Assembly (NCBI GenBank): GCA_001781095.1
Contig: MFKU01000005.1
Span: 3,651-67,650 of the forward strand
Direction: 5' to 3'
Source: Candidatus Kaiserbacteria bacterium RIFCSPHIGHO2_01_FULL_53_31
GTDB taxonomy: Bacteria > Patescibacteriota > Minisyncoccia > Phycocordibacterales > Phycocordibacteraceae
DNA: 64,000 nt
Shown here: positions 1 to 64,000 of the stretch, one piece after another
Numbering within the stretch: the first letter of the stretch is position 1
Layout of the letters: every line of letters starts with the position of its first letter
The notes under the pieces: generated by a model
Database searches by the model: none
What the model saw: the letters and a program-made list of their open reading frames with translations, nothing else
Told to the model about the DNA's origin: nothing
Position numbers and translations under genes: made by a program

Positions 1-3
1 TTC

Positions 4-432
4 ATGGTCGCGTACGTTGTCGGCAAGTATGAGCTAGATCCACTTTCAGCACGCGGTTTCTGTTCGCTTGCGGGCATCATCGTCTTTGTCCGGGTGGCGT
101 TGGAGCTCTACCGGCGCAAGGGAATAACATTCGAGGACTGGGGCGACCACTGTATCCACGACAAGAAGATTTTTCCAGCGGGCTGGCTTCACGGCCTGTT
201 CGCGGTTATGGCAATCTGGGTCATGCTGCAAGTCTATCTTGGCTGGACAACGCCGCCCGTGTCCAAAACAGACCTGCTCATCTTTTCAGGTCTGTTGACA
301 CCGCTCTTTGTTCTCATGATCGTTAAGCTTAGTGACCGATGGGTATTCGATGTTTTCGCGAAGAAGCAGATCGCGATCTCGATCATCGGCCTGTGGATCA
401 TCACGGGCATCCGACTTGCACTCATGGGCTGA
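4..432 (+). CDS. membrane protein, 5' end outside window (partial)
   Basis: ORF runs to the window edge; multiple hydrophobic helices; no recognisable motif. Confidence 0.4.
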   Translation: MVAYVVGKYELDPLSARGFCSLAGIIVFVRVALELYRRKGITFEDWGDHCIHDKKIFPAGWLHGLFAVMAIWVMLQVYLGWTTPPVSKTDLLIFSGLLTPLFVLMIVKLSDRWVFDVFAKKQIAISIIGLWIITGIRLALMG

Positions 433-508
433 GTCGATCTTTCTGTGGGCGGTCTTGCGAAAGCGAGACCGCCCCGTGTCATTTTGTAGTATCATTTATT
501 CTATACCT

Positions 509-1252
509 ATGCGAATCAGTTTCGTCATACCGGCATATAACGAGGAGAAACATCTACCCCAATGTCTCGCTTCGGTTGAACGCGAGCTTGCGCGTGTGCC
601 GTGCGACGCTGAAGTTATCGTCGTGAATAATGCGAGCACTGATCATACGGGCGAAATCGCGCGCGCACATGTCTGGGTGCGCGTCGTCGACGAGCCACGA
701 AAGGGTCTCGTACGCGCGCGCCATGCTGGATTCACAAACGCCACTGGAGAACTCATTGCGAATATCGATTCAGATACTATGTTGCCGGAAGGGTGGCTTG
801 AGACGGTGCTTGCAGAATTTGGGCGCGACGACGAGCTTGCCGCACTCTCTGGCCCGCACGTGTACTATGACCTGCCAGCATTCCAGCAGATGCTCGTGCG
901 CCTTTTTTATACACTCGGGTATCTCTCACATCTCATAAGTCATCACGTGTTCCGCACGGGTGCGATGCTCCAGGGAGGCAATTTCATCGTTCGTCGGAAG
1001 CATCTCGAACAGGCAGGCGGCTTCGACACCTCGATCGAGTTCTATGGCGAGGACACTGATATTGCTCGGCGCATCAGCAAGGTAGGGAAGGTGCGGTGGA
1101 CATTTCGTCTGCCGATCTACGCATCGGGTCGGCGGCTTGCGTATGAGGGCATTGTGACAACGGGCCTGCGCTACGCGATGCATTACGTCTACACGCTCGT
1201 CCGCGGCAAGCCGCTCGCGGTCGCATACACCGACATTCGAGATGTTAGCTAG
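509..1252 (+). CDS. family 2 glycosyltransferase
   Basis: N-terminus MRISFVIPAYNEE...VIVVNNASTD, the classic GT-A/GT2 fold start, and a DxD region; start chosen at the in-frame ATG at 509 rather than the ORF-track Met at 332. Confidence 0.8.
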   Translation: MRISFVIPAYNEEKHLPQCLASVERELARVPCDAEVIVVNNASTDHTGEIARAHVWVRVVDEPRKGLVRARHAGFTNATGELIANIDSDTMLPEGWLETVLAEFGRDDELAALSGPHVYYDLPAFQQMLVRLFYTLGYLSHLISHHVFRTGAMLQGGNFIVRRKHLEQAGGFDTSIEFYGEDTDIARRISKVGKVRWTFRLPIYASGRRLAYEGIVTTGLRYAMHYVYTLVRGKPLAVAYTDIRDVS

Positions 1253-1258
1253 TAAAGC

Positions 1259-2332
1259 CTATCTTCCCCGCCCGTAAAATTTCTTGAGAAGCGCAACGTG
1301 CTCAGCATAGGAGTCAGAGCAGTGAAAATAGCCGGAGTCGTCGTGGAAATAATACATGCATGAGGTGTTTTTCGGGTTGAGTGCAGCGACAACCGCAGCA
1401 ACGGACGGGCTTGCAATCGGCGTCGGCGGCAATCCCGAGTGCAGGTAGGTGTTATACGCTGACTTCCGGTATCGGTCATTCGGCACGACCTTCGGCCACC
1501 AGGTTCCTGCCGCGGGACTGCTTGCTTTTGCGTATTGAAGTGTCGCATCGATCTGCAAATTCATATTAAGAAAAAGTCGATTCCAGATAATGCCTGAGAT
1601 GATGCGCATGTCCTCTGACCCGCCGGCTTCGCGTTCGATGAGGGAGGCGACGGTTAACGCTTGTGCGAGCGGCACCACTTGCTCGGTCGATGTTCCGTAA
1701 TGCGAAAGAATGTTTTGATAAAAACGATCATTCACAAGCGATTGCGCTGCAGCAGGTGTTGTGCCGGTTGTCACAAAATAGACGCCAGCCGCAAATGACC
1801 CTTCTGAGAGTGGAAGTGTCGAGTCCTCTTTTGCAGTGAGGAATGTCTGTCGCTCTGTCTTATTCCAGCCCAGCTGTTTTCCGAATGCACTTGCGACTTG
1901 TTCTTTCCGCATGCCGGGCTCGATGGTGACAAATCTACCTGGTACTGTCGCGATACTCTGATACCACGGTGCTTCCGAAATCGATGTTGCTATCAAAGTG
2001 AGTACGCGTCCGAAGATGCTTCCGGTATTTCCGGCCGCTGCTTGCAGTGGGGAGTTTTCTCCATCAAGAAATAAATTCACCTCCTCGTCTTCGATGATCG
2101 TCTTGTTCTTCGGATTAACAGTGACAGGGAATGGCTGGGTCACAGCAGAAGCGCTCTGGTCCTGCGTGTGCTCGACGATACGGCCGAGAACGGTCGGCAG
2201 TGCAATCACGATGGTGAGAGACAGCATGCCATAAAGCATGGCTCCTCCAATAATTGCGACTACACGTCGTTCATCTCGTTTCCGGTCAGACGGATCGGGA
2301 TGACTAGCAGGCGAGCGCCTTAAGAAATTCAT
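1259..2332 (-). CDS. mltG: endolytic murein transglycosylase MltG/YceG-like
   Basis: N-terminal TM helix; conserved YceG motifs LIEREAG, IISGIIWNRL, YNTYLHSGLPPTPIASP, and C-terminal YYFH...HCSDSYAEH. Confidence 0.75.
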   Translation of the reverse strand: MNFLRRSPASHPDPSDRKRDERRVVAIIGGAMLYGMLSLTIVIALPTVLGRIVEHTQDQSASAVTQPFPVTVNPKNKTIIEDEEVNLFLDGENSPLQAAAGNTGSIFGRVLTLIATSISEAPWYQSIATVPGRFVTIEPGMRKEQVASAFGKQLGWNKTERQTFLTAKEDSTLPLSEGSFAAGVYFVTTGTTPAAAQSLVNDRFYQNILSHYGTSTEQVVPLAQALTVASLIEREAGGSEDMRIISGIIWNRLFLNMNLQIDATLQYAKASSPAAGTWWPKVVPNDRYRKSAYNTYLHSGLPPTPIASPSVAAVVAALNPKNTSCMYYFHDDSGYFHCSDSYAEHVALLKKFYGRGR

Positions 2333-2403
2333 TATAGTTCATAATAGCTGAGTCAGAGCGGATCGGCAAAGCACGATATATTTACAGAGTTTAACGGCGT
2401 ACA

Positions 2404-5400
2404 TCAGTTCGGCCAACTCCCGTTGCAATCGCCGACCAGCGTGCTTGAGAAGTTTAGCGTCTGTGACGCCGAATCAAAAGTGAGAGAATCGGGCGACAAC
2501 GATGTCAGCCGCCATTTCGTGGTATCGGCGATTTCACCCATATTGCCGACCGTATATTTGAGCACGTGGATCGCGTCATTTATATCGACCGTGTCATCAT
2601 CACTCGTGTCACACGCATAGTTGATAAAGTCCTGGAATTGAGGCTGCGGCACCGTGGATACCTCTTTCCCTACCGCAAGAAACAGAACAGCTACCGCATC
2701 TAAAATATCAATTGAATCGGAAGCACCAGCATATGTTGCACTCGCGGCATACGTACCGGCAGGGATGTTCGTCATGGAGTAATAGCCAAGCACATCGGTA
2801 GTAGCTGAAGCGACAAGGGTGGAGTCCGACGGGTTAATGAGCCGAACCGTCGCTCCGGAGATCCCCTTGCTTGAGGGTCCAGAATACTTGATAGTGCCGG
2901 AGAGCGTTGCGAGTGTGCTATCAGGTCCCGCCACAAAAGGAGTCGATACACAAAGAGCGGGATCATTGGGTAGTATGTCGGCCCTCGCATCAGGACAGAA
3001 TACGAGTGTATGTGCGCCCGGAGAGACCGAGATGAACCGGTTAGAAGGAACGGTAATGGTTCGTGATTCTCCAGCGGTCATAGGATCTACGAGTGCGGTA
3101 TAGAATCCTGGAGGAAGTCCGCGATCGTCGCCGTAGATACAATAATCCGCTGTTTTGTCCATGCAGAAGCGAGCCGTGAAGCTCTTCGTAATTGCAGGCC
3201 CAAGATTCTCGATGACGCCTGAGTAACCTATTGGTTGGTGGTCGGAGTCATAGGTGACGACTGGCGCCTGCGCTCTGATACTTGTAGTCGAAATGATAAA
3301 TGAATTGTCATTAGATACTATTTCGTTACCCTTATAATCCGTTGACTGGGCACGATAATGGTAGGTTATGTTCGGTTTCAGGTTATTGATGGCTATGGAA
3401 TGGTTAAGGACTAATGTAGGGTTTGGCGTCATGAGAGCAGAACTTCCATATGTCGAATCTCTGCCGTACTCAACCTGAGTATTGGCAACCTGGTTCGTGT
3501 TCCAAGAGACGGTAACGCTTGATGGGCTTAGCACGGCATAAGAGACATTCGAAATACGGGGAATATCTAAGAATCTTACTACGTTAAAATGCGCGAGCCC
3601 TGGAGGGATAGGGAATCTAGCCACGTTTTTCTGCAGCGATCCATCATAGGCCAGAATGTTGTAAAAATGTGCACCTTCCGTCGGATAGACAATCGACGGA
3701 GAATTGCATGATTCAGTCTGCCGATAAGGCGGGTTAAAGACACAGTCGGTGTCAGTGCCGCTCACGGTGATTCTCATTTTGCTGATGCCGTTTGTATCGG
3801 TACTCGTTGCGGACACAAAAATCGGAACGCCGGTCACGTCCAGCCACTCGAGAGAGGGATTCACTCCTACGGCATTTATCGTCGGGGGTGCGCTATCTGA
3901 GTTCGCGGACCTTTCTGCAACAGAAGCCGTCGTTACCATGTTCGTCGAATCCCAGACGGTTAAGACGAGCGTAAATGTTCCCGGTCCCGGAACAGAAATA
4001 AAGGGCGGCGGAATCACGGCATACGAACCGCTCAACACCCCTGCTTCGTTCACGGTGATACTCGGGCATGTTGTGCTGCAATTTACAATGCCCCATCTGA
4101 AGCTGGCCAAATCGCCATTTACGTCTGATGCCGTCGCACCCTCGTGCATAAAGTAGCTGGTGTCTATCACATCGGGAGCTCCCGTAATTACATGCGGTGC
4201 AGTAGCGGCGGGCGGGGCTGAGTTTAAGGCGACCTGAAACGTGATTTTATCCGTTGCGACACTCGTAATGGGACCAACCGTGACTCTGTGTATCGGATCA
4301 TAAAACACACGTACACCGTCATGAGTTTGTGTGAGTGCAACCTGATCTCTGTCAACGCCGTCCCGAGAACTGCTCACGTCGTATCCGGGGCTCATATCCA
4401 ATTGCGGATACGCAATCGAGCCGTCAGGATTTGTATATTTCTGATAGATAAATATACCGTCAAGGTTTGCTCGCGGGTCGCGTATGTTCCCTCGCCAATC
4501 GGTCCACGGATACTCAGGGTACGATTCGCCCGGATACGCTAGTCTGGAATCTACCCCGATAGGTTGGCGATATTCAATATAATAGGTCGGTACTGACTGA
4601 CCGGGCAGAGTTATCTTTGCAGCGACCTTGCCCGTGGATGCTTGTGCGGGCATGATCTCAAGAGGACTTATTTGATAGGTACCCGACTGTGTGATATTGA
4701 GCAATGAATCTCGATCAAGCCAGCCGAACGTCTCCTTGAAGAATGCATTCGAATGCATTCCCCATAAGTATCCCGGCGAAGAAAGAAAATCGAAATTATT
4801 TGCATTTTCTCGAATTGAGCAGCCGGAGTTAGATGCAACGATACCTGGGGGACAGTCGAGTATGCTCGCATGTGCCGGATTGAGTGCGACTGTTGCAGTG
4901 CCGAACGTATGCCCGAGCTCGTGCTCGAGCGAGTAACCAAGCGACTGCGTAAATGCCGTCTGGATGGAATAGTTTTGTCCGCCAGAAGAGAGAGGAAGAG
5001 CGGATTCGTGGGGACTTGTACCTTGAACGCCGGATTGGTGATAAAAAAAACAATCATTCGTCTGGTCGGTAGTTCCTTGCTGCGCGATGATTATGACACG
5101 ATCATATTGAGCAATATCAATTTGCTTGGCGGTGATGGAGGATTGGATTTCAGCAGGTGAAGGGTATTCGCACACGCCGCTCACAACGGCGTTTCTGGGT
5201 AGCCGTTCCCAGGGATATACAAGGCCTGTTAGGGTTACTTTTCCATATGATATTTCTCGGTAAAAATTACTCACCTCGCCGCTGAATATCGCATTTGTGG
5301 CCTGCTCTACCGTGAATGTCCGCCGAGGATTCCCAGTCCCATCGACTGGAGAATCTGTGAAATCATAGAGAAGAACGGCGACTTTCGCCGTACCCACGGT

Positions 5401-5508
5401 CGTCGGGATAATACTAATGACAGGAGCAGAAGTAAGGGCAGAAGTGATAACAGGAGACAGTATTATCGCAGCACCCAGTATAATCACTAATTTCGTACCG
5501 TTACTCAT
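2404..5508 (-). CDS. large secreted zinc metalloprotease (HExxH) with FN3/PAP-N-like, carboxypeptidase-regulatory-like and dockerin-like C-terminal domains
   Basis: Signal peptide; HELGHTFG motif; N-terminal DFTD...FYREISYG and YIEYRQPIG motifs shared with the paralog at 5630; ...GATVRLINPSD...GYY...IPAGTY (CarboxypepD_reg-like); C-terminal DAVAVL...DINDAIHVLKY dockerin-like repeats. Confidence 0.7.
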   Translation of the reverse strand: MSNGTKLVIILGAAIILSPVITSALTSAPVISIIPTTVGTAKVAVLLYDFTDSPVDGTGNPRRTFTVEQATNAIFSGEVSNFYREISYGKVTLTGLVYPWERLPRNAVVSGVCEYPSPAEIQSSITAKQIDIAQYDRVIIIAQQGTTDQTNDCFFYHQSGVQGTSPHESALPLSSGGQNYSIQTAFTQSLGYSLEHELGHTFGTATVALNPAHASILDCPPGIVASNSGCSIRENANNFDFLSSPGYLWGMHSNAFFKETFGWLDRDSLLNITQSGTYQISPLEIMPAQASTGKVAAKITLPGQSVPTYYIEYRQPIGVDSRLAYPGESYPEYPWTDWRGNIRDPRANLDGIFIYQKYTNPDGSIAYPQLDMSPGYDVSSSRDGVDRDQVALTQTHDGVRVFYDPIHRVTVGPITSVATDKITFQVALNSAPPAATAPHVITGAPDVIDTSYFMHEGATASDVNGDLASFRWGIVNCSTTCPSITVNEAGVLSGSYAVIPPPFISVPGPGTFTLVLTVWDSTNMVTTASVAERSANSDSAPPTINAVGVNPSLEWLDVTGVPIFVSATSTDTNGISKMRITVSGTDTDCVFNPPYRQTESCNSPSIVYPTEGAHFYNILAYDGSLQKNVARFPIPPGLAHFNVVRFLDIPRISNVSYAVLSPSSVTVSWNTNQVANTQVEYGRDSTYGSSALMTPNPTLVLNHSIAINNLKPNITYHYRAQSTDYKGNEIVSNDNSFIISTTSIRAQAPVVTYDSDHQPIGYSGVIENLGPAITKSFTARFCMDKTADYCIYGDDRGLPPGFYTALVDPMTAGESRTITVPSNRFISVSPGAHTLVFCPDARADILPNDPALCVSTPFVAGPDSTLATLSGTIKYSGPSSKGISGATVRLINPSDSTLVASATTDVLGYYSMTNIPAGTYAASATYAGASDSIDILDAVAVLFLAVGKEVSTVPQPQFQDFINYACDTSDDDTVDINDAIHVLKYTVGNMGEIADTTKWRLTSLSPDSLTFDSASQTLNFSSTLVGDCNGSWPN

Positions 5509-5629
5509 GACCTTATTTTAGATAATCATTTCGTTCATCTCAACTCTTACAATACAGGAAATAACGCACGGATATAGGAATATGCACAATTCTACTAGAC
5601 AGCGGAAATGTGTAGTATCATAGGTATAA

Positions 5630-6694
5630 ATGAGAAAGATCCTCACAGTAGGGACTATTTTTGTAAGTGGCATCGCAGTGGCAACCCTCCTCGCTGTAGT
5701 TTTCTTCAGTCTTTTCAGGCCAGTGAGTTATGCCCAAACCTCTCCGGATGTGAAAGATGACCAGAAAATGCTTGTTATTTTGGCAAATTTTAAGGATACA
5801 ACCGTACTCTCTCCAAATCCCGAACAGGTTCTAAAAACAATGGATCTCGTCAACCAGTTTTATCAAGAAAATTCCTACTATAATGCGGCTATTGACCGCG
5901 GCATCAAAGTAACCGGCGTGAAGAATCCCGACCGAGGGGCCGACGTTGTTGGCGTATACACACTCCCGATTTCCAACGACTGTTCGTTTAGCCCAGTAGC
6001 AGGTGCCGCCATAAGTGCCGCTAACAATGATGTTGATCTGACGCAATACACTGGTGTCGTGATTCTGGCGCCGTTCAATTGTCCGTGGTCAGGAACAGAT
6101 TTCCCCGTTACTCTGCAATTTGCTGCGAAAAATGGTCCGGTGAGTTTATTCGTCAATGAAGCGGGGCTCCCTTCACCGTATACGGACGCCCAGATCGAGC
6201 CCAGCGCACAAACAATTGCTCACGAAATCGGACACGCACTTGGACTTGGACATGCAGACATGCTCGATTGCGGCGATGTCGCTCTTGCCGGCACTTGTAC
6301 AGATGTACCCTATCTCGGATATTTCGGAATCATGGGTTATACCGTGACTGACATCGACGCTATCCAGAGAGAGGTGCTTGGTTGGTTGAGTTCCTCAAAC
6401 ATTCAGACGGTAACATCAAGCGGCCGGTACACAATCGAACCTCTTGAGACTGCGAGCAACGGAGTAAAAGTATTAAAAATCCCGCGTGTAACCTCAAAAA
6501 TAAAAACGCAGTATACAGTCGATGGAAGTACTGAGACTTGCGATTCTGCAGTCTCAACGGCTTGCAAATATCCCTATTTCTACATCGAATATCGACAACC
6601 GATCGGCTTTGACACGCGGTTACCGTCCAAAATCTTTACCGGTGCGCTTGTTCATATAGGTCCTGGGGGCCCTACGGCCCTGCCAAATCCTTAA
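5630..6694 (+). CDS. secreted metzincin-like zinc metalloprotease domain protein (paralog of the 2404..5508 N-terminus)
   Basis: Signal peptide; HEIGHALGLGH (HExxHxxGxxH); shares NFKD...FYQENSY and YFYIEYRQPIGFDTRL blocks with the large paralog; its stop overlaps the next start (TAATG). Confidence 0.65.
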   Translation: MRKILTVGTIFVSGIAVATLLAVVFFSLFRPVSYAQTSPDVKDDQKMLVILANFKDTTVLSPNPEQVLKTMDLVNQFYQENSYYNAAIDRGIKVTGVKNPDRGADVVGVYTLPISNDCSFSPVAGAAISAANNDVDLTQYTGVVILAPFNCPWSGTDFPVTLQFAAKNGPVSLFVNEAGLPSPYTDAQIEPSAQTIAHEIGHALGLGHADMLDCGDVALAGTCTDVPYLGYFGIMGYTVTDIDAIQREVLGWLSSSNIQTVTSSGRYTIEPLETASNGVKVLKIPRVTSKIKTQYTVDGSTETCDSAVSTACKYPYFYIEYRQPIGFDTRLPSKIFTGALVHIGPGGPTALPNP

Positions 6695-8178
6695 TGCCTG
6701 AGTCTCTACTGGTCGTGACGAAACCGGCTCCCGGCAGTAGTAGAGACATTGTCGCGAAACCTAGTCTATATGCTACCCTTCAAGAAGGCCAAACGCTTTC
6801 CGATCCAGATACAGGGAATACCATATCAGTCGTTTCCGCTTCATTCAATACTCTCGTTGTCGATGTAAAAGTCGCGGGAAGATCTGCAGCAATTACTTCC
6901 CCTTATCATGGCGAGACGGTGTCAGGAACTTTTGCTCCCGTTGTTTCAATTGTCGACCCCGATCAGGAAGTCGATACAATAAACTACACAGTTACTAGTG
7001 GTACTCGTTCTATTACCGCTTCATCCTCTGTGTACCCATATTCAGCAACAATAAATACAATAGGATTCCCCGATGGGCCCGCGCGGTTGAGCGTAACCGC
7101 AACATATAAAACGCCAGATCTTTCCGGCAAGACAACAGCAAGTAGCTATATCCTTATCTCAGTTAAAAACGCCGCCACGTCTAGACTTACCCTGGGCTTC
7201 GGAGGTACTGGTAACGGATCTATATCGACTGGTCAAACGAGTTACAGCCAATATACCAATTTGAATTTCAGCACGGGTTCTCAGATAATAATCAAGGCAG
7301 TGCCTGCGTGGGGATCAACATTTATGGGCTGGGTGTCCCCGAGCTCTCCACAATGCGATCCTCATGATCAAACATGTTCACTCACCGTACGTGGTGACAC
7401 CTACGTCACCGCGTCTTTTGCGCTTAGTCCCACCCTCACGGTTACCCCTCCTACGGGTGGTTCGATATCTTCAAATGATGCGCGAATCTTTTGCGGCTCA
7501 CTCTGCAGCGCCAGTTATCCAAATGTAAACTTTTACTTCCCGCCAACTATAACTCTGACCGCCATTCCTGATGCAAACCACGATTTTGTCAAATGGAACG
7601 GTGATTGTGCCCTCATACAGTCGAATACGTGCACACTAAAGATGACAAGCAAACATAGCGTTTCTGCATCATTCGGACTGAGGACCGGTGCATCCTCTTT
7701 GAGCGGGACAATAACCTATGCGGGATTATCGCATGCCGCGATACCCAAAGCGACCGTTAACCTAGTCAGCAGTGCAAGCAGTCACGCTGTCCTTTCGGTT
7801 ACTGCAGATTCAACTGGCACCTATACGTTCAACAATGTACCCGCGGGAACCTATACAGTAGGTGTCTCGTCGCCCTCGCTCTCCACGGCCAATATGGTGG
7901 ACATGACTGATGCAGTCGCTGTCTTAAAAGACACGATCCGCGATACGCCCTTCTCCCTCATTCCAGAGGCATGCGATATAAACCAGGACGCCTTCACCGA
8001 TCTTAATGATGCCATTTCTATACTTCGCTACGCAATCGGTAACGTGAATCCAAACATAGGTGCATGGGTTTTTGTGCCGCAAGGAGCGAATCCGATTACG
8101 CTCGCTGCCGGGGGTTCCAAGACGCTTAACTTTATGGGCTACATTCGCGGTGATTGCAGCGGCGATTGGAGGCCCTAA
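6694..8178 (+). CDS. secreted repeat protein with InlB-B-repeat-like modules, CarboxypepD_reg-like domain and dockerin-like C-terminus (paralog of the 2404..5508 C-terminus)
   Basis: GWVSPSSPQCD...C and KWNGDC...C repeat modules; GTITYAG...ATVNLVS...GTYTFNNVPAGTYTV; C-terminal DAVAVLKD...CDINQDAFTDLNDAISILRYAIGN. Confidence 0.55.
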   Translation: MPESLLVVTKPAPGSSRDIVAKPSLYATLQEGQTLSDPDTGNTISVVSASFNTLVVDVKVAGRSAAITSPYHGETVSGTFAPVVSIVDPDQEVDTINYTVTSGTRSITASSSVYPYSATINTIGFPDGPARLSVTATYKTPDLSGKTTASSYILISVKNAATSRLTLGFGGTGNGSISTGQTSYSQYTNLNFSTGSQIIIKAVPAWGSTFMGWVSPSSPQCDPHDQTCSLTVRGDTYVTASFALSPTLTVTPPTGGSISSNDARIFCGSLCSASYPNVNFYFPPTITLTAIPDANHDFVKWNGDCALIQSNTCTLKMTSKHSVSASFGLRTGASSLSGTITYAGLSHAAIPKATVNLVSSASSHAVLSVTADSTGTYTFNNVPAGTYTVGVSSPSLSTANMVDMTDAVAVLKDTIRDTPFSLIPEACDINQDAFTDLNDAISILRYAIGNVNPNIGAWVFVPQGANPITLAAGGSKTLNFMGYIRGDCSGDWRP

Positions 8179-8187
8179 AACAACAGG

Positions 8188-8218
8188 CCGCCCAAAGAGG
8201 AACGGCTCTGTTGGGCGG
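8188..8218 (-). terminator. palindromic hairpin (CCGCCC-AAAGAG-gaacgg-CTCTGT-TGGGCGG) with a T-run on the minus strand; member of a repeated element family
   Basis: Inverted repeat seen directly; minus-strand hairpin followed by TTGTTTTAGGG; related copies at 18603 and 23491. Confidence 0.4.
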
Positions 8219-8241
8219 CGGAATTCGAACCGGGCTGTAGC

Positions 8242-8367
8242 TTAGCTGTGATGGAAGAATACCAACCGCCACAGTCCAACTGCGCCGCAGACGATGACAA
8301 TCAGCGTTATTGCGGCAGGAACGTAGCGGCGCAGAGCGCTTTCTCGTTCACCGCAAAGGTACTTCAT
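8242..8367 (-). CDS. possible 41-aa single-TM small protein (MKYLCGERESALRRYVPAAITLIVIVCGAVGLWRLVFFHHS)
   Basis: ORF below the track cutoff; GGAG about 12 nt upstream; hydrophobic core; followed by the hairpin at 8188. Confidence 0.3.
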   Translation of the reverse strand: MKYLCGERESALRRYVPAAITLIVIVCGAVGLWRLVFFHHS

Positions 8368-8456
8368 TTCCATCCGCTGTCTCCTTCCGAGTGGGCATTC
8401 CTATTGAGAAATTAATACCAAGCGTGTTGAAAGTCAATCCCCTGTTACCTGTATGA

Positions 8457-9158
8457 TTATTCCCCAATCCGCCGATCGCGCTCTGAATACGTTTTCAAAA
8501 CGCCAAGAAATTCCTGTCGCGTAAATGCCGGCCAATACGTGTCAAGAAAGAAAAGTTCGCTATACACGCCCTGCCACGGCAGGAAATTGGAAAGACGCTT
8601 CTCGCCGCCCGTGCGAATGATGAGGTCTGGATCGGGAGTAGTGCCAGTCCAGAGATGTGTAGAGAATTCTTTTTCCGTGATTGGCACCTTCGTTCCCTCC
8701 GAAACTATGGTCTGTACTGCCCGCAGAATCTCTGACCGCCCACCATAAGAGAGGGCAATAATGACGGTCATTGTTGGTTCGGGCGGGTTGGTGGCCTCTA
8801 GATCACGAATCCCACAGACAATGTCTGCTCCAAATCGGTCAATATCGCCGGCAAATCGAATAGCCTCATTCTCATTTGCATTCCGCAGTTCGCGTGCCTC
8901 CGACAAGAGCAAGGTCTTGATAATCGTAGTGAGGTATGAGACTTCCTCGGCGGACCGCCTCCAATTCTCTGTTGAAAAGGCATACAAGATCACATACTTG
9001 ATACCTGCGTCTCGACACCAAGCGACGAGCTCTTTTGCTTTTTCGTACCCAAGCTGATGTCCTCGCGATGTCGATAGCCCGCGCTCACGAGCAAAACGGC
9101 GATTGCCGTCCATAATAATCCCGACGCACTCAGGAACGCGTGTTGGTGAGGCTTTCAT
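8457..9158 (-). CDS. uppS: undecaprenyl diphosphate synthase
   Basis: IIMDGNRRFA...FSTENWRR...LIIRTGGEKRLSNFLPWQ signature blocks. Confidence 0.9.
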   Translation of the reverse strand: MKASPTRVPECVGIIMDGNRRFARERGLSTSRGHQLGYEKAKELVAWCRDAGIKYVILYAFSTENWRRSAEEVSYLTTIIKTLLLSEARELRNANENEAIRFAGDIDRFGADIVCGIRDLEATNPPEPTMTVIIALSYGGRSEILRAVQTIVSEGTKVPITEKEFSTHLWTGTTPDPDLIIRTGGEKRLSNFLPWQGVYSELFFLDTYWPAFTRQEFLGVLKTYSERDRRIGE

Positions 9159-9259
9159 TTCTTAATATAACTACAAAAGTGCTCAAAGTGTAGCAGATAA
9201 AAAACGAACCTCGAGATACGTTTGCCGACACACAGTCCCTCCTCAAGGTAGTCTAAAAC

Positions 9260-9298
9260 GGCCGGGGAGGTGGCACGTTTCGTGCTGCCTCCCCGGCC
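9260..9298. promoter_or_regulatory. GC-rich nested hairpin (GGCCGGGGAGG...CCTCCCCGGCC) in the uppS/response-regulator intergenic region
   Basis: 11-bp perfect stem with an inner GCACG-TTT-CGTGC stem; function unknown. Confidence 0.3.
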
Positions 9299-9459
9299 AT
9301 TCACATATTAAGTTGTCGCATATGACGTGCGCGTTATAGTTAGTACTTGCCTCACCATCTAAGCAGACGTGGCATGAAATAAGCATGAATGAACGCGTTC
9401 ATGATATATTCATGATGCATATCCTATAAATTTAATGGTGCTCGTGCATACAAATAAAT

Positions 9460-10134
9460 ATGCGATTATTACTCGTTGAAGATGAAGATCGTCTCGCCGA
9501 CATCCTCGCTGAGGGTCTCCGGCACAAAGGCTACGCCGTCGATACCATAAATGATGGTACGAAAGCCTATACCCGCATTTCGCTGCATCGCAATGATTAC
9601 GATCTGGTAATCCTTGATCTTATGCTGCCCGGCATGAGCGGGCTCGATATCTGCCGTCAGATGCGCGCAGAAGGGATCACCATTCCGATACTCGTGCTTA
9701 CTGCGAGAAATGAAGAGGAGCAAAAAGTGAATCTCCTTCTTGCAGGTGCTGACGACTATCTGGTGAAGCCATTCTCGTTCGAGGAATTAGCGGCTCGCAT
9801 TCAGGCCATCCTTCGCCGACCTATTGAATCCGTATCGACCGTACTCCGCGTGCTCGACATCGAACTTGATCCGGCAGAACACACAGTGAACCGAGATGGC
9901 GTTCCGCTGACACTCACCCTGAAGGAATTTGGGTTGCTTGAGTATTTCTTACGGCACCCGAATGAGGTAATAAACCGCGAAGATCTCATAGTGCATCTCT
10001 GGGATTTCAATTACGAGTCCTTCAGCAATGTCGTCGATGTGCACATAAAAAATCTTCGACGAAAGCTCGATATGGGATCCAAGCCAAGCATTCTTGAGAC
10101 CGTTCGCGGCATCGGATACCGACTGCGCGCATAG
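9460..10134 (+). CDS. OmpR-family response regulator (receiver + winged-helix DNA-binding domain)
   Basis: LLVEDE...DLVILDLMLPGMSG...LTAR; C-terminal ...LTLKEFGLLEYF...VRGIGYRL. Confidence 0.9.
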   Translation: MRLLLVEDEDRLADILAEGLRHKGYAVDTINDGTKAYTRISLHRNDYDLVILDLMLPGMSGLDICRQMRAEGITIPILVLTARNEEEQKVNLLLAGADDYLVKPFSFEELAARIQAILRRPIESVSTVLRVLDIELDPAEHTVNRDGVPLTLTLKEFGLLEYFLRHPNEVINREDLIVHLWDFNYESFSNVVDVHIKNLRRKLDMGSKPSILETVRGIGYRLRA

Positions 10135-10144
10135 CTCTCCGATA

Positions 10145-12247
10145 CTACAGTTTCTGTGTAGCAGCGTGCGGTACCTTACGTAGCACCGCTTCGATATCTT
10201 TTAGTCCTGCCGGCTTCGTAATGTGGTAATGGAACCCCGCCTGTTTTGCTCTCTCCTTATCTTCTGCCTGTCCATAGCCTGTAAGCGCGATTAAATAGTA
10301 AGGTTTTTTCTGTTCCTGCAACAGCTTGGCGACTTCATATCCATCAATATCAGGCAGCCCGATGTCGAGCAGGATAACCTCTGGTTCAAATTGGAGCGCC
10401 TTATCAAGTGCCTCAGAACCGGTGAGTACATACTCGGTAACATGTCCTCGAAGTTCCAGAAGGCGTGCGAGCGCCTTCGTTGCTCCCTCATTATCGTCGA
10501 CAATAAGAATCTTTAACGCCCCCTTGACTCGTCGAGACGGGCGACTGCGACTACGCAGCACAACCGCGCGGTCGCGCGCTGGCGAATCCTGGCTAACAGG
10601 CGTTGCGGACAGCGGCAACCGCACAATAAACTCAGACCCGCTATTCGTGCCAGCGCTCGCGACTTCAATTGTACCGCCATGCATCTCGACGAGCTGTCGA
10701 GTGAGCGCGAGGCCAACGCCGAGTCCCTCACTGCCTAATTGGCCCTGATTAATCTGGAAGAATGGTTCAAAGATTCGCCGTAACATATTCCGTGGGATGC
10801 CCATGCCAGTGTCGCGAATATGAATGATCGCCATGTCATCTTCGTGTCCGGCGATAATCTCAATAAACCCCGGCGGCTTGGTATATTTTGCCGCGTTGGT
10901 GAGAAGATTTACGAATATCTGTTCGAGTCGAGTCGGATCTGCATTAAGGAATAGCTCTTGGTCTGGGCGGGTGACAGAAAACGTGTGTCCATACCTTCGC
11001 ATGAGCGGTTGAATCGTAAGCACGAGCGTATCGATAAACCGATCCACAAGCACGGTTTCCTTGCGCAATTTTAATTTCTTTTGCGAGATGCGGGAAATAT
11101 CGAGAAGATCATCCAACAAATGAACCATCGTCTTAGCGCGTTCATTTATCGTCTCAAGCAGTTGAGCTAAATTTTTTGGAAGAGAGAGGACTTCCATATG
11201 AATCAGTTCAATTGAACTCAGAATAGTCGCCAATGGATTGCGTAATTCATGCGCAAGAACCGCGAGGAATTCCTTCTTGGCTTCGTCCTCAGAGCTGATT
11301 TTATGAAGCGCTATTTCTAGTTCACGGACATGCTCACCCAATGTCTCGAGGGCAAGTCTGCGTTCTTCGACGATAGCCGCAATCACAAGGAATACGCCGC
11401 TTACAGTCGCCATAAATGCCTGCAAATAGAGCAAGCCGACATTTGCAAACGGACCGTGGCCAAGAAGTGTGCCTGAAAGTGCAATGCTCGATGCAATCAA
11501 TATGGAAAGCGCAATTCCGCGCGGGCCAGTACGCAATGCTGCCCACGTGAGTGGAATGAAGAGATAATCGTCGTAGAGCGGTTGCGTCCTCCAAAAGATA
11601 TGGAGTGATGCCAGCGAAACTGAGGCGACGACGAGAATAAGTTCGCCTTGCTGCAATGGTGTCCGCTCGAAGAATGGTCTGTTGAACCACGTCAGAATGA
11701 ACGGCGCGAAAACAAGAATGCCCATGGCATCTCCCACCCACCATATGCTCCATGTCTCCGTGCCGGTTCCTGGGAGGGTGGCGCCCGTTATCTGCAGACT
11801 CACTAGCGCAATCGTCGCGGTAACAATCGGCACGAGAAGTGCACTTGCCACGATGCCCATATTGTCGCGAATTCGAAAGATGGATGGATGGAAATCGCTA
11901 TATCGTTTTACCAAAAGTGCGCCTGCAAGAGGTCCAACGACATTCCCAAACGCGATACCAAGCGCAGCGACAAAAGGCATGCCCACAGACAGAAATACTA
12001 GAAACGTTGCGGTCGCAATTGCCGGCCACACGCGATGTCCGAACAAAAGAAATGATGCAAGCGCGATCCCGGAAGGCAGCCACAGAAGTGTCGGCAAGGC
12101 CGCGCCCGTCTGCGTACTTAAACCAAACCGCGCAATAATCAAATAGACAAAGAAAATGCTCAATAAAATACCGATCCGGTCAGTGAATTGAGTACCTGGT
12201 TCGTTAGTCATAAATCCGCCCGGAAGCAGCCGCTCACGGCCGGTCAT
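10145..12247 (-). CDS. hybrid sensor histidine kinase (polytopic membrane sensor + HisKA + HATPase_c + C-terminal receiver)
   Basis: More than 8 TM helices at the N-terminus; H-box LAHELRNPLATI; G-box region GMGIP...GLGVGL; C-terminal KILIVDDNE...LLDIGLPDIDG receiver. Confidence 0.85.
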   Translation of the reverse strand: MTGRERLLPGGFMTNEPGTQFTDRIGILLSIFFVYLIIARFGLSTQTGAALPTLLWLPSGIALASFLLFGHRVWPAIATATFLVFLSVGMPFVAALGIAFGNVVGPLAGALLVKRYSDFHPSIFRIRDNMGIVASALLVPIVTATIALVSLQITGATLPGTGTETWSIWWVGDAMGILVFAPFILTWFNRPFFERTPLQQGELILVVASVSLASLHIFWRTQPLYDDYLFIPLTWAALRTGPRGIALSILIASSIALSGTLLGHGPFANVGLLYLQAFMATVSGVFLVIAAIVEERRLALETLGEHVRELEIALHKISSEDEAKKEFLAVLAHELRNPLATILSSIELIHMEVLSLPKNLAQLLETINERAKTMVHLLDDLLDISRISQKKLKLRKETVLVDRFIDTLVLTIQPLMRRYGHTFSVTRPDQELFLNADPTRLEQIFVNLLTNAAKYTKPPGFIEIIAGHEDDMAIIHIRDTGMGIPRNMLRRIFEPFFQINQGQLGSEGLGVGLALTRQLVEMHGGTIEVASAGTNSGSEFIVRLPLSATPVSQDSPARDRAVVLRSRSRPSRRVKGALKILIVDDNEGATKALARLLELRGHVTEYVLTGSEALDKALQFEPEVILLDIGLPDIDGYEVAKLLQEQKKPYYLIALTGYGQAEDKERAKQAGFHYHITKPAGLKDIEAVLRKVPHAATQKL

Positions 12248-12326
12248 AACTATATAGCATCAAATCATAATTGTATTGTCTGCATGGAGAAATCATGAAG
12301 ACGTATTCTCGAACCCCCCTAGCCGT

Positions 12327-12878
12327 CTACTGTAGATTCTCTTTGAGGCATGAGAGCACTGTGCTTGCGTCTGAGACCTCGAACGGGTCGTCGGGGCAAT
12401 TATCGGAAAAGCCCAGTTCGACAAAGAGTTTCTTAATAACACTATCATCCACGTACATGGCGTAGCGCCAGGAGCGTTGGCCAAAACCGAGATTCTCTTT
12501 TTTCACTAGCATTCCCATGGCTTTAGTGAAGTGGCCATTACCATCGGGGAGCATTTTCACTTTTTTCACGCCCTGCTTATCAGCCCACTGCTTCATCACA
12601 TAGGCGTCGTTCACCGCAATGCAATATATATCATCGATGCCGAGCGATTTGAAGTCGTCATATACCGCTTCATAGCCGGGGAGATGTGTTGACGAACAGG
12701 TAGGCGTAAATGCTCCGGGCAAGCTAAATGCTACGATCTTTCTGCCCGCGAAGATTTCCGATGTTGTAACATCCTGCCAGCGGTAGGGATTCTCACCTCC
12801 GACCGATTCGTCGCGAACGCGCGTTTTGAATACGATGTCTGGCACTCGGTCGCCCTCGTGCAATGGTTCATGTGTCAT
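12327..12878 (-). CDS. peroxiredoxin (Prx5-like, AhpC/TSA family)
   Basis: FSLPGAFTPTCSSTHLPGY peroxidatic-Cys motif. Confidence 0.85.
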   Translation of the reverse strand: MTHEPLHEGDRVPDIVFKTRVRDESVGGENPYRWQDVTTSEIFAGRKIVAFSLPGAFTPTCSSTHLPGYEAVYDDFKSLGIDDIYCIAVNDAYVMKQWADKQGVKKVKMLPDGNGHFTKAMGMLVKKENLGFGQRSWRYAMYVDDSVIKKLFVELGFSDNCPDDPFEVSDASTVLSCLKENLQ

Positions 12879-12943
12879 GGGTGTATAGATAAAACGCTGA
12901 TGCTAATAAACTGTGTTCAGTATAACAAATTGGCCTTCCGCCG

Positions 12944-13825
12944 TTAATCAAATAGAGAAATGAGGTAGTTGTCTATAGCGCGCTGGTCCAGCGTGTAGAA
13001 ATATTTCCCTGATCGGTGGAGATCGGTAGCAAGCTTGACACCCACGAAGCGCCAGTGCCACGGCTCGAATACGTAATAGCCATTATTTTTAGGATACGAG
13101 AGAACGAATCCGTAACGATAAGCGTTATCGCTAACCCATGTATAAGCCGCCGTACGATCGAATCCGTCGAGTGCGCCGCCCGTGCCGGTAGTCATGAGAT
13201 CTACGGTAGTGCCGAGCTGATGTTCGGAGTACCCCTGGTCCGCAGAAAATTGATTTGCCGTGCCCGCGCCATAGGTGACGGCATATTGTCCCTTTAGAGC
13301 TTCCTGGGTCGCAAACGATCGATATGCGGAATCTACATAGAGTTCCACACCGTCATCCTTAGCTCGGTCCAACATCTTTTTTAAATAGGGAAGAACTTCA
13401 GGAATAATCTGCAGAAGTTTCTTCTCGGTGTAGCGGAATTCGACGGGAATCTCGACAAGTCGGGCCGGGGCATAATTATCGCTAAGGAAAAACACTTTGG
13501 AGTATTTTGCTAATAGTTCGGGATCGGTCTTGCTCAACTTTTGCAGGTCCGTCACCGTACCAGTAATTGAGCCAACCTGTTCTTGGACACCGCCAAGCTG
13601 TGTTTGTACATTTTGGTTCTGTCGCTCGATCGCTGATCCGAGAGAAGAGGTTGCTTCGGCGATATTGCCCTGAAGAAGCGCCGTCGTTGAGGCGAGCTCT
13701 GCGTCAAGCTCTACAAGCTGCGATGAAAGAGAATTGAGACGAGTGTAGCCATACCACGACGCAACAGCGATGAGCGCGATAACGACGATGAATCCCGCAG
13801 TCGTGAGCTCCATGCCAAGGATCAT
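12944..13825 (-). CDS. membrane-anchored M15 peptidase (VanY-like D-Ala-D-Ala carboxypeptidase) with a coiled-coil linker
   Basis: SEHQLGTTVDL and EPWHWRFVG M15B motifs; TM helix; start set at the internal Met (MILGMELTT). The ORF-track Met at 13915 would leave only 14 bp to the divergent gene. Confidence 0.75.
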   Translation of the reverse strand: MILGMELTTAGFIVVIALIAVASWYGYTRLNSLSSQLVELDAELASTTALLQGNIAEATSSLGSAIERQNQNVQTQLGGVQEQVGSITGTVTDLQKLSKTDPELLAKYSKVFFLSDNYAPARLVEIPVEFRYTEKKLLQIIPEVLPYLKKMLDRAKDDGVELYVDSAYRSFATQEALKGQYAVTYGAGTANQFSADQGYSEHQLGTTVDLMTTGTGGALDGFDRTAAYTWVSDNAYRYGFVLSYPKNNGYYVFEPWHWRFVGVKLATDLHRSGKYFYTLDQRAIDNYLISLFD

Positions 13826-13928
13826 GTTTCGTGTGAATTTCCCGCCCGGCGATTGCATTCGACCAGTATACTCTGACCGATACGTTATGCACCAATGTGG
13901 TATTCTTGTATGCATATTCGTAACTCGT

Positions 13929-14417
13929 ATGAATATGGATACTAAGACAAGCGTCGGCGTTGCTGCTGCAATAATTATCGTAGGCGCTGGCGCGTATTAT
14001 ATGCTCGGACGCACCGCTCAGGCTCCGGTGAGTCAAGGTACCGAGTCTTCTCTCGGTGCGCTCTTGGCGGCAGGAGTAGCGCAAAAATGCACATTTTCGG
14101 ACGAGCAATCGTTGTCGTCCGGAACGGTGTATATCGCGAATGGAAAGGTACGCGGCGATTTCGCCGCTGATGCAAATGGAGAGAACATGCAGGTGCACAT
14201 GATTGGCGATGGCATCACCATGCACACATGGGTCGAAGGCATGTCGAGCGGCTTTAGGACTATGATGAATGCTAGAGCGTCGTCCGGATCGCCCGCGCAG
14301 AGCTTCGACACGAATAAGCAGATGAACTACAACTGTTCTCCGTGGAGCACAGACAATGCACTATTCGTATTGCCCTCGGGGGTCATCTTCAGTGAGACAG
14401 GCATACCTGCGCTCTAG
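13929..14417 (+). CDS. hypothetical secreted/membrane-anchored protein
   Basis: Start at MNMDTKTSVGVAAAIIIVGAGAYY (signal/TM); no known motif. Confidence 0.5.
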   Translation: MNMDTKTSVGVAAAIIIVGAGAYYMLGRTAQAPVSQGTESSLGALLAAGVAQKCTFSDEQSLSSGTVYIANGKVRGDFAADANGENMQVHMIGDGITMHTWVEGMSSGFRTMMNARASSGSPAQSFDTNKQMNYNCSPWSTDNALFVLPSGVIFSETGIPAL

Positions 14418-14598
14418 ACCATTTTCCTCTCGTTCATTTCTCAATGCTGTTACATCTCCGGCATCGGCAGTATATGGCGTACCGTGCAAAATTACCCTAT
14501 TGAAAATTCATCGTATCTTTTTGTGCCTTGGGTAATGATTATCATGGTCGATTGCGAGTTGGTTCAGAAAATTAACAGAAATAATATGCATAAACTAT

Positions 14599-14781
14599 AT
14601 GTGGCAGAATTATGTAAATGCGTTGCTCGGACTCGCCGTGATTGTCGTGGCGTTCCTTGGACTCGAGGGTGTGACGCTTAGCTGGACGCTCGGTATCCTT
14701 GGTGCGGCCGTTCTCATTCTCGGTCTCTGGAGTGCAACGCGAACGTCGTCAATAACCGAGTTGGAGCAACGGCACGCCTAA
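14599..14781 (+). CDS. possible small 2-TM membrane protein
   Basis: 60 aa with two hydrophobic helices; no SD; weak support. Confidence 0.35.
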   Translation: MWQNYVNALLGLAVIVVAFLGLEGVTLSWTLGILGAAVLILGLWSATRTSSITELEQRHA

Positions 14782-15010
14782 ACGAATGGTGTAGCAGCAC
14801 GGGAGGAAGGATCGTGAAATAGGAAAAGGGTAAAGTGGAGAGTGGTGGCCTAATCGTAAAGCGTCTTTTGATGAGCAGGAATAGTGACGCCGGCGTGTTT
14901 GTGTCTACCCTACGCTATATGATGTTTCTCATATACTGGTGATATCGGCACACCCGACTGTACGCTCTGTTACACTACGTACCAGTTACCATTAATATTA
15001 TAAGCTTTAC

Positions 15011-15376
15011 ATGACTTCTGATAAGAAAATCGAATGGCTGTTGCGTGTCGGTGTCGCGGGGGAATTTGCAGGACACGGGCTTCTCGCGATACAGGGAAAG
15101 AAAGATTGGATAGGATGGATAAGCCAAATGACTTCTGCCGATGCGTCCACGGCCACGACGTTGCTTCTTCTCGTCGGCATTGTCGATGTCGTACTCGCAC
15201 TCATAGTCCTCGTGCGACCCATTCCCGTCTTGTTGCTCTGGATGGCTTTCTGGGGCTTCTGGACTGCCCTTGTCAGGCCGCTCGTTGGGGCTGGGTGGCT
15301 AGACTTCGTCGAACGTTCTGCCAATTGGGCGGCGCCACTCGCTCTCTACTACGTCTACAAGTCGAGAGCACGATAG
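15011..15376 (+). CDS. hypothetical polytopic membrane protein
   Basis: 3-4 predicted TM helices; overlapping ORFs in other frames look like GC-driven artefacts. Confidence 0.5.
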   Translation: MTSDKKIEWLLRVGVAGEFAGHGLLAIQGKKDWIGWISQMTSADASTATTLLLLVGIVDVVLALIVLVRPIPVLLLWMAFWGFWTALVRPLVGAGWLDFVERSANWAAPLALYYVYKSRAR

Positions 15377-15393
15377 GGCGCGCGTCGCGGCCA

Positions 15394-15849
15394 TCATTGC
15401 ACGACGACCGTGCCAACATCGGTCGGGTTGCCGTGATTGTGATAGCCCCATGTTCCGGCTTTTTGGAATGTGAATGAATAGGTCGCGCCGATTCCGCATT
15501 GATCGAATGCGGTCCGCGTGGTATCCGGGCAATGCTGTGCGCGGGTGGTCCCGCTGTAGCCTTCATGCGTAGGGTGTGGAGCAGAAGCTACCCACATCCC
15601 ATCCCCGCCTTGATTTACGAATGTTACGGTGCCTCCTTTTACGATAGTGACTGTCGAGGGAGAGAATCCATTCGGTCCATAGGTTACCTGCGCGTTCGTT
15701 GGTTTTGTATTATTAGTCGCTGGAGAATTAATGATGCCCATATTCTGGACGTCGGCAGCCGGCGTTGAGAAGCTCCCGTCATACACGTACCAGCCAAATG
15801 CTACGACGATAACAATGATTATGGCCCAGATGATCGTTGCTGTTTTCAT
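15394..15849 (-). CDS. secreted cupredoxin-like domain protein (canonical Cu ligands not all present)
   Basis: N-terminal TM/signal; GTVTFVN...G..Y.YHNHG block resembles the plastocyanin-like fold but lacks the Cys/Met ligand set. Confidence 0.45.
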   Translation of the reverse strand: MKTATIIWAIIIVIVVAFGWYVYDGSFSTPAADVQNMGIINSPATNNTKPTNAQVTYGPNGFSPSTVTIVKGGTVTFVNQGGDGMWVASAPHPTHEGYSGTTRAQHCPDTTRTAFDQCGIGATYSFTFQKAGTWGYHNHGNPTDVGTVVVQ

Positions 15850-15977
15850 GTCTGTAACGCTAGACTGCGCAGGGTGAAGTTTCCGTGAGGGTTCCCTTGC
15901 CTAGATCAAGGTGCTATACCTACTAATGGACGAGAGGTAGTTGGCATGAGAGAGTCTAGCGACAAGGGAGGTGACCT

Positions 15978-16166
15978 ATGGCAGTCAAGTGTCCTCATTG
16001 TGGATATGAAAGTAAGCATCATATTCTCATGGATCCGTCACACAACGTGATGCAGTGCGTAGTTTGCACACATCCTTTCAGAAAGGGGGAGAAGAAAAAT
16101 GTCGCGACGATGCTTGAAACACTGGATAGTTATCCTGTTGCCGGTTGCGGTCACAGTGACCGCTAA
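15978..16166 (+). CDS. small zinc-ribbon protein (CxxC...CxxC)
   Basis: Strong SD GGGAGGTGA 5 nt before the ATG; CPHC...CVVC. Confidence 0.55.
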   Translation: MAVKCPHCGYESKHHILMDPSHNVMQCVVCTHPFRKGEKKNVATMLETLDSYPVAGCGHSDR

Positions 16167-16329
16167 CCTTCCGGACTCATTTCGCAGACAATGTCCTAAC
16201 CCGATCTTTCTTCGTGCGAAGATTGTCGGCGGGCAAGTCGTTGTCGAGTTTTTGTGCGATAAGAAGAGTGAGGGCGATGATCAACGCAACATGGAAACAC
16301 GGCCGATCAGCACTTCTCAGGTTCGGTGA
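16099..16329 (+). CDS. possible small membrane protein overlapping the previous ORF out of frame
   Basis: GGGGGAG SD 8 nt upstream; one TM helix; overlap makes it uncertain. Confidence 0.3.
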   Translation: MSRRCLKHWIVILLPVAVTVTANLPDSFRRQCPNPIFLRAKIVGGQVVVEFLCDKKSEGDDQRNMETRPISTSQVR

Positions 16330-16349
16330 CGCGGTACCTTCTGTTCCTT

Positions 16350-16385
16350 AAAAGTCGCACCCGCGTGCGGCTTTTAAGTTTTCCA
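16350..16385 (+). terminator. rho-independent terminator (AAAAGTCGCAC-ccgc-GTGCGGCTTTT + T-run)
   Basis: Hairpin followed by TTTTAAGTTTTCC, placed between the small ORFs and the lexA promoter. Confidence 0.5.
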
Positions 16386-16395
16386 CCGCTTCACC

Positions 16396-16425
16396 TTGTC
16401 TTTAGAACGTTCGTTCTAGTATACT
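16396..16425 (+). promoter_or_regulatory. lexA promoter with embedded LexA (Cheo-type) operator AGAACGTTCGTTCT
   Basis: TTGTCT (-35) - 18 nt - TATACT (-10); the GAAC-N4-GTTC palindrome at 16404-16417 sits in the spacer; the start codon lies 1-7 nt after the -10 (possibly leaderless). Confidence 0.55.
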
Positions 16426-16995
16426 GTGGCTATGCAAAGACCTGAGGAAAAGATTGCATCCTTTTATCATAAGCGTCATCGGATGCCTTCGTACAGCGAG
16501 CTCGCTACCCTGCTCGGCTATAAGAGTAAAGGCGCCGTCGCATACGTTGTTGAACGCCTGATCAGTGAAGGAGTGTTGCAGAAGGATCGTACGGGCCGTC
16601 TTCTCCCGGGCTCTCTCGCGGAAGGTGTACGAATGTTGGGGTTAGTCGAAGCGGGGTTCCCCTCGGCCGCAGAGGAGGAGTTGCTCGATGTCATGGACTT
16701 CGACGAGTATCTCACTCCCAACAAAGAGTCGAGTTATGTGTTGAAGGTAAAAGGCGATTCGATGATCGATGCGGGGATTCAGGAAGGCGATATGGTGATA
16801 GTCGAACGTCGGCAGACCTACAAGCCCGGACAGATAGTGATTGCATCGGTCGACGGCGAATACACCATAAAATACCTGCGAAAGGAGCGCGAGCTGTACT
16901 ATCTCGAGCCGGCCAATGTGAAATATAAGTCAATCTATCCGAAAGACCGCCTCACCATCGAAGCGGTTGTAACGGCAGTCGTGCGTAAGTATTGA
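16426..16995 (+). CDS. lexA: LexA repressor (winged-helix + S24 peptidase)
   Basis: ...VKGDSMIDAGIQEGDMVIV...KPGQIVIA...; GTG 16426 or ATG 16432 as start. Confidence 0.9.
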   Translation: MAMQRPEEKIASFYHKRHRMPSYSELATLLGYKSKGAVAYVVERLISEGVLQKDRTGRLLPGSLAEGVRMLGLVEAGFPSAAEEELLDVMDFDEYLTPNKESSYVLKVKGDSMIDAGIQEGDMVIVERRQTYKPGQIVIASVDGEYTIKYLRKERELYYLEPANVKYKSIYPKDRLTIEAVVTAVVRKY

Positions 16996-16996
16996 T

Positions 16997-18304
16997 ATGG
17001 CATGGGGGTCTTCTTCGTCGTTCCCGCGCGCTATTCTCCACATCGACGGAGACGCGTTCTTCGCCGCCTGTGAAGTGGCCAAGGATCCGAGCCTGCGCGG
17101 CAAGCCCGTTATCACGGGCAAGGAACGCGGCATCGTCTCGGCCGCTACGTATGAGGCGAAGGCCTGCGGTATTAAACGCGGTATGATCCTTTCCGAGGTC
17201 AAAAGGATTTGCCCCGAAGCGGTTATTCTACCGTCCGACTACGAGACCTATAGTCTTTTCTCCGAGCGTATGTACGCCGTCGTGAGGCGCTATACACCGG
17301 CGGTCGAGGAGTACAGCATTGATGAATGCTTCGCCGATCTCACGGGCCTGCGCCGCTCGCTCCATATGTCATACCCGCAGATAGCGAAAAAGATTAAACA
17401 ACAGCTCGATCACGAGCTCGGCATGACCTTCTCTATCGGGGTATCAGTGACCAAGACTCTCGCAAAAATTGGCTCTAAATGGAAGAAACCTTCAGGACTG
17501 ACCATCATTTCGCTCCGCGATGCGCCCCAATATCTGAAGATTATCCCCACGGGCGCTGTCTGGGGTATTGGTCCGCAAACATCCGCCTTTCTGCAAAAGT
17601 TTGGCATCACAACGGCACTTGATTTCGCGTGCAGAGATAAATCCTGGATACAAGCGCATGTGTCGAAACCATTTTACGAAACATGGCAGGAATTAAACGG
17701 AGTGATGGTGAATGAGCTTAACCTCACCGGGCGAGAGACGTACCAGTCGATAAGTAAGACCAAGACCTTCACACCGCCCTCAACTGACTCGGCGTTCGTA
17801 TATGCGCAGCTCTCAAAGAATGTTGAAAATGCCTGTATCAAAGCGCGACGGTGGAAGCTCTCAACGCCGCTCGTCTTCTTCTTCCTAAAGACGCAAGATT
17901 TTCATTACCACGGCTATGAAGTCTCGTTGCCGTTCCCAACCTCGAACCCGCTCGATATACTGCGAGAAATAAACATCTATTTCCCCCGTGTATTTAAAAA
18001 GAGCGCTCGATACCGAGCGACCGGCGTCACGCTTATTAACCTTACTGAAGAGGGAACCCTACAGCTCGATCTCTTCGGCGCTGTCAGGGAGTCGGAGGGA
18101 GTTAAACAAGTGTTCGAGAGTACTGATAAGCTCGCAGAACGGTACGGCAAGCACGTCGTCTTTCTCGGTTCAAGCTTCGAAGCTATGGGCAACGCGGCGC
18201 ATCTCGGAGAACGCGGAGATGTTGCCGCGCGCGCGTCAAACTTATTTAAGGGAGAAACAAAGCGCCGGCGGTTAGCGATACCGATGCTTGGCAGCGTACA
18301 ATAA
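16997..18304 (+). CDS. Y-family DNA polymerase (UmuC/DinB-like translesion polymerase)
   Basis: ILHIDGDAFFAACE and SIDECFADLTG catalytic acidic motifs; start 1 nt after the lexA stop. Confidence 0.85.
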   Translation: MAWGSSSSFPRAILHIDGDAFFAACEVAKDPSLRGKPVITGKERGIVSAATYEAKACGIKRGMILSEVKRICPEAVILPSDYETYSLFSERMYAVVRRYTPAVEEYSIDECFADLTGLRRSLHMSYPQIAKKIKQQLDHELGMTFSIGVSVTKTLAKIGSKWKKPSGLTIISLRDAPQYLKIIPTGAVWGIGPQTSAFLQKFGITTALDFACRDKSWIQAHVSKPFYETWQELNGVMVNELNLTGRETYQSISKTKTFTPPSTDSAFVYAQLSKNVENACIKARRWKLSTPLVFFFLKTQDFHYHGYEVSLPFPTSNPLDILREINIYFPRVFKKSARYRATGVTLINLTEEGTLQLDLFGAVRESEGVKQVFESTDKLAERYGKHVVFLGSSFEAMGNAAHLGERGDVAARASNLFKGETKRRRLAIPMLGSVQ

Positions 18305-18316
18305 AATTACGCCCTA

Positions 18317-18562
18317 TTACACTGGACGCGAGCGCAGCCAGTCCATGACCTTTTTACGATGCAGATCAAGCGACCATACGTTGTCAGATTTGAACAGCGT
18401 GCTGTGAGCGGTTCTGAATTCACCGAGGAGAGCGGCTGATACGCGCGGGAATGCGATAGGGAGATTCTCATTGTAGAGCTTCATAAAATCCAGTAGGGAA
18501 TGTGACGCTTCACTCCTCTCCTTATCAAGATCGCGCGTTCTCATATTCCAAATATACCACAT
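18317..18562 (-). CDS. hypothetical protein
   Basis: 81-aa ORF convergent on the polymerase gene; no motif. Confidence 0.4.
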   Translation of the reverse strand: MWYIWNMRTRDLDKERSEASHSLLDFMKLYNENLPIAFPRVSAALLGEFRTAHSTLFKSDNVWSLDLHRKKVMDWLRSRPV

Positions 18563-18602
18563 TACTACTGAATTGAACAGTATACCGAGCGATCAAATAA
18601 CC

Positions 18603-18635
18603 GCCCTGAGCAGAGACGGCTCTGTCAGGGCGGCG
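18603..18635 (-). terminator. palindromic terminator hairpin (CCGCCCTGAGCAGAG-acgg-CTCTGTCAGGGCGG) + T-rich tail on the minus strand; repeated-family member
   Basis: 14-bp stem seen directly; follows the minus-strand gene ending at 18660. Confidence 0.45.
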
Positions 18636-18659
18636 GGAAGTTCGATAGGTTACCGGTCA

Positions 18660-18941
18660 TCATTGCGGGGGCTCTTTTCTGAATGCCTCCGCAATGAGGA
18701 AATCGGCAGCCTTACGAATTGCCATCGCTTCAATCTCGCTCCATGGAGCGGAAGCCGCGTACACCACGCACGCCTGGCCGATATTTGTTGATCCAAGCAG
18801 GAGAGTTCTGAGGCGCTCAAGGTGAGGAATCTGCACCAAGCCCAGGGCATCCAGGATATTTTCTGGATTTATGCCGGTACGCTTTGACAGCTCATCAGCT
18901 ACAGCTTTCGTATACTTACCATTTGGCCCCATCATCATCAC
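18660..18941 (-). CDS. hypothetical protein
   Basis: GGAGG SD before an MMMM start; 93 aa; no motif. Confidence 0.5.
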   Translation of the reverse strand: MMMMGPNGKYTKAVADELSKRTGINPENILDALGLVQIPHLERLRTLLLGSTNIGQACVVYAASAPWSEIEAMAIRKAADFLIAEAFRKEPPQ

Positions 18942-19099
18942 CTCCGCTAGCAGAGTAACTTTTGCAAGACTATTGTCAATTTAAGTTACTGCGCAGACGT
19001 TCACTTCTCTGGTGGTTTGCTATTCGAAAACATTTTGGTATAGTGCCTCGAGGGCGTTCCTCGAAGACCGTAACGACAGGATAGGAAGGGAGGATTTCG

Positions 19100-19690
19100 A
19101 TGATTGGTAAGGTCATGTTGATTGCGGAGGTCAAAACACGGGCACCATCCGGGTGGAAGTCGGAGCTCAGTTGGGACGAGTTGTTTGCGATCGCCAATGG
19201 GTGCGAGTTTACGGACATGCTCTCAATTTTCATTGACTCTCGGTGGGGCGGGTCGCCAGAGCTTGTGGCAAAGGCTCGGAAGATGACTGACAAGCTCATC
19301 CTCGCCAAGGGAATGAACGATGACGAGACGTTGGTGGCGGAAGCATTTGATGCCGGAGCGAATTACGCGCTTGCAGTTGGACGCGTTCCGCTCGAGAATC
19401 CCCAACGCTTCCTGATCGAACCATACACACTGGAGGAACTTTGCGCGGTACCGCATCACCTCTACACGGTTTGGAATAGCCGCGACCTGCGTAAGCTCGA
19501 CCAACCCGAGAATCGCAAGTCGGAAACATTCGAACAGGCGCGGAAGGTATTTCCGGGGTGGCTCTGCCAGGCAAGCAACGTCTCGACCGTGCTCGATATC
19601 GATCCTGGCGCGAATGCCGTGCTTGTGGGCACACATCTGCCGACGTTCATTGAGTCGGCGCGCAGACTCAAGAAAGTAATGAGTTGGTGA
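19100..19690 (+). CDS. indole-3-glycerol-phosphate synthase (TrpC)-like TIM-barrel protein, short form
   Basis: IAEVKTRAPSGW, SIFIDSRWGGS and WNSRDL blocks align with the IGPS blocks ECKKASPSKG, SVLTDEKYFQGS and NNRDL; good SD GGAAGGGAGG. Confidence 0.6.
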   Translation: MIGKVMLIAEVKTRAPSGWKSELSWDELFAIANGCEFTDMLSIFIDSRWGGSPELVAKARKMTDKLILAKGMNDDETLVAEAFDAGANYALAVGRVPLENPQRFLIEPYTLEELCAVPHHLYTVWNSRDLRKLDQPENRKSETFEQARKVFPGWLCQASNVSTVLDIDPGANAVLVGTHLPTFIESARRLKKVMSW

Positions 19691-19769
19691 TCGCGACACC
19701 ATCTGTCCCTTTACAACATGAGAGCCGCACATGGGTGCGGCTCTTAGATTACGTGGCTTGTTAACGCTT

Positions 19770-20465
19770 TTATTTATTAACCGTGACGGAAACGATTTTG
19801 CCGTCGTCCATGTGGATAATTTTTTGTGCGAGACGTGCGTACTCGTCCTCGTGGGTGACCATGATGATCGTCTGTCCGGCGCGATGGAGATCCTGGAAGA
19901 TTCCCATTATGGTTCGAGAAGATTCATTATCAAGATTTGCGGTTGGCTCATCCGCGAAGAGAAGCTTCGGCTGATGCGCAACTGCGCGAGCTATTGATAC
20001 CCGTTGCTGCTCCCCGCCCGAGAGCTGGCTCGGCAGATTGTCGAGACGTTCTCCAAGCCGCACCTTCGTAAGCGCATCCTGCGCCTTCTGGTATGCGACG
20101 GCGCGCGGAACGCCCTGCATGAGAAGCGGCAGAGCCACATTTTCAAGCGCCGTCATCTCCGGCAAGAGCGCATAGTCCTGGAACACGAAGCCGAACTGGG
20201 CGAGGCGGAAATGCGTTTTTTCTTCGGCGCTCATAAGGTGCGTGTTGACGCCGTCAAACACGATTTCTCCGCTCGTCGGTTCGTCGAGTAAGCTCAATTG
20301 ATAGAGGAATGTACTCTTTCCGGCCCCTGAGCGGCCCATGATGGCGATGAATTCTCCGCTGCTCGCCTTGAAGGTGATGCCTTTCAGTACTCGTGTTTCG
20401 ACATCGCCTGCCTTAAAAACGCGTTCGAGGTTGGTGGTTTGGATCATAGGATTAATTACGACCAA
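19770..20465 (-). CDS. ABC transporter ATP-binding protein (MacB/LolD/FtsE type)
   Basis: Walker A GRSGAGKST; signature LSGGEQQRVSIARA; Walker B LLFADEPT. Confidence 0.9.
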   Translation of the reverse strand: MVVINPMIQTTNLERVFKAGDVETRVLKGITFKASSGEFIAIMGRSGAGKSTFLYQLSLLDEPTSGEIVFDGVNTHLMSAEEKTHFRLAQFGFVFQDYALLPEMTALENVALPLLMQGVPRAVAYQKAQDALTKVRLGERLDNLPSQLSGGEQQRVSIARAVAHQPKLLFADEPTANLDNESSRTIMGIFQDLHRAGQTIIMVTHEDEYARLAQKIIHMDDGKIVSVTVNK

Positions 20466-21717
20466 GAATAGAGTCGAGCGTATTCTTACGCACGATCATT
20501 CGGGCGGGGATGTAGCCGGCGACCAGCGTAGCGAGAATGAGAAGACCAACTCGGAAAAGCGTACCGTCGAGCGGCGCCACTAAAATACCGTCGGAAAAAG
20601 GGAAGTCAATTGGATGCTGCCCGATGAAAGGCACAAGAAAGCCGTACAATAGCACCAAGCCGATGACTGAACCGCAGACTGCATAGAATATGGATTGGAA
20701 AATGTAGGAGATCTCGATCGCGTGGCCATGGATGCCGATTCCCTTCAAAATGCCGATAAATTTCCGTCGCGTGATGGCATTGATGAAAATGACAATGAAG
20801 ATGGTAATGGATGACACGATCAGGCCGACTGAGCTGAAAACGCTTCCGAGCAAATTGAAGGTGTCGATGATGTCCTTCAGAAATTGCGGTTGAGCATCGG
20901 CGTACGTCTGCACCTTTGCATATCGATCGACACCGCTCCGTAGCAGCGTCTCGCGTAGAGAGAGAGGGTCGGCGCCGCCCACGAGCTTAATGGCAATTTG
21001 ATCGACATTACCGTCATTGCGGCCGATGAGACTGCGGAATTGGGAATCAATCATGTAGACGCTGCGAGTGATTTCGTCCACCTTACTCTTCAGGATTCCT
21101 TTCACGATGACTTCGCGCTTCACGCCTCCGACCGATATGCGAATCTTCGTTCCAAGGGACACATTATCGAGTGCCGAAAACCCGGGAGAATCCACTGGCA
21201 CGTATTGCTTGAGGAGGTATTGCCCAATAATCACCTGATCGTAGTCCCCGAGTGCAAGATAATCGCCTTCCGTAATTGAATGAGCAAGCCCAGTGACCGT
21301 GTTTTCATCAGTAGGATTGATACCGACGATTTGCGCTGCCGCAGTATTCGGCTTGTCCGTGTCCTTGCGCGTTTTATAGTTAGCTTCGAGAGTCGCGCCT
21401 TCTTGGTAGCGTGCCGTGATGTGTTCGACTTCGGGCAATGTTTTGAGAAGGGCGATGAGATTCGGACTATTTTCAATATATTTTTTGTCATTCAGTGTAG
21501 AGACGATGACGTCGCTCGTATACTCAGTCCGCGCAGCGTCAACGGCGCCTTGAATAAGACCGACAAGTATGCCGGAGACTACGACGAGATTGAGGAACGT
21601 GAGAACCATCACGAAGATTATCAGACCCGTCGTCCAGCCACTCGCCTGACGCACTTGCCGTAGCGCAAGATACCAACCGATGCGTATGTTGAGCGCAAGT
21701 TTAGGGAGCATACGCAA
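20452..21717 (-). CDS. ABC transporter permease, FtsX/MacB-like
   Basis: N-terminal TM, large periplasmic domain, and the C-terminal 3-TM FtsX-like bundle. Confidence 0.85.
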   Translation of the reverse strand: MRMLPKLALNIRIGWYLALRQVRQASGWTTGLIIFVMVLTFLNLVVVSGILVGLIQGAVDAARTEYTSDVIVSTLNDKKYIENSPNLIALLKTLPEVEHITARYQEGATLEANYKTRKDTDKPNTAAAQIVGINPTDENTVTGLAHSITEGDYLALGDYDQVIIGQYLLKQYVPVDSPGFSALDNVSLGTKIRISVGGVKREVIVKGILKSKVDEITRSVYMIDSQFRSLIGRNDGNVDQIAIKLVGGADPLSLRETLLRSGVDRYAKVQTYADAQPQFLKDIIDTFNLLGSVFSSVGLIVSSITIFIVIFINAITRRKFIGILKGIGIHGHAIEISYIFQSIFYAVCGSVIGLVLLYGFLVPFIGQHPIDFPFSDGILVAPLDGTLFRVGLLILATLVAGYIPARMIVRKNTLDSILGRN

Positions 21718-21729
21718 AATTCGACGACA

Positions 21730-23166
21730 CTAGTCGCTTGAAGAGAGAACGACGATATCACCTGCTTGTAAGCCCGATACGATCTCGATCTGTCCGAGAG
21801 AGGAAACGCTTCCGAGCATCACTTCGCGCTCGATCACCTGGTCGCCTTCTTTGACGAACACAAATTTCTTGCCATCGCGACTTCCCACGATCCCTTGGGG
21901 AACCATTACTACGCCCGATTTCTTCTTGGTTGTGATTGTAATATTTGCCGTCATACCCGCCCTGATTCGCACGTCGTACGTCGTGAATTCGAGTTTTATC
22001 CGATACGTCGAGACGCCATCGCGCACCGTTTCTGCTGGATCGATAAAAATCACCTTGGCGTCAAATGGCACATCGGCGCCATACGCATCAAGCGTGATAA
22101 CTGCCGGGTCGCCGACCTCGACGAAGGGAATATTGATCTCGGGGACATAACTTTCAACCTGGAGCGTCGCTTCACTGATGAGAGATACTGCAGGCGCATT
22201 CGCGGTCGCGATGCCGCCCAACTTCGCCTGTACGTCGGTAATCGTGCCAGTAAAAGGCGCGCGTATCGTCCGGTCAGCGATCTGTACCTGGATACGGCTG
22301 ACATTCGCTTCTGCTCGCGCAATCTCGGCTTCAGATACAGTCGTTATGCCTTTCGCACTGGCTACTTCAGCTTCGGCAGAACTGATCTCTTTATCACGCG
22401 TTCGCTGCGCATCTTGATAGGCATTGAAGTTCGCGCGATAGGAAGCGCTTTTAACGTTGGGGATGGTTATGTACCAGGTAGTCTCGCTGTAGGCAGAGAG
22501 TGCATCAGAAAACGTGAGGAAAAGGCCGTTTGAACCGAGTGGTGTCGCGTCGTCTTCCAAAATATCGATTGATGCCAGATCCTCCAGTCCGGTCGTGCGC
22601 AACTGGTAGTCGTTCATACCAAGCTGAGGTCCAGTTAAGACCCTTATTTTATAAATTCCTTCTTTACCGCGGTAGAGACCGGTAATGGTGGGCGGCGTTG
22701 CATCGACCGCTGACAAACTTGGCACGGCCTCCAAGTCGTCGGACAACATTTCGCGATACGCATTTTGTACGAGTGTATCCTGTTGTCTGCGGACCTCCTG
22801 CACATTCGCGGCTTTATTCGCGGCTTCAGCTTTCTTAAGCGCCAGGTCAGCATATGCGGCTTTGAGATCAGCACTGAGGGTACCGATAGAGAGGATCGCG
22901 AGGGCTTGACCGCGGGCGACCTTATCCCCGACGTGGACATAGATCGCATCTACGCGCCCTGTCTCGGCGAACGATAGGTCGACATCATCGGCCGCTACAA
23001 CGGTGCCGGATACTGATACCTCTTGGACAAACTCGCCCGGTTGTATGACTAGGGTCTGCGCGTCATTGCCACCGCTCTGTAGGTACGCAATGACGCTTCC
23101 CACGACAATAAGCGCGACAATAATCGAACCCAAAAATATCGGTTTCCTCTGTAAATATGATTTCAT
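21730..23166 (-). CDS. HlyD-family periplasmic adaptor / membrane fusion protein
   Basis: N-terminal TM, long coiled coil, C-terminal beta-barrel region ...IRAPFTGTITDV... Confidence 0.8.
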   Translation of the reverse strand: MKSYLQRKPIFLGSIIVALIVVGSVIAYLQSGGNDAQTLVIQPGEFVQEVSVSGTVVAADDVDLSFAETGRVDAIYVHVGDKVARGQALAILSIGTLSADLKAAYADLALKKAEAANKAANVQEVRRQQDTLVQNAYREMLSDDLEAVPSLSAVDATPPTITGLYRGKEGIYKIRVLTGPQLGMNDYQLRTTGLEDLASIDILEDDATPLGSNGLFLTFSDALSAYSETTWYITIPNVKSASYRANFNAYQDAQRTRDKEISSAEAEVASAKGITTVSEAEIARAEANVSRIQVQIADRTIRAPFTGTITDVQAKLGGIATANAPAVSLISEATLQVESYVPEINIPFVEVGDPAVITLDAYGADVPFDAKVIFIDPAETVRDGVSTYRIKLEFTTYDVRIRAGMTANITITTKKKSGVVMVPQGIVGSRDGKKFVFVKEGDQVIEREVMLGSVSSLGQIEIVSGLQAGDIVVLSSSD

Positions 23167-23490
23167 ATAATGCTAAAACGCGTTCTCAAGCATTCACAGC
23201 CAACTGCTGCATGATGACCGCAGTATAATACAGTGCGAGCGTCTTATCAAGTCGTCGCCGAAGTCATTTGTGACCCGAAGCACCCTGCCGACAAGATGGC
23301 AAATGCACCCGGGGTTTTCTCCGTGAGAATGGGCTTCGCAGCTCTTCACTCGCACGCGCTTCCTAACGAGGTTCTCGTACGCTTTCATCCGACCCTCCTT
23401 CCCGTCTCTCTCGTTCTCTGTCGCAGTTATAGCACACATTTGACGATGCTCTGTTCTGTGGTTGCAGTTCTCTACACATTACAAAATGAG

Positions 23491-23525
23491 CCGCCTGACA
23501 GAGCCGAGTGGCTCTGTCAGGCGTT
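23491..23525 (-). terminator. palindromic terminator hairpin (CCGCCTGACAGAGCC-gagt-GGCTCTGTCAGGCG) + ATTTTGT on the minus strand; repeated-family member
   Basis: 13-bp perfect stem; follows the GNAT gene end. Confidence 0.5.
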
Positions 23526-23617
23526 CGCAATCAGCGGTGCAAATCCGCAATGTCCGCGAGTAGCTGCGGTCTCGTTACGCGCACGGGACTACGCGATAAC
23601 CTGTTCCATCGTGAAGA

Positions 23618-24088
23618 TCATCTCTCTTCCGTTTGTAATTTGCGAGACATTACGAGACGCGGCGAGCTGCTCTTCCCGTGATCCTCGAGCCTGCCGGTCA
23701 CGACGAACCCGTGGCGTTCGTAGAGTTGCCGTGCTCGGTTTTGCTCATGCGTCCGTAGGCTCATCGTGCAGGCTCCGGCTCGACGCATCTTTGCGACGAT
23801 TGTTCGCAGTACATCGCCTCCGATCCCGTGCCCTTGATACGTGGGCTCGATCGCGATCTCGGCGAGGTATGCGTGCTTCCCTGGAAGCATCTGGACCTGA
23901 ACCAATCCAACATTTTTGGTCTCGTACAGGACCATCCAGACGAGTGCCAGTGGATTCTCGATCTCCTTTCTCGCCTCGTCCACATTCGTGGTGACCAGAT
24001 TAATAGGGGACTCAACGCTGCGCTCAATGCGTACATAGTCGTCTGCGTCTCGAGCGGTCGCTCGTTTCAGCCGTACCTTCGCTTTCAT
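23618..24088 (-). CDS. GNAT family N-acetyltransferase
   Basis: QGHGIGGDVLRTIVAKMRRAGACTMSL...NRARQLYERHGF (motifs A/B). Confidence 0.8.
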   Translation of the reverse strand: MKAKVRLKRATARDADDYVRIERSVESPINLVTTNVDEARKEIENPLALVWMVLYETKNVGLVQVQMLPGKHAYLAEIAIEPTYQGHGIGGDVLRTIVAKMRRAGACTMSLRTHEQNRARQLYERHGFVVTGRLEDHGKSSSPRLVMSRKLQTEER

Positions 24089-24195
24089 CCAGGCTCCCTC
24101 CTTCCACGGACATTATATCATCAAAAACACAAATGTCACCGCATACGGTACGCCAGTGGGTGGACGGCGGCCATTCGTTTCTCGGGAATGATGTT

Positions 24196-24627
24196 CTATT
24201 GTTGGTTGAGATCAATCCTCTTTTGTATTTGCTGGTCTTTTATTATCTGAACGGAAGGCAACTTGCTTTGTGGCGGAACTGCGTATCCTGTAGGGAAGCG
24301 ATTTGTATTAAAGAAGATGTCGAAGCTCCCGACGGGCACTTTTGAGAAAGTCGCCACGCCATTTGCATCAGTGACGGTGTAGCTCATCGAACCCGTAGGG
24401 CCATTTGCGCCAACTGTACCCAGGTCGACTTCAACATCAGAAAGGGGTTGTCCCTTGCCGTAAACTAGAACCGTCAATGAGCCGAAATCCGTCGATCCTA
24501 TTATTAAATTATCAGAGGTCACAGGTGCAGGCCCAACACTAAATAAACTTGGTGCGTACTTGAATATGCCGAGGGCAACTCCTAGCAAAACTACTGCAAC
24601 GAGGAATCCTATAGTGCTGTTTTTCAT
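24196..24627 (-). CDS. secreted protein with transthyretin/CarboxypepD_reg-like beta-sandwich
   Basis: Signal peptide; ...VEVDLG...YTVTDANGVATF...VPVGSFDI. Confidence 0.5.
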   Translation of the reverse strand: MKNSTIGFLVAVVLLGVALGIFKYAPSLFSVGPAPVTSDNLIIGSTDFGSLTVLVYGKGQPLSDVEVDLGTVGANGPTGSMSYTVTDANGVATFSKVPVGSFDIFFNTNRFPTGYAVPPQSKLPSVQIIKDQQIQKRIDLNQQ

Positions 24628-24719
24628 ATGCTCACTCTATCATACGATCATAGAGTCCAGGGTGTCCTTTCTTATTCCAGTGGCGGGTAGTATAGTGCTT
24701 GCGGAAGGAGGTGATACAC

Positions 24720-25418
24720 GTGATCGGGATGAAGAATTTCCAAGTCGGGCAGTTCTTTGAAGATGTCGGGCATGCTCTTATTGGTGGCGAGCTCACAAGA
24801 CACGAGGATGGAGACATAGTGCTCTGGGACGCGTCGGCTACTATCGAAGTCAAGGCGTCAGGTCTTCAGTCGAGCTATGGGTATCGATTGGATATTGACC
24901 AGATCGATCGATATGGGGAGCTATCGGCATTTCCATTCGATCGGGCATGGTACATGTTTTTTGCGTACAACAACCCGTCAGTGCGTAACGAAAAAGGAGG
25001 ACGTTCGAGCGCATTGTCGAGACACAGTGACCGCGTCGAAGTGAATCGCTATTTGGCTCGAGCGGTCTCGTGGTTTGTGCTCCTCGACCATTCCATCGTT
25101 GCTCAGTGGCGAGCACTGCGACGCGTTTCGACAAAGAGCGTGATGGGGCACCTCGGGACAAAGACAGTCGACGTGAGGTGTCGAGAGGTTCACAGCCTTG
25201 CGAATGGCGGCTTCGCTACCGGTCTCACTGAGCTCGACCTCGATCCTGCGCAATTTGCCGTGATGGACAGCAAAGTCGACATCGTGGTCGACACTGATCT
25301 TTTCGAGAAGTACCGAATGAGATTCCCGATTACAGTCGTCACACCCGTGAAGGAAATAAAACATATTAAAAAAGCTTTACGGGTGCACAGCGGTATCGAG
25401 CTGTTGAGCCGAAGTTGA
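24720..25418 (+). CDS. hypothetical protein with a PD-(D/E)xK nuclease-like motif
   Basis: GDIVLWDASATIEVKAS (D...E-x-K on adjacent predicted strands); the GGAAGGAGGTG SD lies inside the ORF-track N-terminus, so the start is moved to the GTG/ATG downstream. Confidence 0.45.
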   Translation: MIGMKNFQVGQFFEDVGHALIGGELTRHEDGDIVLWDASATIEVKASGLQSSYGYRLDIDQIDRYGELSAFPFDRAWYMFFAYNNPSVRNEKGGRSSALSRHSDRVEVNRYLARAVSWFVLLDHSIVAQWRALRRVSTKSVMGHLGTKTVDVRCREVHSLANGGFATGLTELDLDPAQFAVMDSKVDIVVDTDLFEKYRMRFPITVVTPVKEIKHIKKALRVHSGIELLSRS

Positions 25419-25557
25419 ACCCGTCGCGGAAATGGCAATCGCGGCGAGTTTTGTCATTTTTTTAAATTGGACATGAAAACGAAAAGACCATCCACAGAAT
25501 GAACAGTCTCTTCGCTGTTTCGATGGACGGTCACGATTACTGTTTTCGGCGTCAATT

Positions 25558-25878
25558 TTACTTTGAGGTTGCTGACTGCCGACCCGCGATGAAGATGTCT
25601 CGGAGTAGTTGTAGAACAAAAATGGGCTCTGGGACATCTCGCCGATCGTCAGCTTCATACGCGAGCTCAACTACCGAAGCCAGCGCACGTACCGCTGGGT
25701 CGTCAACGGCCATTGGTATGAACGCGACCACCCTCTCCCCGTTGCCTGCGTGAGCTGCTTCTAGCCGCACTTCCTCCTTCGTATTGAAGAGGGAATCCAT
25801 GTGGACCACAATACGCTCGGGCAAACTTTTCCTTGGATCTCCCTCATACACAATCAGATTCTTCAACATGCTGGTCAC
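25558..25878 (-). CDS. hypothetical protein (106 aa)
   Basis: Strong SD GGAGGTGA 6 nt before the ATG; the overlapping 25377..25670 ORF in another frame may be an artefact or a frameshifted continuation. Confidence 0.5.
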   Translation of the reverse strand: MTSMLKNLIVYEGDPRKSLPERIVVHMDSLFNTKEEVRLEAAHAGNGERVVAFIPMAVDDPAVRALASVVELAYEADDRRDVPEPIFVLQLLRDIFIAGRQSATSK

Positions 25879-26114
25879 CTCCTCTGACTTCAGAGTAGTA
25901 CATTAACAAAGAAATGTCAAATTACTCGTACTCCCGTTCGGCTGTTTTACGAATTTCATTGAATCTATCCGTTGGTGGGGATTAGCATAGAAACGGTGCG
26001 GAGGTTGCGGTAGCTGAGCGCTGAATGATATGCACAATATAATACACGAAGTTCATGTTTGCTGTAAATGTTTCTTCATAAGAACGGCATAGATAGTGAA
26101 TTAATATATTTCGT

Positions 26115-26381
26115 ATGAAACACGCAGAGATAAAGAGTAACAAGAAGGTAGCGAAAACGGCACGGGACGCAGTGCTGAACGTGGCAGATCGCGTTCAAAA
26201 CCTTAAAGAAAAGACATGGCGGGCGTGGGAAGAGTCAAAGCCGCGTCAACAAAAGATCAAGGAGAATTTGAGGGTAGCTGGCGAGAAGGTCGTCGCTTTC
26301 GGGAAAGACGTCGGCACGGGCTTCAAAGAAGGCATAGCTGAAGTCCAAAAAAGGAATAAGAAAAGAGGCGCTAGTGTTTAG
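26115..26381 (+). CDS. small lysine-rich helical hypothetical protein
   Basis: 88 aa, amphipathic/basic; no motif. Confidence 0.45.
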   Translation: MKHAEIKSNKKVAKTARDAVLNVADRVQNLKEKTWRAWEESKPRQQKIKENLRVAGEKVVAFGKDVGTGFKEGIAEVQKRNKKRGASV

Positions 26382-26439
26382 TTCTCTGGCGTGGGCAATC
26401 TGCCGGTGGGCAGGAAGTGTGTTCGAACCTGTACATGAA

Positions 26440-26473
26440 AAGACAAAGCCCCGGTTGAGGGACTTTGTCTTGG
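26440..26473 (-). terminator. hairpin (GACAAAGCCCC-ggttga-GGGACTTTGTC) + TTTTCATG on the minus strand
   Basis: Follows the minus-strand gene ending at 26492. Confidence 0.4.
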
Positions 26474-26491
26474 AACGAGACTGAGTCTTGC

Positions 26492-26737
26492 TTAGCCCTG
26501 GCAATCCGTATTCGAGTTGTTATAGCCCGTGGCTCCCACATCCTGACCGACTGCTCCGTCGTGATATCCCGGCGTTCCGCCCAACGCACCGAGCCATCCG
26601 AAATTACCATTTACATTGGCAAACGCACCATGAGTCGCACCACATGGAGCTGGGGCTGCAAATGCCGTAGCAGCCAACGAACCGAATAAAAGGGCACTTG
26701 CGCCCGCACCCAGAAGAACTTTCTTAAGTGTTCTCAT
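26492..26737 (-). CDS. small secreted Gly-rich peptide with two Cys
   Basis: Start at MRTLKKVLLGAGASALLFGSLAATAFA (Sec signal); the mature part is Gly-rich with Cys near both ends. Confidence 0.5.
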   Translation of the reverse strand: MRTLKKVLLGAGASALLFGSLAATAFAAPAPCGATHGAFANVNGNFGWLGALGGTPGYHDGAVGQDVGATGYNNSNTDCQG

Positions 26738-26869
26738 ATGTCGGTAAATATTATCGGTTAAGTTTTCAGTGTACACCTCGTGTCAGAAGCTATGATGAAG
26801 GAGGGGATGTGCGAGAGTAAAAATATAAAAAGAAAGCCCGCCCCCCGGCGCGAGACGAAAGGGTCGGCG

Positions 26870-27184
26870 CTAGGAGCGGGCCGCGAGCGCATACGGCATA
26901 AAGTAGTGTTCCATGTCCTCTAGGGTGCTGCCATATTCTGTCCCGCCAAGCACTGCATCAGAAAATACTTCCTTGGCGATGGCGAGCTCATCTAATCTGC
27001 CTTTCCACCGCTGGTCTCGTTGGGTGAGGTCAATAAGCATCAATGCTTGCTCGACTGCATGGTCAAAGCGCTGTGGGTCCTTGCCGTGCCACTTTGCCGC
27101 ACGACCAACCTCAGAGCCAATGTTGCCGAGTTGCTCCATGAGCGTGAATCTCGACCACGATTGTTGGATGCCGGAAACGGTCAT
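26870..27184 (-). CDS. possible MazG-like all-alpha NTP pyrophosphohydrolase
   Basis: LMEQLGNIGSEVGRAAKW resembles the MazG EExxE/GEL helix; weak. Confidence 0.35.
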   Translation of the reverse strand: MTVSGIQQSWSRFTLMEQLGNIGSEVGRAAKWHGKDPQRFDHAVEQALMLIDLTQRDQRWKGRLDELAIAKEVFSDAVLGGTEYGSTLEDMEHYFMPYALAARS

Positions 27185-27555
27185 GTCGATGACACACGCT
27201 TGTTCACAACCTCACGTATTGCTGCCTGTATGGCAAGATCCTCCACCGTTCTCGTTCGATTCCCGTACAGTGGTTTCAGGTTAACCATGGAATCAAATTC
27301 AATAAAGTCATTCCCAGTTTTGTCAAGCAGGAGATTAATTCCCCATGTGTCTTGGCGTTTCGAATCATGCTGCTCTATCAGAAGCTTTTCGATTTCAGAG
27401 TGGAACTCGCCACCAACCCCGATGATTCCTTGCGGCACGTCTACCACTGCCTTGATCGTGTCACCGTAGTACTCGTGCGCGAGCACTTTAAGCTCAGCGA
27501 GGCTGATGCGGTCAGTGACAATTCTGGTTTCTGCCATGGTCTCATTATCATACAC
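27181..27555 (-). CDS. hypothetical protein (124 aa), translationally coupled to the downstream gene
   Basis: Stop/start ATGA overlap with 26870..27184; no motif. Confidence 0.5.
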   Translation of the reverse strand: MYDNETMAETRIVTDRISLAELKVLAHEYYGDTIKAVVDVPQGIIGVGGEFHSEIEKLLIEQHDSKRQDTWGINLLLDKTGNDFIEFDSMVNLKPLYGNRTRTVEDLAIQAAIREVVNKRVSST

Positions 27556-27875
27556 TTTGTAGTAAAGTGCGAATCAACTGAGTATTCTGAAAGGAGGGAA
27601 AGGCGGAAAAAGGGACAGGCCCCATTGTTTAGGAATTTCCATGTTGTAATTCGGAAACAATGTACTAAAGAGGAAACCATTAGACCACACGAAAACCTAA
27701 AGAATGGTGACTGTCCCCATTATTCCATCACCCGCCATTACCCCGCTGGGTGCTTGCCCTTCGAAGTGCTTCACGAAGCAAGGGAGGATGTTCGAACCTT
27801 AATACAAAAAAGAAAGCCACCACTCCGATGAGGAAGCAGTAAGCTTTCCTTTATGAGTGGTGGGCTTGTTGTGTG

Positions 27876-28640
27876 TTATGCCAGGAGACCACGCTCGAGA
27901 CCATACCGAACTGCTTCGGCAGGATCCTTTCGTACCTTGTCCTCGAGCTGCCGTCGTACTCGGCGGACCTGTTCGGGAGGATACGCTTTACGGAGGATCA
28001 TCAGCAACGGTCGACGGGTGTAGCTCCTCCCGAAGTATTGACCCGTGAGTCCGTACTCTTTGCGGAGCTTACGCCGCTTTGTGCGAACGATCTCGTCCGC
28101 CTCTCGTTCGGCTCGCTTCTTTTCGGGCGGATCACCTTTCCAAATCCACCCGTAGGGGAGTGGCTCACTAAACTTCACCCAGACTGGAGTAAAGCGGACC
28201 CGATACACCCATCCGTTACAGGACAGGATGCGATTCGTGAGGGACTCGGTCAACTGAAATTGCGACACGAGTGAATCCCAAAGCGAATCGTCATCGACTC
28301 TCTCTTCAGGCAGCGGTGGAGGGTTGTCTGCATCGTACAGCATGAGATTCGCAACATGTTGCTCGATGAAGTTCTCTCTTTCGCGATATTGCGAGATGAT
28401 ATAGTGCCCTCCGTCGCGATCGGGTTTAGCCTCCCGTAGGAAGGGAATCTTGAGATCGAGCTTGTTCGCTTCGATCAAGTCGAGGATGGGCCTGATGCCG
28501 CCCCATCTGTCATGTCCCCAATGAGGCGCAAGACGCCAACCACTCAAGAGGCTGTCGCGGTGAGCATTGGCGACTCGCTCTGGTACGTATAGTACCCAGC
28601 CGCGGGTCCGTAATTGGTCAAAGAACTGTGTTTTGTTCAT
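27876..28640 (-). CDS. hypothetical protein (254 aa) with a basic C-terminal tail
   Basis: Start set at MNKTQFF with SD AAAGGGAGA; C-terminal KRAEREADEIVRTKRRKLRKEYG; no recognised family. Confidence 0.5.
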   Translation of the reverse strand: MNKTQFFDQLRTRGWVLYVPERVANAHRDSLLSGWRLAPHWGHDRWGGIRPILDLIEANKLDLKIPFLREAKPDRDGGHYIISQYRERENFIEQHVANLMLYDADNPPPLPEERVDDDSLWDSLVSQFQLTESLTNRILSCNGWVYRVRFTPVWVKFSEPLPYGWIWKGDPPEKKRAEREADEIVRTKRRKLRKEYGLTGQYFGRSYTRRPLLMILRKAYPPEQVRRVRRQLEDKVRKDPAEAVRYGLERGLLA

Positions 28641-28877
28641 ACATCTCCCTTTGCTGTGCTTTTGTCCTTTCGGACGCAGCATTGCAGGATCACGTGTGGT
28701 CACTGGTTCGTCCACACCAACCAAAGCTCTGGCGTCTTTATACCACACCAATCAAAATCTGTCAGCTCCGCTGGCTGCTGTGCCCGTCCGTAGTTTCTGA
28801 ACGGAGGAGGGGATGACCCGTCTTGTTGGAGCAAAGCCGAGGCGGATGTTCAAACCTGTTTTTGCTATACTTAAACC

Positions 28878-29126
28878 ATGAAGAATGACTGGATTGAAGT
28901 AGATAATACTCTACAAAAGACATTCGCGTTGAGTGATTTTAAAGAGGCGCTTGCGTTTACGAATATGGTCGGCGAAATTGCAGAGCGTCTCCAGCACCAC
29001 CCGGATATTTGCATCAAGGATTTCAACAAGGTATCCATTGCAACCTCGACACATGAGGAGGGTAACATCATAACAACAAAAGACAGAGATCTTGTCGATG
29101 CCATTGATAACCTCAATATTTCCTAG
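28878..29126 (+). CDS. pterin-4a-carbinolamine dehydratase (PCD/DCoH)
   Basis: ERLQHHPDICIKDFNKVSIATSTHE matches the PCD signature [E]-x-H-H-P-x5-[YW/F]...H-[DE]. Confidence 0.8.
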   Translation: MKNDWIEVDNTLQKTFALSDFKEALAFTNMVGEIAERLQHHPDICIKDFNKVSIATSTHEEGNIITTKDRDLVDAIDNLNIS

Positions 29127-29263
29127 CTCCGCTGGGTTGGTGATGTTCGAACCGTTTTTGTGTAGAAATAGGAAAGGCCTCACGTGCGAAGAGTGAGTCC
29201 GTGTGAGGACTAACCTATCGGCCGTGAAGTCTTGATGATTCGCACACAGATACTTGAAATGCT

Positions 29264-29683
29264 TTAGGCGTCGCCGATGTAATGAATCGAGAGACCGAGC
29301 AGATGAGAATTGGTCATGACAAGACGACCTACCGCTTCCTCTTGCGTCTTGCCGATTTCGCACGATTCTTCAGGAGCTCCTAATATGCGAGCGAGATGCA
29401 CAACGCGCTCGGGCTCAGCCTGAACTTCCTCAACAATTATTCGGTGCATGGCACAACCCCTTTCCATTGCGCACTCGACTGCCGGCGGTTGCGAAGGAAC
29501 ATCAGCAGAAATTTCTTCTTCAGTCACTGCCAGTTCGTCACAGTCGCATTTCCGCATGACGCGCCAGCAGACCTCGCCCGAGACACTGTTTTCTGCCCTG
29601 CGAAAATGGACCACACCACGGGCGCAGTAGTAATGGAAATAGTTTGCCCAACTACCGCCCGTTCTTACCAATCTTGCAATCAT
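29264..29683 (-). CDS. Cys-rich hypothetical protein (possible metal-binding)
   Basis: GGAGG SD 8 nt before ATG (MIARLV...); clusters YYCARG, KCDCDE, ECAMERGCAMH. Confidence 0.45.
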   Translation of the reverse strand: MIARLVRTGGSWANYFHYYCARGVVHFRRAENSVSGEVCWRVMRKCDCDELAVTEEEISADVPSQPPAVECAMERGCAMHRIIVEEVQAEPERVVHLARILGAPEESCEIGKTQEEAVGRLVMTNSHLLGLSIHYIGDA

Positions 29684-29785
29684 AGTGCGCCTCCTACGCA
29701 TCAATTCGCTTACTGCCGTTTTGGTCTGAGACAGATCAACGTACCACTTGCAGGATACACTGTATCTTTATATTGTCAACTTTTG

Positions 29786-30109
29786 CTCCGGGAGCAGGAC
29801 TCGAACCTGCAACCAACGCCTTACACTGATCCTAAAGTTTCCTAAAGGCGTGGACTATATCATCACCGTGTCTCGGTGCGAGGCGCTTCCTGGCCACAAC
29901 TTTTCAGCTGTTGGCGAGTACTCCCCGAAGGGATAGTCTCTGAACCTTCCCGCCAGCAATGCTATAGCATAGCTTTGGGCGGGCTTGGCTGCTGATTGTC
30001 CTCGGCGTTACCGTTAGGGTTTCCAGCAATTCACCTCGTTATTCAATCTCGAATTCCTTCGAGATGCTGCCATCGACAGGGCGCTGCTCTACCATTGAGC
30101 TATCCCGGA
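29786..30109 (-). tRNA. tRNA gene (most likely Asn-GUU; Thr-UGU is the alternative) interrupted in the anticodon loop by a ~252-nt group I intron
   Basis: Exon 1 UCCGGGAUAGCUCAAUGGUAGAGCAGCGCC-CUGU; exon 2 UAA-GGCGUUGGUUGCAGGUUCGAGUCCUGCUCCCGGA-G. U1-A72 plus G73 and the loop CUGUUAA match bacterial tRNA-Asn; CCA is not encoded. Confidence 0.75.
29824..30075 (-). ncRNA. group I self-splicing intron (IC3-like, tRNA-anticodon-loop type)
   Basis: The core matches cyanobacterial tRNA-Leu and Azoarcus tRNA-Ile introns: GGAAACC-UAA, CAGCCAAGCC, and the P7 strand CAGAGACUA with its partner AUAGUCC; ends in G; no ORF. Confidence 0.7.
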
Positions 30110-30174
30110 ATATTTTGAACCAAACACGCCCAAAAGGGCGTGAATGCATATTAACTCAAAATTCACGCCTCGCA

Positions 30175-30690
30175 ATGCTACAGTACAAACACATGGGCGT
30201 GATGCTACGACTCTCGAGCTCGGCATTTGAAGATTGTGGAATCATTCCGGCGAAGTATACGTGTGATGGTAGCGCGACAATCTCGCCACCACTCACGATC
30301 TCAGGAGTGCCAGACGGGACGAAGTCATTGGTGCTCGTTATGGATGACCCGGACATTCCACAGGTAGCCAAAGATGCGCGAGGCATCGACTCATTTGACC
30401 ACTGGGTGCTCTACAATATTCCTCCCGAGACAAGAGAATTACCCGAAAGCGACAGCGGGAATGTTGGCGTCGGGGAGCTTGGCCTCAATGGGTCGGGCAG
30501 TGTTGGGTACGCGAGCCCTTGTCCGCCACCTCATCACGAGCCCAAGGAGCATTGCTACATCTTCGCGCTGTATGCGCTACGAGATACGCTCTCGTTTAAA
30601 GAAACACCGAGCAAAGAGCAAGTGCTTCAGGCGATGGAATCACTCCTTATCGCAGGGGTGACACTTATTGGACGATATTCACGGGCGTGA
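30175..30690 (+). CDS. YbhB/YbcL family phosphatidylethanolamine-binding protein (PEBP)
   Basis: AKYTCDG...ISPPL...SLVLVMDDPDIP...DHWVLYNIP...GY..PCPP motifs; start moved to 30175 because the ORF-track start overlaps the tRNA. Confidence 0.75.
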   Translation: MLQYKHMGVMLRLSSSAFEDCGIIPAKYTCDGSATISPPLTISGVPDGTKSLVLVMDDPDIPQVAKDARGIDSFDHWVLYNIPPETRELPESDSGNVGVGELGLNGSGSVGYASPCPPPHHEPKEHCYIFALYALRDTLSFKETPSKEQVLQAMESLLIAGVTLIGRYSRA

Positions 30691-30702
30691 TAGAACGAAC
30701 GT

Positions 30703-30921
30703 ATGTATATCAAAGTATTTGTCACTCCAGATTCTCGTCGCGAGCGCATTGAGGTAAAAGAGGAAATGCTGGTAATTCAGGTGAGAGAACCGGCACAAGG
30801 GAACCATGCGAACACGCGTGTGCGCGAAATAGTTGCAGCGCGGTTCAGTGTCCCCCTCTGGAAGGTGTCCATCCTGACGGGCCATCGCTCGCGAGGTAAA
30901 ATGCTGGTAGTTAACAGCTGA
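30703..30921 (+). CDS. DUF167/YggU family protein
   Basis: IKV.V.P.S...I......L.I.V.EPA..G.AN..V.E..A..F.V....V.I..G..SR.K pattern. Confidence 0.7.
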   Translation: MYIKVFVTPDSRRERIEVKEEMLVIQVREPAQGNHANTRVREIVAARFSVPLWKVSILTGHRSRGKMLVVNS

Positions 30922-30934
30922 TAACTTTTCACCT

Positions 30935-31297
30935 ATGCAGATCACGATAAAAGGGACACAGTACGAGCTTACCGATGGGACGCGCGCGTTTATCGAAGAA
31001 AAGTTTTTAGCACTTGATAAGCTCGCTCAGGGTTCTCAGAGTCCCGTATCGCTTGCGTGCGAGGTTGAGCAGTCGATCGCGGTTGAACGTGCAGGAGCGA
31101 AATATCGAGCAGAAGGGAACTTAAGTGCAGATGGCAAGATGTTCCATGCCGAGGCGTGGAGCTCAAACCTAGAGGGTGCGGTCGATCGTGTCCGTGATGA
31201 TCTCATGCACGAGCTCCGACAAGCACGCGGCCGAAAACGCGGATTTATACGCCGTGGCGGGGCGGCCTTGAAGCGACTGTTTCGATTCGGCAGTTAA
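30935..31297 (+). CDS. hpf: ribosome hibernation promoting factor (HPF/RaiA family)
   Basis: MQITIKGTQYELTDGTRAFIEEKF...LDK N-terminal signature. Confidence 0.8.
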   Translation: MQITIKGTQYELTDGTRAFIEEKFLALDKLAQGSQSPVSLACEVEQSIAVERAGAKYRAEGNLSADGKMFHAEAWSSNLEGAVDRVRDDLMHELRQARGRKRGFIRRGGAALKRLFRFGS

Positions 31298-32118
31298 CGC
31301 TCTGTATCAGCATAGTCCATCTCGCGTTTGCCTTCGGGGATGATGCGCTCAATGGTGAATAGCCCATTTTTGAATGATGCCTTCACAACTTTGGTTCGTT
31401 TACCGTCTTTAAAGAAGTAGGTGCCGATCGTGTCTGCATAGGCGCGATACTTATTCCAATTTGTGACGCCATCAACATTTAGATTCAACTCGCCCTGTTC
31501 CTTCTTAATCTTAGGTGCACGAGTGGCGAGCGATGCATCTTGCTGGACGGGAGAGATTTCTCCTTTGAGGTACTGTGGCAATGTCTTGACGAGCATTTCT
31601 GCGCCAAGATCGATCAGCCGTGGGCGGAGTTCTCTAGCTGTCTCGTCGCTTCCGATCTCGACTGATTCTTGCGCGATAATATCGCCTGCGTCGAGTTCCT
31701 TTACCATCTTCTGAATAGTGACGCCCGTCTCGCGCTCACCTGCGAGGAGTGCTGACTCCATAGGCGTAGCGCCGCGATATTTTGGTAGGAGAGAATAGTG
31801 AACGTTTAAGACGCCTTTTGGGAATGCAGCGATCAAAGATTCGGGAAAGATTTTGCCATACGCAACTACCAATGCGTAGTCACATTTGAAGTCTTGTATT
31901 TCTCGTATCGTAGTCTCGTCTAATTTCTCTGGTGTCATGGCTTGGATGCCATGCTCAAGAGCGAGCACTTTAGTCGGCGAGGGAGTGAGCACGAGCCCGC
32001 GGCCTTGTGGAGCGTCGGGTGAAGTGACAACTAATGAAGGAGTGAATCCGTGAGCAAGTAAATAGGCGAGCGTCTCGCTCGCGACCTTTGGCGTGCCGAA
32101 GAATGTGAATTTATTCAT
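31294..32118 (-). CDS. fmt: methionyl-tRNA formyltransferase
   Basis: FFGTP...SLVVTSPDAPQGRG; HYSLLPKYRGATPMESALLAGERETGVTI; start at MNKFTFF overlaps the def stop. Confidence 0.9.
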   Translation of the reverse strand: MNKFTFFGTPKVASETLAYLLAHGFTPSLVVTSPDAPQGRGLVLTPSPTKVLALEHGIQAMTPEKLDETTIREIQDFKCDYALVVAYGKIFPESLIAAFPKGVLNVHYSLLPKYRGATPMESALLAGERETGVTIQKMVKELDAGDIIAQESVEIGSDETARELRPRLIDLGAEMLVKTLPQYLKGEISPVQQDASLATRAPKIKKEQGELNLNVDGVTNWNKYRAYADTIGTYFFKDGKRTKVVKASFKNGLFTIERIIPEGKREMDYADTER

Positions 32119-32677
32119 CAATGTGTTCCCTGAGTTGGATGAGGTGCTCGGCATGGTCAACAAACAAAATACCATTTAAATGATCGACTTCGTGCTCAAA
32201 GATTTGCGCAAGGATTCCACCCGCGCCCCGGGTGAACTTCGTCCCGTCTTCGTGGCGCGCGCGGATCGTCACACGCTCATGTCGCTTGGTTGTGCCGTAG
32301 ACATTCTTCACCGAGAGGCAGCCCTCGTCCATCCGAGCTCTTTTACGTGATGTCTTCACGATCTCGGGATTGATGTAAACGTCGACTTCGGGCGTCGGAG
32401 CAGAGAAGGTTCGACCTTGAGAATTTACATCCAAGGTCGAACCTTGGATGTCGACGGGCAATATGCGATCTCTCCGAACAATAAATAACCGATACGAGAC
32501 GCTGACTTGTGGCGCGGCGAGTGCGACGCCCTCTAGCTGTTTATCGAGCGCCTCGGTCATGTGCGCTAGCAACTTCTTCAACTCAGCAGAGCCGAAGAGA
32601 TTCTCGGGCAGCGGTAGAGCCACCTCGCGCAAAACGGGTGTATCTTGCGGGACTATTTCTTCCGTCGCTTTCTTCAT
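32111..32677 (-). CDS. def: peptide deformylase
   Basis: G.ALAAPQV, EGCLSV and HEVDHLNG motifs; start taken at MKKATEE. Confidence 0.9.
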   Translation of the reverse strand: MKKATEEIVPQDTPVLREVALPLPENLFGSAELKKLLAHMTEALDKQLEGVALAAPQVSVSYRLFIVRRDRILPVDIQGSTLDVNSQGRTFSAPTPEVDVYINPEIVKTSRKRARMDEGCLSVKNVYGTTKRHERVTIRARHEDGTKFTRGAGGILAQIFEHEVDHLNGILFVDHAEHLIQLREHIDE

Positions 32678-32889
32678 ACTGCGACTATAGCAAAAATAAA
32701 AAAACACGCCGACCAGATGGTCGACGGGACAATGTTGAGTAAAAAACGAAAGGACAAAAAATCAGGGGGTGCGACGCGGGGAGGCTGCAGGAGGGGGGAT
32801 CAACTGCGAGCGAACCCGCGTCGCGTGCGCCGACTGACCATCGGGCGACCCTACATTGAATGTACACTATTATTGTTTCAGTGCAAGGG

Positions 32890-33177
32890 CTACGCGTGTT
32901 TCGTCGGATCAAGCTCCCACCAGAACTTCTTACTGAAACTTTTCGCCTGGCTGCAGATACTTTTTAAATAATAGAGATCTTTTGTCGGTATCTGCTCGAG
33001 CACGGTGCCGAGGTGCGCCATCGTCATGGGCGCGAGACCGTCATGCTTACGAGAATAATTTAGGTGGCGTAAGAAAAAACGCATCAGCTCACCACGCTCG
33101 GTGAGGCGTTTCCTTCCTTTAGGCGCTTCTGCCCGTTTCTTCTGAAACTCGGGGAGAATATCGCCAATGGATTTCAT
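32890..33177 (-). CDS. hypothetical protein (start taken at the internal Met to abut the upstream gene)
   Basis: The ORF-track start would overlap the GIY-YIG gene by 109 nt; Met at 33177 immediately follows its stop. Confidence 0.4.
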   Translation of the reverse strand: MKSIGDILPEFQKKRAEAPKGRKRLTERGELMRFFLRHLNYSRKHDGLAPMTMAHLGTVLEQIPTKDLYYLKSICSQAKSFSKKFWWELDPTKHA

Positions 33178-33458
33178 CCCGTTAGAGATAGGAAACGCTT
33201 TAGTCTGTTTTCCAGATACCGTTTCCCCGTCCCCGTTTTTAGATACTTCTCCCGCGCTGCTGCGTCGTTTATATTGCGACATGCTTCATAATATATTAAC
33301 TCATATGGACGGTGCTGCTTCGTCCACCCACGCGGACCTTTTTGATGCTGGCTGAAGCGTTTCCGTAAATCATTCGTAACTCCCGTGTACCAATATTCGC
33401 TTGAAAGACTTCTGATGACGTACACATAACACATTTTGACATCTCTAACGGGATTCAT
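33174..33458 (-). CDS. GIY-YIG nuclease superfamily protein (YhbQ-like)
   Basis: YVYVIRS...YWYTGVTNDLRKRFSQH...YELIYYE...AREKYLKTG.GKRYL. Confidence 0.75.
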   Translation of the reverse strand: MNPVRDVKMCYVYVIRSLSSEYWYTGVTNDLRKRFSQHQKGPRGWTKQHRPYELIYYEACRNINDAAAREKYLKTGTGKRYLENRLKRFLSLTG

Positions 33459-34747
33459 GTTGATTCAATTTTCGCGCCGAGTTGCTGTAATCGATGCACG
33501 ATATCTTCGTAGCCGCGATTGATGCTGTAGACATTGCGGAGCATAGAGCGGCCTGTGGCCGCGAGCATTGCGACGAGAATGATCGTCGCAGGTCGAAGCG
33601 CCGGCGGACAGATGACCTCAGCGGCTTTCAGCTTCGTCGGGCCCTCTATCGAGATGCGGTGTGGATCATGCAGTATCGTCGTCGCGCCGAGGCGGTCGAG
33701 CTCGGTGTAATAAATAGCGCGCTTCTCATACACCCAATCATGAATCAAGGTTGTTCCTTTGGCCTTTGTTGCGATCACTGCAAAGAAGGGAAGATTATCG
33801 ATGTTCAAACCCGGGTATGGGCGTGCATGAATTTTCTCGGGGAAAGCGACCAACTCGGAAGGCTCAAGCGATATATCAACGAGTTTTGTGATTCCGTTTT
33901 CTGAAATACGATTATTAGAAATTAAAAACTGCAGTCCCATTTTCTCGAGCACGAGTAACTCAACTTCAAGAAATTCTATTGGTGCGGCAGAAATAGTTAT
34001 TTCTGAGCCAGTGACGGCCGCCGCAGCGATAAAAAACATCGCGTCAGTTGGATCCTCGGCGATGCTGTAACTAATGTCTCGATTAATTTCCTCGACGCCG
34101 TGGACGGTGAGCGTAGTCGAGCCAATGCCATCTATCTCGACACCGAGATCACGCAGAAAACCGCAGACTTCTTGGACTTGATAATTTGAGGACGCGTATT
34201 TAATGATACTTGTCCCGGGGATGTGTGCAGCTGCAAGAAGCGCATTAATTGTTGCGGTGTCGCTCGATTCGTAGAGGATAATCTCTGCCGGCTCGAGCCT
34301 GGTGTGTGAGATGTCGTAGGTGTTTGAATGCGCAGTAATCGAGACACCGAATTTCTCAAGTGCCATCAAGTGTGGACGTGCAGAACGGAGACCCAAGGTG
34401 CAACCACCCGACTGCGGCAGCTCAAATTTGTCAAAATGGTGGAGTAAGGGGCCGATGAACATCAAGATGCTGCGTGTCTTCATCGCAGCCTCGCTATTAA
34501 TAGAAGCGAGATCGATCTTGTCAGGTGTTTTGATCACAAGGGTGCAATCCTTCCACTCCACATTCACGCCAATTGACTGCAAAACCTCGATTAAGCGATT
34601 TACTTCTTCGATCTTTGGCACGTGTTCAAGGGTGGTTGTGCCGCGATTCAAAAGCGAGGCGGCGAGGAGGGCAACTGCGCCATTCTTGGAGCGGCTCGTC
34701 TCGACCTTCCCCGTGAGTTTACGGCCGCCCTCAATGACGAAATTCAT
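33455..34747 (-). CDS. murA: UDP-N-acetylglucosamine 1-carboxyvinyltransferase
   Basis: MNFVIEGGRKLTGKVETSRSKNGAVALLAA...; start at the Met preceded by AAGGAGAA. Confidence 0.9.
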   Translation of the reverse strand: MNFVIEGGRKLTGKVETSRSKNGAVALLAASLLNRGTTTLEHVPKIEEVNRLIEVLQSIGVNVEWKDCTLVIKTPDKIDLASINSEAAMKTRSILMFIGPLLHHFDKFELPQSGGCTLGLRSARPHLMALEKFGVSITAHSNTYDISHTRLEPAEIILYESSDTATINALLAAAHIPGTSIIKYASSNYQVQEVCGFLRDLGVEIDGIGSTTLTVHGVEEINRDISYSIAEDPTDAMFFIAAAAVTGSEITISAAPIEFLEVELLVLEKMGLQFLISNNRISENGITKLVDISLEPSELVAFPEKIHARPYPGLNIDNLPFFAVIATKAKGTTLIHDWVYEKRAIYYTELDRLGATTILHDPHRISIEGPTKLKAAEVICPPALRPATIILVAMLAATGRSMLRNVYSINRGYEDIVHRLQQLGAKIEST

Positions 34748-34784
34748 TTCTCCTTGCATTAAATCTAGTGTAACATTGAACGCA

Positions 34785-35810
34785 ATGTCTTTCTTCTCGC
34801 CAAAACTGGGAATAGACCTCGGAACCACCAATATTCTCGTTTTTGTCCCCGGGAAAGGAGTTGTCATCAATGAACCCTCGATCGTTGCGGTGAGTAAAAC
34901 GGGCGATAAGAAGGGTCACAATAAGATCCTCGCTATCGGGGCAGAAACTAAGCAGATGATCGGCCGTACGCCGGACGGCGTTGTCGTGTATCGCCCGATG
35001 AAGGACGGCGTTATCGCGGATTATCGAGTGACTGAAGCAATGCTTCGTTACTTTATGAAGAAAGCGCTCCGCTACAATCCCTTTAAACCGACGGTGCTGA
35101 TCTCCGTACCGGCGAGCGTCACATCGACGGAGAAGAGAGCCGTTATCGAGGCTGCGCTTAAAGCAGGTGCCAAGAATGCGTATGTGGTGAAGGAGCCGAT
35201 CCTCGCAGCCATTGGCGCGGGCATCCCGATTCATGAGCCGATGGGGCGCATGGTTGCGGATATCGGCGGCGGCACTATCGACGTGGCTGTGATCTCACTC
35301 GGCGGCATCGTCGCCTCGACAAGCGTGAAGTGTGCGGGCAATCGTCTCGACCGGGCGATAGCAGACCACATAAAGAAGCATCACAATCTCTCGATCGGTG
35401 ACAAAACCGCCGAGGATGTGAAGATTAAGATCGGTGCAGCTGTCTCGGTGAATGAAGAACTCACGATGGCAGTGAAGGGGCGCGACTTCGTCTCTGGGCT
35501 ACCGCGCACAGTTGATCTCGCGACCAATGACATCGCGCAGGCGATGGGTCGGGAACTGCGCGAGATGACACAGGCAATACGAAAGGTACTTCAAGAAACG
35601 CCGCCTGAGCTCGCCGCAGATATCATTGATAATGGCATTATCCTCACTGGCGGCACGAGCCAGCTCCGACAGATGCCGGAGCTCGTCTATCGCCGCACGG
35701 GCGTCGTGGCAAAGCTCGCCCAAGACCCCTACTTCTGTGTCGTCCGCGGTACCGGCATCGCCCTCAAGCATTTGAGTACGTATCAAAAAAGTATTTTGGC
35801 AAAGAAATAA
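34785..35810 (+). CDS. mreB: MreB-like actin homolog (stand-alone paralog)
   Basis: GIDLGTTNILVFVPGKGVVINEPSIVAV...VADIGGGTIDVAVISLGGIV...; start at MSFFSPKLGIDLGT. Confidence 0.85.
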   Translation: MSFFSPKLGIDLGTTNILVFVPGKGVVINEPSIVAVSKTGDKKGHNKILAIGAETKQMIGRTPDGVVVYRPMKDGVIADYRVTEAMLRYFMKKALRYNPFKPTVLISVPASVTSTEKRAVIEAALKAGAKNAYVVKEPILAAIGAGIPIHEPMGRMVADIGGGTIDVAVISLGGIVASTSVKCAGNRLDRAIADHIKKHHNLSIGDKTAEDVKIKIGAAVSVNEELTMAVKGRDFVSGLPRTVDLATNDIAQAMGRELREMTQAIRKVLQETPPELAADIIDNGIILTGGTSQLRQMPELVYRRTGVVAKLAQDPYFCVVRGTGIALKHLSTYQKSILAKK

Positions 35811-35835
35811 AAACGAAAAGCCCCACCGAGGTGGA

Positions 35836-35885
35836 GCCTGCTGCGGCTTCGAGAGGGAAGAGCCGCAGCAGGCTTTCCTGTTATT
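35836..35885 (+). terminator. rho-independent terminator after mreB (GCCTGCTGCGGCT-12nt-AGCCGCAGCAGGC + TTTCCTGTTATT)
   Basis: 13-bp perfect GC-rich stem followed by a T-rich tract. Confidence 0.6.
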
Positions 35886-36249
35886 GCATTGGAGTGAGCA
35901 ATGTCACTACTGTGCTCCTCGCCAGCTTCTTTCTCCTCCGACACCACTTTCGCCCAATCAGGTGTCGGAGAGTCCGATATCGCCAAGTATTCTTCATTCT
36001 CTCGACACTCAGCGGCGAGCGCCGAACGAACCTCCTGCAACGGAAACAATATTGGATTTTATTGATTCGCATGAGCCTATGAGTTTCCTTCGCCCAGTTA
36101 AGTGTGCGCCAGGACCCGCAGTGTATGCACTCATGCCGCCACAGCATCCGGTCCATGATGAAGGTTACGAGAGGAACCAGAATCACGTAGAACAGAAACT
36201 TGCCTGCTGGGCTGAGCATCATGGGATTCAAATCCTCTGGACTAAACAT
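35881..36249 (-). CDS. possible small membrane protein (uncertain; C-terminal half has out-of-frame-like composition)
   Basis: Good SD AAAGGGGG 7 nt before ATG; N-terminal TM helix; R/W/C-rich tail. Confidence 0.3.
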   Translation of the reverse strand: MFSPEDLNPMMLSPAGKFLFYVILVPLVTFIMDRMLWRHECIHCGSWRTLNWAKETHRLMRINKIQYCFRCRRFVRRSPLSVERMKNTWRYRTLRHLIGRKWCRRRKKLARSTVVTLLTPMQ

Positions 36250-36394
36250 TGTTAACCCCCTTTCTTTTCTGCTAGTAGACTAACATATATAGACATCCTG
36301 TCAAATTCATTTCGCATATTCAAAATAATCACACTAAAGTAGTGAAAGGACTCCCAGCGAGACACCAGAAGTCCTTTAACGCACCCTGTGACGA

Positions 36395-36850
36395 CTAGTA
36401 CCGGATCGTCAGGCCGAGCCCGAAGACCGGCTTCGCGCCGCCTTTCTTGCCGATATCTAAATCGAGCGTGAGATTCGGCGTCACACGCCAGATGAGCGAC
36501 CCGACCGGCTTGAACATAAAGTTGTGTCGGCCATCGAGGCGCGGCCGGCCAGTGACCGACGGGTCGATGACGAACCTCACGTTCTTCACTCCCGGGAAGA
36601 GCGGTATGTCGGTTGGCAATCGAAGGCGCAGTCGCATGAATTCGTGTCTGCGTTCGCGCGCCCAGTAACCGAGATCGAGCGTCGCCTCCGACAGGAATCC
36701 GGGATGGCGGGCGAGCATTTCCTCAGCGCTCTCGAGCACGCGCTCCGTGGTAATTTTCCCCGGGTGTTCCTCATCTGCAATCGCTGCGCTCGTCACGAAC
36801 GCAGCAAGTATGACGGTAATGAAAAGATCAAACTCCCTACGTCCGCGCAT
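36395..36850 (-). CDS. secreted beta-rich hypothetical protein ending in an aromatic residue
   Basis: Signal peptide; ends ...GLGLTIRY. Confidence 0.5.
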   Translation of the reverse strand: MRGRREFDLFITVILAAFVTSAAIADEEHPGKITTERVLESAEEMLARHPGFLSEATLDLGYWARERRHEFMRLRLRLPTDIPLFPGVKNVRFVIDPSVTGRPRLDGRHNFMFKPVGSLIWRVTPNLTLDLDIGKKGGAKPVFGLGLTIRY

Positions 36851-37022
36851 GGCGGCCTCCTTTCATAGAACGATGCGATCTCGTAGTGAAGTCTTTCCAC
36901 GAGCAATTATAGGACGACTAGCCCACGTCGTCAAATACATAAAACTAATAACCTCAGTTGCAGGAGGATACAGAAAAGGCTCCCGGCGAAACGCCAGGAG
37001 CCCTCATCTGCTTTCAACCGGG

Positions 37023-37859
37023 TCAAAAGCTGTACGCGAGCTTCACGATCGGGGTGACCCGTGCGAACTCCGTCAGCTTCACGCCCACGGTTACGCACCA
37101 ACCAGCGCCGAGCTCTTTCGTGAGATCGAGCTCGCCTCGCCATACGTGGCGGTGTTCCACTGCGCCGCCACCGTTAAGATTGGCGGCATGTGCAAGCTCG
37201 CCATGTCCTCTCAGCTCTCCGACGAGCGGCAAAGTGAAAGGAACGTCGAGCCGGATACCGGTACGCACGAAGTCGAGATCGATTTCGTCGATCCCAAACA
37301 GGTGGATATACCGTGCAAACGGCGCGATGCCGACGCGGCCCACCTGCAACTCCTTGCTAACCTCCCCGTACACCTCGAAGTAGTCGTCCGAGATGTCGTT
37401 GAGGCCTTTACCAAGGTCGAGCGCGAAGTACGCGGCATAGATCTCATAATTGACCTTTCCAACCGGTGTTTCCACCGAATTATCATAGGTCAGCTCGAGA
37501 TCCCACTCATCGCCGGGTCCTCGCTCGGCGTACTTCCCGTCGTCAGAAAGCTCGACCGAAGTCCAGACATCGACGGAGAAATGTCCGCAGCTCACCAAGA
37601 ACATATCCTGGTTCACCGGCTTGTTGCCCGAAGCCTCGAAGCCGAAATCCTGTAAAGGATACGACCCCTGAAACCCGAGCACTATCAATCGCGAGCAGCG
37701 GCCGTCAGCAGAGTGCAGAGTGTCGACCTGGTGGTCGTCACGTGGTCCCGCACCTTCAGAGACGGTTTGAGCTGAAGCGAAAAGTGGTTCATCGGCGAGC
37801 ACGACGCTCGCGGCGATAAATGTTGAAAGCAGAATTGTAAGGAACATGGCCATTTGCAT
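37023..37859 (-). CDS. secreted beta-rich hypothetical protein ending in ...AYSF
   Basis: Start at MQMAMFLTILL with AGGGGG SD; alternating hydrophobic pattern; C-terminal Phe. Confidence 0.5.
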   Translation of the reverse strand: MQMAMFLTILLSTFIAASVVLADEPLFASAQTVSEGAGPRDDHQVDTLHSADGRCSRLIVLGFQGSYPLQDFGFEASGNKPVNQDMFLVSCGHFSVDVWTSVELSDDGKYAERGPGDEWDLELTYDNSVETPVGKVNYEIYAAYFALDLGKGLNDISDDYFEVYGEVSKELQVGRVGIAPFARYIHLFGIDEIDLDFVRTGIRLDVPFTLPLVGELRGHGELAHAANLNGGGAVEHRHVWRGELDLTKELGAGWCVTVGVKLTEFARVTPIVKLAYSF

Positions 37860-37983
37860 CCCCCTATCTTCATGTAGAAAACGGGCTGGTTGCGATTTGC
37901 ACCGTCTGTATTTATGATAGCATATTGACACATGATTGTCAATAGTTGTGAAATGTGCGGCAGTTGCGGGCTATAATTGACCC

Positions 37984-38703
37984 ATGCGACACCACGCGTT
38001 TGTCATTGAAGCTTCGGCAAACGAAGGGATTGAGATAGCTCAAAAATGGCTTGAAAGCGAACTCGGTTTACACGCAAAAGGCCCCTCGACAAGGCTCGGG
38101 GCAGGCAATCCTGACGTTGTCACCCTCCGGTACGGACTCTTCTCGGTCGCTGATGCACGGCGCGTGAACGAGATCGCCTCACAGGCGCCGATTTCTGGAA
38201 GTCAGAAAGCGATCATCATCGCAGCCTCTCGTGCATATCACGAGGCGCAAAACGCACTTCTGAAACTGTTCGAAGAGCCACCGGCTGGTACGTATTTATT
38301 TCTAATACTTCCATCCTTGGGTGGAATCCTGCCGACGCTGAGTTCACGCGTACAGGTTATAAAGCACGAAATCCGAAATACGAAATCAGGAAAAATCAAG
38401 AAGCACGAAATAAATCCGGCCGAAGAGTTTATGAAGGCGTCCAAGGAGAAGCGAAGTGCGATGATTAAGAAACTCGCGAGCGGCAAGGATGATGAACAAC
38501 GACGTGAACTTCGCGATGAGGCAATAGCCATCGTGGATGGTATTGAGGCTATTGCATACTCTCGCGGAGGTTTAACCTCCACGGATGCAACTGCACTACT
38601 GTCTGACGTTGCGACGCTGCGTGGATATCTCCATGATCGTAGTGCGCCCGTGCGCATGATCCTCGAGCATCTATCGCTCGTCATTCCAAAGAATTTGAGC
38701 TAA
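37984..38703 (+). CDS. holB: DNA polymerase III delta-prime subunit-like (short form)
   Basis: ...AQNALLKLFEEPPAGTYLFLILPSLGGILPTLSSRVQV matches the delta-prime/clamp-loader box. Confidence 0.7.
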   Translation: MRHHAFVIEASANEGIEIAQKWLESELGLHAKGPSTRLGAGNPDVVTLRYGLFSVADARRVNEIASQAPISGSQKAIIIAASRAYHEAQNALLKLFEEPPAGTYLFLILPSLGGILPTLSSRVQVIKHEIRNTKSGKIKKHEINPAEEFMKASKEKRSAMIKKLASGKDDEQRRELRDEAIAIVDGIEAIAYSRGGLTSTDATALLSDVATLRGYLHDRSAPVRMILEHLSLVIPKNLS

Positions 38704-38738
38704 ACTACAATCCACTACCTATCACCTAGAACCTATTT

Positions 38739-39290
38739 ATGGCATACGATTTTAAAAAATTGAAGCAGGTGATACGAGAGACCGAGGAGTGGCTCTCGCA
38801 CGAGCTCGCAGGTGTGCGTACCGGACGCGCAACGCCGACCTTACTCGATGCCGTGAAGCCCGAAGCGTACGGCACCCGCACAACACTCACGCAGCTCGCG
38901 TCCGTCTCGGTCGAAGACGCGCGAACGCTCCGTATCATCCCGTGGGATGCAACGCTCATGAAAACTATTGAAAAAGGAATTACCGATGCGAATCTAGGCG
39001 TGGGCATCTCCACTGACGGCCAAGGCCTCCGCGTTTCATTTCCTGAATTAACCTCGGAACGGCGCGTTCAGCTCTCAAAGATCGCGGGCGATAAAACCGA
39101 GCAGGCGCGCGTTACGCTGCGCCAGCATCGCACCGATGCACTCCATGAACTTGATGCTGCGCAAAAGGAGGGCGGCATGGGCGAGGACGAAGAAACACGA
39201 TTGAAGGCAGAGATACAGAAACAAATCGACGCAGGCAACGAGAAGCTCGCAGAATTGCTCAAGAAAAAAGAGGCGGAGATAGCCCTCTAA
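38739..39290 (+). CDS. frr: ribosome recycling factor
   Basis: Full-length RRF with VRTGRATPTLLD and the coiled C-terminus. Confidence 0.9.
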   Translation: MAYDFKKLKQVIRETEEWLSHELAGVRTGRATPTLLDAVKPEAYGTRTTLTQLASVSVEDARTLRIIPWDATLMKTIEKGITDANLGVGISTDGQGLRVSFPELTSERRVQLSKIAGDKTEQARVTLRQHRTDALHELDAAQKEGGMGEDEETRLKAEIQKQIDAGNEKLAELLKKKEAEIAL

Positions 39291-39302
39291 GTATCAGCTG
39301 AA

Positions 39303-40430
39303 ATGGAAATACTCATCTTCATTCTCGTCATCGTCGCACTTATTGTCGTGCACGAATTCGGACATTTCGTTGCGGCGAAGCTCTCGGGCATGCGCGTGGA
39401 TGAGTTCGGACTCGGCTATCCGCCGCGCGCCGCCACGATTGCGACCGTGGGCGAGACGCGCTATACGCTCAATTGGATCCCATTCGGCGGTTTCGTGAAG
39501 ATTTATGGCGAGGACGGATTAGAAAACGAGCAGCAAGCAGGAGGCGGGAATCAGCGAGCGTTTGCTAATCGCCCGCGAGTACTCCAAGCAATTGTTCTCA
39601 TTGCCGGCGTCGCGATGAACCTTCTCTTCGCGTATGCACTCATCACGGGGGCGCTCATCGCAGGAACTCCGCGCGCGCTAGCTCCCGACGATGTCGCGAC
39701 GGCAAGCCATGTCCAGCTCGCAGTCGCCGGCGTGTTGTCCAATTCTCCTGCAGCATTAGCGGGCATTATAGCCGGCGATACAATCACGAGCGCGGTCGAC
39801 AGTCACGGCGCCTGGCATCCCGGAACGGGTGATGACACTGCAGATCCCGAAAGCTTCACACAATTCGTGAGCCGGAGCGAGGGCGGTCCGCTCATACTTT
39901 CTGTTGTACATAACGGCGTGAACTCATCGCTTACCGCCATACCGGTACGAGGTATCGTGCCAGACGATCCGAGCCGCTACGCTCTCGGTGTCGAGGTCGC
40001 GACGATCGGTGTCATCCCGCTCTCCGTCGGCGAGGCCTTCGTCGAAGGCGCTCAACTCACTTGGGGCGCGACAAAACTTACCGCCGTCGGCTTGTGGCAA
40101 TTCTTCTCGAGCGTTTTCACCCTGACTGCAAATTTCTCGCAAGTCGCGGGTCCAGTGGGCATCGCCGGAGTCGTGGGGAGTGCATCGATGGAGGGTGTCG
40201 GCAGTCTGCTCTCGATTATGGCAATCATCTCTATCAATTTGGCAATCATCAATCTCATCCCCGTGCCCGCGCTCGACGGCGGGCGACTGCTGTTCGTCAT
40301 TATTGAAGGATTCATCCGCCGCCCAATCAGACCAAGGATAGCGCAGACAGTGAACAGCATTGGCTTCGCCTTTCTCGTCCTCCTTATGCTCGTCGTCACT
40401 GCGCACGACATCTTCAAAATTCTGGGATAA
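39303..40430 (+). CDS. rseP: RIP metalloprotease RseP (site-2 protease, M50)
   Basis: HEFGHFVAAK; PDZ region; NLIPVPALDGGRLLF. Confidence 0.9.
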   Translation: MEILIFILVIVALIVVHEFGHFVAAKLSGMRVDEFGLGYPPRAATIATVGETRYTLNWIPFGGFVKIYGEDGLENEQQAGGGNQRAFANRPRVLQAIVLIAGVAMNLLFAYALITGALIAGTPRALAPDDVATASHVQLAVAGVLSNSPAALAGIIAGDTITSAVDSHGAWHPGTGDDTADPESFTQFVSRSEGGPLILSVVHNGVNSSLTAIPVRGIVPDDPSRYALGVEVATIGVIPLSVGEAFVEGAQLTWGATKLTAVGLWQFFSSVFTLTANFSQVAGPVGIAGVVGSASMEGVGSLLSIMAIISINLAIINLIPVPALDGGRLLFVIIEGFIRRPIRPRIAQTVNSIGFAFLVLLMLVVTAHDIFKILG

Positions 40431-40434
40431 TTGT

Positions 40435-40461
40435 AAACCGTAAGGCGACGCCTTACGGTTT
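40435..40461. terminator. bidirectional terminator hairpin (AAACCGTAAGGC-gac-GCCTTACGGTTT)
   Basis: 12-bp perfect stem flanked by A/T runs between the convergent genes. Confidence 0.55.
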
Positions 40462-40542
40462 ATTACTGAGTATTAAAACAAGAAGATCCTGCACTGCTGG
40501 AGTGCCGTACAGGCTCTCCTTTGGTTGCAGGATCGGGCGGAA

Positions 40543-40758
40543 TTACCTCTCGGTAAGAATCGAGAACTCGACAGTCGTGAGTTCTTGAAACGCCACGTGT
40601 TCGCGTGGACTAATGGGTGCCATGTGCAGTGGCGCTATTGAGAGGATATGATATCCCGACTTGGTCAATTTTTGTACGAACTGATTTAACTCATTGAAGA
40701 CTTGTTCTGAACTGCTGAAACCGTATTCGCTTTCAAATCGAAACAGCGTCTGTTCCAT
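40543..40758 (-). CDS. small hypothetical protein (71 aa)
   Basis: AGGAGG SD 4 nt before the ATG. Confidence 0.5.
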   Translation of the reverse strand: MEQTLFRFESEYGFSSSEQVFNELNQFVQKLTKSGYHILSIAPLHMAPISPREHVAFQELTTVEFSILTER

Positions 40759-40859
40759 AGGAACCTCCTGTGCGTACTATATGACACTAGTATGTGATAG
40801 TCAATAGCTAGTTAAAAATTGCTTTTGCGGCGTGGATTCGTGGCGTATACTGCACCCAT

Positions 40860-42104
40860 ATGAGGCAATCCAAACTCTTCACCAAAACGCGGCGGGAGGC
40901 GCCGGCGGACGAGGTAGCAAAGAATGCTCAGCTGCTGGTTCGTGCGGGCTTCATCCATAAAGAAATGGCGGGAGTGTACGATTATCTTCCACTAGGTCTT
41001 CGCACCTTGAATAAGATCATCGGGATTATCCGCGAGGAGATCAATGCGATTGGCGGCGAGGAAGTCTTCTTAACAACTTTGCAAGACCCAGAAATCTGGA
41101 AGAAGAGCGGGCGCTGGGACGACGTAGTAGTCGACGTGTGGTTCAAGACACAGTTGAAGAATGGTAGCGACCTCGGACTCGCGAATACGCACGAGGAAGC
41201 GCTTACTGCTCTCATGACAGAACACATCGCGTCGTACAAGGATCTGCCGCGGCAGGTGTATCAATTCCAGACCAAGTTCCGTAACGAGACGCGTGCAAAA
41301 TCTGGCATCATGCGCACACGCGAGTTCATCATGAAAGATCTGTATTCCTTCTCGAAAGACGAAAAACAGCATGCAGAATTGTATGAAAAAGCTGCGCAAG
41401 CGTATGAAAAGATCTTTGCGCGTGTCGGCATTGGCGAGAAGACGTACCGCACATTCGCGTCGGGCGGCTCATTTAGTAAATATTCTCACGAATTCCAAAC
41501 GGTCTGCGATACTGGAGAAGACACTATTTATATCGATACTGATAAGCGTCTGGCTATTAATAAAGAAGTCTATGATGATCCAGAGGTATACGCGACTACC
41601 GGGATCGACAAGGCACAGTTGACGGAAGCGAAGGCAATCGAAGTTGGTAACATCTTCACGCTTAGTACGAAATATTCTGACGCGCTCGGGCTGACCTATA
41701 AAGACGCAGAGGGAATCGCTCTGCCGGTTTTTATGGGCAGTTATGGCATTGGGCCGGGGCGTGTGATGGGCACCATTGTCGAACTTCTTTCAGATGACAA
41801 GGGTCTCGTGTGGCCCGCGAGCGTGTCACCCTTTACATATCATCTCGTGTCGCTTGGACATAACGGCGATGATATCTCAAAAACTGCCGATGAACTCTAC
41901 GAAGACATGTTCAAAGAGGGAATTGAGGTCCTCTATGACGACCGCGAGCTCTCGGCAGGGCAAAAATTTGCGGATAGTGATCTCATTGGCATATCCAAGC
42001 GCATAGTGGTTGGTCGCGAGGCAGTCGCGTCAGATATTTTTGAAGTCGTTGATCGCGCGACGGGATCAACCGTGAAAACGCCCCGCACGGAACTGCTGTC
42101 ATAG
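40860..42104 (+). CDS. proS: prolyl-tRNA synthetase (short form without editing domain)
   Basis: Class II motifs and anticodon-binding domain; 414 aa. Confidence 0.9.
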   Translation: MRQSKLFTKTRREAPADEVAKNAQLLVRAGFIHKEMAGVYDYLPLGLRTLNKIIGIIREEINAIGGEEVFLTTLQDPEIWKKSGRWDDVVVDVWFKTQLKNGSDLGLANTHEEALTALMTEHIASYKDLPRQVYQFQTKFRNETRAKSGIMRTREFIMKDLYSFSKDEKQHAELYEKAAQAYEKIFARVGIGEKTYRTFASGGSFSKYSHEFQTVCDTGEDTIYIDTDKRLAINKEVYDDPEVYATTGIDKAQLTEAKAIEVGNIFTLSTKYSDALGLTYKDAEGIALPVFMGSYGIGPGRVMGTIVELLSDDKGLVWPASVSPFTYHLVSLGHNGDDISKTADELYEDMFKEGIEVLYDDRELSAGQKFADSDLIGISKRIVVGREAVASDIFEVVDRATGSTVKTPRTELLS

Positions 42105-42111
42105 ATGATGT

Positions 42112-43164
42112 ATGGCGAAGTTTTCGAGAAATTCATTTTTCAGCACCGACATCGCCATTGATCTCGGGACATCGCACACCCTTGTCTATGTGCGCGGGCG
42201 CGGCGTTGTTATTAATGAACCCTCCGTTGTCGCAATCAATGACAAGACGAATCAGGTTGTCGCGATAGGTCAAGCGGCGAAGACGATGCTGGGTAAAACG
42301 CCCGCGCACATTCGCACTGTGCGACCGCTGTCGCACGGAGTGATTTCTGATTTTGAGGTAACCGAGGAGCTACTCACCTATTTCATCAACAAAGCGCAGG
42401 GAGGTCGTGCACGGCTCTTCGGCCCGCGAATTGTGATCGGCGTGCCGACGGGCGTGACGAATGTGCAGAGTCGCGCGGTGCGCGATGCTGCGAAGAACGC
42501 GGGCGCGCGCGAAGCGATAATCATTGAGGAACCGGTTGCCGGCGCAATTGGTGCGAAGTTGCCAGTCTCCGAGGCAGTCGGCACCATGGTGCTCGATATC
42601 GGCGGCGGGACGACCGATATAGCGGTCATCGCGCTCGGGGGCACGGTCGCCGCGAAAAGCTCGCAGGTGGCCGGCGATCGTTTCAATGAGAATATCATCG
42701 ATTTCGTACGCAACGAGTTCAAGCTCGGCATTGGTGAACGCACGGCTGAAGAGGTGAAAATAGCGATCGGCGCTGTTATGCCGCTTTCGGAGTCGCTCTC
42801 GCGAAGCGTACGTGGCCGCGACTTCGCGATGGGCCTGCCGAGAGAGATTGTGCTTACCGATGCACACATTCGCGACGCCATTACACCGTCGCTCGACGCG
42901 CTCATGGATGCAATGAAGGAAGTCATTGAAGCCACGCCGCCCGAACTTCTCTCCGATGTGCTCGAGCGCGGCGTAACCGTTTTCGGCGGAGGCGCGCTCC
43001 TGCGCGGCCTACCGCACGTGCTCGCGAAAATGCTCGGCGTACCAATCAAGGTCGCGCCGGATCCTCTGACTACGGTCGTACGCGGAGCGGGTATTGTTAC
43101 GGAAAATCCCTCGCCATACGTGGATTTCTTTATCGATGAAGAAGACATTCTTAGCGAAGCGTAA
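42112..43164 (+). CDS. mreB: rod-shape protein MreB
   Basis: DIAIDLGTSHTLVYVRGRGVVINEPSVVAI...VLDIGGGTTDIAVIALGG; first gene of mreBCD-mrdA. Confidence 0.9.
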   Translation: MAKFSRNSFFSTDIAIDLGTSHTLVYVRGRGVVINEPSVVAINDKTNQVVAIGQAAKTMLGKTPAHIRTVRPLSHGVISDFEVTEELLTYFINKAQGGRARLFGPRIVIGVPTGVTNVQSRAVRDAAKNAGAREAIIIEEPVAGAIGAKLPVSEAVGTMVLDIGGGTTDIAVIALGGTVAAKSSQVAGDRFNENIIDFVRNEFKLGIGERTAEEVKIAIGAVMPLSESLSRSVRGRDFAMGLPREIVLTDAHIRDAITPSLDALMDAMKEVIEATPPELLSDVLERGVTVFGGGALLRGLPHVLAKMLGVPIKVAPDPLTTVVRGAGIVTENPSPYVDFFIDEEDILSEA

Positions 43165-43975
43165 CGCACTGCTCGCGTTTTCGAATCTATCGTGGGGCGC
43201 TGTCGCGCTTCTCGTAGCCCTCGTCGTGCTCGCCCTACGGCTTATCGCTCCAAATATGTTCTGGAAAATATCGTCGCCCGTTTTCGGCGCGGCGGACACG
43301 CTTGCGAGTGCAAGCCACACGCTGCTTTCCGGATTTAATGACACGGCGGCTCTTGCGATCAGAAATGAACAGCTCGCAGAGCAGAACAATGCATTGTCGC
43401 TAGAGAATCAGGCGTTGCAACAGAAAGTAACGGGCCTACTGTTACTGCTGGGTAGAGAGAAGACGGGTGGGACCGAGTCGGGCATTCTCGCGAGGGTCGT
43501 CGCGCGTCCGCCGACGAGTCCATATGATACCCTTCTTCTCGCCGCGGGAACGAACATAGGCATCACAGAGGGAATGGGAGTCTTTGGTGCGGGCGGCGTT
43601 CTTCTCGGCAGCATTGAAGCAACATCAGCCGATTATTCGCAAGCAGTCCTTTTATCTGCTCCAGGCGTGCGCAGCGACGCCTGGAGCGGACGCAATAACG
43701 TTCCGATTACTCTCCTTGGTGCAGGCGGAGGAGCCGTGAATGCCTCGGTCGCGCGCTCCGCAGACATCGTGGAGGGCGATGCAATTTTCATATCAGGACC
43801 AGGGACACTTCCCATTGGTTTCGTTACGCGTATTGATAGTAATCCATCTTCACCGTCGGTTACCCTTCGCATCACGCCTGCGCTCAATCTGTTTTCGCTC
43901 ACCTGGATAAGTGTGCGTGCGACAGGAGCGACCTCGCTCATTTCAATTCCTGTAGCGACCTCGACAATTCCATGA
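43136..43975 (+). CDS. mreC: rod-shape protein MreC
   Basis: N-terminal TM, coiled coil (QLAEQNNALSLENQALQQKV), beta-rich C-terminus; start uncertain (overlaps the mreB end). Confidence 0.7.
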   Translation: MKKTFLAKRNALLAFSNLSWGAVALLVALVVLALRLIAPNMFWKISSPVFGAADTLASASHTLLSGFNDTAALAIRNEQLAEQNNALSLENQALQQKVTGLLLLLGREKTGGTESGILARVVARPPTSPYDTLLLAAGTNIGITEGMGVFGAGGVLLGSIEATSADYSQAVLLSAPGVRSDAWSGRNNVPITLLGAGGGAVNASVARSADIVEGDAIFISGPGTLPIGFVTRIDSNPSSPSVTLRITPALNLFSLTWISVRATGATSLISIPVATSTIP

Positions 43976-44226
43976 TGCGCGGTATCGTGACAATTTTAAC
44001 GTTTGTATCGGTCGTGCTATTTCCATGGCCGCTCTCTGCGTTTGTCGCGCTCATTGCAGGGGTTTCAGAGCCACTCGTACCGCTTGCGGCGGGCTTATTT
44101 GCGGACACTCTCTATTACATGCCGCAGTCTGGCGCATGGCCACTCTTCACTCTTTCAGGAGCAGTGGTGACTATCATCGCAGCAATCGTGCATGACCGGC
44201 TCCGGACGAGTAGAATTGGTGGATGA
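43972..44226 (+). CDS. mreD: MreD-like small membrane protein
   Basis: 84 aa, 3 TM, position between mreC and PBP2, ATGA coupling at both ends. Confidence 0.45.
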   Translation: MMRGIVTILTFVSVVLFPWPLSAFVALIAGVSEPLVPLAAGLFADTLYYMPQSGAWPLFTLSGAVVTIIAAIVHDRLRTSRIGG

Positions 44227-45959
44227 GATGGTTCCACAGGGCTCACCATGCATGGAGGCGCAGGCGACAGTCAAATCGGGAGATTGCTCCAGATGAGATA
44301 TTTCTGGATGTATCGAATGCGCCCGCGTTTGATCGCGATCGTTTCGAGGGCAGAATCGAGAAGCCGCTCTCGCGCGGGACATTCATTTCTCTCTCCAGTG
44401 TGCTTGGACTTCTTGTTGTCATACTTATAGTGCGAGCCGGCGATCTCCAAGTGATGCGCGGTGCTTCCTTTGCAGACGAAAGCATGAACAATAGTCTCGA
44501 AGCGGCGACACTGTTCGCACCGCGCGGCATTATCGTGGATAGGAACGGCGTTGTTCTGGCCGAGAATGTTGAGAGGGAAGACGGAAGTATGGGGCGCCGT
44601 TACCCTATGCCGTCCATGGGTCAGATCATCGGATACGTGTCCAATCCCAGGAAGGACTCGAGCGGTAAATATTACGATACGAGCCAGACAGGACTCGCCG
44701 GACTTGAGGCGCAGTATGACGGACTTCTCACGGGCGTAAACGGCAGGGTGCTTACGGAGAAGGATGTACGCGGGCAGGTTCGATCAGAGGGAACCATCGT
44801 ACCGTCAAAGGAGGGCGAGACCTTGCGGCTCGCGATTGACGCGGATCTTGAGCGATTCCTCGCGAGCGCTATTGGCGAGACGGCAAGCAGCCAAGGGTTC
44901 ATCGCGGGGGCAGGCGTTATTATGGACGTTACGAACGGCGAGGTAGTCGCGATTGTATCGTACCCGAGTTACGACCCAGGCGTGATGTCGAGCGGCGAGC
45001 CAGCTGAAACAATCGCTGGGTACAATACGAGCGCAGGGTATCCATTCCTCGACCACGCGGTCCAGGGTGTGTACGTTCCAGGATCGGTCGTAAAGCCATT
45101 CATAGCTTCGGGAGCACTTACCGATGGGCTCATTAGCCCTGATACCGTTATCGACGACCCGGGGTTCCTGTCACTGCCGGATCCATATCATCCGGGTGAA
45201 AAATTCATATATAAAGGATGGCGCGCGCTCGGCCCGGTCGATGTGCGGAAGGCGATCTCGTGGTCATCGGACGTTTTCTTCTATACGGTTGGTGGGGGTT
45301 TCGGAAATCAGAAAGGTCTTGGTATTGATCGACTTGATTATTGGTATCGACAATATGGCCTCGGCAGTTTGACGGAGATTGATCTGCCCGGCGAGGCGAC
45401 TGGACGCATACCGACACCAGAGTGGAAGAAGACGACCTTTAATGAACCGTGGTATCTCGGTGATACGTATTTCACCGCGATCGGACAGTATTCAACGCAG
45501 GTGACTCCGATACAAATGGCTCGAGCTACAGGTGCCGTGGCAAATGGCGGGAAGCTCTTCACGCCAACGGTACGCGCGGGGCAGCCGTCAACATACGCAC
45601 TTGTGCCCGTGAGTGCTGACGCACTTGCGGTCGTGCGCGAAGGCATGCGTGCAAGCGTAACGAACAGTCCGCTGGCGGGCCTCCTCAATTTCTCCTATGT
45701 CGCCGTCGCGGCGAAGACGGGTACGGCACAGACCGGCACACGCAACCAATTCGACAATTCATGGGTCGAAGGATTTTTTCCCTATGAGAATCCGCGGTAT
45801 GCATTCGCTGTAGTGCTCGAACGCGGTCCTGCTGGAGCAGGCGAGCAATCGGTGAATGTCATGCGCAGATTTTTCGACCTGCTCCGCGAGCAGAATTCAG
45901 TCTATGTCGGCGGGAACAGTGCGTCTGTGAGCAGAAGCGCATCAACGACGCCTCGCTAG
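44223..45959 (+). CDS. mrdA: penicillin-binding protein 2 (elongasome transpeptidase)
   Basis: SVVKPF (SxxK), SSD-like and KTGTA motifs; TM anchor. Confidence 0.9.
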   Translation: MRWFHRAHHAWRRRRQSNREIAPDEIFLDVSNAPAFDRDRFEGRIEKPLSRGTFISLSSVLGLLVVILIVRAGDLQVMRGASFADESMNNSLEAATLFAPRGIIVDRNGVVLAENVEREDGSMGRRYPMPSMGQIIGYVSNPRKDSSGKYYDTSQTGLAGLEAQYDGLLTGVNGRVLTEKDVRGQVRSEGTIVPSKEGETLRLAIDADLERFLASAIGETASSQGFIAGAGVIMDVTNGEVVAIVSYPSYDPGVMSSGEPAETIAGYNTSAGYPFLDHAVQGVYVPGSVVKPFIASGALTDGLISPDTVIDDPGFLSLPDPYHPGEKFIYKGWRALGPVDVRKAISWSSDVFFYTVGGGFGNQKGLGIDRLDYWYRQYGLGSLTEIDLPGEATGRIPTPEWKKTTFNEPWYLGDTYFTAIGQYSTQVTPIQMARATGAVANGGKLFTPTVRAGQPSTYALVPVSADALAVVREGMRASVTNSPLAGLLNFSYVAVAAKTGTAQTGTRNQFDNSWVEGFFPYENPRYAFAVVLERGPAGAGEQSVNVMRRFFDLLREQNSVYVGGNSASVSRSASTTPR

Positions 45960-46007
45960 GTATAGAAATGGTGAAGCGGCCCCGTTTTTTATGCGGGACC
46001 GCCGTGT

Positions 46008-46715
46008 TTATGCTGTGCAGATGACGCAGGGCTTGCGCCTGTGCACATTGCGTCTGAACTGCAGAATGAGGGACGCGAGTGTACGATTGAGGACAATCGT
46101 TCCGTGGCCGTTGGCGAATCGACGTACAGGTCGTGCTCCGAGAGCCAATGTTGAAGCTCGTGGAACGATGCGGTCAGTGCTCGAATGGACGGAGAGCAGC
46201 GGTACAGTCTGACCACCGTCCTTCTTGCATTTGAGGCATTTTGCGATCACATCCATTCGCCAGCTCTTGTTCATATCGATTCCGAGCATCGCGTGCGCTT
46301 TAGCTGCAAGCGGTATGAGTACCAGCGGCGAAGCAAGCGAGACAGTGGGAATGCCGGTCGCGAAGTGGGTGTGGTAGCCAACATCTCCGCCGTAGGAATG
46401 TCCGACGATGAGCGAGATTTCGTGACGGTTACAGAACGTCGTAAGGATTTCCACGTTCTCCTGCATGTCGCCGAAATTGTACTGATGCCAGGTAAGCGGA
46501 TGGTCGAATATCTGACACCCGAGGTTCTCAAGTCGCGTCTTGAGCGGCACGTACAGTCGCGTATGCTGCGGCGCACAGAATCCTGGCAAAAAAAGCACTC
46601 GGACGATTTTGCCATTGTGCTGTTTCTTTCGAGCAGGACTGGAGCTGGATAACATTGCTTGCATAACGTCCCCAAGATCCTTTACCGCCCCCAAAAAGTA
46701 TTGAAGAACTTCCAT
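46008..46715 (-). CDS. alpha/beta-fold hydrolase
   Basis: GHSYGG nucleophile elbow; AGGAGG SD 6 nt upstream. Confidence 0.7.
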   Translation of the reverse strand: MEVLQYFLGAVKDLGDVMQAMLSSSSPARKKQHNGKIVRVLFLPGFCAPQHTRLYVPLKTRLENLGCQIFDHPLTWHQYNFGDMQENVEILTTFCNRHEISLIVGHSYGGDVGYHTHFATGIPTVSLASPLVLIPLAAKAHAMLGIDMNKSWRMDVIAKCLKCKKDGGQTVPLLSVHSSTDRIVPRASTLALGARPVRRFANGHGTIVLNRTLASLILQFRRNVHRRKPCVICTA

Positions 46716-46904
46716 GGAATACCTCCTTATAGACGTTAGTTGTCTGATGAGATTTCCCAGTCTGAGCTCAACAATAGCAGGTCTCAGATATAGGGCTCAG
46801 GATGGGGTGCGTAACCGGTCACTTGACAGATATAGGCATGTATGATAGGATATTGACGGAAGCGGTCATTCGGAGAATCCGAGCCGCTAGGTGAGGAGGA
46901 AGTA

Positions 46905-47504
46905 ATGAGAACCTTGAAAGTGGTCTTTACGGCCTTGATACTGAGTGGAATCGTCGCATCGACGGCCTCGGCCGCGTACATCAACGCGGAAGAGTCGGGT
47001 GCGCAGTACTACTGCACGCGCGGGCACGGATACAAAATCTGCGCCTCAGGGGACACTCTCACCATCTGGGTTCCCGTACTGCCAGACAAGTATCTAGCGG
47101 GTGTCGGTACCTATTGCGATGAGATGGGTGACTGCTGGGATTACCCGATGCTGTACGATGAGTCCTCTGCCGCGGTGTCGGTCGAAGTGATTGACGCGAA
47201 CAACATCTCGAAGTACATCTCGACGCCGAAAGCGGTCAAGTTCAACTGGTGGGGAGGTGTGACCTGGGCCAGCGTCGTTGTGCCGGCATCGTCCACGCGA
47301 AGTCTTTCACGCAATGAAGCGTGGTATAACTTCAAAGTACGTGCCACTGGACCGCGGTTCGATACTCAAAGCGAGTACGATGTGTGGATCCAGCTCAACT
47401 ACGTACCGCCCACGTGCACTGGAGACACCTGTGGCGGAGGCGGTGGGTATGGCAAAGGTCTATCCACCGGACCGACCACAACAGGTCGCTTGACGACCCG
47501 CTAG
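46905..47504 (+). CDS. secreted hypothetical protein
   Basis: SD GAGGAGGAAG; signal peptide MRTLKVVFTALILSGIVASTASA; several Cys. Confidence 0.5.
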   Translation: MRTLKVVFTALILSGIVASTASAAYINAEESGAQYYCTRGHGYKICASGDTLTIWVPVLPDKYLAGVGTYCDEMGDCWDYPMLYDESSAAVSVEVIDANNISKYISTPKAVKFNWWGGVTWASVVVPASSTRSLSRNEAWYNFKVRATGPRFDTQSEYDVWIQLNYVPPTCTGDTCGGGGGYGKGLSTGPTTTGRLTTR

Positions 47505-47641
47505 TCAACACCGCGGGAGGCGCGCAATACGGCGCGCCTCCCAAGAAACTATAGACCCCAACATATTGTTCGGGGTTTTTGTGTTTTTATACAAACAATC
47601 ATCATATTGACTCAAAGGTTGATTGGTAGCATCATAGATAC

Positions 47642-48409
47642 ATGATGGACATTGAGGAACTATCGAAGGCTCAACTTATATTACTCACCATTCTTGTCAA
47701 TTTCGTCACGTCGGTCGCGACGGGCATTTTGACCGTATCGCTCCTCGATAAGGCGCCACCGGTCGTCACACAGACCATCAATCGTGTCGTGGACCATACG
47801 ATTGAACGCGTCGTGGAGGCGGTTCCGGAAGTTATTCGACCGTCCTCTCCTGCTCCGTCGAATCAGGATCTGGTCACGGCCGCTCTCGCTCTAGACGCGG
47901 AGCGCACGGTCGCTATTCACAGTGAAAAGACCGGCACCTCGACGCCCGCGATCTCACTCGGCACGTATTTGCCGGGAGCACGGGCGATTATTACCGCTGC
48001 GCGAGACTCGCTGCCAAAAGAAGTGCTCGTTGGATTCGCAAATGGTGCGTACATACCCGCATCACTTTCACATAGCGGCAATGGTGTCATGATTTACGGT
48101 TTTTCTGACACGGCAGCACTTCCAAAAGTCACAGCCCCTCTCTTGATACCATCAAAGGATTTGAAGATTGGACAAACGGCGCTTGCTATCGCAGTGGACG
48201 GCGCTGCAGCGACGGGCATCGTCGCGCGAGTGAATGACGCCGGTATACGTACCACACTTCCGGACATCGGCGCGGGAAGTGCCGTCGTAGATCTAACGGG
48301 TAATCTTATCGGCATCGCTGCGAGTAGCGCCACACCAGGTATTCTTATCAGCGCGGACACTATTACCACGCTTCTTACTGCTACATCGACAACGGTAAAA
48401 GGTTCTTAA
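47642..48409 (+). CDS. membrane-anchored protein with a divergent trypsin-like (HtrA/S1C-like) domain
   Basis: TM anchor; ...GAGSAVVDLTGNLIGIAAS resembles the GNSGGPL..G.vIGI block; catalytic status unclear. Confidence 0.4.
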   Translation: MMDIEELSKAQLILLTILVNFVTSVATGILTVSLLDKAPPVVTQTINRVVDHTIERVVEAVPEVIRPSSPAPSNQDLVTAALALDAERTVAIHSEKTGTSTPAISLGTYLPGARAIITAARDSLPKEVLVGFANGAYIPASLSHSGNGVMIYGFSDTAALPKVTAPLLIPSKDLKIGQTALAIAVDGAAATGIVARVNDAGIRTTLPDIGAGSAVVDLTGNLIGIAASSATPGILISADTITTLLTATSTTVKGS

Positions 48410-48445
48410 TGCGATTTCTATTTTCGGTCATCTACTATCCAGGAT

Positions 48446-51121
48446 ATGCCTCCCTCTAACAATTTCACCACCAAAGCTAAAGAAGCCGTCCGTCGCGCCC
48501 ACGAACTGGCTATCGAACGTGGGCAGAATCACGTATCTTCGCTTCACATGCTGGCGGCGCTCGTACTTCAGGAAGAATCGCTGGTTTTCTCGATGCTCGA
48601 TCGCATGGAGGTGGACACTATCATGCTTGCAGACGCGACACTCGAGCATCTCGAAGCGCCCGAGTCAGCATCGGTACTGTCGCCTTCCTACCAGATATAT
48701 CTAACGCCAGATCTGGCGCAAGCGCTTGAAGCATCGGGGAAAATTGCAGCGCGTATGAACGAGACCTTTGTCGGTACCGAGCATCTCTTTCTCGCTATTA
48801 TCGAACATCCCGGACCTGCGGCTGATATCCTGTCACGCTTCTCAATTAATCAAAACTCGGCACTTGCCGTTCTGAAGGAACTCAAAAGTGCTAAGGACGG
48901 GCAGATTGAGAGCCCGAAACGCTTCCGTGCGCTTGCGAAATATGCACGCAATCTGACGCGCCTCGCCGCCGAGAACAAGCTCGACCCGGTAATAGGGCGC
49001 GACATCGAGATTAATCGTGTGATTCAAATCCTCGCTCGCCGAACGAAGAATAATCCGGTACTTATCGGAGAAGCAGGTGTGGGGAAAACAGCCATAGCAG
49101 AAGGACTCGCAGCGCGCATGGCGACCGGGGAGGTTCCCGAGTCTCTGAAGGGTAAGGAGCTTCTCTCGCTCGATCTCGGCCTCATGATCGCCGGCACCAA
49201 GTATCGAGGAGAATTTGAGGAGCGTATGAAGAACGTGATGAAAGAAGTCGAACGCGCGGAGGGTAAAGTGATCCTCTTTGTCGATGAGCTACACACACTC
49301 GTGGGTGCCGGAGGAGCCGAGGGTTCTCTTGATGCGTCGAATATGCTGAAGCCGGCCCTGTCGCGCGGCGAGATCCGCGTCATTGGTGCGACCACGCTAA
49401 AGGAATATCAGAAGTATATCGAGAAAGATGCGGCACTCACGCGCCGTTTCCAATCAGTCTTTGTGCAAGAACCGACCGTTGAAGACGGTATAGCTATATT
49501 GCGCGGACTTCGCGACAAATATGAGCTTTTCCATGGGGTGCGCATCACCGACGGTGCCATCGTTGCGGCTGTTGAACTCTCTGCGCGCTACATCAGTGAT
49601 CGGTTCTTGCCAGATAAGGCAATTGATCTTATCGATGAGGCCGCGTCGGGGTTGCGCATTGCGCTCGAGAATAAGCCGCCGCTCCTTGAGGAGACCGACC
49701 GCAAGATACGCCGACTTGAGATCGAGCGTCAGGCACTCCAGAAGGATCTTGATGGCGACCGAGCAAAAGAAATAAAGGAGCGTATTAAAGCTATCGATTC
49801 GGAAGTCGCTGATCTGAGAGAAAAGACGAGTGAGCTTGAGCTCAAGTGGAAGAATGAGAAGGAAGTTCTCGAGGGTATTCGTGCAGCGAAGACTGAACTT
49901 GAGTCGCTCAAGGTGCAGGCAGATAACGCGGAAATGAATGCTGATCTCGGCACGGTCGCAGAGATTCGCTATGGCCGGATCCCACAGATTCAGAAAGACC
50001 TCGAAATCAAGCTCAAGCGCCTGAAGACATTGCAGAAATCTCGTCGAGTATTAAACGAAGAAGTGGCGGAGCAGGATATCGCAACAGTGGTAAGTCGGTG
50101 GACCGGCATTCCTGTTGCGAGGATGATTGAGGAAGAAGCCGCGAAGCTAGCGCGCATGGAGCAAGCGCTCGAGAGCGGCATCATCGGTCAGGACGATGCC
50201 GTCAAGAAAGTGACTGATGCAGTAAAGCGCTCTCGCGTGGGCATCAGCGACCCGAATCGCCCTATCGGATCGTTCCTCTTCCTCGGACCGACGGGTGTCG
50301 GGAAGACCGAGCTCTCGAAGAAACTCGCGGAGTTTATGTTCAATGATACTGAAGCGCTTGTCCGCGTCGATATGAGCGAGTTCATGGAGAAGCACTCGGT
50401 GGCCAAGCTTATCGGAGCGCCGCCGGGATACGTCGGATATGAAGAATCCGGCACTCTCACCGAGAGAATACGTCATCGCCCGTATGCAGTGGTGCTTTTC
50501 GACGAGATCGAGAAAGCGCATCCGGAAGTGTTCAACATTCTCCTACAGGTGCTCGACTCGGGGCACCTTACCGACGGCAAAGGGCGCAAGGTCAATTTCA
50601 AGAACACGATTATCGTGCTGACATCAAACATCGGCGGAGAATATATCGATAGGCTCGCGCACATCGGCTTCGGTACGGCAGACGCAACCGAAGCGAGTCG
50701 GTACGAAGAGACGAAGGAGAAAGTCATGGAAGCACTCAAGGAACACTTTCGCCCCGAGTTCTTGAACCGACTCGATGACATCATCATCTTCGACGTACTC
50801 GCGAAGGAGGCGCTAGCACGCATCGTCGATAATCAGGTGGAAGAGGTCGTGAAGCGACTTGCCCAGAAGCGCATCGCGCTCGCAATAGAACCGGAGGTGA
50901 AGACCTGGCTCGCCGATAAGGGATATAACCCACAGTACGGTGCCCGCCCGCTTCGCCGCACCATCCAGGACAAGATTCTCACACCGCTCGCATCCCTCAT
51001 GGTCGCACAAGGCCTCATGGAGGGCGGCACAGTTACGGTCTCTATCAAAAACGGTGAGCCCTATTTCGATGTGAAGAAGCGAGCGGCAAAGATTGTTCGC
51101 GTCGCATCGACCGCTGCCTAA
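48446..51121 (+). CDS. clpB: ATP-dependent chaperone ClpB
   Basis: Clp_N repeats, two AAA+ modules ([10 protein letters not shown]; [10 protein letters not shown]), and a long middle coiled coil. Confidence 0.95.
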
Positions 51122-51136
51122 ACGCTAAGGACATCA

Positions 51137-51176
51137 GATATCCTCAGAATATGAGGATATTGGCATGTTTTTCTCG
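51137..51176 (+). terminator. rho-independent terminator after clpB (ATATCCTCA-gaata-TGAGGATAT + GTTTTTCTCG)
   Basis: 9-bp stem followed by a T-run. Confidence 0.5.
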
Positions 51177-51194
51177 ATATGTTATTCTACTCGC

Positions 51195-51365
51195 ATGTCT
51201 CAAGATCGCCTCATCCGCGTGCAATCGTCTGCCTCGAAGCACATCGTTATTACGCGTAAGAACAAGAAAACTGTTCAGCGTAAGCTGGAACTCACTAAGT
51301 ACGACCCGGTCGCGCGTAAACGCGCGACCTACAAGGAAATAAAGTGGAAGGGAAAGGGGGGATAA
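51195..51365 (+). CDS. rpmG: 50S ribosomal protein L33
   Basis: ...TRKNKKT.QRKLELTKYDPVARKRATYKEIK matches the L33 signature; start at MSQDRL. Confidence 0.75.
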   Translation: MSQDRLIRVQSSASKHIVITRKNKKTVQRKLELTKYDPVARKRATYKEIKWKGKGG

Positions 51366-51374
51366 CGAATACTC

Positions 51375-52124
51375 CTAGCCGTTTGAATACTCGCTGATTA
51401 TTTGCAATGTTTCATCAGGGCCGGAGACCTGGCGCGTGGCGATTCCCGTTTCTCCGACCACTTCGTCGTTGCCCTCCGGGTAGAGTGCGTCTCCTACATA
51501 GAGCATCTCACTTATGGGAATAGAAAGATGTTCGGAAAGACGCCTGATACCATACGCCTTGTTCACGCCATGTCGGGTAACGTCGACGGATGTCGACCCG
51601 CCTGTTTTGACGTCGTATTCCGGCAGTAACCTCGCGATCGCATCGCGCAGAGCTCGCTTCTTCGAGCCGTTTGGGTCCCATTTTTCTTTTTCTTCTATAG
51701 GAGCTTGCTGCCCAAGTGCTGAAAGTGTTACTTGCGCGCCGCGATACTCGATACGCTCGCCATAGCTCGGAGCAGACAAGTCGATCAAGCCAGTCTCTTC
51801 ACATGCGGAGCGTATCATTCCCCCGATTTTGCTCGTATCTTCTCCAGTGAGTATTTCTGCATAAACTTCATGCCAGTCTTCTTGCTTCCATACATACAGA
51901 GCTGCTCCCGAGGTTGGAAGTAGAAAAAGGTTTCCAAAATCCGATTCGACGGGCAATAGTGAGACGATATCGCGCTTGAGAATACTGAGCGAATCACCTG
52001 AAATAATGCCCACCCGTTTTGTCGCGAGCAGTTCTGACAGTGCTTTCACCATTTCAGAGTTTGCGGGCAACTTGCTGCGGGTCAGCGTCCTGTCAACATC
52101 GAAAATAATCATTACCGGCATCAT
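51375..52124 (-). CDS. HAD-superfamily (IIB/Cof-like) sugar-phosphate phosphatase
   Basis: Motif I IIFDVDRTLT; C-terminal LYVGDALYPEGNDE (motif IV). Confidence 0.7.
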   Translation of the reverse strand: MMPVMIIFDVDRTLTRSKLPANSEMVKALSELLATKRVGIISGDSLSILKRDIVSLLPVESDFGNLFLLPTSGAALYVWKQEDWHEVYAEILTGEDTSKIGGMIRSACEETGLIDLSAPSYGERIEYRGAQVTLSALGQQAPIEEKEKWDPNGSKKRALRDAIARLLPEYDVKTGGSTSVDVTRHGVNKAYGIRRLSEHLSIPISEMLYVGDALYPEGNDEVVGETGIATRQVSGPDETLQIISEYSNG

Positions 52125-54034
52125 GATAGAGCGTTCAGTATATGAGAAAGTGAGGCTGTCGCAACGCCGACCACTCTATCTGCGCCGCCGTAATAGAGAA
52201 AGAGTGTGTCATCGCGCATGACCCCGCCGCAGGAGAAGACGACATTTGGCACATCGCCAACTTTCTCGTAGTCAAGAACGGCCTCAAAAATTGGATCGGC
52301 AGTTCTCGAAAGGACGACGAGGCCGGAACGATCAAGCAACGCGGCACCGAGACGATAGTGCGAGCGATGGGAAACGCCATGATAGATGAGGAGCCAGCCG
52401 CCAGCAACCTTAATAGGCGGACCTGCGATTCCTACTTTCGCGCTATCCCACATACCTATGCGCGGTCCCATGATCTCTATGCAGCGAGAGACGCGCTTCT
52501 TGAACGAAATGTCGGAAACGAGATCGGCGCAGATGTGGCCATTTATTCGGTGATAAAGCACATAGTCGCCATTTATCTGCTCTGGCAAGAGTCCGATGTC
52601 TTTATCGTCGACCTCGTCCGGCGTGATAAGCACCGGTTCGTCCCAGTTCTGAAACCGCTTCGCGAGAAAGTCATCAACGCTAATCGAACTGGCTGCGCCG
52701 CGCGGGTTGTGCGTGCCGTCATACGCGGTATAGGTGAGATGTACTCGGTTATCAATGACCACGAGTCGCGGATCTTCGCACCCGGAGTTACCATCTGGTT
52801 TTCCGCGCTTGCTCTCGAAGTCTGCACGCGGTACATACACCGGTGTCTCGAGGCGCTCGTCGATGTGAATACCGTCGCTGCTTCGAGCATATCCAAGCGT
52901 TGAGGTATTGTCTGCATTCATTGCGCGATAGAGCAAATGCACGGAGCCCGCAATATCAAGAGCGCCGGCATTTAGTACAGAATGGCTCTCGTAGCCGGAT
53001 CCACGCGGCACGAGAATAGGATTCTCCTTTGCACGCGTAAACGTGCGTGCAGGATCTGCCGGGTCAAGATCGCGTAAGAGGTCTGCGAGCTTAACGTCTG
53101 CCTTCGCGCAGGTCGTGTCTGCAGCGCCGTACCAGATCGAAAGTATGTCGCCCTGGATTGTCGCGCCGGAAGGGAAGACGATTCGCGGCACAATACCATA
53201 TTGCTCGTACGCTTCCTCCGGAACCATAAATGCGTACGATCGGGAGATGAGCTTCCGGGGATCATGTGCATCCAATATCGCGGCTTCGACACCGAAGATG
53301 CGCTCGTGTTCGGTATAGTATTTCTGTATATAGGAATAAATGAGTAGCCAGCCCATATCGGTCTTCAGGGGCGTTGCTCCTACTTCAATGTGATCATCGT
53401 CGGCGCGGCGGAGTTCGGTGAGCGCATGTTTGGCCAGATGTTCGTGCCATTCGTGCCAATATTCCGGATTGAAAAAGTGTGACACTTCTTTCGCGCGGGC
53501 GATCGCGATCATCGGCCGTGGATATTCGTTCGTCCAATCAGTATGCGCGGTGAGCAGAAGAACGACATCTCCATCAATTCGCTCGGGAAAGAGTGTCGCC
53601 GCTTTAGCGTTAAAAGGCGTTATAAGATGCCGTTCCGTGAAGTGATCCGGCGAATCGCCAATAGCAACGCCTATCTTAATGTTGCCCGGCCCAAAGGGAT
53701 AGCCGCCGAGTGCTGTGTAGAAGCAATACCACCTTCCCTCAAAGAAAGTGACGCGTGGGTCTTCGCAGCCAAATTCGTCCCATTCCTGAAGTGGTGCAAG
53801 AACCTGACGCCTCGAATGAAACTTGACCCCGTCAGCTGAGTGCGCTGTTCCGATTGAAGAAAGAGCGGCGTGCGGCGACACGAGCGCGTCGGGTGATCCG
53901 AGCGCGCGATAAAAAAGCTGTACCCCCTCATCTGTCTGCACCGCAGAGGGGTTAAACGTCGCGACTGCCTCCCACGGATGTTCTTTACGAGGCGACAATA
54001 TCGGATTCTCTTCTTGTCGGCGGACGACGAACAT
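52121..54034 (-). CDS. tandem GH130-family (DUF377, mannoside phosphorylase-like) protein
   Basis: Two repeats of ENPIL.P...W...FNP.AV...G...LYRA and a C-terminal ...LYYGGAD. Confidence 0.6.
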   Translation of the reverse strand: MFVVRRQEENPILSPRKEHPWEAVATFNPSAVQTDEGVQLFYRALGSPDALVSPHAALSSIGTAHSADGVKFHSRRQVLAPLQEWDEFGCEDPRVTFFEGRWYCFYTALGGYPFGPGNIKIGVAIGDSPDHFTERHLITPFNAKAATLFPERIDGDVVLLLTAHTDWTNEYPRPMIAIARAKEVSHFFNPEYWHEWHEHLAKHALTELRRADDDHIEVGATPLKTDMGWLLIYSYIQKYYTEHERIFGVEAAILDAHDPRKLISRSYAFMVPEEAYEQYGIVPRIVFPSGATIQGDILSIWYGAADTTCAKADVKLADLLRDLDPADPARTFTRAKENPILVPRGSGYESHSVLNAGALDIAGSVHLLYRAMNADNTSTLGYARSSDGIHIDERLETPVYVPRADFESKRGKPDGNSGCEDPRLVVIDNRVHLTYTAYDGTHNPRGAASSISVDDFLAKRFQNWDEPVLITPDEVDDKDIGLLPEQINGDYVLYHRINGHICADLVSDISFKKRVSRCIEIMGPRIGMWDSAKVGIAGPPIKVAGGWLLIYHGVSHRSHYRLGAALLDRSGLVVLSRTADPIFEAVLDYEKVGDVPNVVFSCGGVMRDDTLFLYYGGADRVVGVATASLSHILNALS

Positions 54035-54035
54035 G

Positions 54036-55199
54036 TTACGCAGTTGAGAGCGGCCTCGATAAAAGAGGAGCGTGTTCGCTCTTCATAAGCGCCCGCAGGA
54101 AATCGGCAAGCGGCGCAAACGCGACACAGATAACCTTGTCAGCACCACCGTAGTAGACGTAGAGCAGATCGTCTTTGATGGTAGCGCCACAGGCGAAGAC
54201 GATTCCTGGTTTGCCATCATTCTCATACTGTTCATCCGGTTCGAGAATGGGGTTCGATGAGCGGTACAGAACATTCGTTGGGTCATCGAGATCGAGCAAC
54301 ATCGCACCGAGCTTGTAGCGATGTCGTTCCAGTTTATCGTTGGCATGATAGAAGAGGAGCCAGCCTTTCGGAGTTCGTAGGGGCGGCGGTCCGGCACCAC
54401 GCACGAAGCTGTCCCAGTAATCATCGCGAGCATGCACGTCACAACGGGCACCGTTCCAGCTCTCGACAAATGGTTCAGTGATGCCAATGTTATCGATCGA
54501 ATCGCGATATTCGATCTCGATCTTCGGCGAAATGCTATGCAATATCGCAAATCTGCCGTCGATTTTTTCCGGGAAGAGAACCCAATTTTTATGGCGCTCG
54601 CCTGGCCCCGAGAGGAATTGAGGCGAGGTTAGATTATGAAATCGTTTAGAGAAGAAGTCTTTTGTAGAGATCGAAGTACAGGTGATCCGAATACTGTCCC
54701 AGCTGTCGAACATATTGAAGGTAATATAGATGCGACCATCAATCTCAACCATGCGTGGATCCTCGCAGCCACCCCAGCTGCCACCCGAGGGATACATCGC
54801 GGGACTATACCGCCGTTCTTCTTCGCCAGTCCGCGGATTGATCGCGGCATAGATCGGATAAGGAAACTGATCATCGAAGACAAACCCGTTTGGAGAGGAC
54901 GCGTACCCGAGGCGCGAAACTCCATCGCTACCGACCGATCGGTATACGAGATGTGTACGGCCACCCTGAACCACGGCGGCGGGATTAAAGACTGCTTCAG
55001 CACGCCACGGATGCCTGCCCGGCTGAATAACCGGGTTACCAAGAATGCGCGCGAGCGAGAGATCGCGGCGACCGATAGCACGAGCCACCTCCTGTATCTT
55101 TTCTCGCAGAGGAGCATACAAGAAGGCGCCCACCATGCATCCCACCACGAAGAAGGAAATGAGAATCGCGAACCAGTACACTAAAAGGAGTGCGCTCAT
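54036..55199 (-). CDS. GH130-family (DUF377) beta-propeller glycoside phosphorylase-like protein with N-terminal TM
   Basis: GNPVIQPGRHPWRAEAVFNPAAV...LVYRSVG; ...LLYVYYGGADKVI. Confidence 0.6.
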   Translation of the reverse strand: MSALLLVYWFAILISFFVVGCMVGAFLYAPLREKIQEVARAIGRRDLSLARILGNPVIQPGRHPWRAEAVFNPAAVVQGGRTHLVYRSVGSDGVSRLGYASSPNGFVFDDQFPYPIYAAINPRTGEEERRYSPAMYPSGGSWGGCEDPRMVEIDGRIYITFNMFDSWDSIRITCTSISTKDFFSKRFHNLTSPQFLSGPGERHKNWVLFPEKIDGRFAILHSISPKIEIEYRDSIDNIGITEPFVESWNGARCDVHARDDYWDSFVRGAGPPPLRTPKGWLLFYHANDKLERHRYKLGAMLLDLDDPTNVLYRSSNPILEPDEQYENDGKPGIVFACGATIKDDLLYVYYGGADKVICVAFAPLADFLRALMKSEHAPLLSRPLSTA

Positions 55200-55561
55200 G
55201 CCGCCGGGGAATTGCGACCATAATCATCTTCGAGCCGCGTCTCATCGCTTTCACTAAAATTTCCTAACGCAATTTCTAGAAAAGACAGTTCATCCGGACC
55301 CGCGGCAATACGGTGCGATGCTCCTGCTGGAATCTCGAACTCATCTTGTGCCTTCGCAGGACGAGCAAGGCCATGTATCGTGACTTCCCCGATTCCGGTG
55401 AGGATATACCAGAATTCAGCGCGCTTATGATGCGTTTGGAGCGAGAGCTCCTGATGCGGCTTGACGTGAATTATCTTCACAGTCGATGGTTCGTTCAGGG
55501 TAAAACGCTCGAAGAAACCCCAGGGCCGTGTTTCCTGCTCGTGATGAGTGAGAAAGTCCAT
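55196..55561 (-). CDS. cupin-domain protein (mannose-6-phosphate isomerase type II C-terminal-like)
   Basis: ...HVKPHQELSLQTHHKRAEFWYILTGIGEV...IPAGASHRI. Confidence 0.6.
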   Translation of the reverse strand: MDFLTHHEQETRPWGFFERFTLNEPSTVKIIHVKPHQELSLQTHHKRAEFWYILTGIGEVTIHGLARPAKAQDEFEIPAGASHRIAAGPDELSFLEIALGNFSESDETRLEDDYGRNSPAA

Positions 55562-55626
55562 AATATCTATAGCGTAGCACCAGCACGCGTCGAATTTACG
55601 CGCAATTCACAGGATTGCGGGACACC

Positions 55627-56049
55627 TTATTTAGTGAGCACCGAGGAGCTATAGCCAAGCCTTCGCATCTCGATGAAAAGAGTCTTCACAATACTTACTG
55701 CCTCCTCCTGATTTTCATATGAACTGGGATTTTCTCTCCACTGAATGATTACCTCTGGGTCGCTACCCAAACGCTCTAGTGCCTCGTCAACATCCTGCTG
55801 CAATTTCTTCTCCCTCTCGGCGCCACGTCCTCTCAAGTAGCCGCCGGGTAGGTGCGCATGGAAATTATTAAGAAAATTCAAAATGAGTGTGTCTCCCTCA
55901 AGTCTCTCCAGTTTTTCCCGCTCATCTCTTAGTAAAGTACCAGTCAGTTGTGTAATTTTCTCCGCGCGGTTACTCTCCGCATCTCGTAAGAGATCCTGCT
56001 CGGAATAGTCTTGAGGACTTATTTCTTTATTAGGGCTTTCTTGCGACAT
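55627..56049 (-). CDS. hypothetical protein in a lower-GC islet
   Basis: 140 aa, charged/helical; local GC clearly below the window average. Confidence 0.45.
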   Translation of the reverse strand: MSQESPNKEISPQDYSEQDLLRDAESNRAEKITQLTGTLLRDEREKLERLEGDTLILNFLNNFHAHLPGGYLRGRGAEREKKLQQDVDEALERLGSDPEVIIQWRENPSSYENQEEAVSIVKTLFIEMRRLGYSSSVLTK

Positions 56050-56221
56050 CTATATATACTAGCAGAACAGGAATCTCTCCTTAGAATTTATCCTCTGGCT
56101 AGATTAAGTATGGAGAGGGTAGGAAGATTGGATATCTTGAGAGCCCCCGTGCTGTTCATGATGCACATGAAGTTCACGGGGCTTACGGGTTTACTTCTAG
56201 TTTCTGTAGTACAATCCCCGT

Positions 56222-57058
56222 ATGAACCGGAAGAGGTTTGCAGTCATAGCCTTGGTTGTAATTATTATTGCTGCGGGCAGTTATTTTGTTGTTAATAGTA
56301 ATGGGGGTAAATACATTCAGATAAAGACTCCTTCTGAAGCATTAGGTTTCGGTAAATACATTACAAATCCGAATAATGTATCATATGAATTCATAGACGC
56401 ACGAATATTGACCTCATCGAATGCAGCTCCAAAACAGTACTACAAACTCTGCGGCTCCGATGAGACTTCTGCCATGTCGCTTTTCACGAAATATTTAGCT
56501 TATAAAAATCACGATATTATACTGGACGACCCGACAAAATCTCCTGAACAAAAACAGCAACGAATGGCAGAAGGGTACGGCACGCGGCACCTTGTTGATC
56601 ATTGGAAAGCTGATACTCATTATCACTATGTAATCTCTACTTCTGGTAATCCTTTCTGGGAACACGTCATATTAGAAGACTGTCATTACTTTACTCCGAC
56701 CACTGAAGAACGCGCCATAATCTTCGGTGAAGATTATTCAATGTCGATCGGTACGTTCAATTATTCTCTGAAAACGGCAGATAGTTTTTTAAGTTTTCTT
56801 CAATATTATTATGCTAAGGATTGGACCTTTATTGCTGAAAACAAACTTCATAGCATGTCGGTTGCGGAGGATGCAAACACCATAACAATCTCATTTAAGG
56901 TTGCACTCATACATTCTGGAGATTGGGGATTGCCAACGACGTACTCTTATCACCTCGTCACCCATACGCTTGATAAGAAGACGGGGAATATGATTGTATC
57001 CTGGAAAAAAATCGGAGCACCAACATCTGGGCATATCGATGGAAACTTACTTAAGTAG
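56222..57058 (+). CDS. membrane-anchored hypothetical protein in a lower-GC islet
   Basis: N-terminal TM MNRKRFAVIALVVIIIAAG; AT-rich codon usage unlike its neighbours. Confidence 0.5.
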   Translation: MNRKRFAVIALVVIIIAAGSYFVVNSNGGKYIQIKTPSEALGFGKYITNPNNVSYEFIDARILTSSNAAPKQYYKLCGSDETSAMSLFTKYLAYKNHDIILDDPTKSPEQKQQRMAEGYGTRHLVDHWKADTHYHYVISTSGNPFWEHVILEDCHYFTPTTEERAIIFGEDYSMSIGTFNYSLKTADSFLSFLQYYYAKDWTFIAENKLHSMSVAEDANTITISFKVALIHSGDWGLPTTYSYHLVTHTLDKKTGNMIVSWKKIGAPTSGHIDGNLLK

Positions 57059-57206
57059 TAACCCTCCGTTCTGGGATAACGGACGGGCCACCAGGAATAC
57101 GTTTCTCGACCCTTACAGGGTCAGGTAGCTTTCATCGAAACTGCACTTGGGACGCACGCGCCCCGCGCGTGCTTCGGCCCGCAGTTTGTCACTGCGTTCC
57201 AAACTG

Positions 57207-57277
57207 CGGGCCCACCAGGACTCGAACCTGGGACGGCGGTTTTGGAGACCGCTGTTTTACCACTAAACTATAGGCCC
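57207..57277 (-). tRNA. tRNA-Trp (CCA)
   Basis: GGGCCUA-UA-GUUU-AGUGGUA-AAAC-A-GCGGU-CUCCAAA-ACCGC-CGUC-CCAGG-UUCGAGU-CCUGG-UGGGCCC-G; CCA not encoded. Confidence 0.85.
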
Positions 57278-57410
57278 AATCTGCCCAGCTTACTTCAAGC
57301 AGTCAGTATTTACCAGAACAGTGCTACGCACTTCGAAGCTCCGTTTCCTAACGGAGCATAGTAGTGGGGAAAGCGGCTCAGTGCGGCGAAGCACGCGGTA
57401 TGATGATGGT

Positions 57411-58418
57411 ATGCGTTCTCGCGTTTCTCTTTTTATATATCTGCTCGTTATCGTTGCTGCAGTAGTGCCAAGTGTTACCCATGCAGCCATACCGTTTTTC
57501 GGACCGATCATTCCAGAAGCACAGGCGCTTTGTCCAGGCAGCTGGGCACTCGTTATCACGGTTCTGAATAATATCATCGCATTCGCTATTACGGCCGTGA
57601 TAATTTTCGTAGCACCACTCATGCTCGCATATGCCGGATTTCTCTACGTCGCGAACCCGGTAAGTCCTGGCGGCATCAGTAAAGCAAAGGACGTCCTTTT
57701 CAATACGATCGGGGGCACCATTGTCGCTCTTGCGGCTTGGCTCATTATCGCAGCGATCATGGCCGTTCTGTATGACCCGAGCGCCGTGGGGAAAACGTGG
57801 CAGAGTCTTGTTACAGCGAGGAGTAATGACGCTCTCTGCATTGATATTGCAGGAAGCCTTAATCAGGTGGTTCCCGGTACATATGTAACCGGTATAGATG
57901 CGGGCAGCGGTCAGTTCCTCACACTTCCGACGAGTGGAGACTGTCAGGCGGGCAATCTTATGGACGCGACGGCTGGCAGCCCCTATGCGTTGAATCAGGA
58001 GCAAGCGAATACGTTGTCTTGCATTGCGGTACCTGAAAGCAGGTGCGGTGCACGCACGACCGGAGCGCGAACGCCGGAAGGGAAGCCGACGAGCGCGAGC
58101 GGCATGTTTCAAATCGTGTTTGGATCGGGCAATGATACCTGTCACAACCTTAACATTCCAGCGTGTTCGCAAGCAGCCGGAGTGAGCGGTAATCTTAATT
58201 GCTACCAACAATTTAGCGGCGGATCTCCGAAGAGAGATAGCAAGGGTAACATCACGGCGGCCGCTGCAGCGTGTCAACGTGCCGCGGCGAACGTTACCTG
58301 CAATGCGCAGGCGGCGGCGTGTCTCGTTAAGGCGGATAAAGGCTTTAGCGCATGGACCGCTGATAGACGGGCCGCGACGCAACGCAATTGCATTACTCAA
58401 TATGCCAGTCTAAGGTAA
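57411..58418 (+). CDS. membrane-anchored Cys-rich protein with an SLT-like (lytic transglycosylase family 1) motif
   Basis: Signal peptide + two TM helices; then a 12-Cys extracytoplasmic domain with ...PESRCGARTTGARTPEGKPTSASGMFQIV (ES...xxGxxGLMQ-like); start at MRSRVSLF uncertain. Confidence 0.45.
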   Translation: MRSRVSLFIYLLVIVAAVVPSVTHAAIPFFGPIIPEAQALCPGSWALVITVLNNIIAFAITAVIIFVAPLMLAYAGFLYVANPVSPGGISKAKDVLFNTIGGTIVALAAWLIIAAIMAVLYDPSAVGKTWQSLVTARSNDALCIDIAGSLNQVVPGTYVTGIDAGSGQFLTLPTSGDCQAGNLMDATAGSPYALNQEQANTLSCIAVPESRCGARTTGARTPEGKPTSASGMFQIVFGSGNDTCHNLNIPACSQAAGVSGNLNCYQQFSGGSPKRDSKGNITAAAAACQRAAANVTCNAQAAACLVKADKGFSAWTADRRAATQRNCITQYASLR

Positions 58419-58421
58419 ATT

Positions 58422-59000
58422 ATGACTATGAAATGGTATTTCATTAGTGGCGCGGCACTCATCATCATCGCATCAGCGCTATTCATCATGTTCCGCACGA
58501 CGCCAAAGGAGGATTCTCCTCAACCGACACCGGGATTGCCGGTTGCAAGTTCGACAACTCCAGGTACGGATGGATCCAGTCAACCGGGAACTGCGCAGAT
58601 ATCTGTTGCCACCAGGAGTGGCGGCGCGATTGCTGTCGCTGATTTCATTCACAACGGCGAAACGGTCGCTGACGTTGTGAACCCGGGTTCATTTGTGCTC
58701 GCGGGCAGTCTCGGCTACTGTCTCGCTGACGGCTCGTGCCCAACAGGAGCGCCAGCGGATAGCTTCACCATTTCGTACAACGAGAACACACATTTCTTCA
58801 ATGTCGTTCTGCTCACCGAACCGATCGGAGCAGCGCGCCGCGAAGCAGAACAATTCTTCATTAGCCGTCTCGGCATAGTGCCTGAACAGGCATGCGGTCT
58901 GATTTATTCCATTGGAGCTCCGTATTGGGTCAATACGACTTATGACGACAGAAATCTCGGATTCAGTTTCTGTCCCGGTGCGACAGTGTTGCCGGAATAA
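58422..59000 (+). CDS. membrane-anchored hypothetical protein
   Basis: N-terminal TM, Pro/Thr-rich linker, Cys-containing C-terminal domain; starts 4 nt after the previous stop. Confidence 0.5.
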   Translation: MTMKWYFISGAALIIIASALFIMFRTTPKEDSPQPTPGLPVASSTTPGTDGSSQPGTAQISVATRSGGAIAVADFIHNGETVADVVNPGSFVLAGSLGYCLADGSCPTGAPADSFTISYNENTHFFNVVLLTEPIGAARREAEQFFISRLGIVPEQACGLIYSIGAPYWVNTTYDDRNLGFSFCPGATVLPE

Positions 59001-59823
59001 CATGCTCGTCTCGCAGTTTGCGCAGCCACGCTTTCTGATGTCGCGCATACTGCCAGAGTTTTGAAGAGAGGGCAGGGAACAGAGATGCTTCCGTTCGCTC
59101 CCCTTGCAGAAATTCTCCTACGATTTTGTATTCGAGTCCGAGCTCATTTAAACGTTGGCCTCCGACAAGCGCTCGAATACGACCAACCTCAGCAGTAAGT
59201 CCGCGCCCAAAAGCGCTCTTGAGACGCGTATCGATCCTCTCTCTGAGTTCTGTCATGGGCGGATTAATAATGATCCATTCCACGTCATACTTCGACTCAG
59301 ACCGACTGCGCTCTGGCACATGGCCGTGGGTGTGTATTATCTCGAGCGCTCGAATGAGTCGTCGGCGATTTAGCGGGTCTAGTTCCTGTGCTCGACGAGG
59401 ATCCAGAGCGAGCACACGCGAATAAAGATCTTCAGTAGGCAGATGTTCCATTTCTCGCCGCAGATATGCGTCGGTAGGGCTCTCTCGAGGAAGACCGTGG
59501 ATGAGGGCATCGAAATAGAAATGAGTTCCGCCGACAAGTATCGGTAGTTTGCCGCGAGTTGAAATATCCTCAATCAAACGACTGGCATCAGCGACGAAAT
59601 CACCGGCCGAATAACTTTCATTCACGTTTCGCACATCGATCAGGTGATGAGGTACACCACACATTTCTTCGTGTGTGGATTTCTCTGTCCCGATATCGAG
59701 GCCCCGATATACTTGTCGCGAATCGACAGAAATAATCTCGCCATTTCTCGAGAACGCCTCCTCAATCGCGCGCGCAGACTTACCCGACGCAGTCGTTCCC
59801 GCAATACATAAAATCTTAACCAT
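58963..59823 (-). CDS. miaA: tRNA dimethylallyltransferase
   Basis: P-loop GTTASGKS; ...VDSRQVYRGLDIGTEK...; ...LVGGTHFYFDAL. Confidence 0.85.
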   Translation of the reverse strand: MVKILCIAGTTASGKSARAIEEAFSRNGEIISVDSRQVYRGLDIGTEKSTHEEMCGVPHHLIDVRNVNESYSAGDFVADASRLIEDISTRGKLPILVGGTHFYFDALIHGLPRESPTDAYLRREMEHLPTEDLYSRVLALDPRRAQELDPLNRRRLIRALEIIHTHGHVPERSRSESKYDVEWIIINPPMTELRERIDTRLKSAFGRGLTAEVGRIRALVGGQRLNELGLEYKIVGEFLQGERTEASLFPALSSKLWQYARHQKAWLRKLRDEHVIPATLSHRDRN

Positions 59824-59827
59824 ATAG

Positions 59828-59909
59828 TGCCGGGAGAGAGAATCGAACTCTCATGACTTGCGTCGACGGGTTTTGAATCCGTTGCGTCTACCAATTCCGC
59901 CATCCCGGC
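59828..59909 (-). tRNA. tRNA-Leu (CAA), long variable arm
   Basis: GCCGGGA-UG-GCGGAAUUGGUAGACGC-A-ACGGA-UUCAAAA-CCCGU-CGACGCAAGUCAUG-AGAGUUCGAUUCUCU-CUCCCGGC-A; close to E. coli tRNA-Leu. Confidence 0.8.
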
Positions 59910-59965
59910 AATGTATTGCACAGTAACATTTCGCGAACAGAATTTCATCATGCTAAAATCATCGC

Positions 59966-60943
59966 ATGCCAGACGAAGCTCGCTATATCCCGACCAAATA
60001 TGATTCGGTCTTTTGGATCGACGTTGGCCGTATTCAGCCAAATCCCTATCAGCCACGTCGGGAATTTAGCGAAGAGGGTTTGAAGTCGCTCGCCGAGAGC
60101 ATCAGGCAATATGGAGTTCTCCAGCCGCTTGTGGTCAGCCGTACCGATATCGAGAAGTCGGAGGGCGGTCTCGAGAGCGTGTACGAGCTCATTGCCGGCG
60201 AACGACGGCTTCGCGCGAGCAGGCTCGCGGGATTGAAACAGATACCGGTCGTCATCCGCTCAGGAGAAAGCAATCTCACAAAGCTCGAACTCGCCATTAT
60301 CGAAAATCTGCAGCGAGAAGATTTGAACGCAATCGATCGCGCAAAAGCGCTGCAGAAGCTCGTCGAAGAATTTGGCATCTCGCATGTTGAGACGGCAGCG
60401 AAGATCGGGAAGAGTCGCGAGTACGTCTCAAATAGTATCCGTCTTCTCGCACTGCCCGAGCATATACAGAGCGCAGTAATAGGGAAGGAAATAAGTGAGG
60501 GTCATGCACGCACATTGCTCGCGCTCACCGATCATCCAGAAGAGCGTGAGACACTTTTCAAGGAAATTATTTTGAAAAAGCTCTCAGTTCGCGCGGCGGA
60601 GCGAATTTCGCGCTCGATTGCTCAGGAACGTGTGCGAAAGCATCATCGTAAAACGCCCGAGATGATGGAAATTGAAAAGTCGCTTACCGAAACGCTCGGC
60701 ACGCGCGTCATTATCGAGACGAATGCTGAAGGAGGTCGGCTTCTTATCGACTTCTTCTCGCCCGATGAGCTGACGCATCTCGCAGCTGCTCTCGTCGCTG
60801 AGCAGAATTCGCAAGACACGACACATGAATCGCAGGCGGCATATCCGAACACAACACAACTCATAGATGATCCAGTACCGCCTCCAGCGCCGGAAGAATC
60901 TCCCGACGACGAACTCTACTCGGTATCGGGCTTTACGGTTTGA
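59966..60943 (+). CDS. parB: ParB/Spo0J-family partition protein
   Basis: ...LQPLVV...ELIAGERRLRASRLAGL..IPVVI; HTH; C-terminal dimerisation region; no parA adjacent. Confidence 0.8.
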   Translation: MPDEARYIPTKYDSVFWIDVGRIQPNPYQPRREFSEEGLKSLAESIRQYGVLQPLVVSRTDIEKSEGGLESVYELIAGERRLRASRLAGLKQIPVVIRSGESNLTKLELAIIENLQREDLNAIDRAKALQKLVEEFGISHVETAAKIGKSREYVSNSIRLLALPEHIQSAVIGKEISEGHARTLLALTDHPEERETLFKEIILKKLSVRAAERISRSIAQERVRKHHRKTPEMMEIEKSLTETLGTRVIIETNAEGGRLLIDFFSPDELTHLAAALVAEQNSQDTTHESQAAYPNTTQLIDDPVPPPAPEESPDDELYSVSGFTV

Positions 60944-62531
60944 TTTTCTTCCCGCTTATTCGCGGTCGGCGGCGGATCACTTTATCGGGCTCGGTCATGC
61001 CAAGAGCAATACGAATCTGTTTGCGAGCGAGAGACGTCCGCACATGCTCGAGCCATTTCGTCGAAGGGTGAGCAGAGTCGCGTCGCATAATTTCAACAAC
61101 ATCTCCATTGCTAAGAGGTGTGTCAAAAGATACAAGCTTGCTATTCACTTTTGCGCCCTGCAAGTGATTCCCGAGGTCAGTATGTATGGCGAAAGCAAAA
61201 TCTATCGGCGTCGAGGCTGACGGTAGATCGACGACATCGCCCTTCGGGGTAAAGACGAACACGCGGTGCGAGAAGAAATCCGCTTTGAGACCTTCGACGA
61301 AATCTTCCGAACCCCTCACCTCTAGATGTGCATCAGCGAGCTCTGTAAGCCATGGCGGCGGCTTCGCGATTCCCTCATCGGGCTGTATGCTCGCGCTCGA
61401 TACTTTCATCAATGAAGGAATAAGAGAACGCACCCATGAAAAGGAGAGTGAGGAGAAGCGACTTTTCTGCGTGCCTTTGGAAAGCTTCTCAATTCCTTTC
61501 CCCAGCTGCTTGTATGACATGTGCGAGGCGATACCGAACTGCGCGCGGCGGTGCATCTCTTCCGTCCTAATTTGAATTTCGACAATACCAGCCTCTGGAG
61601 TGACAACCGTCGTATGCAATGATTGATACCCATTCGGTTTTGGGAATGAAATGTAATCTTTGAACTCGCCCGGAAGCGGTTTATAGATTGCATGCACAGA
61701 GCCAAGTGCCGCGTAGCAATCTTCAATTGTCGGCACGACGATTCTGAGCGCAGCGATGTCGTAAATGCGCGTAATATCGTCGCCTTTACGCTTCAATTTC
61801 TGATGGAGACTCCACAATCCCTTGAGCCGAATATCGGTACGAAACACCATCAGATTTTTCTTTGCGAGCTCGCGCTTAATTTCTTTTTGTACCTTCGCAA
61901 GCCCTGCCTCGGTTTCTTTCGTTTTTGACTTCCGTACCTCTGCAGTGTGCCGTGCGGCATCAGGGTCGACATAGGGGAAGGCGAGGTCTTCGAGGTCGCG
62001 CTTCATCATCCCCATGCCGAGACGATTGGCGATTGGCGCAAATATCTCCAGTGTTTCGAGCGCAATGCGGCGCTGTTTGTGCTCTGGTACATGCTTGAGC
62101 GTCTGCATATTGTGATAGCGATCCGCCAACTTCACGATGAGTACGCGAATATCACTCGCCGTAGCGACCAGGAGGCGGCGAAGGCTTTCCGCGTGTCGCT
62201 CGGCACCGCGATATTTGTGCTTACCAAGCTTCGTTACGCCATCTACGATAAACAGAAGTTCCTTCCCAAACTCCTTCTCAACCTCCTCGCGTGTGATACC
62301 GCCATCTTCCACTGCGTCATGCAAAAGCCCGGCAGCAATGGTCGTCGAATCCATGCCGTACTCTGCAAGAATCTTGGCAACGGCAGAGGGATGTATGAAA
62401 TAGGGCTCGCCAGAGAACCGCGTGTTTGACGCATGCGCTTTCTCGGAACACGTATACGCCTTTTCTATGAACGCGGTATCTTCTGGAGACGGGGTCAACA
62501 TTGCTCCGATGATCTCCTTGACAGTCGTCAT
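60933..62531 (-). CDS. rel: RelA/SpoT-family (p)ppGpp synthetase/hydrolase, short form
   Basis: HD domain HPSAVAKIL...LLHDAVED; synthetase core; TGS-like VFVFTPKGDVVDLP. Confidence 0.85.
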   Translation of the reverse strand: MTTVKEIIGAMLTPSPEDTAFIEKAYTCSEKAHASNTRFSGEPYFIHPSAVAKILAEYGMDSTTIAAGLLHDAVEDGGITREEVEKEFGKELLFIVDGVTKLGKHKYRGAERHAESLRRLLVATASDIRVLIVKLADRYHNMQTLKHVPEHKQRRIALETLEIFAPIANRLGMGMMKRDLEDLAFPYVDPDAARHTAEVRKSKTKETEAGLAKVQKEIKRELAKKNLMVFRTDIRLKGLWSLHQKLKRKGDDITRIYDIAALRIVVPTIEDCYAALGSVHAIYKPLPGEFKDYISFPKPNGYQSLHTTVVTPEAGIVEIQIRTEEMHRRAQFGIASHMSYKQLGKGIEKLSKGTQKSRFSSLSFSWVRSLIPSLMKVSSASIQPDEGIAKPPPWLTELADAHLEVRGSEDFVEGLKADFFSHRVFVFTPKGDVVDLPSASTPIDFAFAIHTDLGNHLQGAKVNSKLVSFDTPLSNGDVVEIMRRDSAHPSTKWLEHVRTSLARKQIRIALGMTEPDKVIRRRPRISGKKIKP

Positions 62532-62599
62532 AGAGACATACTATACACTGCTCTTATGTACTACCAAGCCAGTGAGAGATAGATGAATGTAACGCCGTT

Positions 62600-64000
62600 T
62601 TATTTCAAATATTCCGCGGCTTGATCGGGCGTAAGAGTGTTAACACTTACCGAATCAGAGAGGTAGATGCGGCGTAGTCCTTTCCTGAGAAAGAATCCTT
62701 GCTTCGATTTATAGAGTACAAGCTTCCTGCCCGTCTTAGGATGCGGACCAATCTCGCGCATGACGGTGGCGCCGCGCGGCGGTTTCTTTGGCTCCTTGAG
62801 GAGCGCGACGGCTTCATCGAGCGTTATGGTGTAGGGATCGCTCTTTTTTATCGATCTAAATTCGCTCTCGCTGCCGACATACGGGCCAAATCGGCCTGTA
62901 TTTGCGAAAACTGGTTTGCCAGTATTTGGATCCGTTCCGAGTTCGCGTGGAAGTGAGAGATATTTGACGGCATCAGTAAGGGTCACCTTAGAGATATCAA
63001 CGCCCGCAGGAATGCTCGCACGCTTGGCAGCAGGCTTCTTCGATTTGTGTTTTTTCTTTCCTGTCTGCTTCAGCTCCGGATCGCCGCTCGCTGATACGAT
63101 TGACATCTCCACATATGGACCGAACCGTCCATTTTTCAAATATATTGCGGCACCGGTCTCGGGATGCGTACCGATCGGCTCATCATTCTTAAGCTCCGCA
63201 CCTTCCTCAGTTCGTGCGCCAAGACAGTCAGGATAGCGCTTGCAACTCATGAATACGCCGCCACGTCCGAGTTTAAATTCCATTGCACTGTTACAGAGAG
63301 GGCAGGGGAACTCCGCACCAGCATCGCCAAGCGATGTCGCCTTCGGCAGTTTGTCTTTCGAGCGCACTTCCTTCTCGAACGGAACATAGAAATTTTTCAG
63401 CGTTTCGGTATAGCCGCGCTCGCCGCGCGCTATCTCGTCGAGTTCATCTTCCATCTCTGCAGTAAACGTGTCGCTCACGTACGTCGGGAAATTTTCTTCG
63501 AGCCAGCCTGAGACAACCATGCCGGTCGCTGTTGGCTTCAGAGCGCGGCCGAGCTTCTCGACATACCCGCGATCCTGAATGGTCTTCATAATTGACGCGT
63601 AGGTCGATGGTCTGCCGATGCCGCGCTTCTCGAGCTCTTTAATGAGTCCTGCTTCGGTGTAGCGGTTCGGTGGCTCAGTCTGCTTCTCATCCGAATCGAG
63701 TGAAAGCAGTTTAAGAGATTCGCCCTGGGCGACTTTTGGCAGTTCGACATCCTCGCCGCGAGCCCTCGTGTCGAGTGCGAGCCATCCTGGAAAGAGAACA
63801 CGCGAACCGTTTGCGGCAAATAGAGGAATGTCTGCGTCAGCTTTAGCCGAGATATTCGTGCGCATTATTCGCGCGGGCGCCATCTGCGAAGCCAATGCAC
63901 GGATGCGAATAAGCTCGTACAGCTGTACCTCGTCCGACGTCGCACCGGCATGTATGCGCGACGGATCCGTGGGGCGGACGGCCTCGTGCGCTTCCTGAGC
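62600..64000 (-). CDS. topA: DNA topoisomerase I (C-terminal two-thirds; N-terminus beyond the window edge)
   Basis: IGRPSTYASIMKTIQDRGYV; Zn-ribbon CPLCNSAMEFK...CKRYPDC; the in-frame translation continues to position 64000 (..AHEAVRPTDPSR..). Confidence 0.9.
   Translation of the reverse strand, partial: AQEAHEAVRPTDPSRIHAGATSDEVQLYELIRIRALASQMAPARIMRTNISAKADADIPLFAANGSRVLFPGWLALDTRARGEDVELPKVAQGESLKLLSLDSDEKQTEPPNRYTEAGLIKELEKRGIGRPSTYASIMKTIQDRGYVEKLGRALKPTATGMVVSGWLEENFPTYVSDTFTAEMEDELDEIARGERGYTETLKNFYVPFEKEVRSKDKLPKATSLGDAGAEFPCPLCNSAMEFKLGRGGVFMSCKRYPDCLGARTEEGAELKNDEPIGTHPETGAAIYLKNGRFGPYVEMSIVSASGDPELKQTGKKKHKSKKPAAKRASIPAGVDISKVTLTDAVKYLSLPRELGTDPNTGKPVFANTGRFGPYVGSESEFRSIKKSDPYTITLDEAVALLKEPKKPPRGATVMREIGPHPKTGRKLVLYKSKQGFFLRKGLRRIYLSDSVSVNTLTPDQAAEYLK

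Follow-up and report, generated by a model that had tools for sequence, protein, structure and literature searches.

Two predicted secreted metzincin-like proteases with dockerin-like tails in a Kaiserbacteria population, one apparently carrying a polymorphic single-base frameshift

A divergent locus of the reduced-genome CPR bacterium Candidatus Kaiserbacteria is best explained, with a probability that we put at about 0.78, as encoding two secreted metzincins with dockerin-like tails, the second of which is one gene with a polymorphic G5/G6 frameshift. The locus was analysed within a 64-kb stretch of DNA, referred to here as the window. Three ORFs were recovered exactly as described in the original prediction, namely ORF1 on the minus strand (2404..5508, 1034 aa) and ORF2 (5630..6694, 354 aa) and ORF3 (6694..8178, 494 aa) on the plus strand. 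The spacer between the two loci (5509..5629) was confirmed to be 121 bp long and AT-rich, with a GC content of 33.9% compared with ~50% across the window. It represents a putative promoter region, and a sigma-70-like site for the minus-strand gene was identified at 5543-5515 as a consensus match only. Overall, these analyses supported the proposal that the locus encodes two metalloproteases with hydrophobic N-termini, transcribed divergently and paralogous at the family level; the description of the proteins as 'giant' was an overstatement for lengths of 1034 and 849 aa. We regard the locus as fairly ordinary, as proteins of these kinds are already known and none is surprising.

A probable single plus-strand gene interrupted at a G-run

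ORF2 and ORF3 are one 849-aa gene broken by one missing G, not two genes. The 5' fragment (ORF2) contains the hydrophobic N-terminus and the catalytic domain, with a HEIGHALGLGH zinc motif at nt 6221-6253. The 3' fragment (ORF3) contains the end of the protease beta domain and an Ig-like region, the expected InlB-B-like modules (two repeats at about 7180-7677, detected as two Flg_new_2 matches, 47 bits), a CarboxypepD_reg domain (7696-7893) and a dockerin-like tail ending in GDCSGDW (about 7894-8175). The frame is lost at a G5 run on the plus strand (6665..6669), where public G6 alleles give a continuous 849-aa ORF. Beyond the run, ORF2 is read out of frame for about 7-8 codons (TALPNP) and then ends at a TAA. 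The TAATG overlap described previously was found at 6692..6696, with a single A common to TAA (6692-6694) and ATG (6694-6696). In the shifted frame this TAA is the first stop encountered, and the ATG encodes an internal Met (…KSLMPE…) in the intact 849-aa protein; the overlap is therefore a by-product of the frameshift and not a designed two-gene layout. In GenBank, the two pieces are entered as separate hypothetical proteins, OGG49035 and OGG49036.

The junction, at about residue 307, was examined in homologues and in public assemblies. All 10 aligned homologues ran through it uninterrupted, with a conserved block (F.G.L.H...LLDMTP...D.AL..G.TFTDP..G..I.V) straddling the break, and 219 tblastn-confirmed reference-genome loci read straight through it; among the 80 matches listed of these loci, most covered about query residues 5-374+. 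Analysis of public assemblies revealed G6 together with the uninterrupted 849-aa ORF in at least 4 assemblies, and G5 in about 13-17 contigs. One locus, L011, was identical to the window over 2037 nt save G6 for G5, and with G6 it continued in frame as ...GPGGPYGPAKSLMPESLLVV...; every other locus spanning the run was G5. The sources of these G5 loci were the original ANAN16 scaffolds together with JGI, Logan and ENA megahit assemblies, covering at least 9 samples and several assemblers. Three 849-aa proteins from different sources (P0018, P0165 and P0166) showed 0-3 amino-acid differences. Across 218 kb of aligned public contigs, the G5/G6 change was the sole 1-bp indel. Another contig, L018, terminated exactly at the G-run. 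The longest G/C runs in the window were four of 6 nt, and none of these was located in the long ORFs listed.

The original prediction had offered a natural two-gene arrangement, a recent fission or a sequencing frameshift as explanations of the split. The first of these, in which translation of a separate 494-aa surface protein would be coupled via TAATG to that of a 354-aa protease, would account for the one-base stop/start overlap and for the identical split in most public contigs. However, all homologues have a conserved, unbroken block where the break falls, the 849-aa ORF reads the ATG as an internal codon, and one added G restores that ORF perfectly, in a form that exists in nature. ORF3 is also made of extracellular-type domains, yet no signal peptide was found in it and its N-terminus was not hydrophobic (maximum KD 1.59 compared with 2.87 and 2.72 for the genuine N-termini). 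The two-gene arrangement is contradicted by these data, and we consider it extremely improbable. A sequencing or assembly error in the window, with an intact G6 gene as the true state, is highly unlikely; homopolymer-length changes are a classic error type and G6 versions exist, but G5 was found in all other spanning loci, across samples and assemblers, and the aligned contigs contained no other 1-bp indel. The G6 in the minority assemblies could conceivably be a homopolymer error. As a further alternative, a full-length protein could arise from G5 by transcriptional slippage or by programmed -1 frameshifting of the ribosome at the G-run, given that passage from ORF2 to ORF3 needs a -1 shift in or beside the run and that no stop interrupts the ORF3 frame in at least the 25 codons preceding its ATG. 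We nevertheless hold such recoding to be very improbable. Programmed frameshifting was set aside because CCU GGG GGC does not conform to the canonical slippery heptamer X XXY YYZ and the DNA alleles explain both forms, with G6 accounting for the full-length protein without recoding; for polymerase slippage, G5 is far below the known tract lengths.

The sequences compared here are consistent with a genuine 1-bp frameshift allele (G5 versus G6) that is polymorphic in the population. Under this frameshift-allele reading, shortening of a G6 tract to G5 would shift the frame to an early TAA, and the gene caller would then take the internal Met codon that happens to overlap it. Given the predicted 354-aa and 494-aa products, the split allele would therefore be a truncation or null allele: the shorter product would be devoid of the end of the beta domain and all anchoring modules, and the longer would be devoid of an export signal. 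Intact G6 alleles also occur in the population, and the locus would therefore represent either a loss-of-function mutation that is recent and still segregating or a phase-variable-like on/off switch. As in the phase-variable genes of Neisseria, Campylobacter and Helicobacter, a one-base G-tract difference separates otherwise identical natural alleles (0 other differences over the 2037 nt), and the tract lies inside the coding region of a predicted surface/secreted protein gene, where its length toggles the frame and with it the full-length product. The locus differs from those genes in its tract of only 5-6 G; classical phase-variable tracts usually have 7 or more. The same pattern is expected from a single recent frameshift mutation. 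For annotation, the apparent 'gene pair' in the deposited MAG would thus be one gene with a segregating 1-bp frameshift, and the locus lends itself as a simple case in which to test an uncultivated lineage for on/off variation.

The metzincin-type protease family

On the basis of their sequences, both proteins are assigned to a widespread, uncharacterised secreted metzincin-type family that is most closely related to M6 (InhA) and M11 (gametolysin). The HExxHxxGxxH motif is present in ORF2 as HEIGHALGLGH, and its H/E/G/H/G/H residues were invariant across the family in two alignments (A1 and A4). M235 (…DIMG…), which is near-invariant in the family and a Met-turn candidate only, is replaced by Leu in the 1034-aa protein. 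The HMM check proposed for the protease family gave a mixed outcome. TIGR03296 (M6 domain) matched both proteins (E 2e-8 and 4e-10; 34.4 and 40.1 bits), with neither reaching its curated cut-off of 110.8 bits, and Pfam returned only sub-threshold zincin matches for the protease domains (Peptidase_M6, E 0.32); no curated peptidase-family cut-off was reached. PF05548 (M11) matched 5 of the 10 family-alignment members (best E 1.2e-12) and neither of the two window proteins at E<=1. By sequence profile, the best solved relative was InhA (4yu5_A, E 7.7e-5), for which three collinear pieces matched, including a YY.E.R...G.D..L...G..V..AD block. A Foldseek search with an AF2 model identified InhA2 as the best match (4yu6_B, E 5.6e-6, TM 0.48), followed by adamalysin and ADAM catalytic domains (E about 1e-4, probability 1.00). 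This protease-domain model was of moderate quality (pLDDT 65), with values of 75-88 in the catalytic core and <50 for 35 residues around the junction.

Like the proteins predicted here, the InhA/PrtV enzymes (M6) are multidomain zinc endopeptidases that are secreted and in which a beta domain follows the catalytic domain. In contrast to this shared layout, the fold-alignment identity between InhA and the window proteins was about 12% and the C-terminal domains differ. MEROPS M6 is described with HExxHxxGxxD, whereas the third zinc ligand of the window family is His. The resulting HExxHxxGxxH is common to gametolysin M11, and one homologue carries the NCBI name 'Gametolysin peptidase M11'; the characterised M11 enzymes, unlike the window proteins, are algal cell-wall lysins. 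No characterised bacterial member of the YIEYRQPIG subfamily was found in the searches made, and a literature search on Kaiserbacteria proteases identified only the unrelated CPR-C4 protease.

The minus-strand gene, OGG49034.1 (A2678_01035), encodes an intact 1034-aa predicted secreted metzincin-like protease, an identical copy of which was present on 21 public contigs. The protein comprises, in order, a hydrophobic N-terminus (maximum KD(15) 2.87), a catalytic and beta domain, Ig/fn3-like spacers, a CarboxypepD_reg domain and a dockerin-like tail. Its predicted HELGH zinc site was located at 4870..4923 on the minus strand as H196-E-L-G-H200-T-F-G, a 7-residue insertion and H213. Although H213 falls in the invariant third-His column (A1 and A4), the HExxHxxGxxH spacing is non-canonical, and the motif is matched only with a gap. 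The activity of this paralogue is uncertain because of the insertion before the third His and the Leu in place of the near-invariant Met. The predicted FN3/PAP-N-like domain (3328..3552, minus strand, residues 653-727) scored above the Pfam cut-off for Pur_ac_phosph_N (PF16656, 33.5 bits versus 30). CarboxypepD_reg (PF13620), expected in both proteins, exceeded its gathering score of 32.3 bits in the 1034-aa protein (2722..2907, minus strand, residues 868-929; 34.0 bits) and in ORF3 (41.2 bits). The C-terminal part of the 1034-aa protein (2407..2721, minus strand, residues 930-1034) consists of a divergent dockerin module and a beta-hairpin ending in GDCNGSW.

Comparison of the two paralogues revealed significant pairwise similarity. 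The N-terminal domains (residues 1-323 versus 5-331) shared 27% identity (E 7e-19), and this alignment included the FY.E.SY and YIEYRQPIG blocks that had been noted at both loci; the tails shared 37% identity over 169 aa (E 2e-23). The suggested inverted duplication was thus borne out at the protein level. At the DNA level it was rejected, as no inverted repeat was found in 2300-8300. Within the family alignment, the 1034-aa copy diverged most (26% identity to the other copy; 32-37% for proteins of other phyla). A recent tandem duplication was also rejected, since each catalytic domain is closer to proteins of other phyla than to its counterpart (26%).

Dockerin-like tails and proposed surface anchoring

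The dockerin-like nature of the tails was supported by profile and fold evidence but not by the Pfam test originally proposed, with no Dockerin_1 (PF00404) match at E<=1 in either window protein. A two-sequence tail profile matched 8ajy_B (E 1.3e-3), and a 26-sequence profile gave 31 matches, nearly all of them dockerins (best E 1.9e-9), including those of ScaB, ScaH, CelS, Xyn10B and R. bromii Amy. The tail displays the dockerin three-helix fold with two antiparallel loop-helix segments. Its second Ca2+ loop is canonical (CDTSDDDTVDIND and CDINQDAFTDLND); the first, compared with DxNxDGxxxxxD, is degenerate in the window proteins and family-wide. A word-indexed search with the two tails returned no match, and homologues were found by an exhaustive HMMER search, which defined a tail family of 142 cluster representatives at E<=1e-3. 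Two members, P0066 and P0089, passed Dockerin_1 (33.7 and 33.4 bits versus 22.9). Reading of the sequences indicated that the module is hosted by large adhesin-like proteins, T9SS-tailed proteins and these CPR proteins.

Type I dockerins of the cellulosome and amylosome likewise have two loop-helix segments with a short linker helix between them, and a canonical D-x-N/S-x-D...D loop before the second helix. The tails differ from them in the degenerate first Ca2+ loop, an extra hairpin and the CarboxypepD_reg domain fused upstream, and their host is a CPR bacterium without sign of a cellulosome. Protease-borne dockerins are known, such as those of the serine protease 8x39, which has a double dockerin. 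In a cultivated Saccharibacterium, a protein with a dockerin domain is essential (PMC10633639).

The hairpin is an unnamed C-terminal extension of 45 residues that ends in an invariant GDxxGxW. When GDxxGxW was grafted in one exact register onto the degenerate first segment, the Dockerin_1 score reached 16.1 and 20.9 bits in two cases that had given none before, and rose from 16.9 to 25.3 bits in a third; off-register controls gave none, 14.3 and 17.8 bits. These scores fit a split, circularly permuted first loop, although a literature search for a natural circularly permuted dockerin found nothing relevant. We also examined a Cys pair (CD… at the start of loop 2 and GDC at the C-terminus). 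Both residues were present in 12 modules, neither in 75 and one only in 1 (Fisher P = 6e-14, kinship ignored). This co-variation ties the extension to the dockerin core and places the motif next to loop 2. Such a position counts against the split first-loop reading. Either placement, if true, would constitute a new dockerin architecture. Two readings, that the tail is a structurally distinct dockerin variant with GDxxGxW integral to its Ca2+-binding core and that G5/G6 is a genuine surface-protease on/off switch, are tentative and rather unlikely.

CPR bacteria rely on other cells or the environment for building blocks, and to our knowledge little has been reported on enzymes displayed on their surfaces. 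A third protein of this genome, which contains LVIVD repeats and has the UniRef name 'Dockerin domain-containing protein', also bears the CarboxypepD_reg and tail unit. One Kaiserbacteria population therefore carries the CarboxypepD_reg and dockerin-like tag on at least three predicted exported proteins, namely the two metalloproteases and an LVIVD beta-propeller protein, and a tag common to all three points to a possible shared surface receptor. In the scheme we favour, the intact enzymes would be exported via the hydrophobic N-terminal signal or anchor, the tails would hold them at the cell surface by Ca2+-dependent binding to the common receptor, and the displayed enzymes might degrade extracellular or host-surface proteins, thereby feeding the auxotrophic cell.

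The prediction had further called for a search for cohesins. No cohesin (PF00963) was detected among about 40 window ORFs of >=180 aa (E<=0.001, 64 kb) or in the 20 kb around the third tail-bearing gene, and the anchoring partner is for this reason something that we infer. The tails could instead represent a generic Ca2+-stabilised C-terminal module, used for glycan or S-layer binding or as a secretion or sorting tag, and not cohesin-binding dockerins. This alternative, which we find somewhat doubtful, is in keeping with the absence of Dockerin_1 and cohesin matches noted above, the degenerate first Ca2+ loop, a GDxxGxW hairpin absent from canonical dockerins and the location of the module at the very C-terminus in 57 of the 142 representatives. 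In contrast, the profile and fold matches were almost exclusively to dockerins, and two proteins, P0112 (by Pfam) and P0020 (by sequence reading), join the module to Cohesin domains.

A probable frameshift allele in a divergent pair of protease genes

The locus comprises an ORF for a 1034-aa protein at 2404..5508 on the minus strand (OGG49034.1, A2678_01035) and two plus-strand ORFs, ORF2 at 5630..6694 (354 aa; OGG49035.1, A2678_01040) and ORF3 at 6694..8178 (494 aa), the latter represented in GenBank by a truncated 178-aa call (OGG49036.1, A2678_01045). All three sets of coordinates matched the original prediction exactly. The TAATG overlap it described was also recovered, with the stop codon TAA (6692-6694) and the ATG (6694-6696) having one base in common, as was the 121-bp AT-rich spacer at 5509-5629 (33.9% GC compared with ~50% in the window). 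A sigma-70-like match in this spacer, a consensus match only, is oriented to the minus-strand gene. Exact-sequence look-ups recovered the locus from numerous public contigs as well as from GenBank MAGs labelled Candidatus Kaiserbacteria bacterium. Pairwise protein alignment revealed significant similarity at both ends of the proposed paralogues: residues 1-323 of the 1034-aa protein aligned with ORF2 at 27% identity (E = 7e-19), a region that includes the FY.E.SY and YIEYRQPIG blocks, and the last 160 residues of ORF3 aligned with the same protein at 37% identity (E = 2e-23). These alignments bear out the family resemblance of the two proteases. In Pfam scans both proteins matched CarboxypepD_reg, the 1034-aa protein also matched Pur_ac_phosph_N/fn3, and ORF3 held a pair of InlB-B-like repeats, all as predicted; the catalytic parts gave sub-threshold zincin matches only. 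The proposed inverted duplication stood as a pair of divergent paralogues but not at the DNA level, where no inverted repeat was found at the locus; it is an arrangement of old paralogues in divergent orientation.

The second copy had been described as split into two ORFs, with the cause left undecided; the analysis points to one 849-aa gene that carries a 1-bp homopolymer frameshift in this allele. Fusion of ORF2 and ORF3 by one extra base in the G-run at 6665-6669 was predicted from the reading frames and then met in public data. Contig L011 (ERZ27254836) matched the window over 2037 nt with GGGGGG for GGGGG as the sole change, and its frame was open as ...LVHIGPGGPYGPAKSLMPESLLVV... up to the contig end. 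An exhaustive protein search recovered an 849-aa protein (P0018) identical to the conceptual ORF2-ORF3 fusion, and a cluster look-up revealed further 849-aa variants from other sources, with one (P0165) and three (P0166) substitutions, respectively. The five-G form (G5) was present in all remaining public loci that span the run, from several samples and several assemblers. Contigs with G5 derive from SRR2090153 and from the runs underlying ERZ27254845, ERZ4903137 and JGI 3300025317, and the six-G form derives from ERZ27254836 and SRR3989344. The 218 kb of public sequence that was aligned held no more than four SNPs per contig and two indels in all, namely the change in G-run length and an in-frame 3-bp deletion at 6633-6635, 30 nt upstream of the run (contig L008/L015). 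One public contig stopped exactly at the G-run and the assemblies of another sample broke at 6633-6636, the effect on an assembly graph that would be expected of polymorphism within a sample. This pattern of six-G (G6) copies, repeated G5, rare indels and contig breaks indicates that both alleles are probably real, with intact alleles still in the population beside the frameshift allele. The 3-bp deletion was accompanied by a SNP at 6572, and what few indels this near-clonal population has cluster in ~35 bp of the protease gene.

The split G5 allele is most readily interpreted as truncated or null, based on unbroken homologues, an internal Met codon and the lack of an N-terminal signal in ORF3. 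Alignment revealed a protein chain that runs unbroken through the junction in eight homologues of other phyla and in the 1034-aa paralogue, and the conserved block F.G.L.H...LLDMTP...D.AL..G.TFTDP..G..I.V straddles it. Scanning reference genomes, one per species, confirmed 219 relatives in CPR phyla, DPANN archaea, Gammaproteobacteria, Acidobacteriota and others; most of the 80 matches listed from these 219 span query residues ~5 to 374 or beyond, with the junction falling near residue 307. With five Gs, translation leaves the frame after GPGG, continues into out-of-frame residues of the PTALNP type and ends at the TAA, and the overlapping ATG is an internal Met codon (…KSLMPE…) of the intact protein. 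The predicted peptide across the run is GPGGPYGPAK in the intact form and GPGGPTALPNP in the truncated one, and a product begun at the internal ATG would start MPESLLVV. ORF3 is made up of extracellular-type domains only and lacks a hydrophobic N-terminus, with a maximum KD of 1.59 compared with 2.87 and 2.72 for the genuine N-termini of the 1034-aa protein and ORF2, respectively. One could envisage a -1 recoding event at CCU GGG GGC, but the site contains no canonical slippery heptamer and recoding is superfluous for explaining the data. The longest G/C runs in the 64-kb window were four of 6 nt (at 12314, 26841, 32793 and 51356), none of them within the long ORFs listed, a distribution suggesting that coding sequence here avoids such runs; the G6 tract of the intact allele would thus be the longest coding G/C run in the window. 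It is a plausible mutational hot spot, although short by comparison with classical phase-variation tracts.

Relationship of the proteases to known metzincins

ORF2 carries the motif HEIGHALGLGH, in which H, E, G, H, G and H were invariant in the family alignments. The NCBIfam M6-domain model matched both proteins well under its cut-off, and Pfam Peptidase_M11 matched 5 of 10 family members (best E = 1.2e-12) and neither of the window's own two proteases. A family profile identified InhA (4yu5) as the best solved relative (E = 7.7e-5), in three collinear pieces that include the YY.E.R block. An AF2 model of the protease domain (pLDDT 65; core 75-88, junction loop <50) matched the fold of InhA2 first (E = 5.6e-6), followed by adamalysin/ADAM catalytic domains. 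Based on these profile and fold comparisons, we filed both proteases as members of a putative, uncharacterised metzincin family near M6 and M11 and belonging to neither. The 1034-aa copy was the most divergent in the alignment (26% identity compared with 32-37% for the others), with seven inserted residues (TATVALN) separating HExxHxxG from the third His (4870-4923, minus strand) and Leu in place of a near-invariant Met. Catalysis by this paralogue may be altered or lost, and its predicted activity is less certain.

Dockerin-like tails and their C-terminal extension

The C-terminal modules of the 1034-aa protein and ORF3 had been called dockerin-like on inspection. Pfam supported the CarboxypepD_reg domain that precedes them but gave no Dockerin_1 match at E ≤ 1 in either protein. 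A profile of the two tails matched the ScaH dockerin (8ajy_B, E = 1.3e-3) over both helices, and an exhaustive search at E ≤ 1e-3 expanded the family to 142 representatives, with the module at the extreme C-terminus in 57. When a 26-sequence tail profile was used, 31 PDB sequences were matched, nearly all dockerins (best E = 1.9e-9). Two family members passed Pfam Dockerin_1, several more were sub-threshold at the same place, and one combined the module with Cohesin domains in a single protein. The AF2 model of the 1034-aa protein's tail (pLDDT 82.6) contained three helices and two strands. These profile matches, Pfam-passing members and the model justify dockerin-like as a predicted label, and the original claim holds in that form. 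Dockerin-bearing proteins outside cellulosomes, proteases included, are already known, and a cultivated Saccharibacterium has an essential dockerin-domain protein (PMC10633639).

Members of the tail family have a degenerate first Ca2+ loop, and past the dockerin the module runs through W-x-F-x-P, a variable loop and a second strand to an invariant GDxxGxW; no description of a dockerin variant with such an extension was found in the literature searched. We set the GDxxGxW motif before the first helix in canonical-loop register and scored the grafts with Pfam Dockerin_1. The 1034-aa protein tail had no match in native form, 16.1 bits in register and no match off register; the ORF3 tail had no native match, 20.9 bits in register and 14.3 bits off register; and the tail of P0021, a protein from public searches, scored 16.9, 25.3 and 17.8 bits, respectively. 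For all three tails the graft test is not independent of the likeness that prompted it. Cys residues just ahead of the first Asp of loop 2 and within GDC were both present in 12 modules, both absent from 75 and found singly in only 1 (P = 6e-14, uncorrected for shared ancestry). This co-occurrence suggests a disulfide between the two residues, which would bring the C-terminal motif alongside loop 2; the graft result, which would fit a split first loop, and the Cys pair, which would fit a third loop paired with loop 2, are two hints that do not obviously agree.

A third protein of the same genome, the LVIVD-repeat beta-propeller OGG49245.1 (UniRef name 'Dockerin domain-containing protein'), also ends in a CarboxypepD_reg and tail unit; it is encoded at 10001-12454 of public contig L022 (817 aa; 810 aa in another assembly). 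The three Kaiserbacteria tails were 33-41% identical to each other, closer than to most foreign tails, whereas the catalytic domains of the two proteases displayed no such within-genome closeness, a pattern that fits a binding partner common to the three tails. No cohesin was found in the 64-kb window or near the third tail-bearing gene. On L022, a DsbA-like thioredoxin gene lies directly upstream of the LVIVD-repeat gene and a VTT/DedA gene downstream; oxidative folding would be compatible with the conserved Cys pair of the tails.

Other features of the window

The window otherwise encodes housekeeping functions (LexA-like/Y-family polymerase, MreB/MreC/PBP2, ClpB, RRF, Def/Fmt, RelA/SpoT, ParB and GH130 enzymes). 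The ORFs at 23233-23994, 24699-25418 and 27876-28751 had no family match; apart from the last of these, the ~4.4 kb at 25400-29800 contains only ORFs of ≤160 aa and gave no Pfam or Rfam match. Rfam identified a group I intron (RF00028) at 29831-30153 on the minus strand (67 bits, E = 8e-17), and the aligned stretch includes a tRNA-like 5' half (gggauagcucaaugguagagcagcgcc…). ARAGORN called no tRNA at this position, which is probably a tRNA gene interrupted by the intron. The intron overlaps the annotated start of a plus-strand PEBP ORF (30064-30690), in which the Pfam match starts only at residue 61. The regions 34320-35810 and 42112-45959 encode a pair of MreB paralogues (E = 4e-123 and 1e-125) along with MreC and a transpeptidase of the PBP2 type, which together give this CPR genome a complete rod-shape module. 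On the minus strand at 51375-55199, two adjacent GH130 beta-mannoside phosphorylase-like genes lie beside a PMM/HAD-type phosphatase gene and may form a mannoside salvage cluster.

Follow-up and report, generated by a model that had tools for sequence, protein, structure and literature searches.

Repeats beside a tRNA-Asn gene in Kaiserbacteria as probable junction sites of a gene cassette array

Bacteria of the candidate phyla radiation have tiny genomes, and the ways in which they exchange accessory genes are poorly understood. In the attC sites of integrons, the inverse core RYYYAAC pairs with the core GTTRRRY in the folded strand. For tRNA-gene islands and tycheposons, two published accounts describe repeated integration at the same tRNA, which pushes older elements outward and leaves partial tRNAs scattered (bioRxiv 10.1101/2020.12.28.424599; PMC4383910); tyrosine recombinases are present in 910 of 937 elements of the tycheposon type (bioRxiv 10.1101/2020.12.28.424599). 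The attachment sites of serine integrases measure 40-50 bp, with two inverted half-sites on either side of a central dinucleotide. Serine integrases recognize sites in which the distal recognition block lies 5 bp further out in attP than in attB half-sites (PMC3783163).

The locus described here is part of a 64-kb stretch of Kaiserbacteria DNA, analyzed at its full length and called the window in the following, and comprises four copies of a repeat next to a tRNA-Asn(GTT) gene. We consider these copies to be, with fair probability, the junction sites of a cassette array that is anchored at the 3' end of the tRNA gene, with a large serine recombinase (LSR) as the probable enzyme. The data suggest an integron-like gene-capture array of small, independently acquired cassettes in the ultra-small Kaiserbacteria, and in the literature we found no description of such a system.

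Repeat copies and putative cassettes in the window

The sequence GTTCRAACC matches the window five times, on the plus strand in every case, where 0.78 matches are expected by chance; a count of five was reached in none of 100 shuffles. The observation of the sequence-only reading is confirmed, and all four copies listed there are present at the coordinates given. Four of the matches are intergenic and confined to 2.7 kb. The fifth (33803), inside the murA coding sequence, has no 5' arm and is most plausibly a chance occurrence; the caution voiced earlier about a 12-mer in murA was apt. For the gapped pattern CCGCTGG-N(1-30)-GTTCRAACC, the expectation in the window is 0.00. The 5' segment CTCCGCTGG alone, at no more than one mismatch, is not enriched in the window (11 observed, 15 expected) and is therefore significant only together with the 3' core.

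All four intergenic copies are on the plus strand. C4 (29126-29155), the copy closest to the tRNA gene, is a canonical short-form site (CTCCGCTGGGTTGGTGATGTTCGAACC at 29127-29153, or G-CTCCGCTGG-GTTGGT-GATGTTCGAACC-G), which scores 29-32 bits by nhmmer against the family profiles and agrees with the consensus of 93 distinct copies. C3 (28765-28858) is a long-form site with both arms (CTCCGCTGG + 71 nt + ATGTTCAAACC at 28766-28856), in which the 71-nt insert stands in place of the linker and the 3' arm reads GATGTTCAAACC; its 5' arm adjoins the -35 element (TTGATT) of a minus-strand promoter, that of a 254-aa gene. C2 (27740-27800), also a long-form site with both arms (CCCCGCTGG + 38 nt + ATGTTCGAACC at 27741-27798), has its linker interrupted by about 31 nt that form a hairpin, and its 3' part scores 18 bits against the family profile. 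C1 (26401-26431; CTGCCGGTGGGCAGGAAGTGTGTTCGAACC) is a degenerate distal copy, CTGCCGGTGG...GTGTGTTCGAACC, with an nhmmer score of 8-10 bits, at which the 3' arm alone is matched. As no copies were found to the left of C1 in the window, it is probably the outer end of the array. Only C4 is intact; the linkers of C2 and C3 are interrupted by insertions and C1 is decayed, which makes it probable that the array of the window is largely fossil.

The tRNA-Asn(GTT) gene occupies 29785-30109 on the minus strand and contains a group I intron (Rfam Intron_gpI match at 29831-30153 on the minus strand, 67 bits). ARAGORN, run with the intron option, gives these limits but the label Thr(tgt); the exons agree with the tRNA-Asn(GTT) that relatives have at the syntenic position. 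Its 3' end, at about 29785, appears to be the anchor of the cassette array, an attB-like site.

With its copies read as members of a conserved junction site, the window would hold four cassettes, so that the order starting from the tRNA is: 139-aa gene, C4, PCD gene, C3, 254-aa gene, C2, DUF5674, 104-aa and Gly-rich peptide genes, C1. Cassette 1 (29156-29784, minus strand), which is closest to the tRNA, carries a Cys-rich 139-aa gene (29264-29683). A TTGACA promoter of its own follows the tRNA directly, and a hairpin resembling a terminator stands beside C4; the protein has no match in Pfam, PHROG or NCBIfam. Cassette 2 (28878-29126, plus strand) consists of a gene for pterin-4a-carbinolamine dehydratase (PCD; Pfam Pterin_4a, E = 8.5e-19), which begins 20 nt past C3, is preceded by the extended -10-like sequence TGcTATACT and overlaps the flank of C4 with its stop codon. 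In cassette 3 (27801-28764, minus strand), the 254-aa gene (27876-28640) has a promoter of its own, a structured 5' leader that is conserved, and a terminator at 27805-27875. Homologues of its protein are found at non-syntenic sites, two of them beside LSRs at other tRNAs, and the motif is absent next to these homologues, whose genes have other contexts. Cassette 4 (26432-27739, minus strand) comprises a DUF5674 gene (27181-27537; Pfam E = 4.6e-23), a 104-aa gene (26870-27184) and a gene for a Gly-rich peptide (26492-26740), followed by a terminator at 26441-26472 (fold z = -5.1 for the terminator region). We found no recombinase gene, either LSR or XerD-like, within the 64-kb window, and none of the cassette proteins of the window in other motif arrays.

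A site family related to the tRNA-Asn 3' end

Sites of the form G-CTCCGCTGG-(6 nt)-GATGTTCGAACC-T occur in 93 distinct copies in Kaiserbacteria and Paceibacteria genomes and metagenomes. The family consensus is G-CTCCGCTGG-GTRGAG-GATGTTCGAACC-T on the plus strand of the window, and GGTTCGAAC-ATC-N6-CCAGCGGAGC on the tRNA strand. Across these copies the arms are near-invariant, the 6-nt linker is semi-variable and the flanks are uninformative. The short form is kept in other Kaiserbacteria species, and the motif keeps its sequence in genomes that differ widely in base composition. In metagenomes, a scan for the exact pattern yielded 67 copies at 57 loci; viral contigs had no match. Inserts of 2-60 nt, from which the sequence-only reading had derived a modular repeat, are real in the window but atypical of the family: 40 distinct copies, with at most one substitution per arm, have a fixed linker of 6-7 nt, and long forms are rare. 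The cargo of the arrays is miscellaneous, with cupin, SOUL, NUDIX, HAD and membrane proteins as well as unknowns.

The reverse complement of the motif resembles the T-loop (GGTTCGAAT) and the 3' strand of the acceptor stem (CCGCGGAGC) of tRNA-Asn(GTT), with five extra bases between the two blocks. The tRNA arm, GGTTCGAAT-CCTACCC-GCGGAGC, is 23 nt long, and the motif arm, GGTTCGAAC-ATCCTCTATCCA-GCGGAGC, 28 nt, so that GGTTCGAAT and GCGGAGC are separated by 7 nt in the tRNA, and GGTTCGAAC and GCGGAGC by 12 nt in the motif. In about 25 loci, the motif profile also matches the 3' end of tRNA-Asn itself, in reverse complement. The repeat is thus homologous to the last 23 nt of the tRNA and in direct orientation to them, but its 5 extra nucleotides and its substitutions are conserved as such across species, and it copies no tRNA-Asn variant that we observed; it is therefore not a simple displaced tRNA fragment. 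The earlier suggestion that the repeats are remnants of an integrated element was essentially right and, given this homology and the wide distribution of the junction-site family, understated.

Position and orientation relative to the tRNA are strict. Copies of at least 20 bits share a locus with tRNA-Asn in 19 cases, and there each of them (34 of 34) is found on the 3' side of the tRNA gene and points the same way. More than one copy is likewise present in 19 loci, at spacings of 384-5376 bp and never on mixed strands. Arrays reach at least ten copies: locus L142 has ten of at least 20 bits right behind tRNA-Asn. In L134, which shares the fmt/def/S30AE synteny of the window, there are six profile matches, five of them of at least 20 bits.

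Evidence for recombination at the site

Homology between strains breaks off right at the motif: of 116 internal ends of megablast alignments, 31 are at most 15 nt away from a copy. Eleven pairs of copies have the right flank alone in common and eight the left flank alone, and their divergence begins at the edges of the motif. L117 and L145 differ by the gain or loss of one cassette. At the empty tRNA ends of L094, L044, L042 and L053, ...CGGAGC is followed by TAGAAAAAGTTAGG; at the occupied end of L057, a 446-bp cassette and ...CCAGCGGAGC precede an identical TAGAAAAAGTTAGG. Together, the comparisons of L117 with L145 and of L094 with L057 place the crossover in or beside CGGAG, the last bases of the tRNA, a position that is only approximate because linker variants do not go consistently with one flank. 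The strains L001-L010 are all 99.9% identical, and their comparison is therefore uninformative on the repeats. As a separate matter, homologous recombination at the conserved 29-bp block could also cause shuffling.

At the 3' end of tRNA-Asn, an LSR gene adjoins the tRNA or overlaps it in at least 11 of 80 relatives and also in four further homologues (L156-L159). The LSR of L077 (12198-13799) has the domains Resolvase, Recombinase and Zn_ribbon_recom and belongs to a 6.5-kb island with tRNA-Asn at one end and a perfect motif at the other. L077 is the one LSR island that was followed to a motif-bearing far end; ten others extend beyond the DNA examined. Among the 57 metagenome loci, an LSR fragment was found in L101, and none in the other 56. 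In L155, a 28-nt arm of the P type is joined to an arm proximal to the LSR, an arrangement that looks like an intact attP, and L106 and L151 contain quasi-palindromes of about 51 bp. The 28 nt of the motif against the 23 nt of the tRNA end agree with the published 5-bp difference between attP and attB half-sites. At tRNA-Arg and tRNA-Leu, the LSR elements of L013 and L011 have pseudo-tRNA far ends that break the +5 spacing, and in most motif copies no second half-site is recognizable next to the presumed crossover.

We propose that a cassette usually consists of one to three genes with their own promoter and terminator and carries its site at the tRNA-distal end. Cassettes would come and go by recombination, with the crossover in or beside the shared CGGAG(C) that closes the tRNA, so that the tRNA would be kept intact and older cassettes pushed outward. 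The roles would be those of an attP-type (P) half-site for the motif and of an attB-type (B) half-site for the tRNA end. The recombinase is probably an LSR of the family that adjoins tRNA-Asn in many relatives, and cassettes that lack a recombinase would be mobilized in trans. The comparisons themselves show that the repeats are homologous to the end of the tRNA, keep a strict position and orientation and form arrays, that homology breaks at the site, that one cassette was gained or lost and that tRNA ends occur both empty and occupied. To our knowledge, recombination of attP with attL is not among the reactions of canonical serine integrases, so that the textbook mechanism would leave repeated insertion at an occupied tRNA end unexplained.

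The copies might instead be passive relics, namely decaying duplicates of the tRNA 3' end from old integrations, between which homologous recombination shuffles cassettes, for example after DNA uptake, with no dedicated recombinase today. The window and most arrays indeed lack a recombinase, C1-C3 are degenerate or interrupted, and homologous recombination also predicts breakpoints at the conserved 29-bp block. We nevertheless think this unlikely. Neutral relics should decay and resemble the local tRNA, whereas the motif is a distinct +5-nt form, conserved across genomes and unlike any observed tRNA-Asn variant, with near-invariant arms in spite of its variable linker and unrelated flanks. Further, a perfect motif ends the LSR island of L077, and the attP-like site of L155 has the same 28-nt architecture.

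An integron-like tyrosine recombinase, acting on folded single strands with the motif and an inverted partner as an attC-like site and the tRNA end as attI, would account for arrays of small cassettes in a single orientation and for the different lengths of the central part in C2 and C3. An inverted GGTTCGAAC partner is found, on one side only, in 19 of 83 copies, at a distance of 24, 60-63 or 72-74 nt and usually across 36-50 nt that contain a hairpin; at 60-74 nt, motif, hairpin and partner resemble the imperfect palindrome of attC. Most copies have no such partner, however, and the 446-bp cassette of L057 has neither partner nor hairpin. GTTCGAA deviates from the attC core GTTRRRY by a C at the first R position, and the cassettes bring promoters and terminators of their own, which typical integron cassettes do not. 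Across the window and all loci, an estimated ~1.8 Mb, tblastn (E < 0.01) detected no XerD-like gene, in a search that is weak on account of its query sequence. On this evidence, a tyrosine system seems very unlikely.

The sequence-only reading had seen in the palindromic core the site of a dimeric protein and hence a local regulon. A palindrome is present, the copies are intergenic, and the start codon of PCD comes 20 nt after C3; yet the palindrome, GTTCGAAC, is only 8 bp long and broken in C3, and apart from it the conserved unit of 29 nt is asymmetric. The orientation of the motif is constant regardless of the direction of the adjacent genes, the site usually lies between terminators (the TATAAAAAG that recurs to its right is the T-run of a minus-strand terminator) and at no fixed distance from promoters, and in other genomes it adjoins unrelated genes. 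The link to the tRNA-Asn 3' end would have no regulatory rationale either, and we regard an operator, at which a dimeric transcription factor on GTTCGAAC co-regulates the flanking genes, as highly improbable. Just as hard to credit is a structured RNA transcribed from one strand (riboswitch, small RNA, processing signal or tRNA-like 3' module), in spite of the tRNA-like sequence, the hairpin-forming central insert of variable length and possible small hairpins in C1 (CTGCC/GGCAG) and C2 (TACCC/GGGTG): Rfam, searched with the whole window and with 26300-29300 at the gathering threshold and up to E = 10, gave no match at the motif, folding of each copy on both strands gave unremarkable z-scores except for terminators, the arms of the 93 copies are invariant rather than covarying, with no complementary changes in the linker, and the site is probably not transcribed, since terminators usually stand on both sides of it.

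Other candidates were rejected: a dif/Xer terminus site (no GC-skew switch at 26-29 kb, arms that are not inverted repeats, no Xer-like gene found), a promoter (sigma-70, sigma-54, ECF; the spacings do not fit) and a mini-ORF ATG TTC GAA CC (MFEP; the conservation is at the nucleotide level and includes third codon positions).

Comparison with known systems

Going beyond the junction-site reading, it is possible, and we suggest it tentatively, that the arrays form an undescribed integron-like platform in Kaiserbacteria and related Paceibacteria, with the 3' end of tRNA-Asn as the entry point, a 29-bp tRNA mimic of attP spacing as the site, and LSRs that insert and excise cassettes in trans, in arrays of at least ten. 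The cassettes would be single-gene and promoter-bearing, and the LSRs would be supplied by co-resident elements. If true, serine integrases would act repeatedly at an occupied site and on essentially one conserved half-site. Such servicing by LSRs would be a natural case of multi-cassette, repeated insertion by enzymes otherwise known as one-shot attP x attB integrases, with a bearing on the rules of LSR directionality and on their use in genome engineering. A compact array at a single tRNA gene, found across dozens of species and metagenomes, would be a main site of strain-level variation in the gene content of these bacteria, and for annotation the 29-nt site would be a simple marker that bounds horizontally acquired cassettes.

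As in Islander-type islands and Prochlorococcus tycheposons, integration would be on the 3' side of a tRNA gene that stays intact, with a repeat related to the tRNA sequence at the far end, and repeated integration at one tRNA would push older elements outward. The array of the window begins at the 3' end of tRNA-Asn (29785), the position by which Islander recognizes an island; the integrase that Islander expects inside the island was not found in the window and is present in relatives, for example L077. In contrast to these islands, the units here measure 0.4-2 kb, often with a single gene and in nearly all cases without an integrase, the repeat is no displaced tRNA fragment but a mimic of 28-29 nt in its own conserved form, five bases longer, the arrays reach at least ten units, and the associated recombinases are LSRs.

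With integrons, the locus shares a fixed entry point, followed by a one-orientation array of small, miscellaneous and mostly uncharacterized cassettes, each with a conserved recombination site at its end that can differ in the middle; close strains differ in their cassette content. It differs from them in that we saw no IntI or other tyrosine recombinase, that the entry point is the end of a tRNA gene, that the site lies outside the attC consensus and lacks the obligatory hairpin of attC, and that the cassettes have their own promoters and terminators and can point in either direction.

The sites of serine integrases (LI/A118, Bxb1, phiC31), like those described here, have two recognition blocks per half-site, and the distal block of the element-borne site is set 5 bp farther away from the crossover than in the host site (PMC3783163), as it is in the motif (28 nt) relative to the tRNA (23 nt); in some relatives an LSR gene also stands at the junction. 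Unlike serine integrase sites, most copies here show one conserved half-site, and a hairpin spacer often precedes the inverted partner. The repeated insertion at an occupied site and the recombinase-less cassettes that we propose would lie outside the known repertoire of serine integrases.

The repeat copies and their gene array

The four repeat copies (C1, 26401-26431; C2, 27740-27800; C3, 28765-28858; C4, 29126-29155; all on the plus strand) were found where a sequence-only reading had placed them. GTTCRAACC matches the 64-kb window five times, always on the plus strand, against an expectation of 0.78, a count equalled in none of 100 shuffles; four of the five matches are intergenic and within 2.7 kb, the remaining one being in murA coding sequence. 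No enrichment of the 5' segment alone was seen in the window. Given the excess of GTTCRAACC over expectation and shuffles, and the zero expectation of the combined pattern CCGCTGG-N(1-30)-GTTCRAACC in the window, the repeat is real and non-random. Its description as conserved 5' and 3' segments around a variable insert holds for C2 and C3, with arms 38 and 71 nt apart, but not for C4, which is compact, or C1, whose 5' arm is degenerate. The murA 12-mer (GATGTTCAAACC, 33800-33811) has no 5' arm, falls within coding sequence, on the opposite strand to the gene, and is best explained as a chance occurrence.

The array begins at a tRNA gene (29785-30109, minus strand, ARAGORN with intron option) with a group I intron (29831-30153, minus strand, Rfam). 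Default ARAGORN misses this gene and the intron option wrongly labels it Thr(tgt); by comparison with relatives it is tRNA-Asn(GTT), with the intron in the anticodon loop (29785-30153, minus strand). Among 80 related species, about 11 also have this tRNA split by an intron. From the tRNA outward, the array comprises a Cys-rich gene of 139 aa, its TTGACA promoter immediately 3' of the tRNA; the canonical C4; the pterin-4a-carbinolamine dehydratase (PCD) gene (Pfam Pterin_4a, 28878-29126, plus strand) with an extended -10-like TGcTATACT upstream; C3 with its 71-nt insert; a 254-aa gene that has a promoter, leader and terminator of its own; C2, whose ~31-nt insert forms a hairpin; the DUF5674 (Pfam, 27181-27537, minus strand), 104-aa and Gly-rich genes; and the degenerate C1. 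Among seven neighbouring ORFs, PHROGs and NCBIfam gave nothing beyond the two Pfam assignments. The farther a motif copy lies from the tRNA, the poorer its quality, which is what one would expect with the newest cassette next to the tRNA. The arrangement is the same in all ten near-identical strain contigs, and the array therefore shows no visible activity in this population; the window matches record MFMP01000044.1 of GCA_001781835.1 at 99.9%.

A 600-bp segment (36375-36975) is shared by the window and comparison locus L002 and missing from L003 and L004; an overlap of ~30 bp between the BLAST alignments at its junction suggests an indel between strains with a short repeat at its borders. Locus L006 (11018) is 99.9% identical to the window as far as 29895, within the group I intron, and continues with unrelated sequence carrying an aldose epimerase gene, either an assembly chimera at a repeated intron or a rearrangement.

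Among 5.8 billion sequences the 254-aa protein (27876-28640, minus strand) has just 12 homologues, none of them in a syntenic position. In L011 (at tRNA-Leu) and L013 (at tRNA-Arg) the homologue adjoins a large serine recombinase (LSR) within a small element; another occurs in L015, and in L016/L017 the gene is inserted between pilM and pilN/O with the 13-bp direct repeat AGGATTAAGAGTT on both sides. The AlphaFold model (pLDDT 80.6) had no significant fold match in the PDB. Upstream of the gene family lies a conserved 5' leader of ~90 nt (window 28641-28745, minus strand; L011 5472-5582; L013 and L015 7890-8000; L016 5488-5598), in which a hairpin, GGYTGGYGTGG...CCACRC, with one compensatory C-G/U-A change, is followed by CGTCCGAAAGGACAAAGGCAC.GCAAAGGAG running into the Shine-Dalgarno sequence. 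It has no Rfam match and may be a cis-regulatory RNA.

The motif family and its flanks

Among 80 species-level Kaiserbacteria/Paceibacteria loci fetched via Fmt, the compact form GCTCCGCTGG-ATAGAG-GATGTTCGAACCT recurs in L057, L077, L026, L044, L038, L082, L078 and L030. Metagenome contigs scanned for the exact pattern CYCCGCTRG-N6-RATGTTCGAACC contained 67 copies in 57 loci, where we roughly estimate a handful by chance; the motif was not found in viral contigs. A profile built from these copies yielded 122 matches, including arrays: ten copies of at least 20 bits within 10 kb in L142, six matches in L134, of which five score 20 bits or more, and five copies on the same strand in L099. None of the 19 multi-copy loci has mixed strands, and spacing ranges from 384 to 5376 bp. 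In the 93 distinct copies, near-invariant arms enclose a 6-nt linker that varies in part (GTGGAG, GTAGAG, GTGAAG, GTAGGG, among others), and the flanks are almost without information; the long form of C2 and C3 is rare outside the window.

To the left of the motif lies a plus-strand terminator or a minus-strand promoter, to the right mostly a minus-strand terminator; the motif therefore separates self-contained gene modules. Aligning the metagenome loci all against all gave 116 internal alignment ends, of which 31 are no more than 15 nt away from a motif; copy pairs share only the right flank (11) or only the left (8), diverging from the motif edges. At empty tRNA ends (L094, L044, L042, L053), ...CGGAGC is followed by TAGAAAAAGTTAGGCCC, whereas in L057 a 446-bp insertion (promoter, 108-aa ORF, terminator) stands after the tRNA and ends in the motif ...CCAGCGGAGC, and only then does TAGAAAAAGTTAGGCCC come. 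By this comparison the tRNA's last bases, CGGAG(C), contain or adjoin the crossover, and the inserted cassette has the motif as its distal end. The linker tracks the right-hand flank more often than the left, which agrees with a crossover at CGGAG(C) without fixing its position. The reading of the motif as a recombination junction is thus well supported.

The tRNA-Asn end and the candidate recombinase

In ~25 loci the motif profile weakly matches the reverse complement of the syntenic tRNA-Asn 3' end. On the tRNA strand, the motif reads GGTTCGAAC-ATCCTCTATCCA-GCGGAGC (28 nt) and the tRNA end GGTTCGAAT-CCTACCC-GCGGAGC (23 nt); they have in common the outer block (T-loop) and the inner block (acceptor 3' strand and discriminator), between which the motif has five extra bases. 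In all 19 loci with both features, window included, the motif copies (34/34) lie 3' of tRNA-Asn and are co-oriented with it.

A conserved non-coding element of ~195 nt, without Rfam match, follows tRNA-Asn or the motif directly (L094 13252-13445; L044 11993-12180; L042; L053; L057 6944-7130). At its start stand a hairpin resembling a bidirectional terminator and the tRNA 3' end as an inverted copy; at its end the last 15-17 nt of the tRNA are repeated in direct orientation. In L100, L081, L067, L078, L126 and L089, an inverted tRNA 3'-end copy, CTCCGCGG-[20-nt hairpin]-GTGTAGGATTCGAAG, is located after the tRNA terminator, 40-90 nt past tRNA-Asn; its hairpin occupies the same linker position as the insertions in C2 and C3.

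In 11 of the 80 relatives an LSR gene on the opposite strand directly adjoins or overlaps the 3' end of tRNA-Asn, and four more homologues, fetched independently, are arranged in the same way; other LSRs are placed likewise at tRNA-Leu and tRNA-Arg. The LSR of L077 (domains Resolvase, Recombinase and Zn_ribbon_recom) belongs to a 6.5-kb island reaching from tRNA-Asn to a perfect motif adjoining truB. In L155, beside an 87%-identical LSR, a 28-nt P-type arm is joined to an LSR-proximal arm in what looks like an intact attP. For serine integrases, attB has its distal (zinc-ribbon) recognition block 5 bp nearer the crossover than attP does (PMC3783163), exactly the spacing difference between tRNA end and motif. 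An inverted GGTTCGAAC partner occurs on one side only in 19 of 83 copies, at 24, 60-63 or 72-74 nt, the 24-nt class forming quasi-palindromes of ~51 bp; at LSR-bearing junctions, GGTTCGAAC is located 60-62 nt past the tRNA end.

From these comparisons, an LSR is the most likely candidate for carrying out cassette recombination. We grade this step below the junction-site reading, because four points count against it: arrays almost never hold an LSR, textbook serine integrases are inactive on attL-like sites, most copies have one half-site only, and the L013 and L011 elements break the +5 rule.

The 3' coding region of tRNA-Asn-associated serine recombinase genes contains two perfect GGTTCGAACC palindromes (L077 12270-12279 and 12375-12384; equivalent positions in L155, L157, L158 and L159), ~61 and 165 nt from the tRNA end. 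They are kept among proteins only about 60% identical, which suggests a role at the DNA level.

That the copies are passive relics shuffled by homologous recombination seems to us unlikely. Still less probable is an attC-like folded site served by an undetected tyrosine recombinase; a XerD-like gene was not detected in the searched loci (~1.8 Mb by our estimate), a weak test. The regulon operator proposed from the palindromic core was tested and does not fit, given flanks of terminators and promoters and an asymmetric conserved unit; nor does an RNA element, given the lack of an Rfam match even at E = 10 and folding signals confined to terminators of minus-strand genes, and a dif-like site, also tested, does not fit.

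Comparison with known systems

We found no description of a tRNA-Asn cassette-array system in the literature. The closest descriptions are tRNA-anchored islands, especially tycheposons, integron cassette arrays, and serine-integrase att sites. In tycheposons, older elements are displaced outward by each new integration, and partial tRNAs remain (bioRxiv 10.1101/2020.12.28.424599). The arrays described here differ from all three in having miniature cassettes without a recombinase and a dedicated, conserved tRNA mimic whose spacing is of the attP type, in their length, and in being found in hosts of the candidate phyla radiation.

Follow-up and report, generated by a model that had tools for sequence, protein, structure and literature searches.

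A probable tRNA-Asn(GUU) gene interrupted by a subgroup IA-type group I intron in a Kaiserbacteria-like Patescibacteria chromosome

The split gene and its surroundings

A split tRNA gene, read here as tRNA-Asn(GUU), is located on the minus strand at positions 30109–29786 of the window (the whole 64-kb stretch of DNA that was analyzed). It consists of an exon, a group I intron, and a second exon of 34, 252, and 38 nt, respectively, in exact agreement with the boundaries proposed in an earlier note on this DNA. The 5′ exon (30109–30076, minus strand, 34 nt; tRNA positions 1–35) has the sequence UCCGGGA UA GCUC AAUGGUA GAGC A GCGCC CUGU, in which the acceptor strand UCCGGGA, the D arm, the anticodon-stem strand GCGCC, and the loop bases C32, U33, G34, and U35 are recognizable. 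The 3′ exon (29823–29786, minus strand, 38 nt; tRNA positions 36–73) has the sequence UAA GGCGU UGGUU GCAGG UUCGAGU CCUGC UCCCGGA G, which comprises U36, A37, and A38, the stem strand GGCGU, the variable loop UGGUU, the T arm GCAGG-UUCGAGU-CCUGC, the acceptor strand UCCCGGA, and G73, and it encodes no CCA. The joined exons form a canonical 72-nt tRNA fold that ARAGORN calls as tRNA-Asn(GUU), and both exons are identical to the matching parts of intron-less genes at seven loci in other genomes (L003–L007, L009, and L010; see below). The split gene is the sole asparagine tRNA gene within the 64-kb window.

The intron (30075–29824, minus strand, 252 nt) ends in ...CAGUG; in the numbering used here, intron nt 1 is window position 30075 and nt N is window position 30076 − N. 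As the earlier note had stated, the intron is without an ORF for a homing endonuclease: no ORF of any kind was found inside it, and the P1 loop, which is the site of the ORF in relatives, is just 5 nt long.

The Rfam model for group I introns (RF00028) matches positions 29831–30153 on the minus strand with a score of 67.3 bits (gathering score, 50) and E = 6.6e-15, and the search recommended in the earlier note thus bears out its proposal of a group I intron of about 252 nt. In this alignment, the core from P3 to P9 is placed correctly despite a wrong P1; the model puts P1 in an upstream hairpin (30121–30153), a placement that was rejected in favor of the true P1, which uses the anticodon loop. 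ARAGORN in default mode calls no gene at the locus, and the Rfam tRNA model gives no match there. The intron mode of ARAGORN, also recommended in the earlier note, does call a split tRNA, but as tRNA-Thr(UGU) with an intron at 33/34 rather than as tRNA-Asn. Standard annotation overlooks the gene or labels it tRNA-Thr, with the consequence that the genome would seem to be without tRNA-Asn and its completeness would be scored too low.

A divergent gene of the PEBP/YbhB family (30193–30690, plus strand; NCBIfam TIGR00481, Pfam PF01161) is located upstream. Its start had been described as lying immediately upstream of the tRNA; the likely start is the ATG at 30193, 83 nt away from the 5′ end of the tRNA, and the ORF start at 30064 is not favored. 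The PF01161 match begins at residue 61 of the long ORF, and relatives align over 160–165 aa. Between the two genes, the sequence TAATAT (30148–30153, minus strand) is a putative −10 box of the tRNA promoter; it falls short of the cutoff applied in the promoter scan and aligns with TAGAAT-like boxes that most syntenic relatives have ahead of their tRNA gene.

Two inverted repeats are also present in this region. The tRNA-proximal one is a GC-rich hairpin, CACGCCC-UUUU-GGGCGUG (30125–30142, minus strand), which lies 15 nt before tRNA +1 in the presumed 5′ leader. Hairpins of unrelated sequence are similarly placed in L005, L006, L009, L011, and L012, and the match of the proximal hairpin to a terminator-like consensus is at the chance rate (one found, 1.0 expected). 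The two repeats share positions 30137–30142, and the hairpins are therefore mutually exclusive, as had been pointed out earlier; only the proximal one has counterparts in relatives. The distal hairpin, whose start lies upstream of the likely −10 box, is not kept in L011, where the sequence of the promoter region is otherwise shared. A comparison of these structures in relatives gave no evidence for a switch formed by the two hairpins.

The gene order murA, orf130, def (peptide deformylase), fmt, PEBP, and tRNA-Asn is kept in Kaiserbacteria, Parcubacteria, and Paceibacterota MAGs, with identities of 55–88% between syntenic proteins (60–80% for most genes). MurA is about 78–81% identical in most relatives and 69% identical in L008, and Fmt is 54–68% identical. 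The named genomes that share the 3′ exon all belong to the Patescibacteria/Parcubacteria group and include Kaiserbacteria, Paceibacterota, Parcubacteria, and one genome labeled Saccharibacteria. The window matches contigs of ENA metagenome assemblies, and its organism is thus an uncultured one. Judged by the conserved gene order and the protein identities, the window is part of a Kaiserbacteria-like Patescibacteria chromosome.

Fold, conservation, and subgroup of the intron

The intron has the helices P1–P9 of a group I ribozyme, all on the minus strand. P1 is formed by exon positions −4 to −1 and intron nt 6–9 across the 5-nt loop: the internal guide sequence GCAG (nt 6–9; 30067–30070) pairs with C32-U33-G34-U35 of the exon through C32–G9, U33–A8, G34–C7, and U35•G6, the last of which is the splice-site wobble. 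P2 (nt 11–18/23–30) has a GGAA loop. The core contains P3 (nt 38–44, 30032–30038, CGAGGUG/nt 191–197, 29879–29885), P4 (nt 48–53/81–86), P5 (nt 58–60/74–76, plus 63–65/71–73), P6 (nt 87–88/131–132), P6a (nt 93–98/122–127), and P6b (nt 103–107/111–115). P7, the presumed guanosine-binding helix, pairs nt 136 and 138–142 (29934–29940, G-A-GACUA) with nt 219–224 (29852–29857, UAGUCC), with A137 bulged. An insert between P7 and P3′ (29893–29933) contains P7.1 (nt 143–146/151–154, UCCC-UUCG-GGGA, with a UUCG loop) and P7.2 (nt 161–169/176–183, GCCAACAGC...GUUGUGGC). P8 (nt 198–202/208–212) and P9 (nt 228–234/239–245, with a GAAA loop) complete the set together with P9.0 (nt 225–226, 29850–29851/nt 250–251, 29825–29826), whose pairs A225–U251 and C226–G250 position the omega G at nt 252 (29824).

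Every modeled pair from P1 to P9 is canonical in this copy, including all pairs of P7. There is a C·A mismatch at the base of P5, and there are two U·U mismatches in P9; the U·U pair also occurs in L012 and is therefore probably tolerated. The minimum-free-energy fold of the intron (z = −3.74) is more stable than 200/200 shuffles, and the unconstrained fold already recovers P2, P3, P4, P5, P6a, P7.2, P8, and P9.

Homologs were collected by a metagenome scan with a tRNA-Asn-intron-specific pattern that prescribed P7, the terminal G, and the UAA with which the 3′ exon begins. At least 120 contigs were found, from which at least 105 complete split genes were extracted, and covariation was assessed in 71 distinct ORF-less introns by means of a MAFFT alignment with an explicit structure string. 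The fold is supported by covariation in this set: 88.4% of the cells are paired, compared with 72.2% in shuffles (0/500 reach the observed value) and 33–47% when the partners are slid by 1–3 columns, and the covariation score is 0.445, compared with 0.149 in shuffles and 0.06–0.16 with slid partners. Among the 71 homologs, 41 pairs are changed on both sides. P3, P4, P6/P6a, P8, P9, P9.0, and the anticodon stem are 93–100% paired, with many compensatory changes. In particular, P3 is 98.6% paired with compensatory changes at three positions, P4 is 99–100% paired, P6/P6a 97–100%, and P8 97%; P9.0 is paired in 71/71 homologs, with the pair types AU/GC/GU and CG/AU/UA/GC at its two positions.

P1 is paired in 71/71 homologs (25 and 5% in slid controls) and P7 is 100% paired, a value partly imposed by the search pattern; both are invariant and provide no covariation evidence. 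The terminal G, which the search pattern likewise dictated for the metagenomic homologs, is also present in L011–L013 and in the published sequences. The length-variable peripheral helices (P2 outer pairs, P5, P5a, P6b, P7.1, and P7.2) are poorly aligned by MAFFT and have low scores; among these, the P7.1/P7.2 insert was covered by per-sequence folding. The earlier note had recommended a manual fold of P1–P10. P1 stands, as described above, whereas no conserved P10 was found between the UAA of the 3′ exon and the bases that precede the guide, for which most homologs have 0–1 of the three possible pairs. The intron belongs to group I by its RF00028 score, a P1 with a U•G wobble, an omega G with P9.0, and a covarying core from P3 to P8 that includes the P3/P7 pseudoknot.

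An insertion of P7.1/P7.2 between P7 and P3′ is a hallmark of subgroup IA. In the present intron, this insert is composed, in order, of UCCC-loop-GGGA, GUAC, a second hairpin, and GGAAG. In per-sequence folds, six of seven displayed relatives keep a two-hairpin insert with changed sequence (for example, GAGC...GCUC in L160), and all distinct introns among the matches listed have either two hairpins (44 introns) or one (49 introns) at this place. The identity of the intron to published tRNA-Asn 35/36 introns is 50–59%, and that to the IC3 or IA3 tRNA introns of Table S5 is 40–46%; in the same table, three tRNA-Asn introns (from Nitrospirota, Bipolaricaulota, and one member of Patescibacteria) are labeled IA1 (PMC13011429). 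By its P7.1/P7.2 architecture and its homology, the intron is assigned to the subgroup IA type, with IA1 and IA2 taken together. The earlier note had likened the core to those of the cyanobacterial tRNA-Leu and Azoarcus tRNA-Ile introns. The generic core is indeed shared, but membership in the IC3 type was rejected on the presence of P7.1/P7.2, the identity of 40–46% to three IC3 tRNA introns, and a family pattern that is unmatched in IC3 introns.

The locus is very probably a functional gene for tRNA-Asn(GUU), interrupted at 35/36 by a group I intron, and the catalytic activity of the intron is predicted from its homology and intact core. The intron might instead be a decayed, non-splicing relic within a tRNA pseudogene, asparagine codons being read by the product of another gene. 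The missing endonuclease ORF, the few non-canonical pairs (the P5 base and the U·U in P9), the fact that L008 shows that the locus can decay and be replaced, and a tRNA-Asn copy number that was seen within the 64-kb window alone would all fit such a relic, which is nevertheless very unlikely. In the alignment, 54 columns do not vary among the 71 homologs, and this copy keeps all of them (54/54); every core helix is intact, and the exons match functional-looking intron-less genes with 100% identity. In addition, both introns of the published Patescibacteria cases for which splicing was assayed interrupt the sole copy of their tRNA gene (PMC13011429).

Assignment of the tRNA and of the splice sites

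The sequence alone permits two readings of the gene, each of which has a U before the 5′ splice site and a G before the 3′ splice site. In the tRNA-Asn(GUU) reading, CUGU|...G|UAA, the intron is located at 35/36. In the tRNA-Thr(UGU) reading, CU|...G|UGUAA, the intron is located at 33/34, with U33 (30078) as the last base of the 5′ exon, G250 (29826) as the terminal G, and UGUAA at the beginning of the 3′ exon. The second reading is exactly the call made by ARAGORN in intron mode, and the earlier note, which favored tRNA-Asn, had left it open. By four independent lines of evidence, the gene is identified as tRNA-Asn(GUU), with the intron placed between anticodon positions 35 and 36.

A scan of GTDB with the 3′ exon, using one genome per species, found 11 loci. 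At seven of these (L003–L007, L009, and L010), the gene is an uninterrupted 72-nt sequence that is identical over 72/72 nt to the splice product predicted by the Asn reading, with an Asn-type junction (...CCCUGU|UAAGGCG..., ...GCGCCCUGUUAAGGCGU...). None of the intron-less relatives reads ...CCCUUGUAAGG..., which the Thr reading would require, whereas seven read ...CCCUGUUAAGG.... Homologous introns are inserted at the same site in L011, L012, and L013.

The structure of the intron places the splice sites at the same positions. U35 forms the sole U•G wobble in P1 (CUGU/GCAG), whereas U33 is Watson–Crick paired to A8 and thus does not provide a splice-site wobble for the Thr reading. At the other end, G250, the terminal G required by the Thr reading, forms a P9.0 pair with C226, and this helix covaries and is 100% conserved. 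G250 is therefore occupied by pairing in a conserved helix, and G252 is the terminal G.

The ends of the homologous introns point in the same direction. Among the matches listed, the Thr reading, which needs an intron ending in GUG, is possible in just 48/105 homologs, whereas the Asn reading fits 105/105; in all 105, the tRNA has U1 and G73 and the 5′ exon ends in CUGU. The present gene has U1–A72 and G73, which the earlier note had taken as pointing to tRNA-Asn, and this combination recurs in 105/105 homologs among the matches listed. From established knowledge of identity elements, U1–A72 and G73 presumably fit bacterial tRNA-Asn rather than tRNA-Thr. Threonine identity uses G1–C72 and C2–G71.

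The Thr(UGU) reading was accordingly set aside on comparative data (the intron-less genes and the homolog ends) and on structure (the P1 wobble and P9.0), and its probability is exceedingly low. Introns of this kind are often called as Thr(UGU) 33/34 by ARAGORN and tFind, and this very miscall is documented (PMC13011429). The tRNA-Asn(GUU) assignment at 35/36 is used in what follows.

That chance or an assembly artefact should have brought two tRNA halves together with a structured RNA unrelated to them, a prior possibility favored only by the origin of the contig from a metagenome assembly and one that the earlier note had itself raised, is scarcely credible, as the same architecture recurs with covariation in three GTDB genomes and at least 105 metagenome contigs, the guide can pair with the anticodon loop in every homolog examined, and, in a comparison that covered ClpB, an identical ClpB occurs on 15 contigs from at least two ENA assemblies.

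Splicing, intron history, and relation to known systems

Canonical two-step group I self-splicing would most likely rebuild the GUU anticodon. The precursor would be transcribed, probably from the TAATAT −10 box about 40 nt upstream, and the guide GCAG would pair with the loop bases C32–U35 to form P1, in which U35•G6 marks the splice site. A free guanosine bound in P7 would attack the bond after U35. Through P9.0 (A225–U251, C226–G250), G252, the terminal G, would then come to occupy this site, and the bond after it would be attacked by U35, so that U35 is joined to U36 and the GUU anticodon appears in the loop CUGUUAA. The ligated 72-nt product would read ...CCCUGUUAAGGCG.... End trimming and CCA addition would finish the tRNA, the addition being needed after processing because the gene encodes no CCA.

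The unspliced transcript has no anticodon, as the intron splits it. The tRNA-Asn gene is presumably present in a single copy in this genome. Translation would depend on splicing if no other copy exists, which is the situation in the published Patescibacteria cases. It is conceivable, though rather improbable, that with a sole gene guanosine-dependent splicing acts as an RNA-only valve that ties the supply of tRNA-Asn, and thereby translation, to GTP and Mg2+; similar regulatory speculation has been offered for Patescibacteria introns (PMC13011429).

Intron content at this one syntenic site varies among relatives of similar distance. The nearest sequence found is the ORF-less 221-nt intron of L013 (78% identical), and the intron of L012 is also ORF-less (267 nt, 75% identical). 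The 554-nt intron of L011 carries a P1-loop ORF matching the HNH endonuclease phrog_2255 (PHROGs; E = 4e-29); a Pfam search of the intron ORF of relatives gave no match at E ≤ 0.01. In L008, the locus has decayed and been replaced. Introns of a long type (about 550 nt) make up 28/105 homologs among the matches listed, and 25 of these 28 have an ORF that is about 60 aa or longer. In all five of the long introns checked (5/5), the P1 loop contains the extra sequence, which precedes the guide GCAGC. Because relatives carry an HNH ORF in the P1 loop and others are intron-less at the same site, the present, ORF-less intron most likely stems from a mobile intron and has been inherited vertically. 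The locus and its syntenic relatives provide a tidy set of alleles (intron-less, ORF-less, and HNH-bearing) on identical exons. This mix in Kaiserbacteria-like genomes may represent an ongoing cycle of homing and loss, which, if true, would be open to study in nature.

Matches to the core of the intron also occur in viruses. The pattern GGUGAAUU...GGAA.CC...CAGAGACUA...AUAGUCC is present in 99 viral contigs (IMG/VR), and, unlike tRNA introns, 96/100 viral matches have no adjoining tRNA 3′ exon. Subgroup IA introns of the T4 td/nrdB type occur in phage protein-coding genes. When inspected by eye, viral matches were seen in protein genes, with psbA-like and ribonucleotide-reductase-like ORFs.

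The IC3 tRNA introns include those of cyanobacterial and plastid tRNA-Leu(UAA) at 34/35, Azoarcus tRNA-Ile(CAU) at 36/37, tRNA-Arg(CCU), and tRNA-fMet. Like these, the present intron belongs to a self-splicing class of about 200–250 nt that interrupts the anticodon loop of a bacterial tRNA and forms P1 with loop bases, and it shares with them the generic core motifs GGAAACC, GCCAAG, AGAGACUA, and AUAGUC. Unlike the present intron, they reside in other tRNAs at other insertion points and are without P7.1/P7.2, and identity is limited to 40–46%.

The tRNA-Asn 35/36 introns of Nitrospirota and Bipolaricaulota (Table S5, IA1) have the same site, guide, and layout as the present intron and are 50–58% identical to it. 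They differ in that they are found in other phyla and are flanked by other anticodon-stem and acceptor sequences, and their P7–P3′ insert begins with GAGGNUGAGGA..., in contrast to UCCC-loop-GGGA GUAC here.

The class to which the intron is closest is documented. The four classical intron-bearing bacterial tRNAs were extended to 21 classes by Williams (bioRxiv 2020), including Asn.4Ug, which was sometimes miscalled as Thr.2Ug by the software used (10.1101/2020.01.27.920355). In Patescibacteria, introns of subgroup IA at 35/36 of tRNA-Asn(GUU) were described by Nakagawa et al. (mSystems 2026); a few tRNA-Asn 35/36 introns carry HNH endonucleases, and two Patescibacteria introns were demonstrated to self-splice precisely in vitro, with the product sequenced and the reaction blocked in a mutant of the terminal G to C (PMC13011429). 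The earlier note had called insertion between positions 35 and 36 unusual. This holds for bacteria overall, in which the site is uncommon, but not for Patescibacteria, in which it is enriched and experimentally validated (PMC13011429).

With these Patescibacteria introns, the present one shares the host tRNA, the insertion point CUGU|UAA, the GCAG guide, the IA-type P7.1/P7.2, and the phylum, as well as the core blocks GGUGAAUU, GGAA.CC, GCAGCCAAG, GGUUCAGAGACUA, and GAUAUAGUCC. The same HNH endonuclease family is found in ORF-bearing relatives, and ARAGORN makes the same Thr(UGU) miscall. All features of the locus, this annotation failure among them, agree with the published description. Identity is 58.8% to the validated intron of GCA_016700035.1 and 56.9% to that of GCA_016700015.1. 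The former contains an identical GGAAGGUUCAGAGACUA block, together with near-identical P3/J3-4/P4 and J8/7-P7′ blocks; it differs in its host, a Saccharimonadia genome as opposed to a Kaiserbacteria-like genome of the Parcubacteria group, and in the present intron the P1 loop is very short (5 nt) and P6b and P7.2 are longer. The locus changes nothing in what is known of group I introns or tRNA biology, and it adds a Kaiserbacteria-like host to this documented class.

Intron ends and long introns

In the alignment of 71 distinct ORF-less tRNA-Asn introns, GUG forms the last three bases in 46% of introns, far above chance, and AC are the common bases right after P7′. The frequent GUG end arises because P9.0 pairs this AC with the GU preceding the terminal G, and it is because the intron ends in GUG that the split tRNA can be read either as Asn(GUU), interrupted at 35/36, or as Thr(UGU), interrupted at 33/34.

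Among the matches listed (metagenome contigs L113–L232), 28 of 105 tRNA-Asn introns are about 545–591 nt long, as is the intron of the syntenic relative L011, and 25 of these 28 carry an ORF about 60 aa or more in length (68–132 aa as printed). The added sequence lies in the P1 loop, upstream of the guide GCAGC, in all five introns checked. The L011 intron ORF has no Pfam match at E ≤ 0.01, and strongly matches PHROG HNH endonuclease families.

A broken tRNA-Asn gene at the syntenic site

The syntenic site of Parcubacteria GW2011_GWA1_56_13 (LCRY01000002.1; L008:1704–2100, minus strand) carries a broken resident tRNA-Asn gene, of which only the first 11 nt (TCCGGGATAGC) and the 3′ part (TTAAGGCG...CCCGGAG) are left. 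The roughly 230 nt between these remnants contain another, complete, intron-less tRNA-Asn, together with short stretches resembling intron remnants (GCAGC, GTAGTC). The locus looks like an interrupted tRNA-Asn gene that decayed and was then replaced.

Leader and neighbouring genes

Upstream of the tRNA in the window, a −10-like box and a GC-rich hairpin (30125–30153, minus strand) have equivalents in five relatives (L005, L006, L009, L011, L012). The box is TAATAT in the window and TAGAAT in most relatives; the hairpin follows it, 8–15 nt before the tRNA +1, in a position kept across genomes with variable sequence, and may be a pre-tRNA leader structure.

The mechanically called PEBP/YbhB-family ORF (30064–30690, plus strand), starting at 30064, crosses the tRNA 5′ exon in antisense. 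Homology supports ATG 30193 as the probable start, with a predicted product of about 165 aa; a pipeline blind to the split tRNA could annotate the over-long ORF. Directly 3′ of the tRNA, a sigma-70-like site (TTGACA-16-TATCCT; 29752–29779, minus strand; 10/12 consensus matches) precedes a 146-aa ORF (29264–29704), for which a search for a family match found none.

Related intron cores in viral contigs

The intron-core pattern GGTGAATT..GGAA.CC..CAGAGACTA..ATAGTCC is matched in 99 viral contigs from IMG/VR (L014–L112). No tRNA 3′ exon stands beside 96 of the 100 core matches, and the flanking open frames, judged by eye, resemble protein genes, including a psbA/D1-like frame in L090, a ribonucleotide-reductase-like one in L096, and an exon beginning QENDFPKLLGAELYRPHP that L014, L016 and L089 have in common. 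The IA core type of the tRNA-Asn intron therefore seems to be widespread in phage protein genes.
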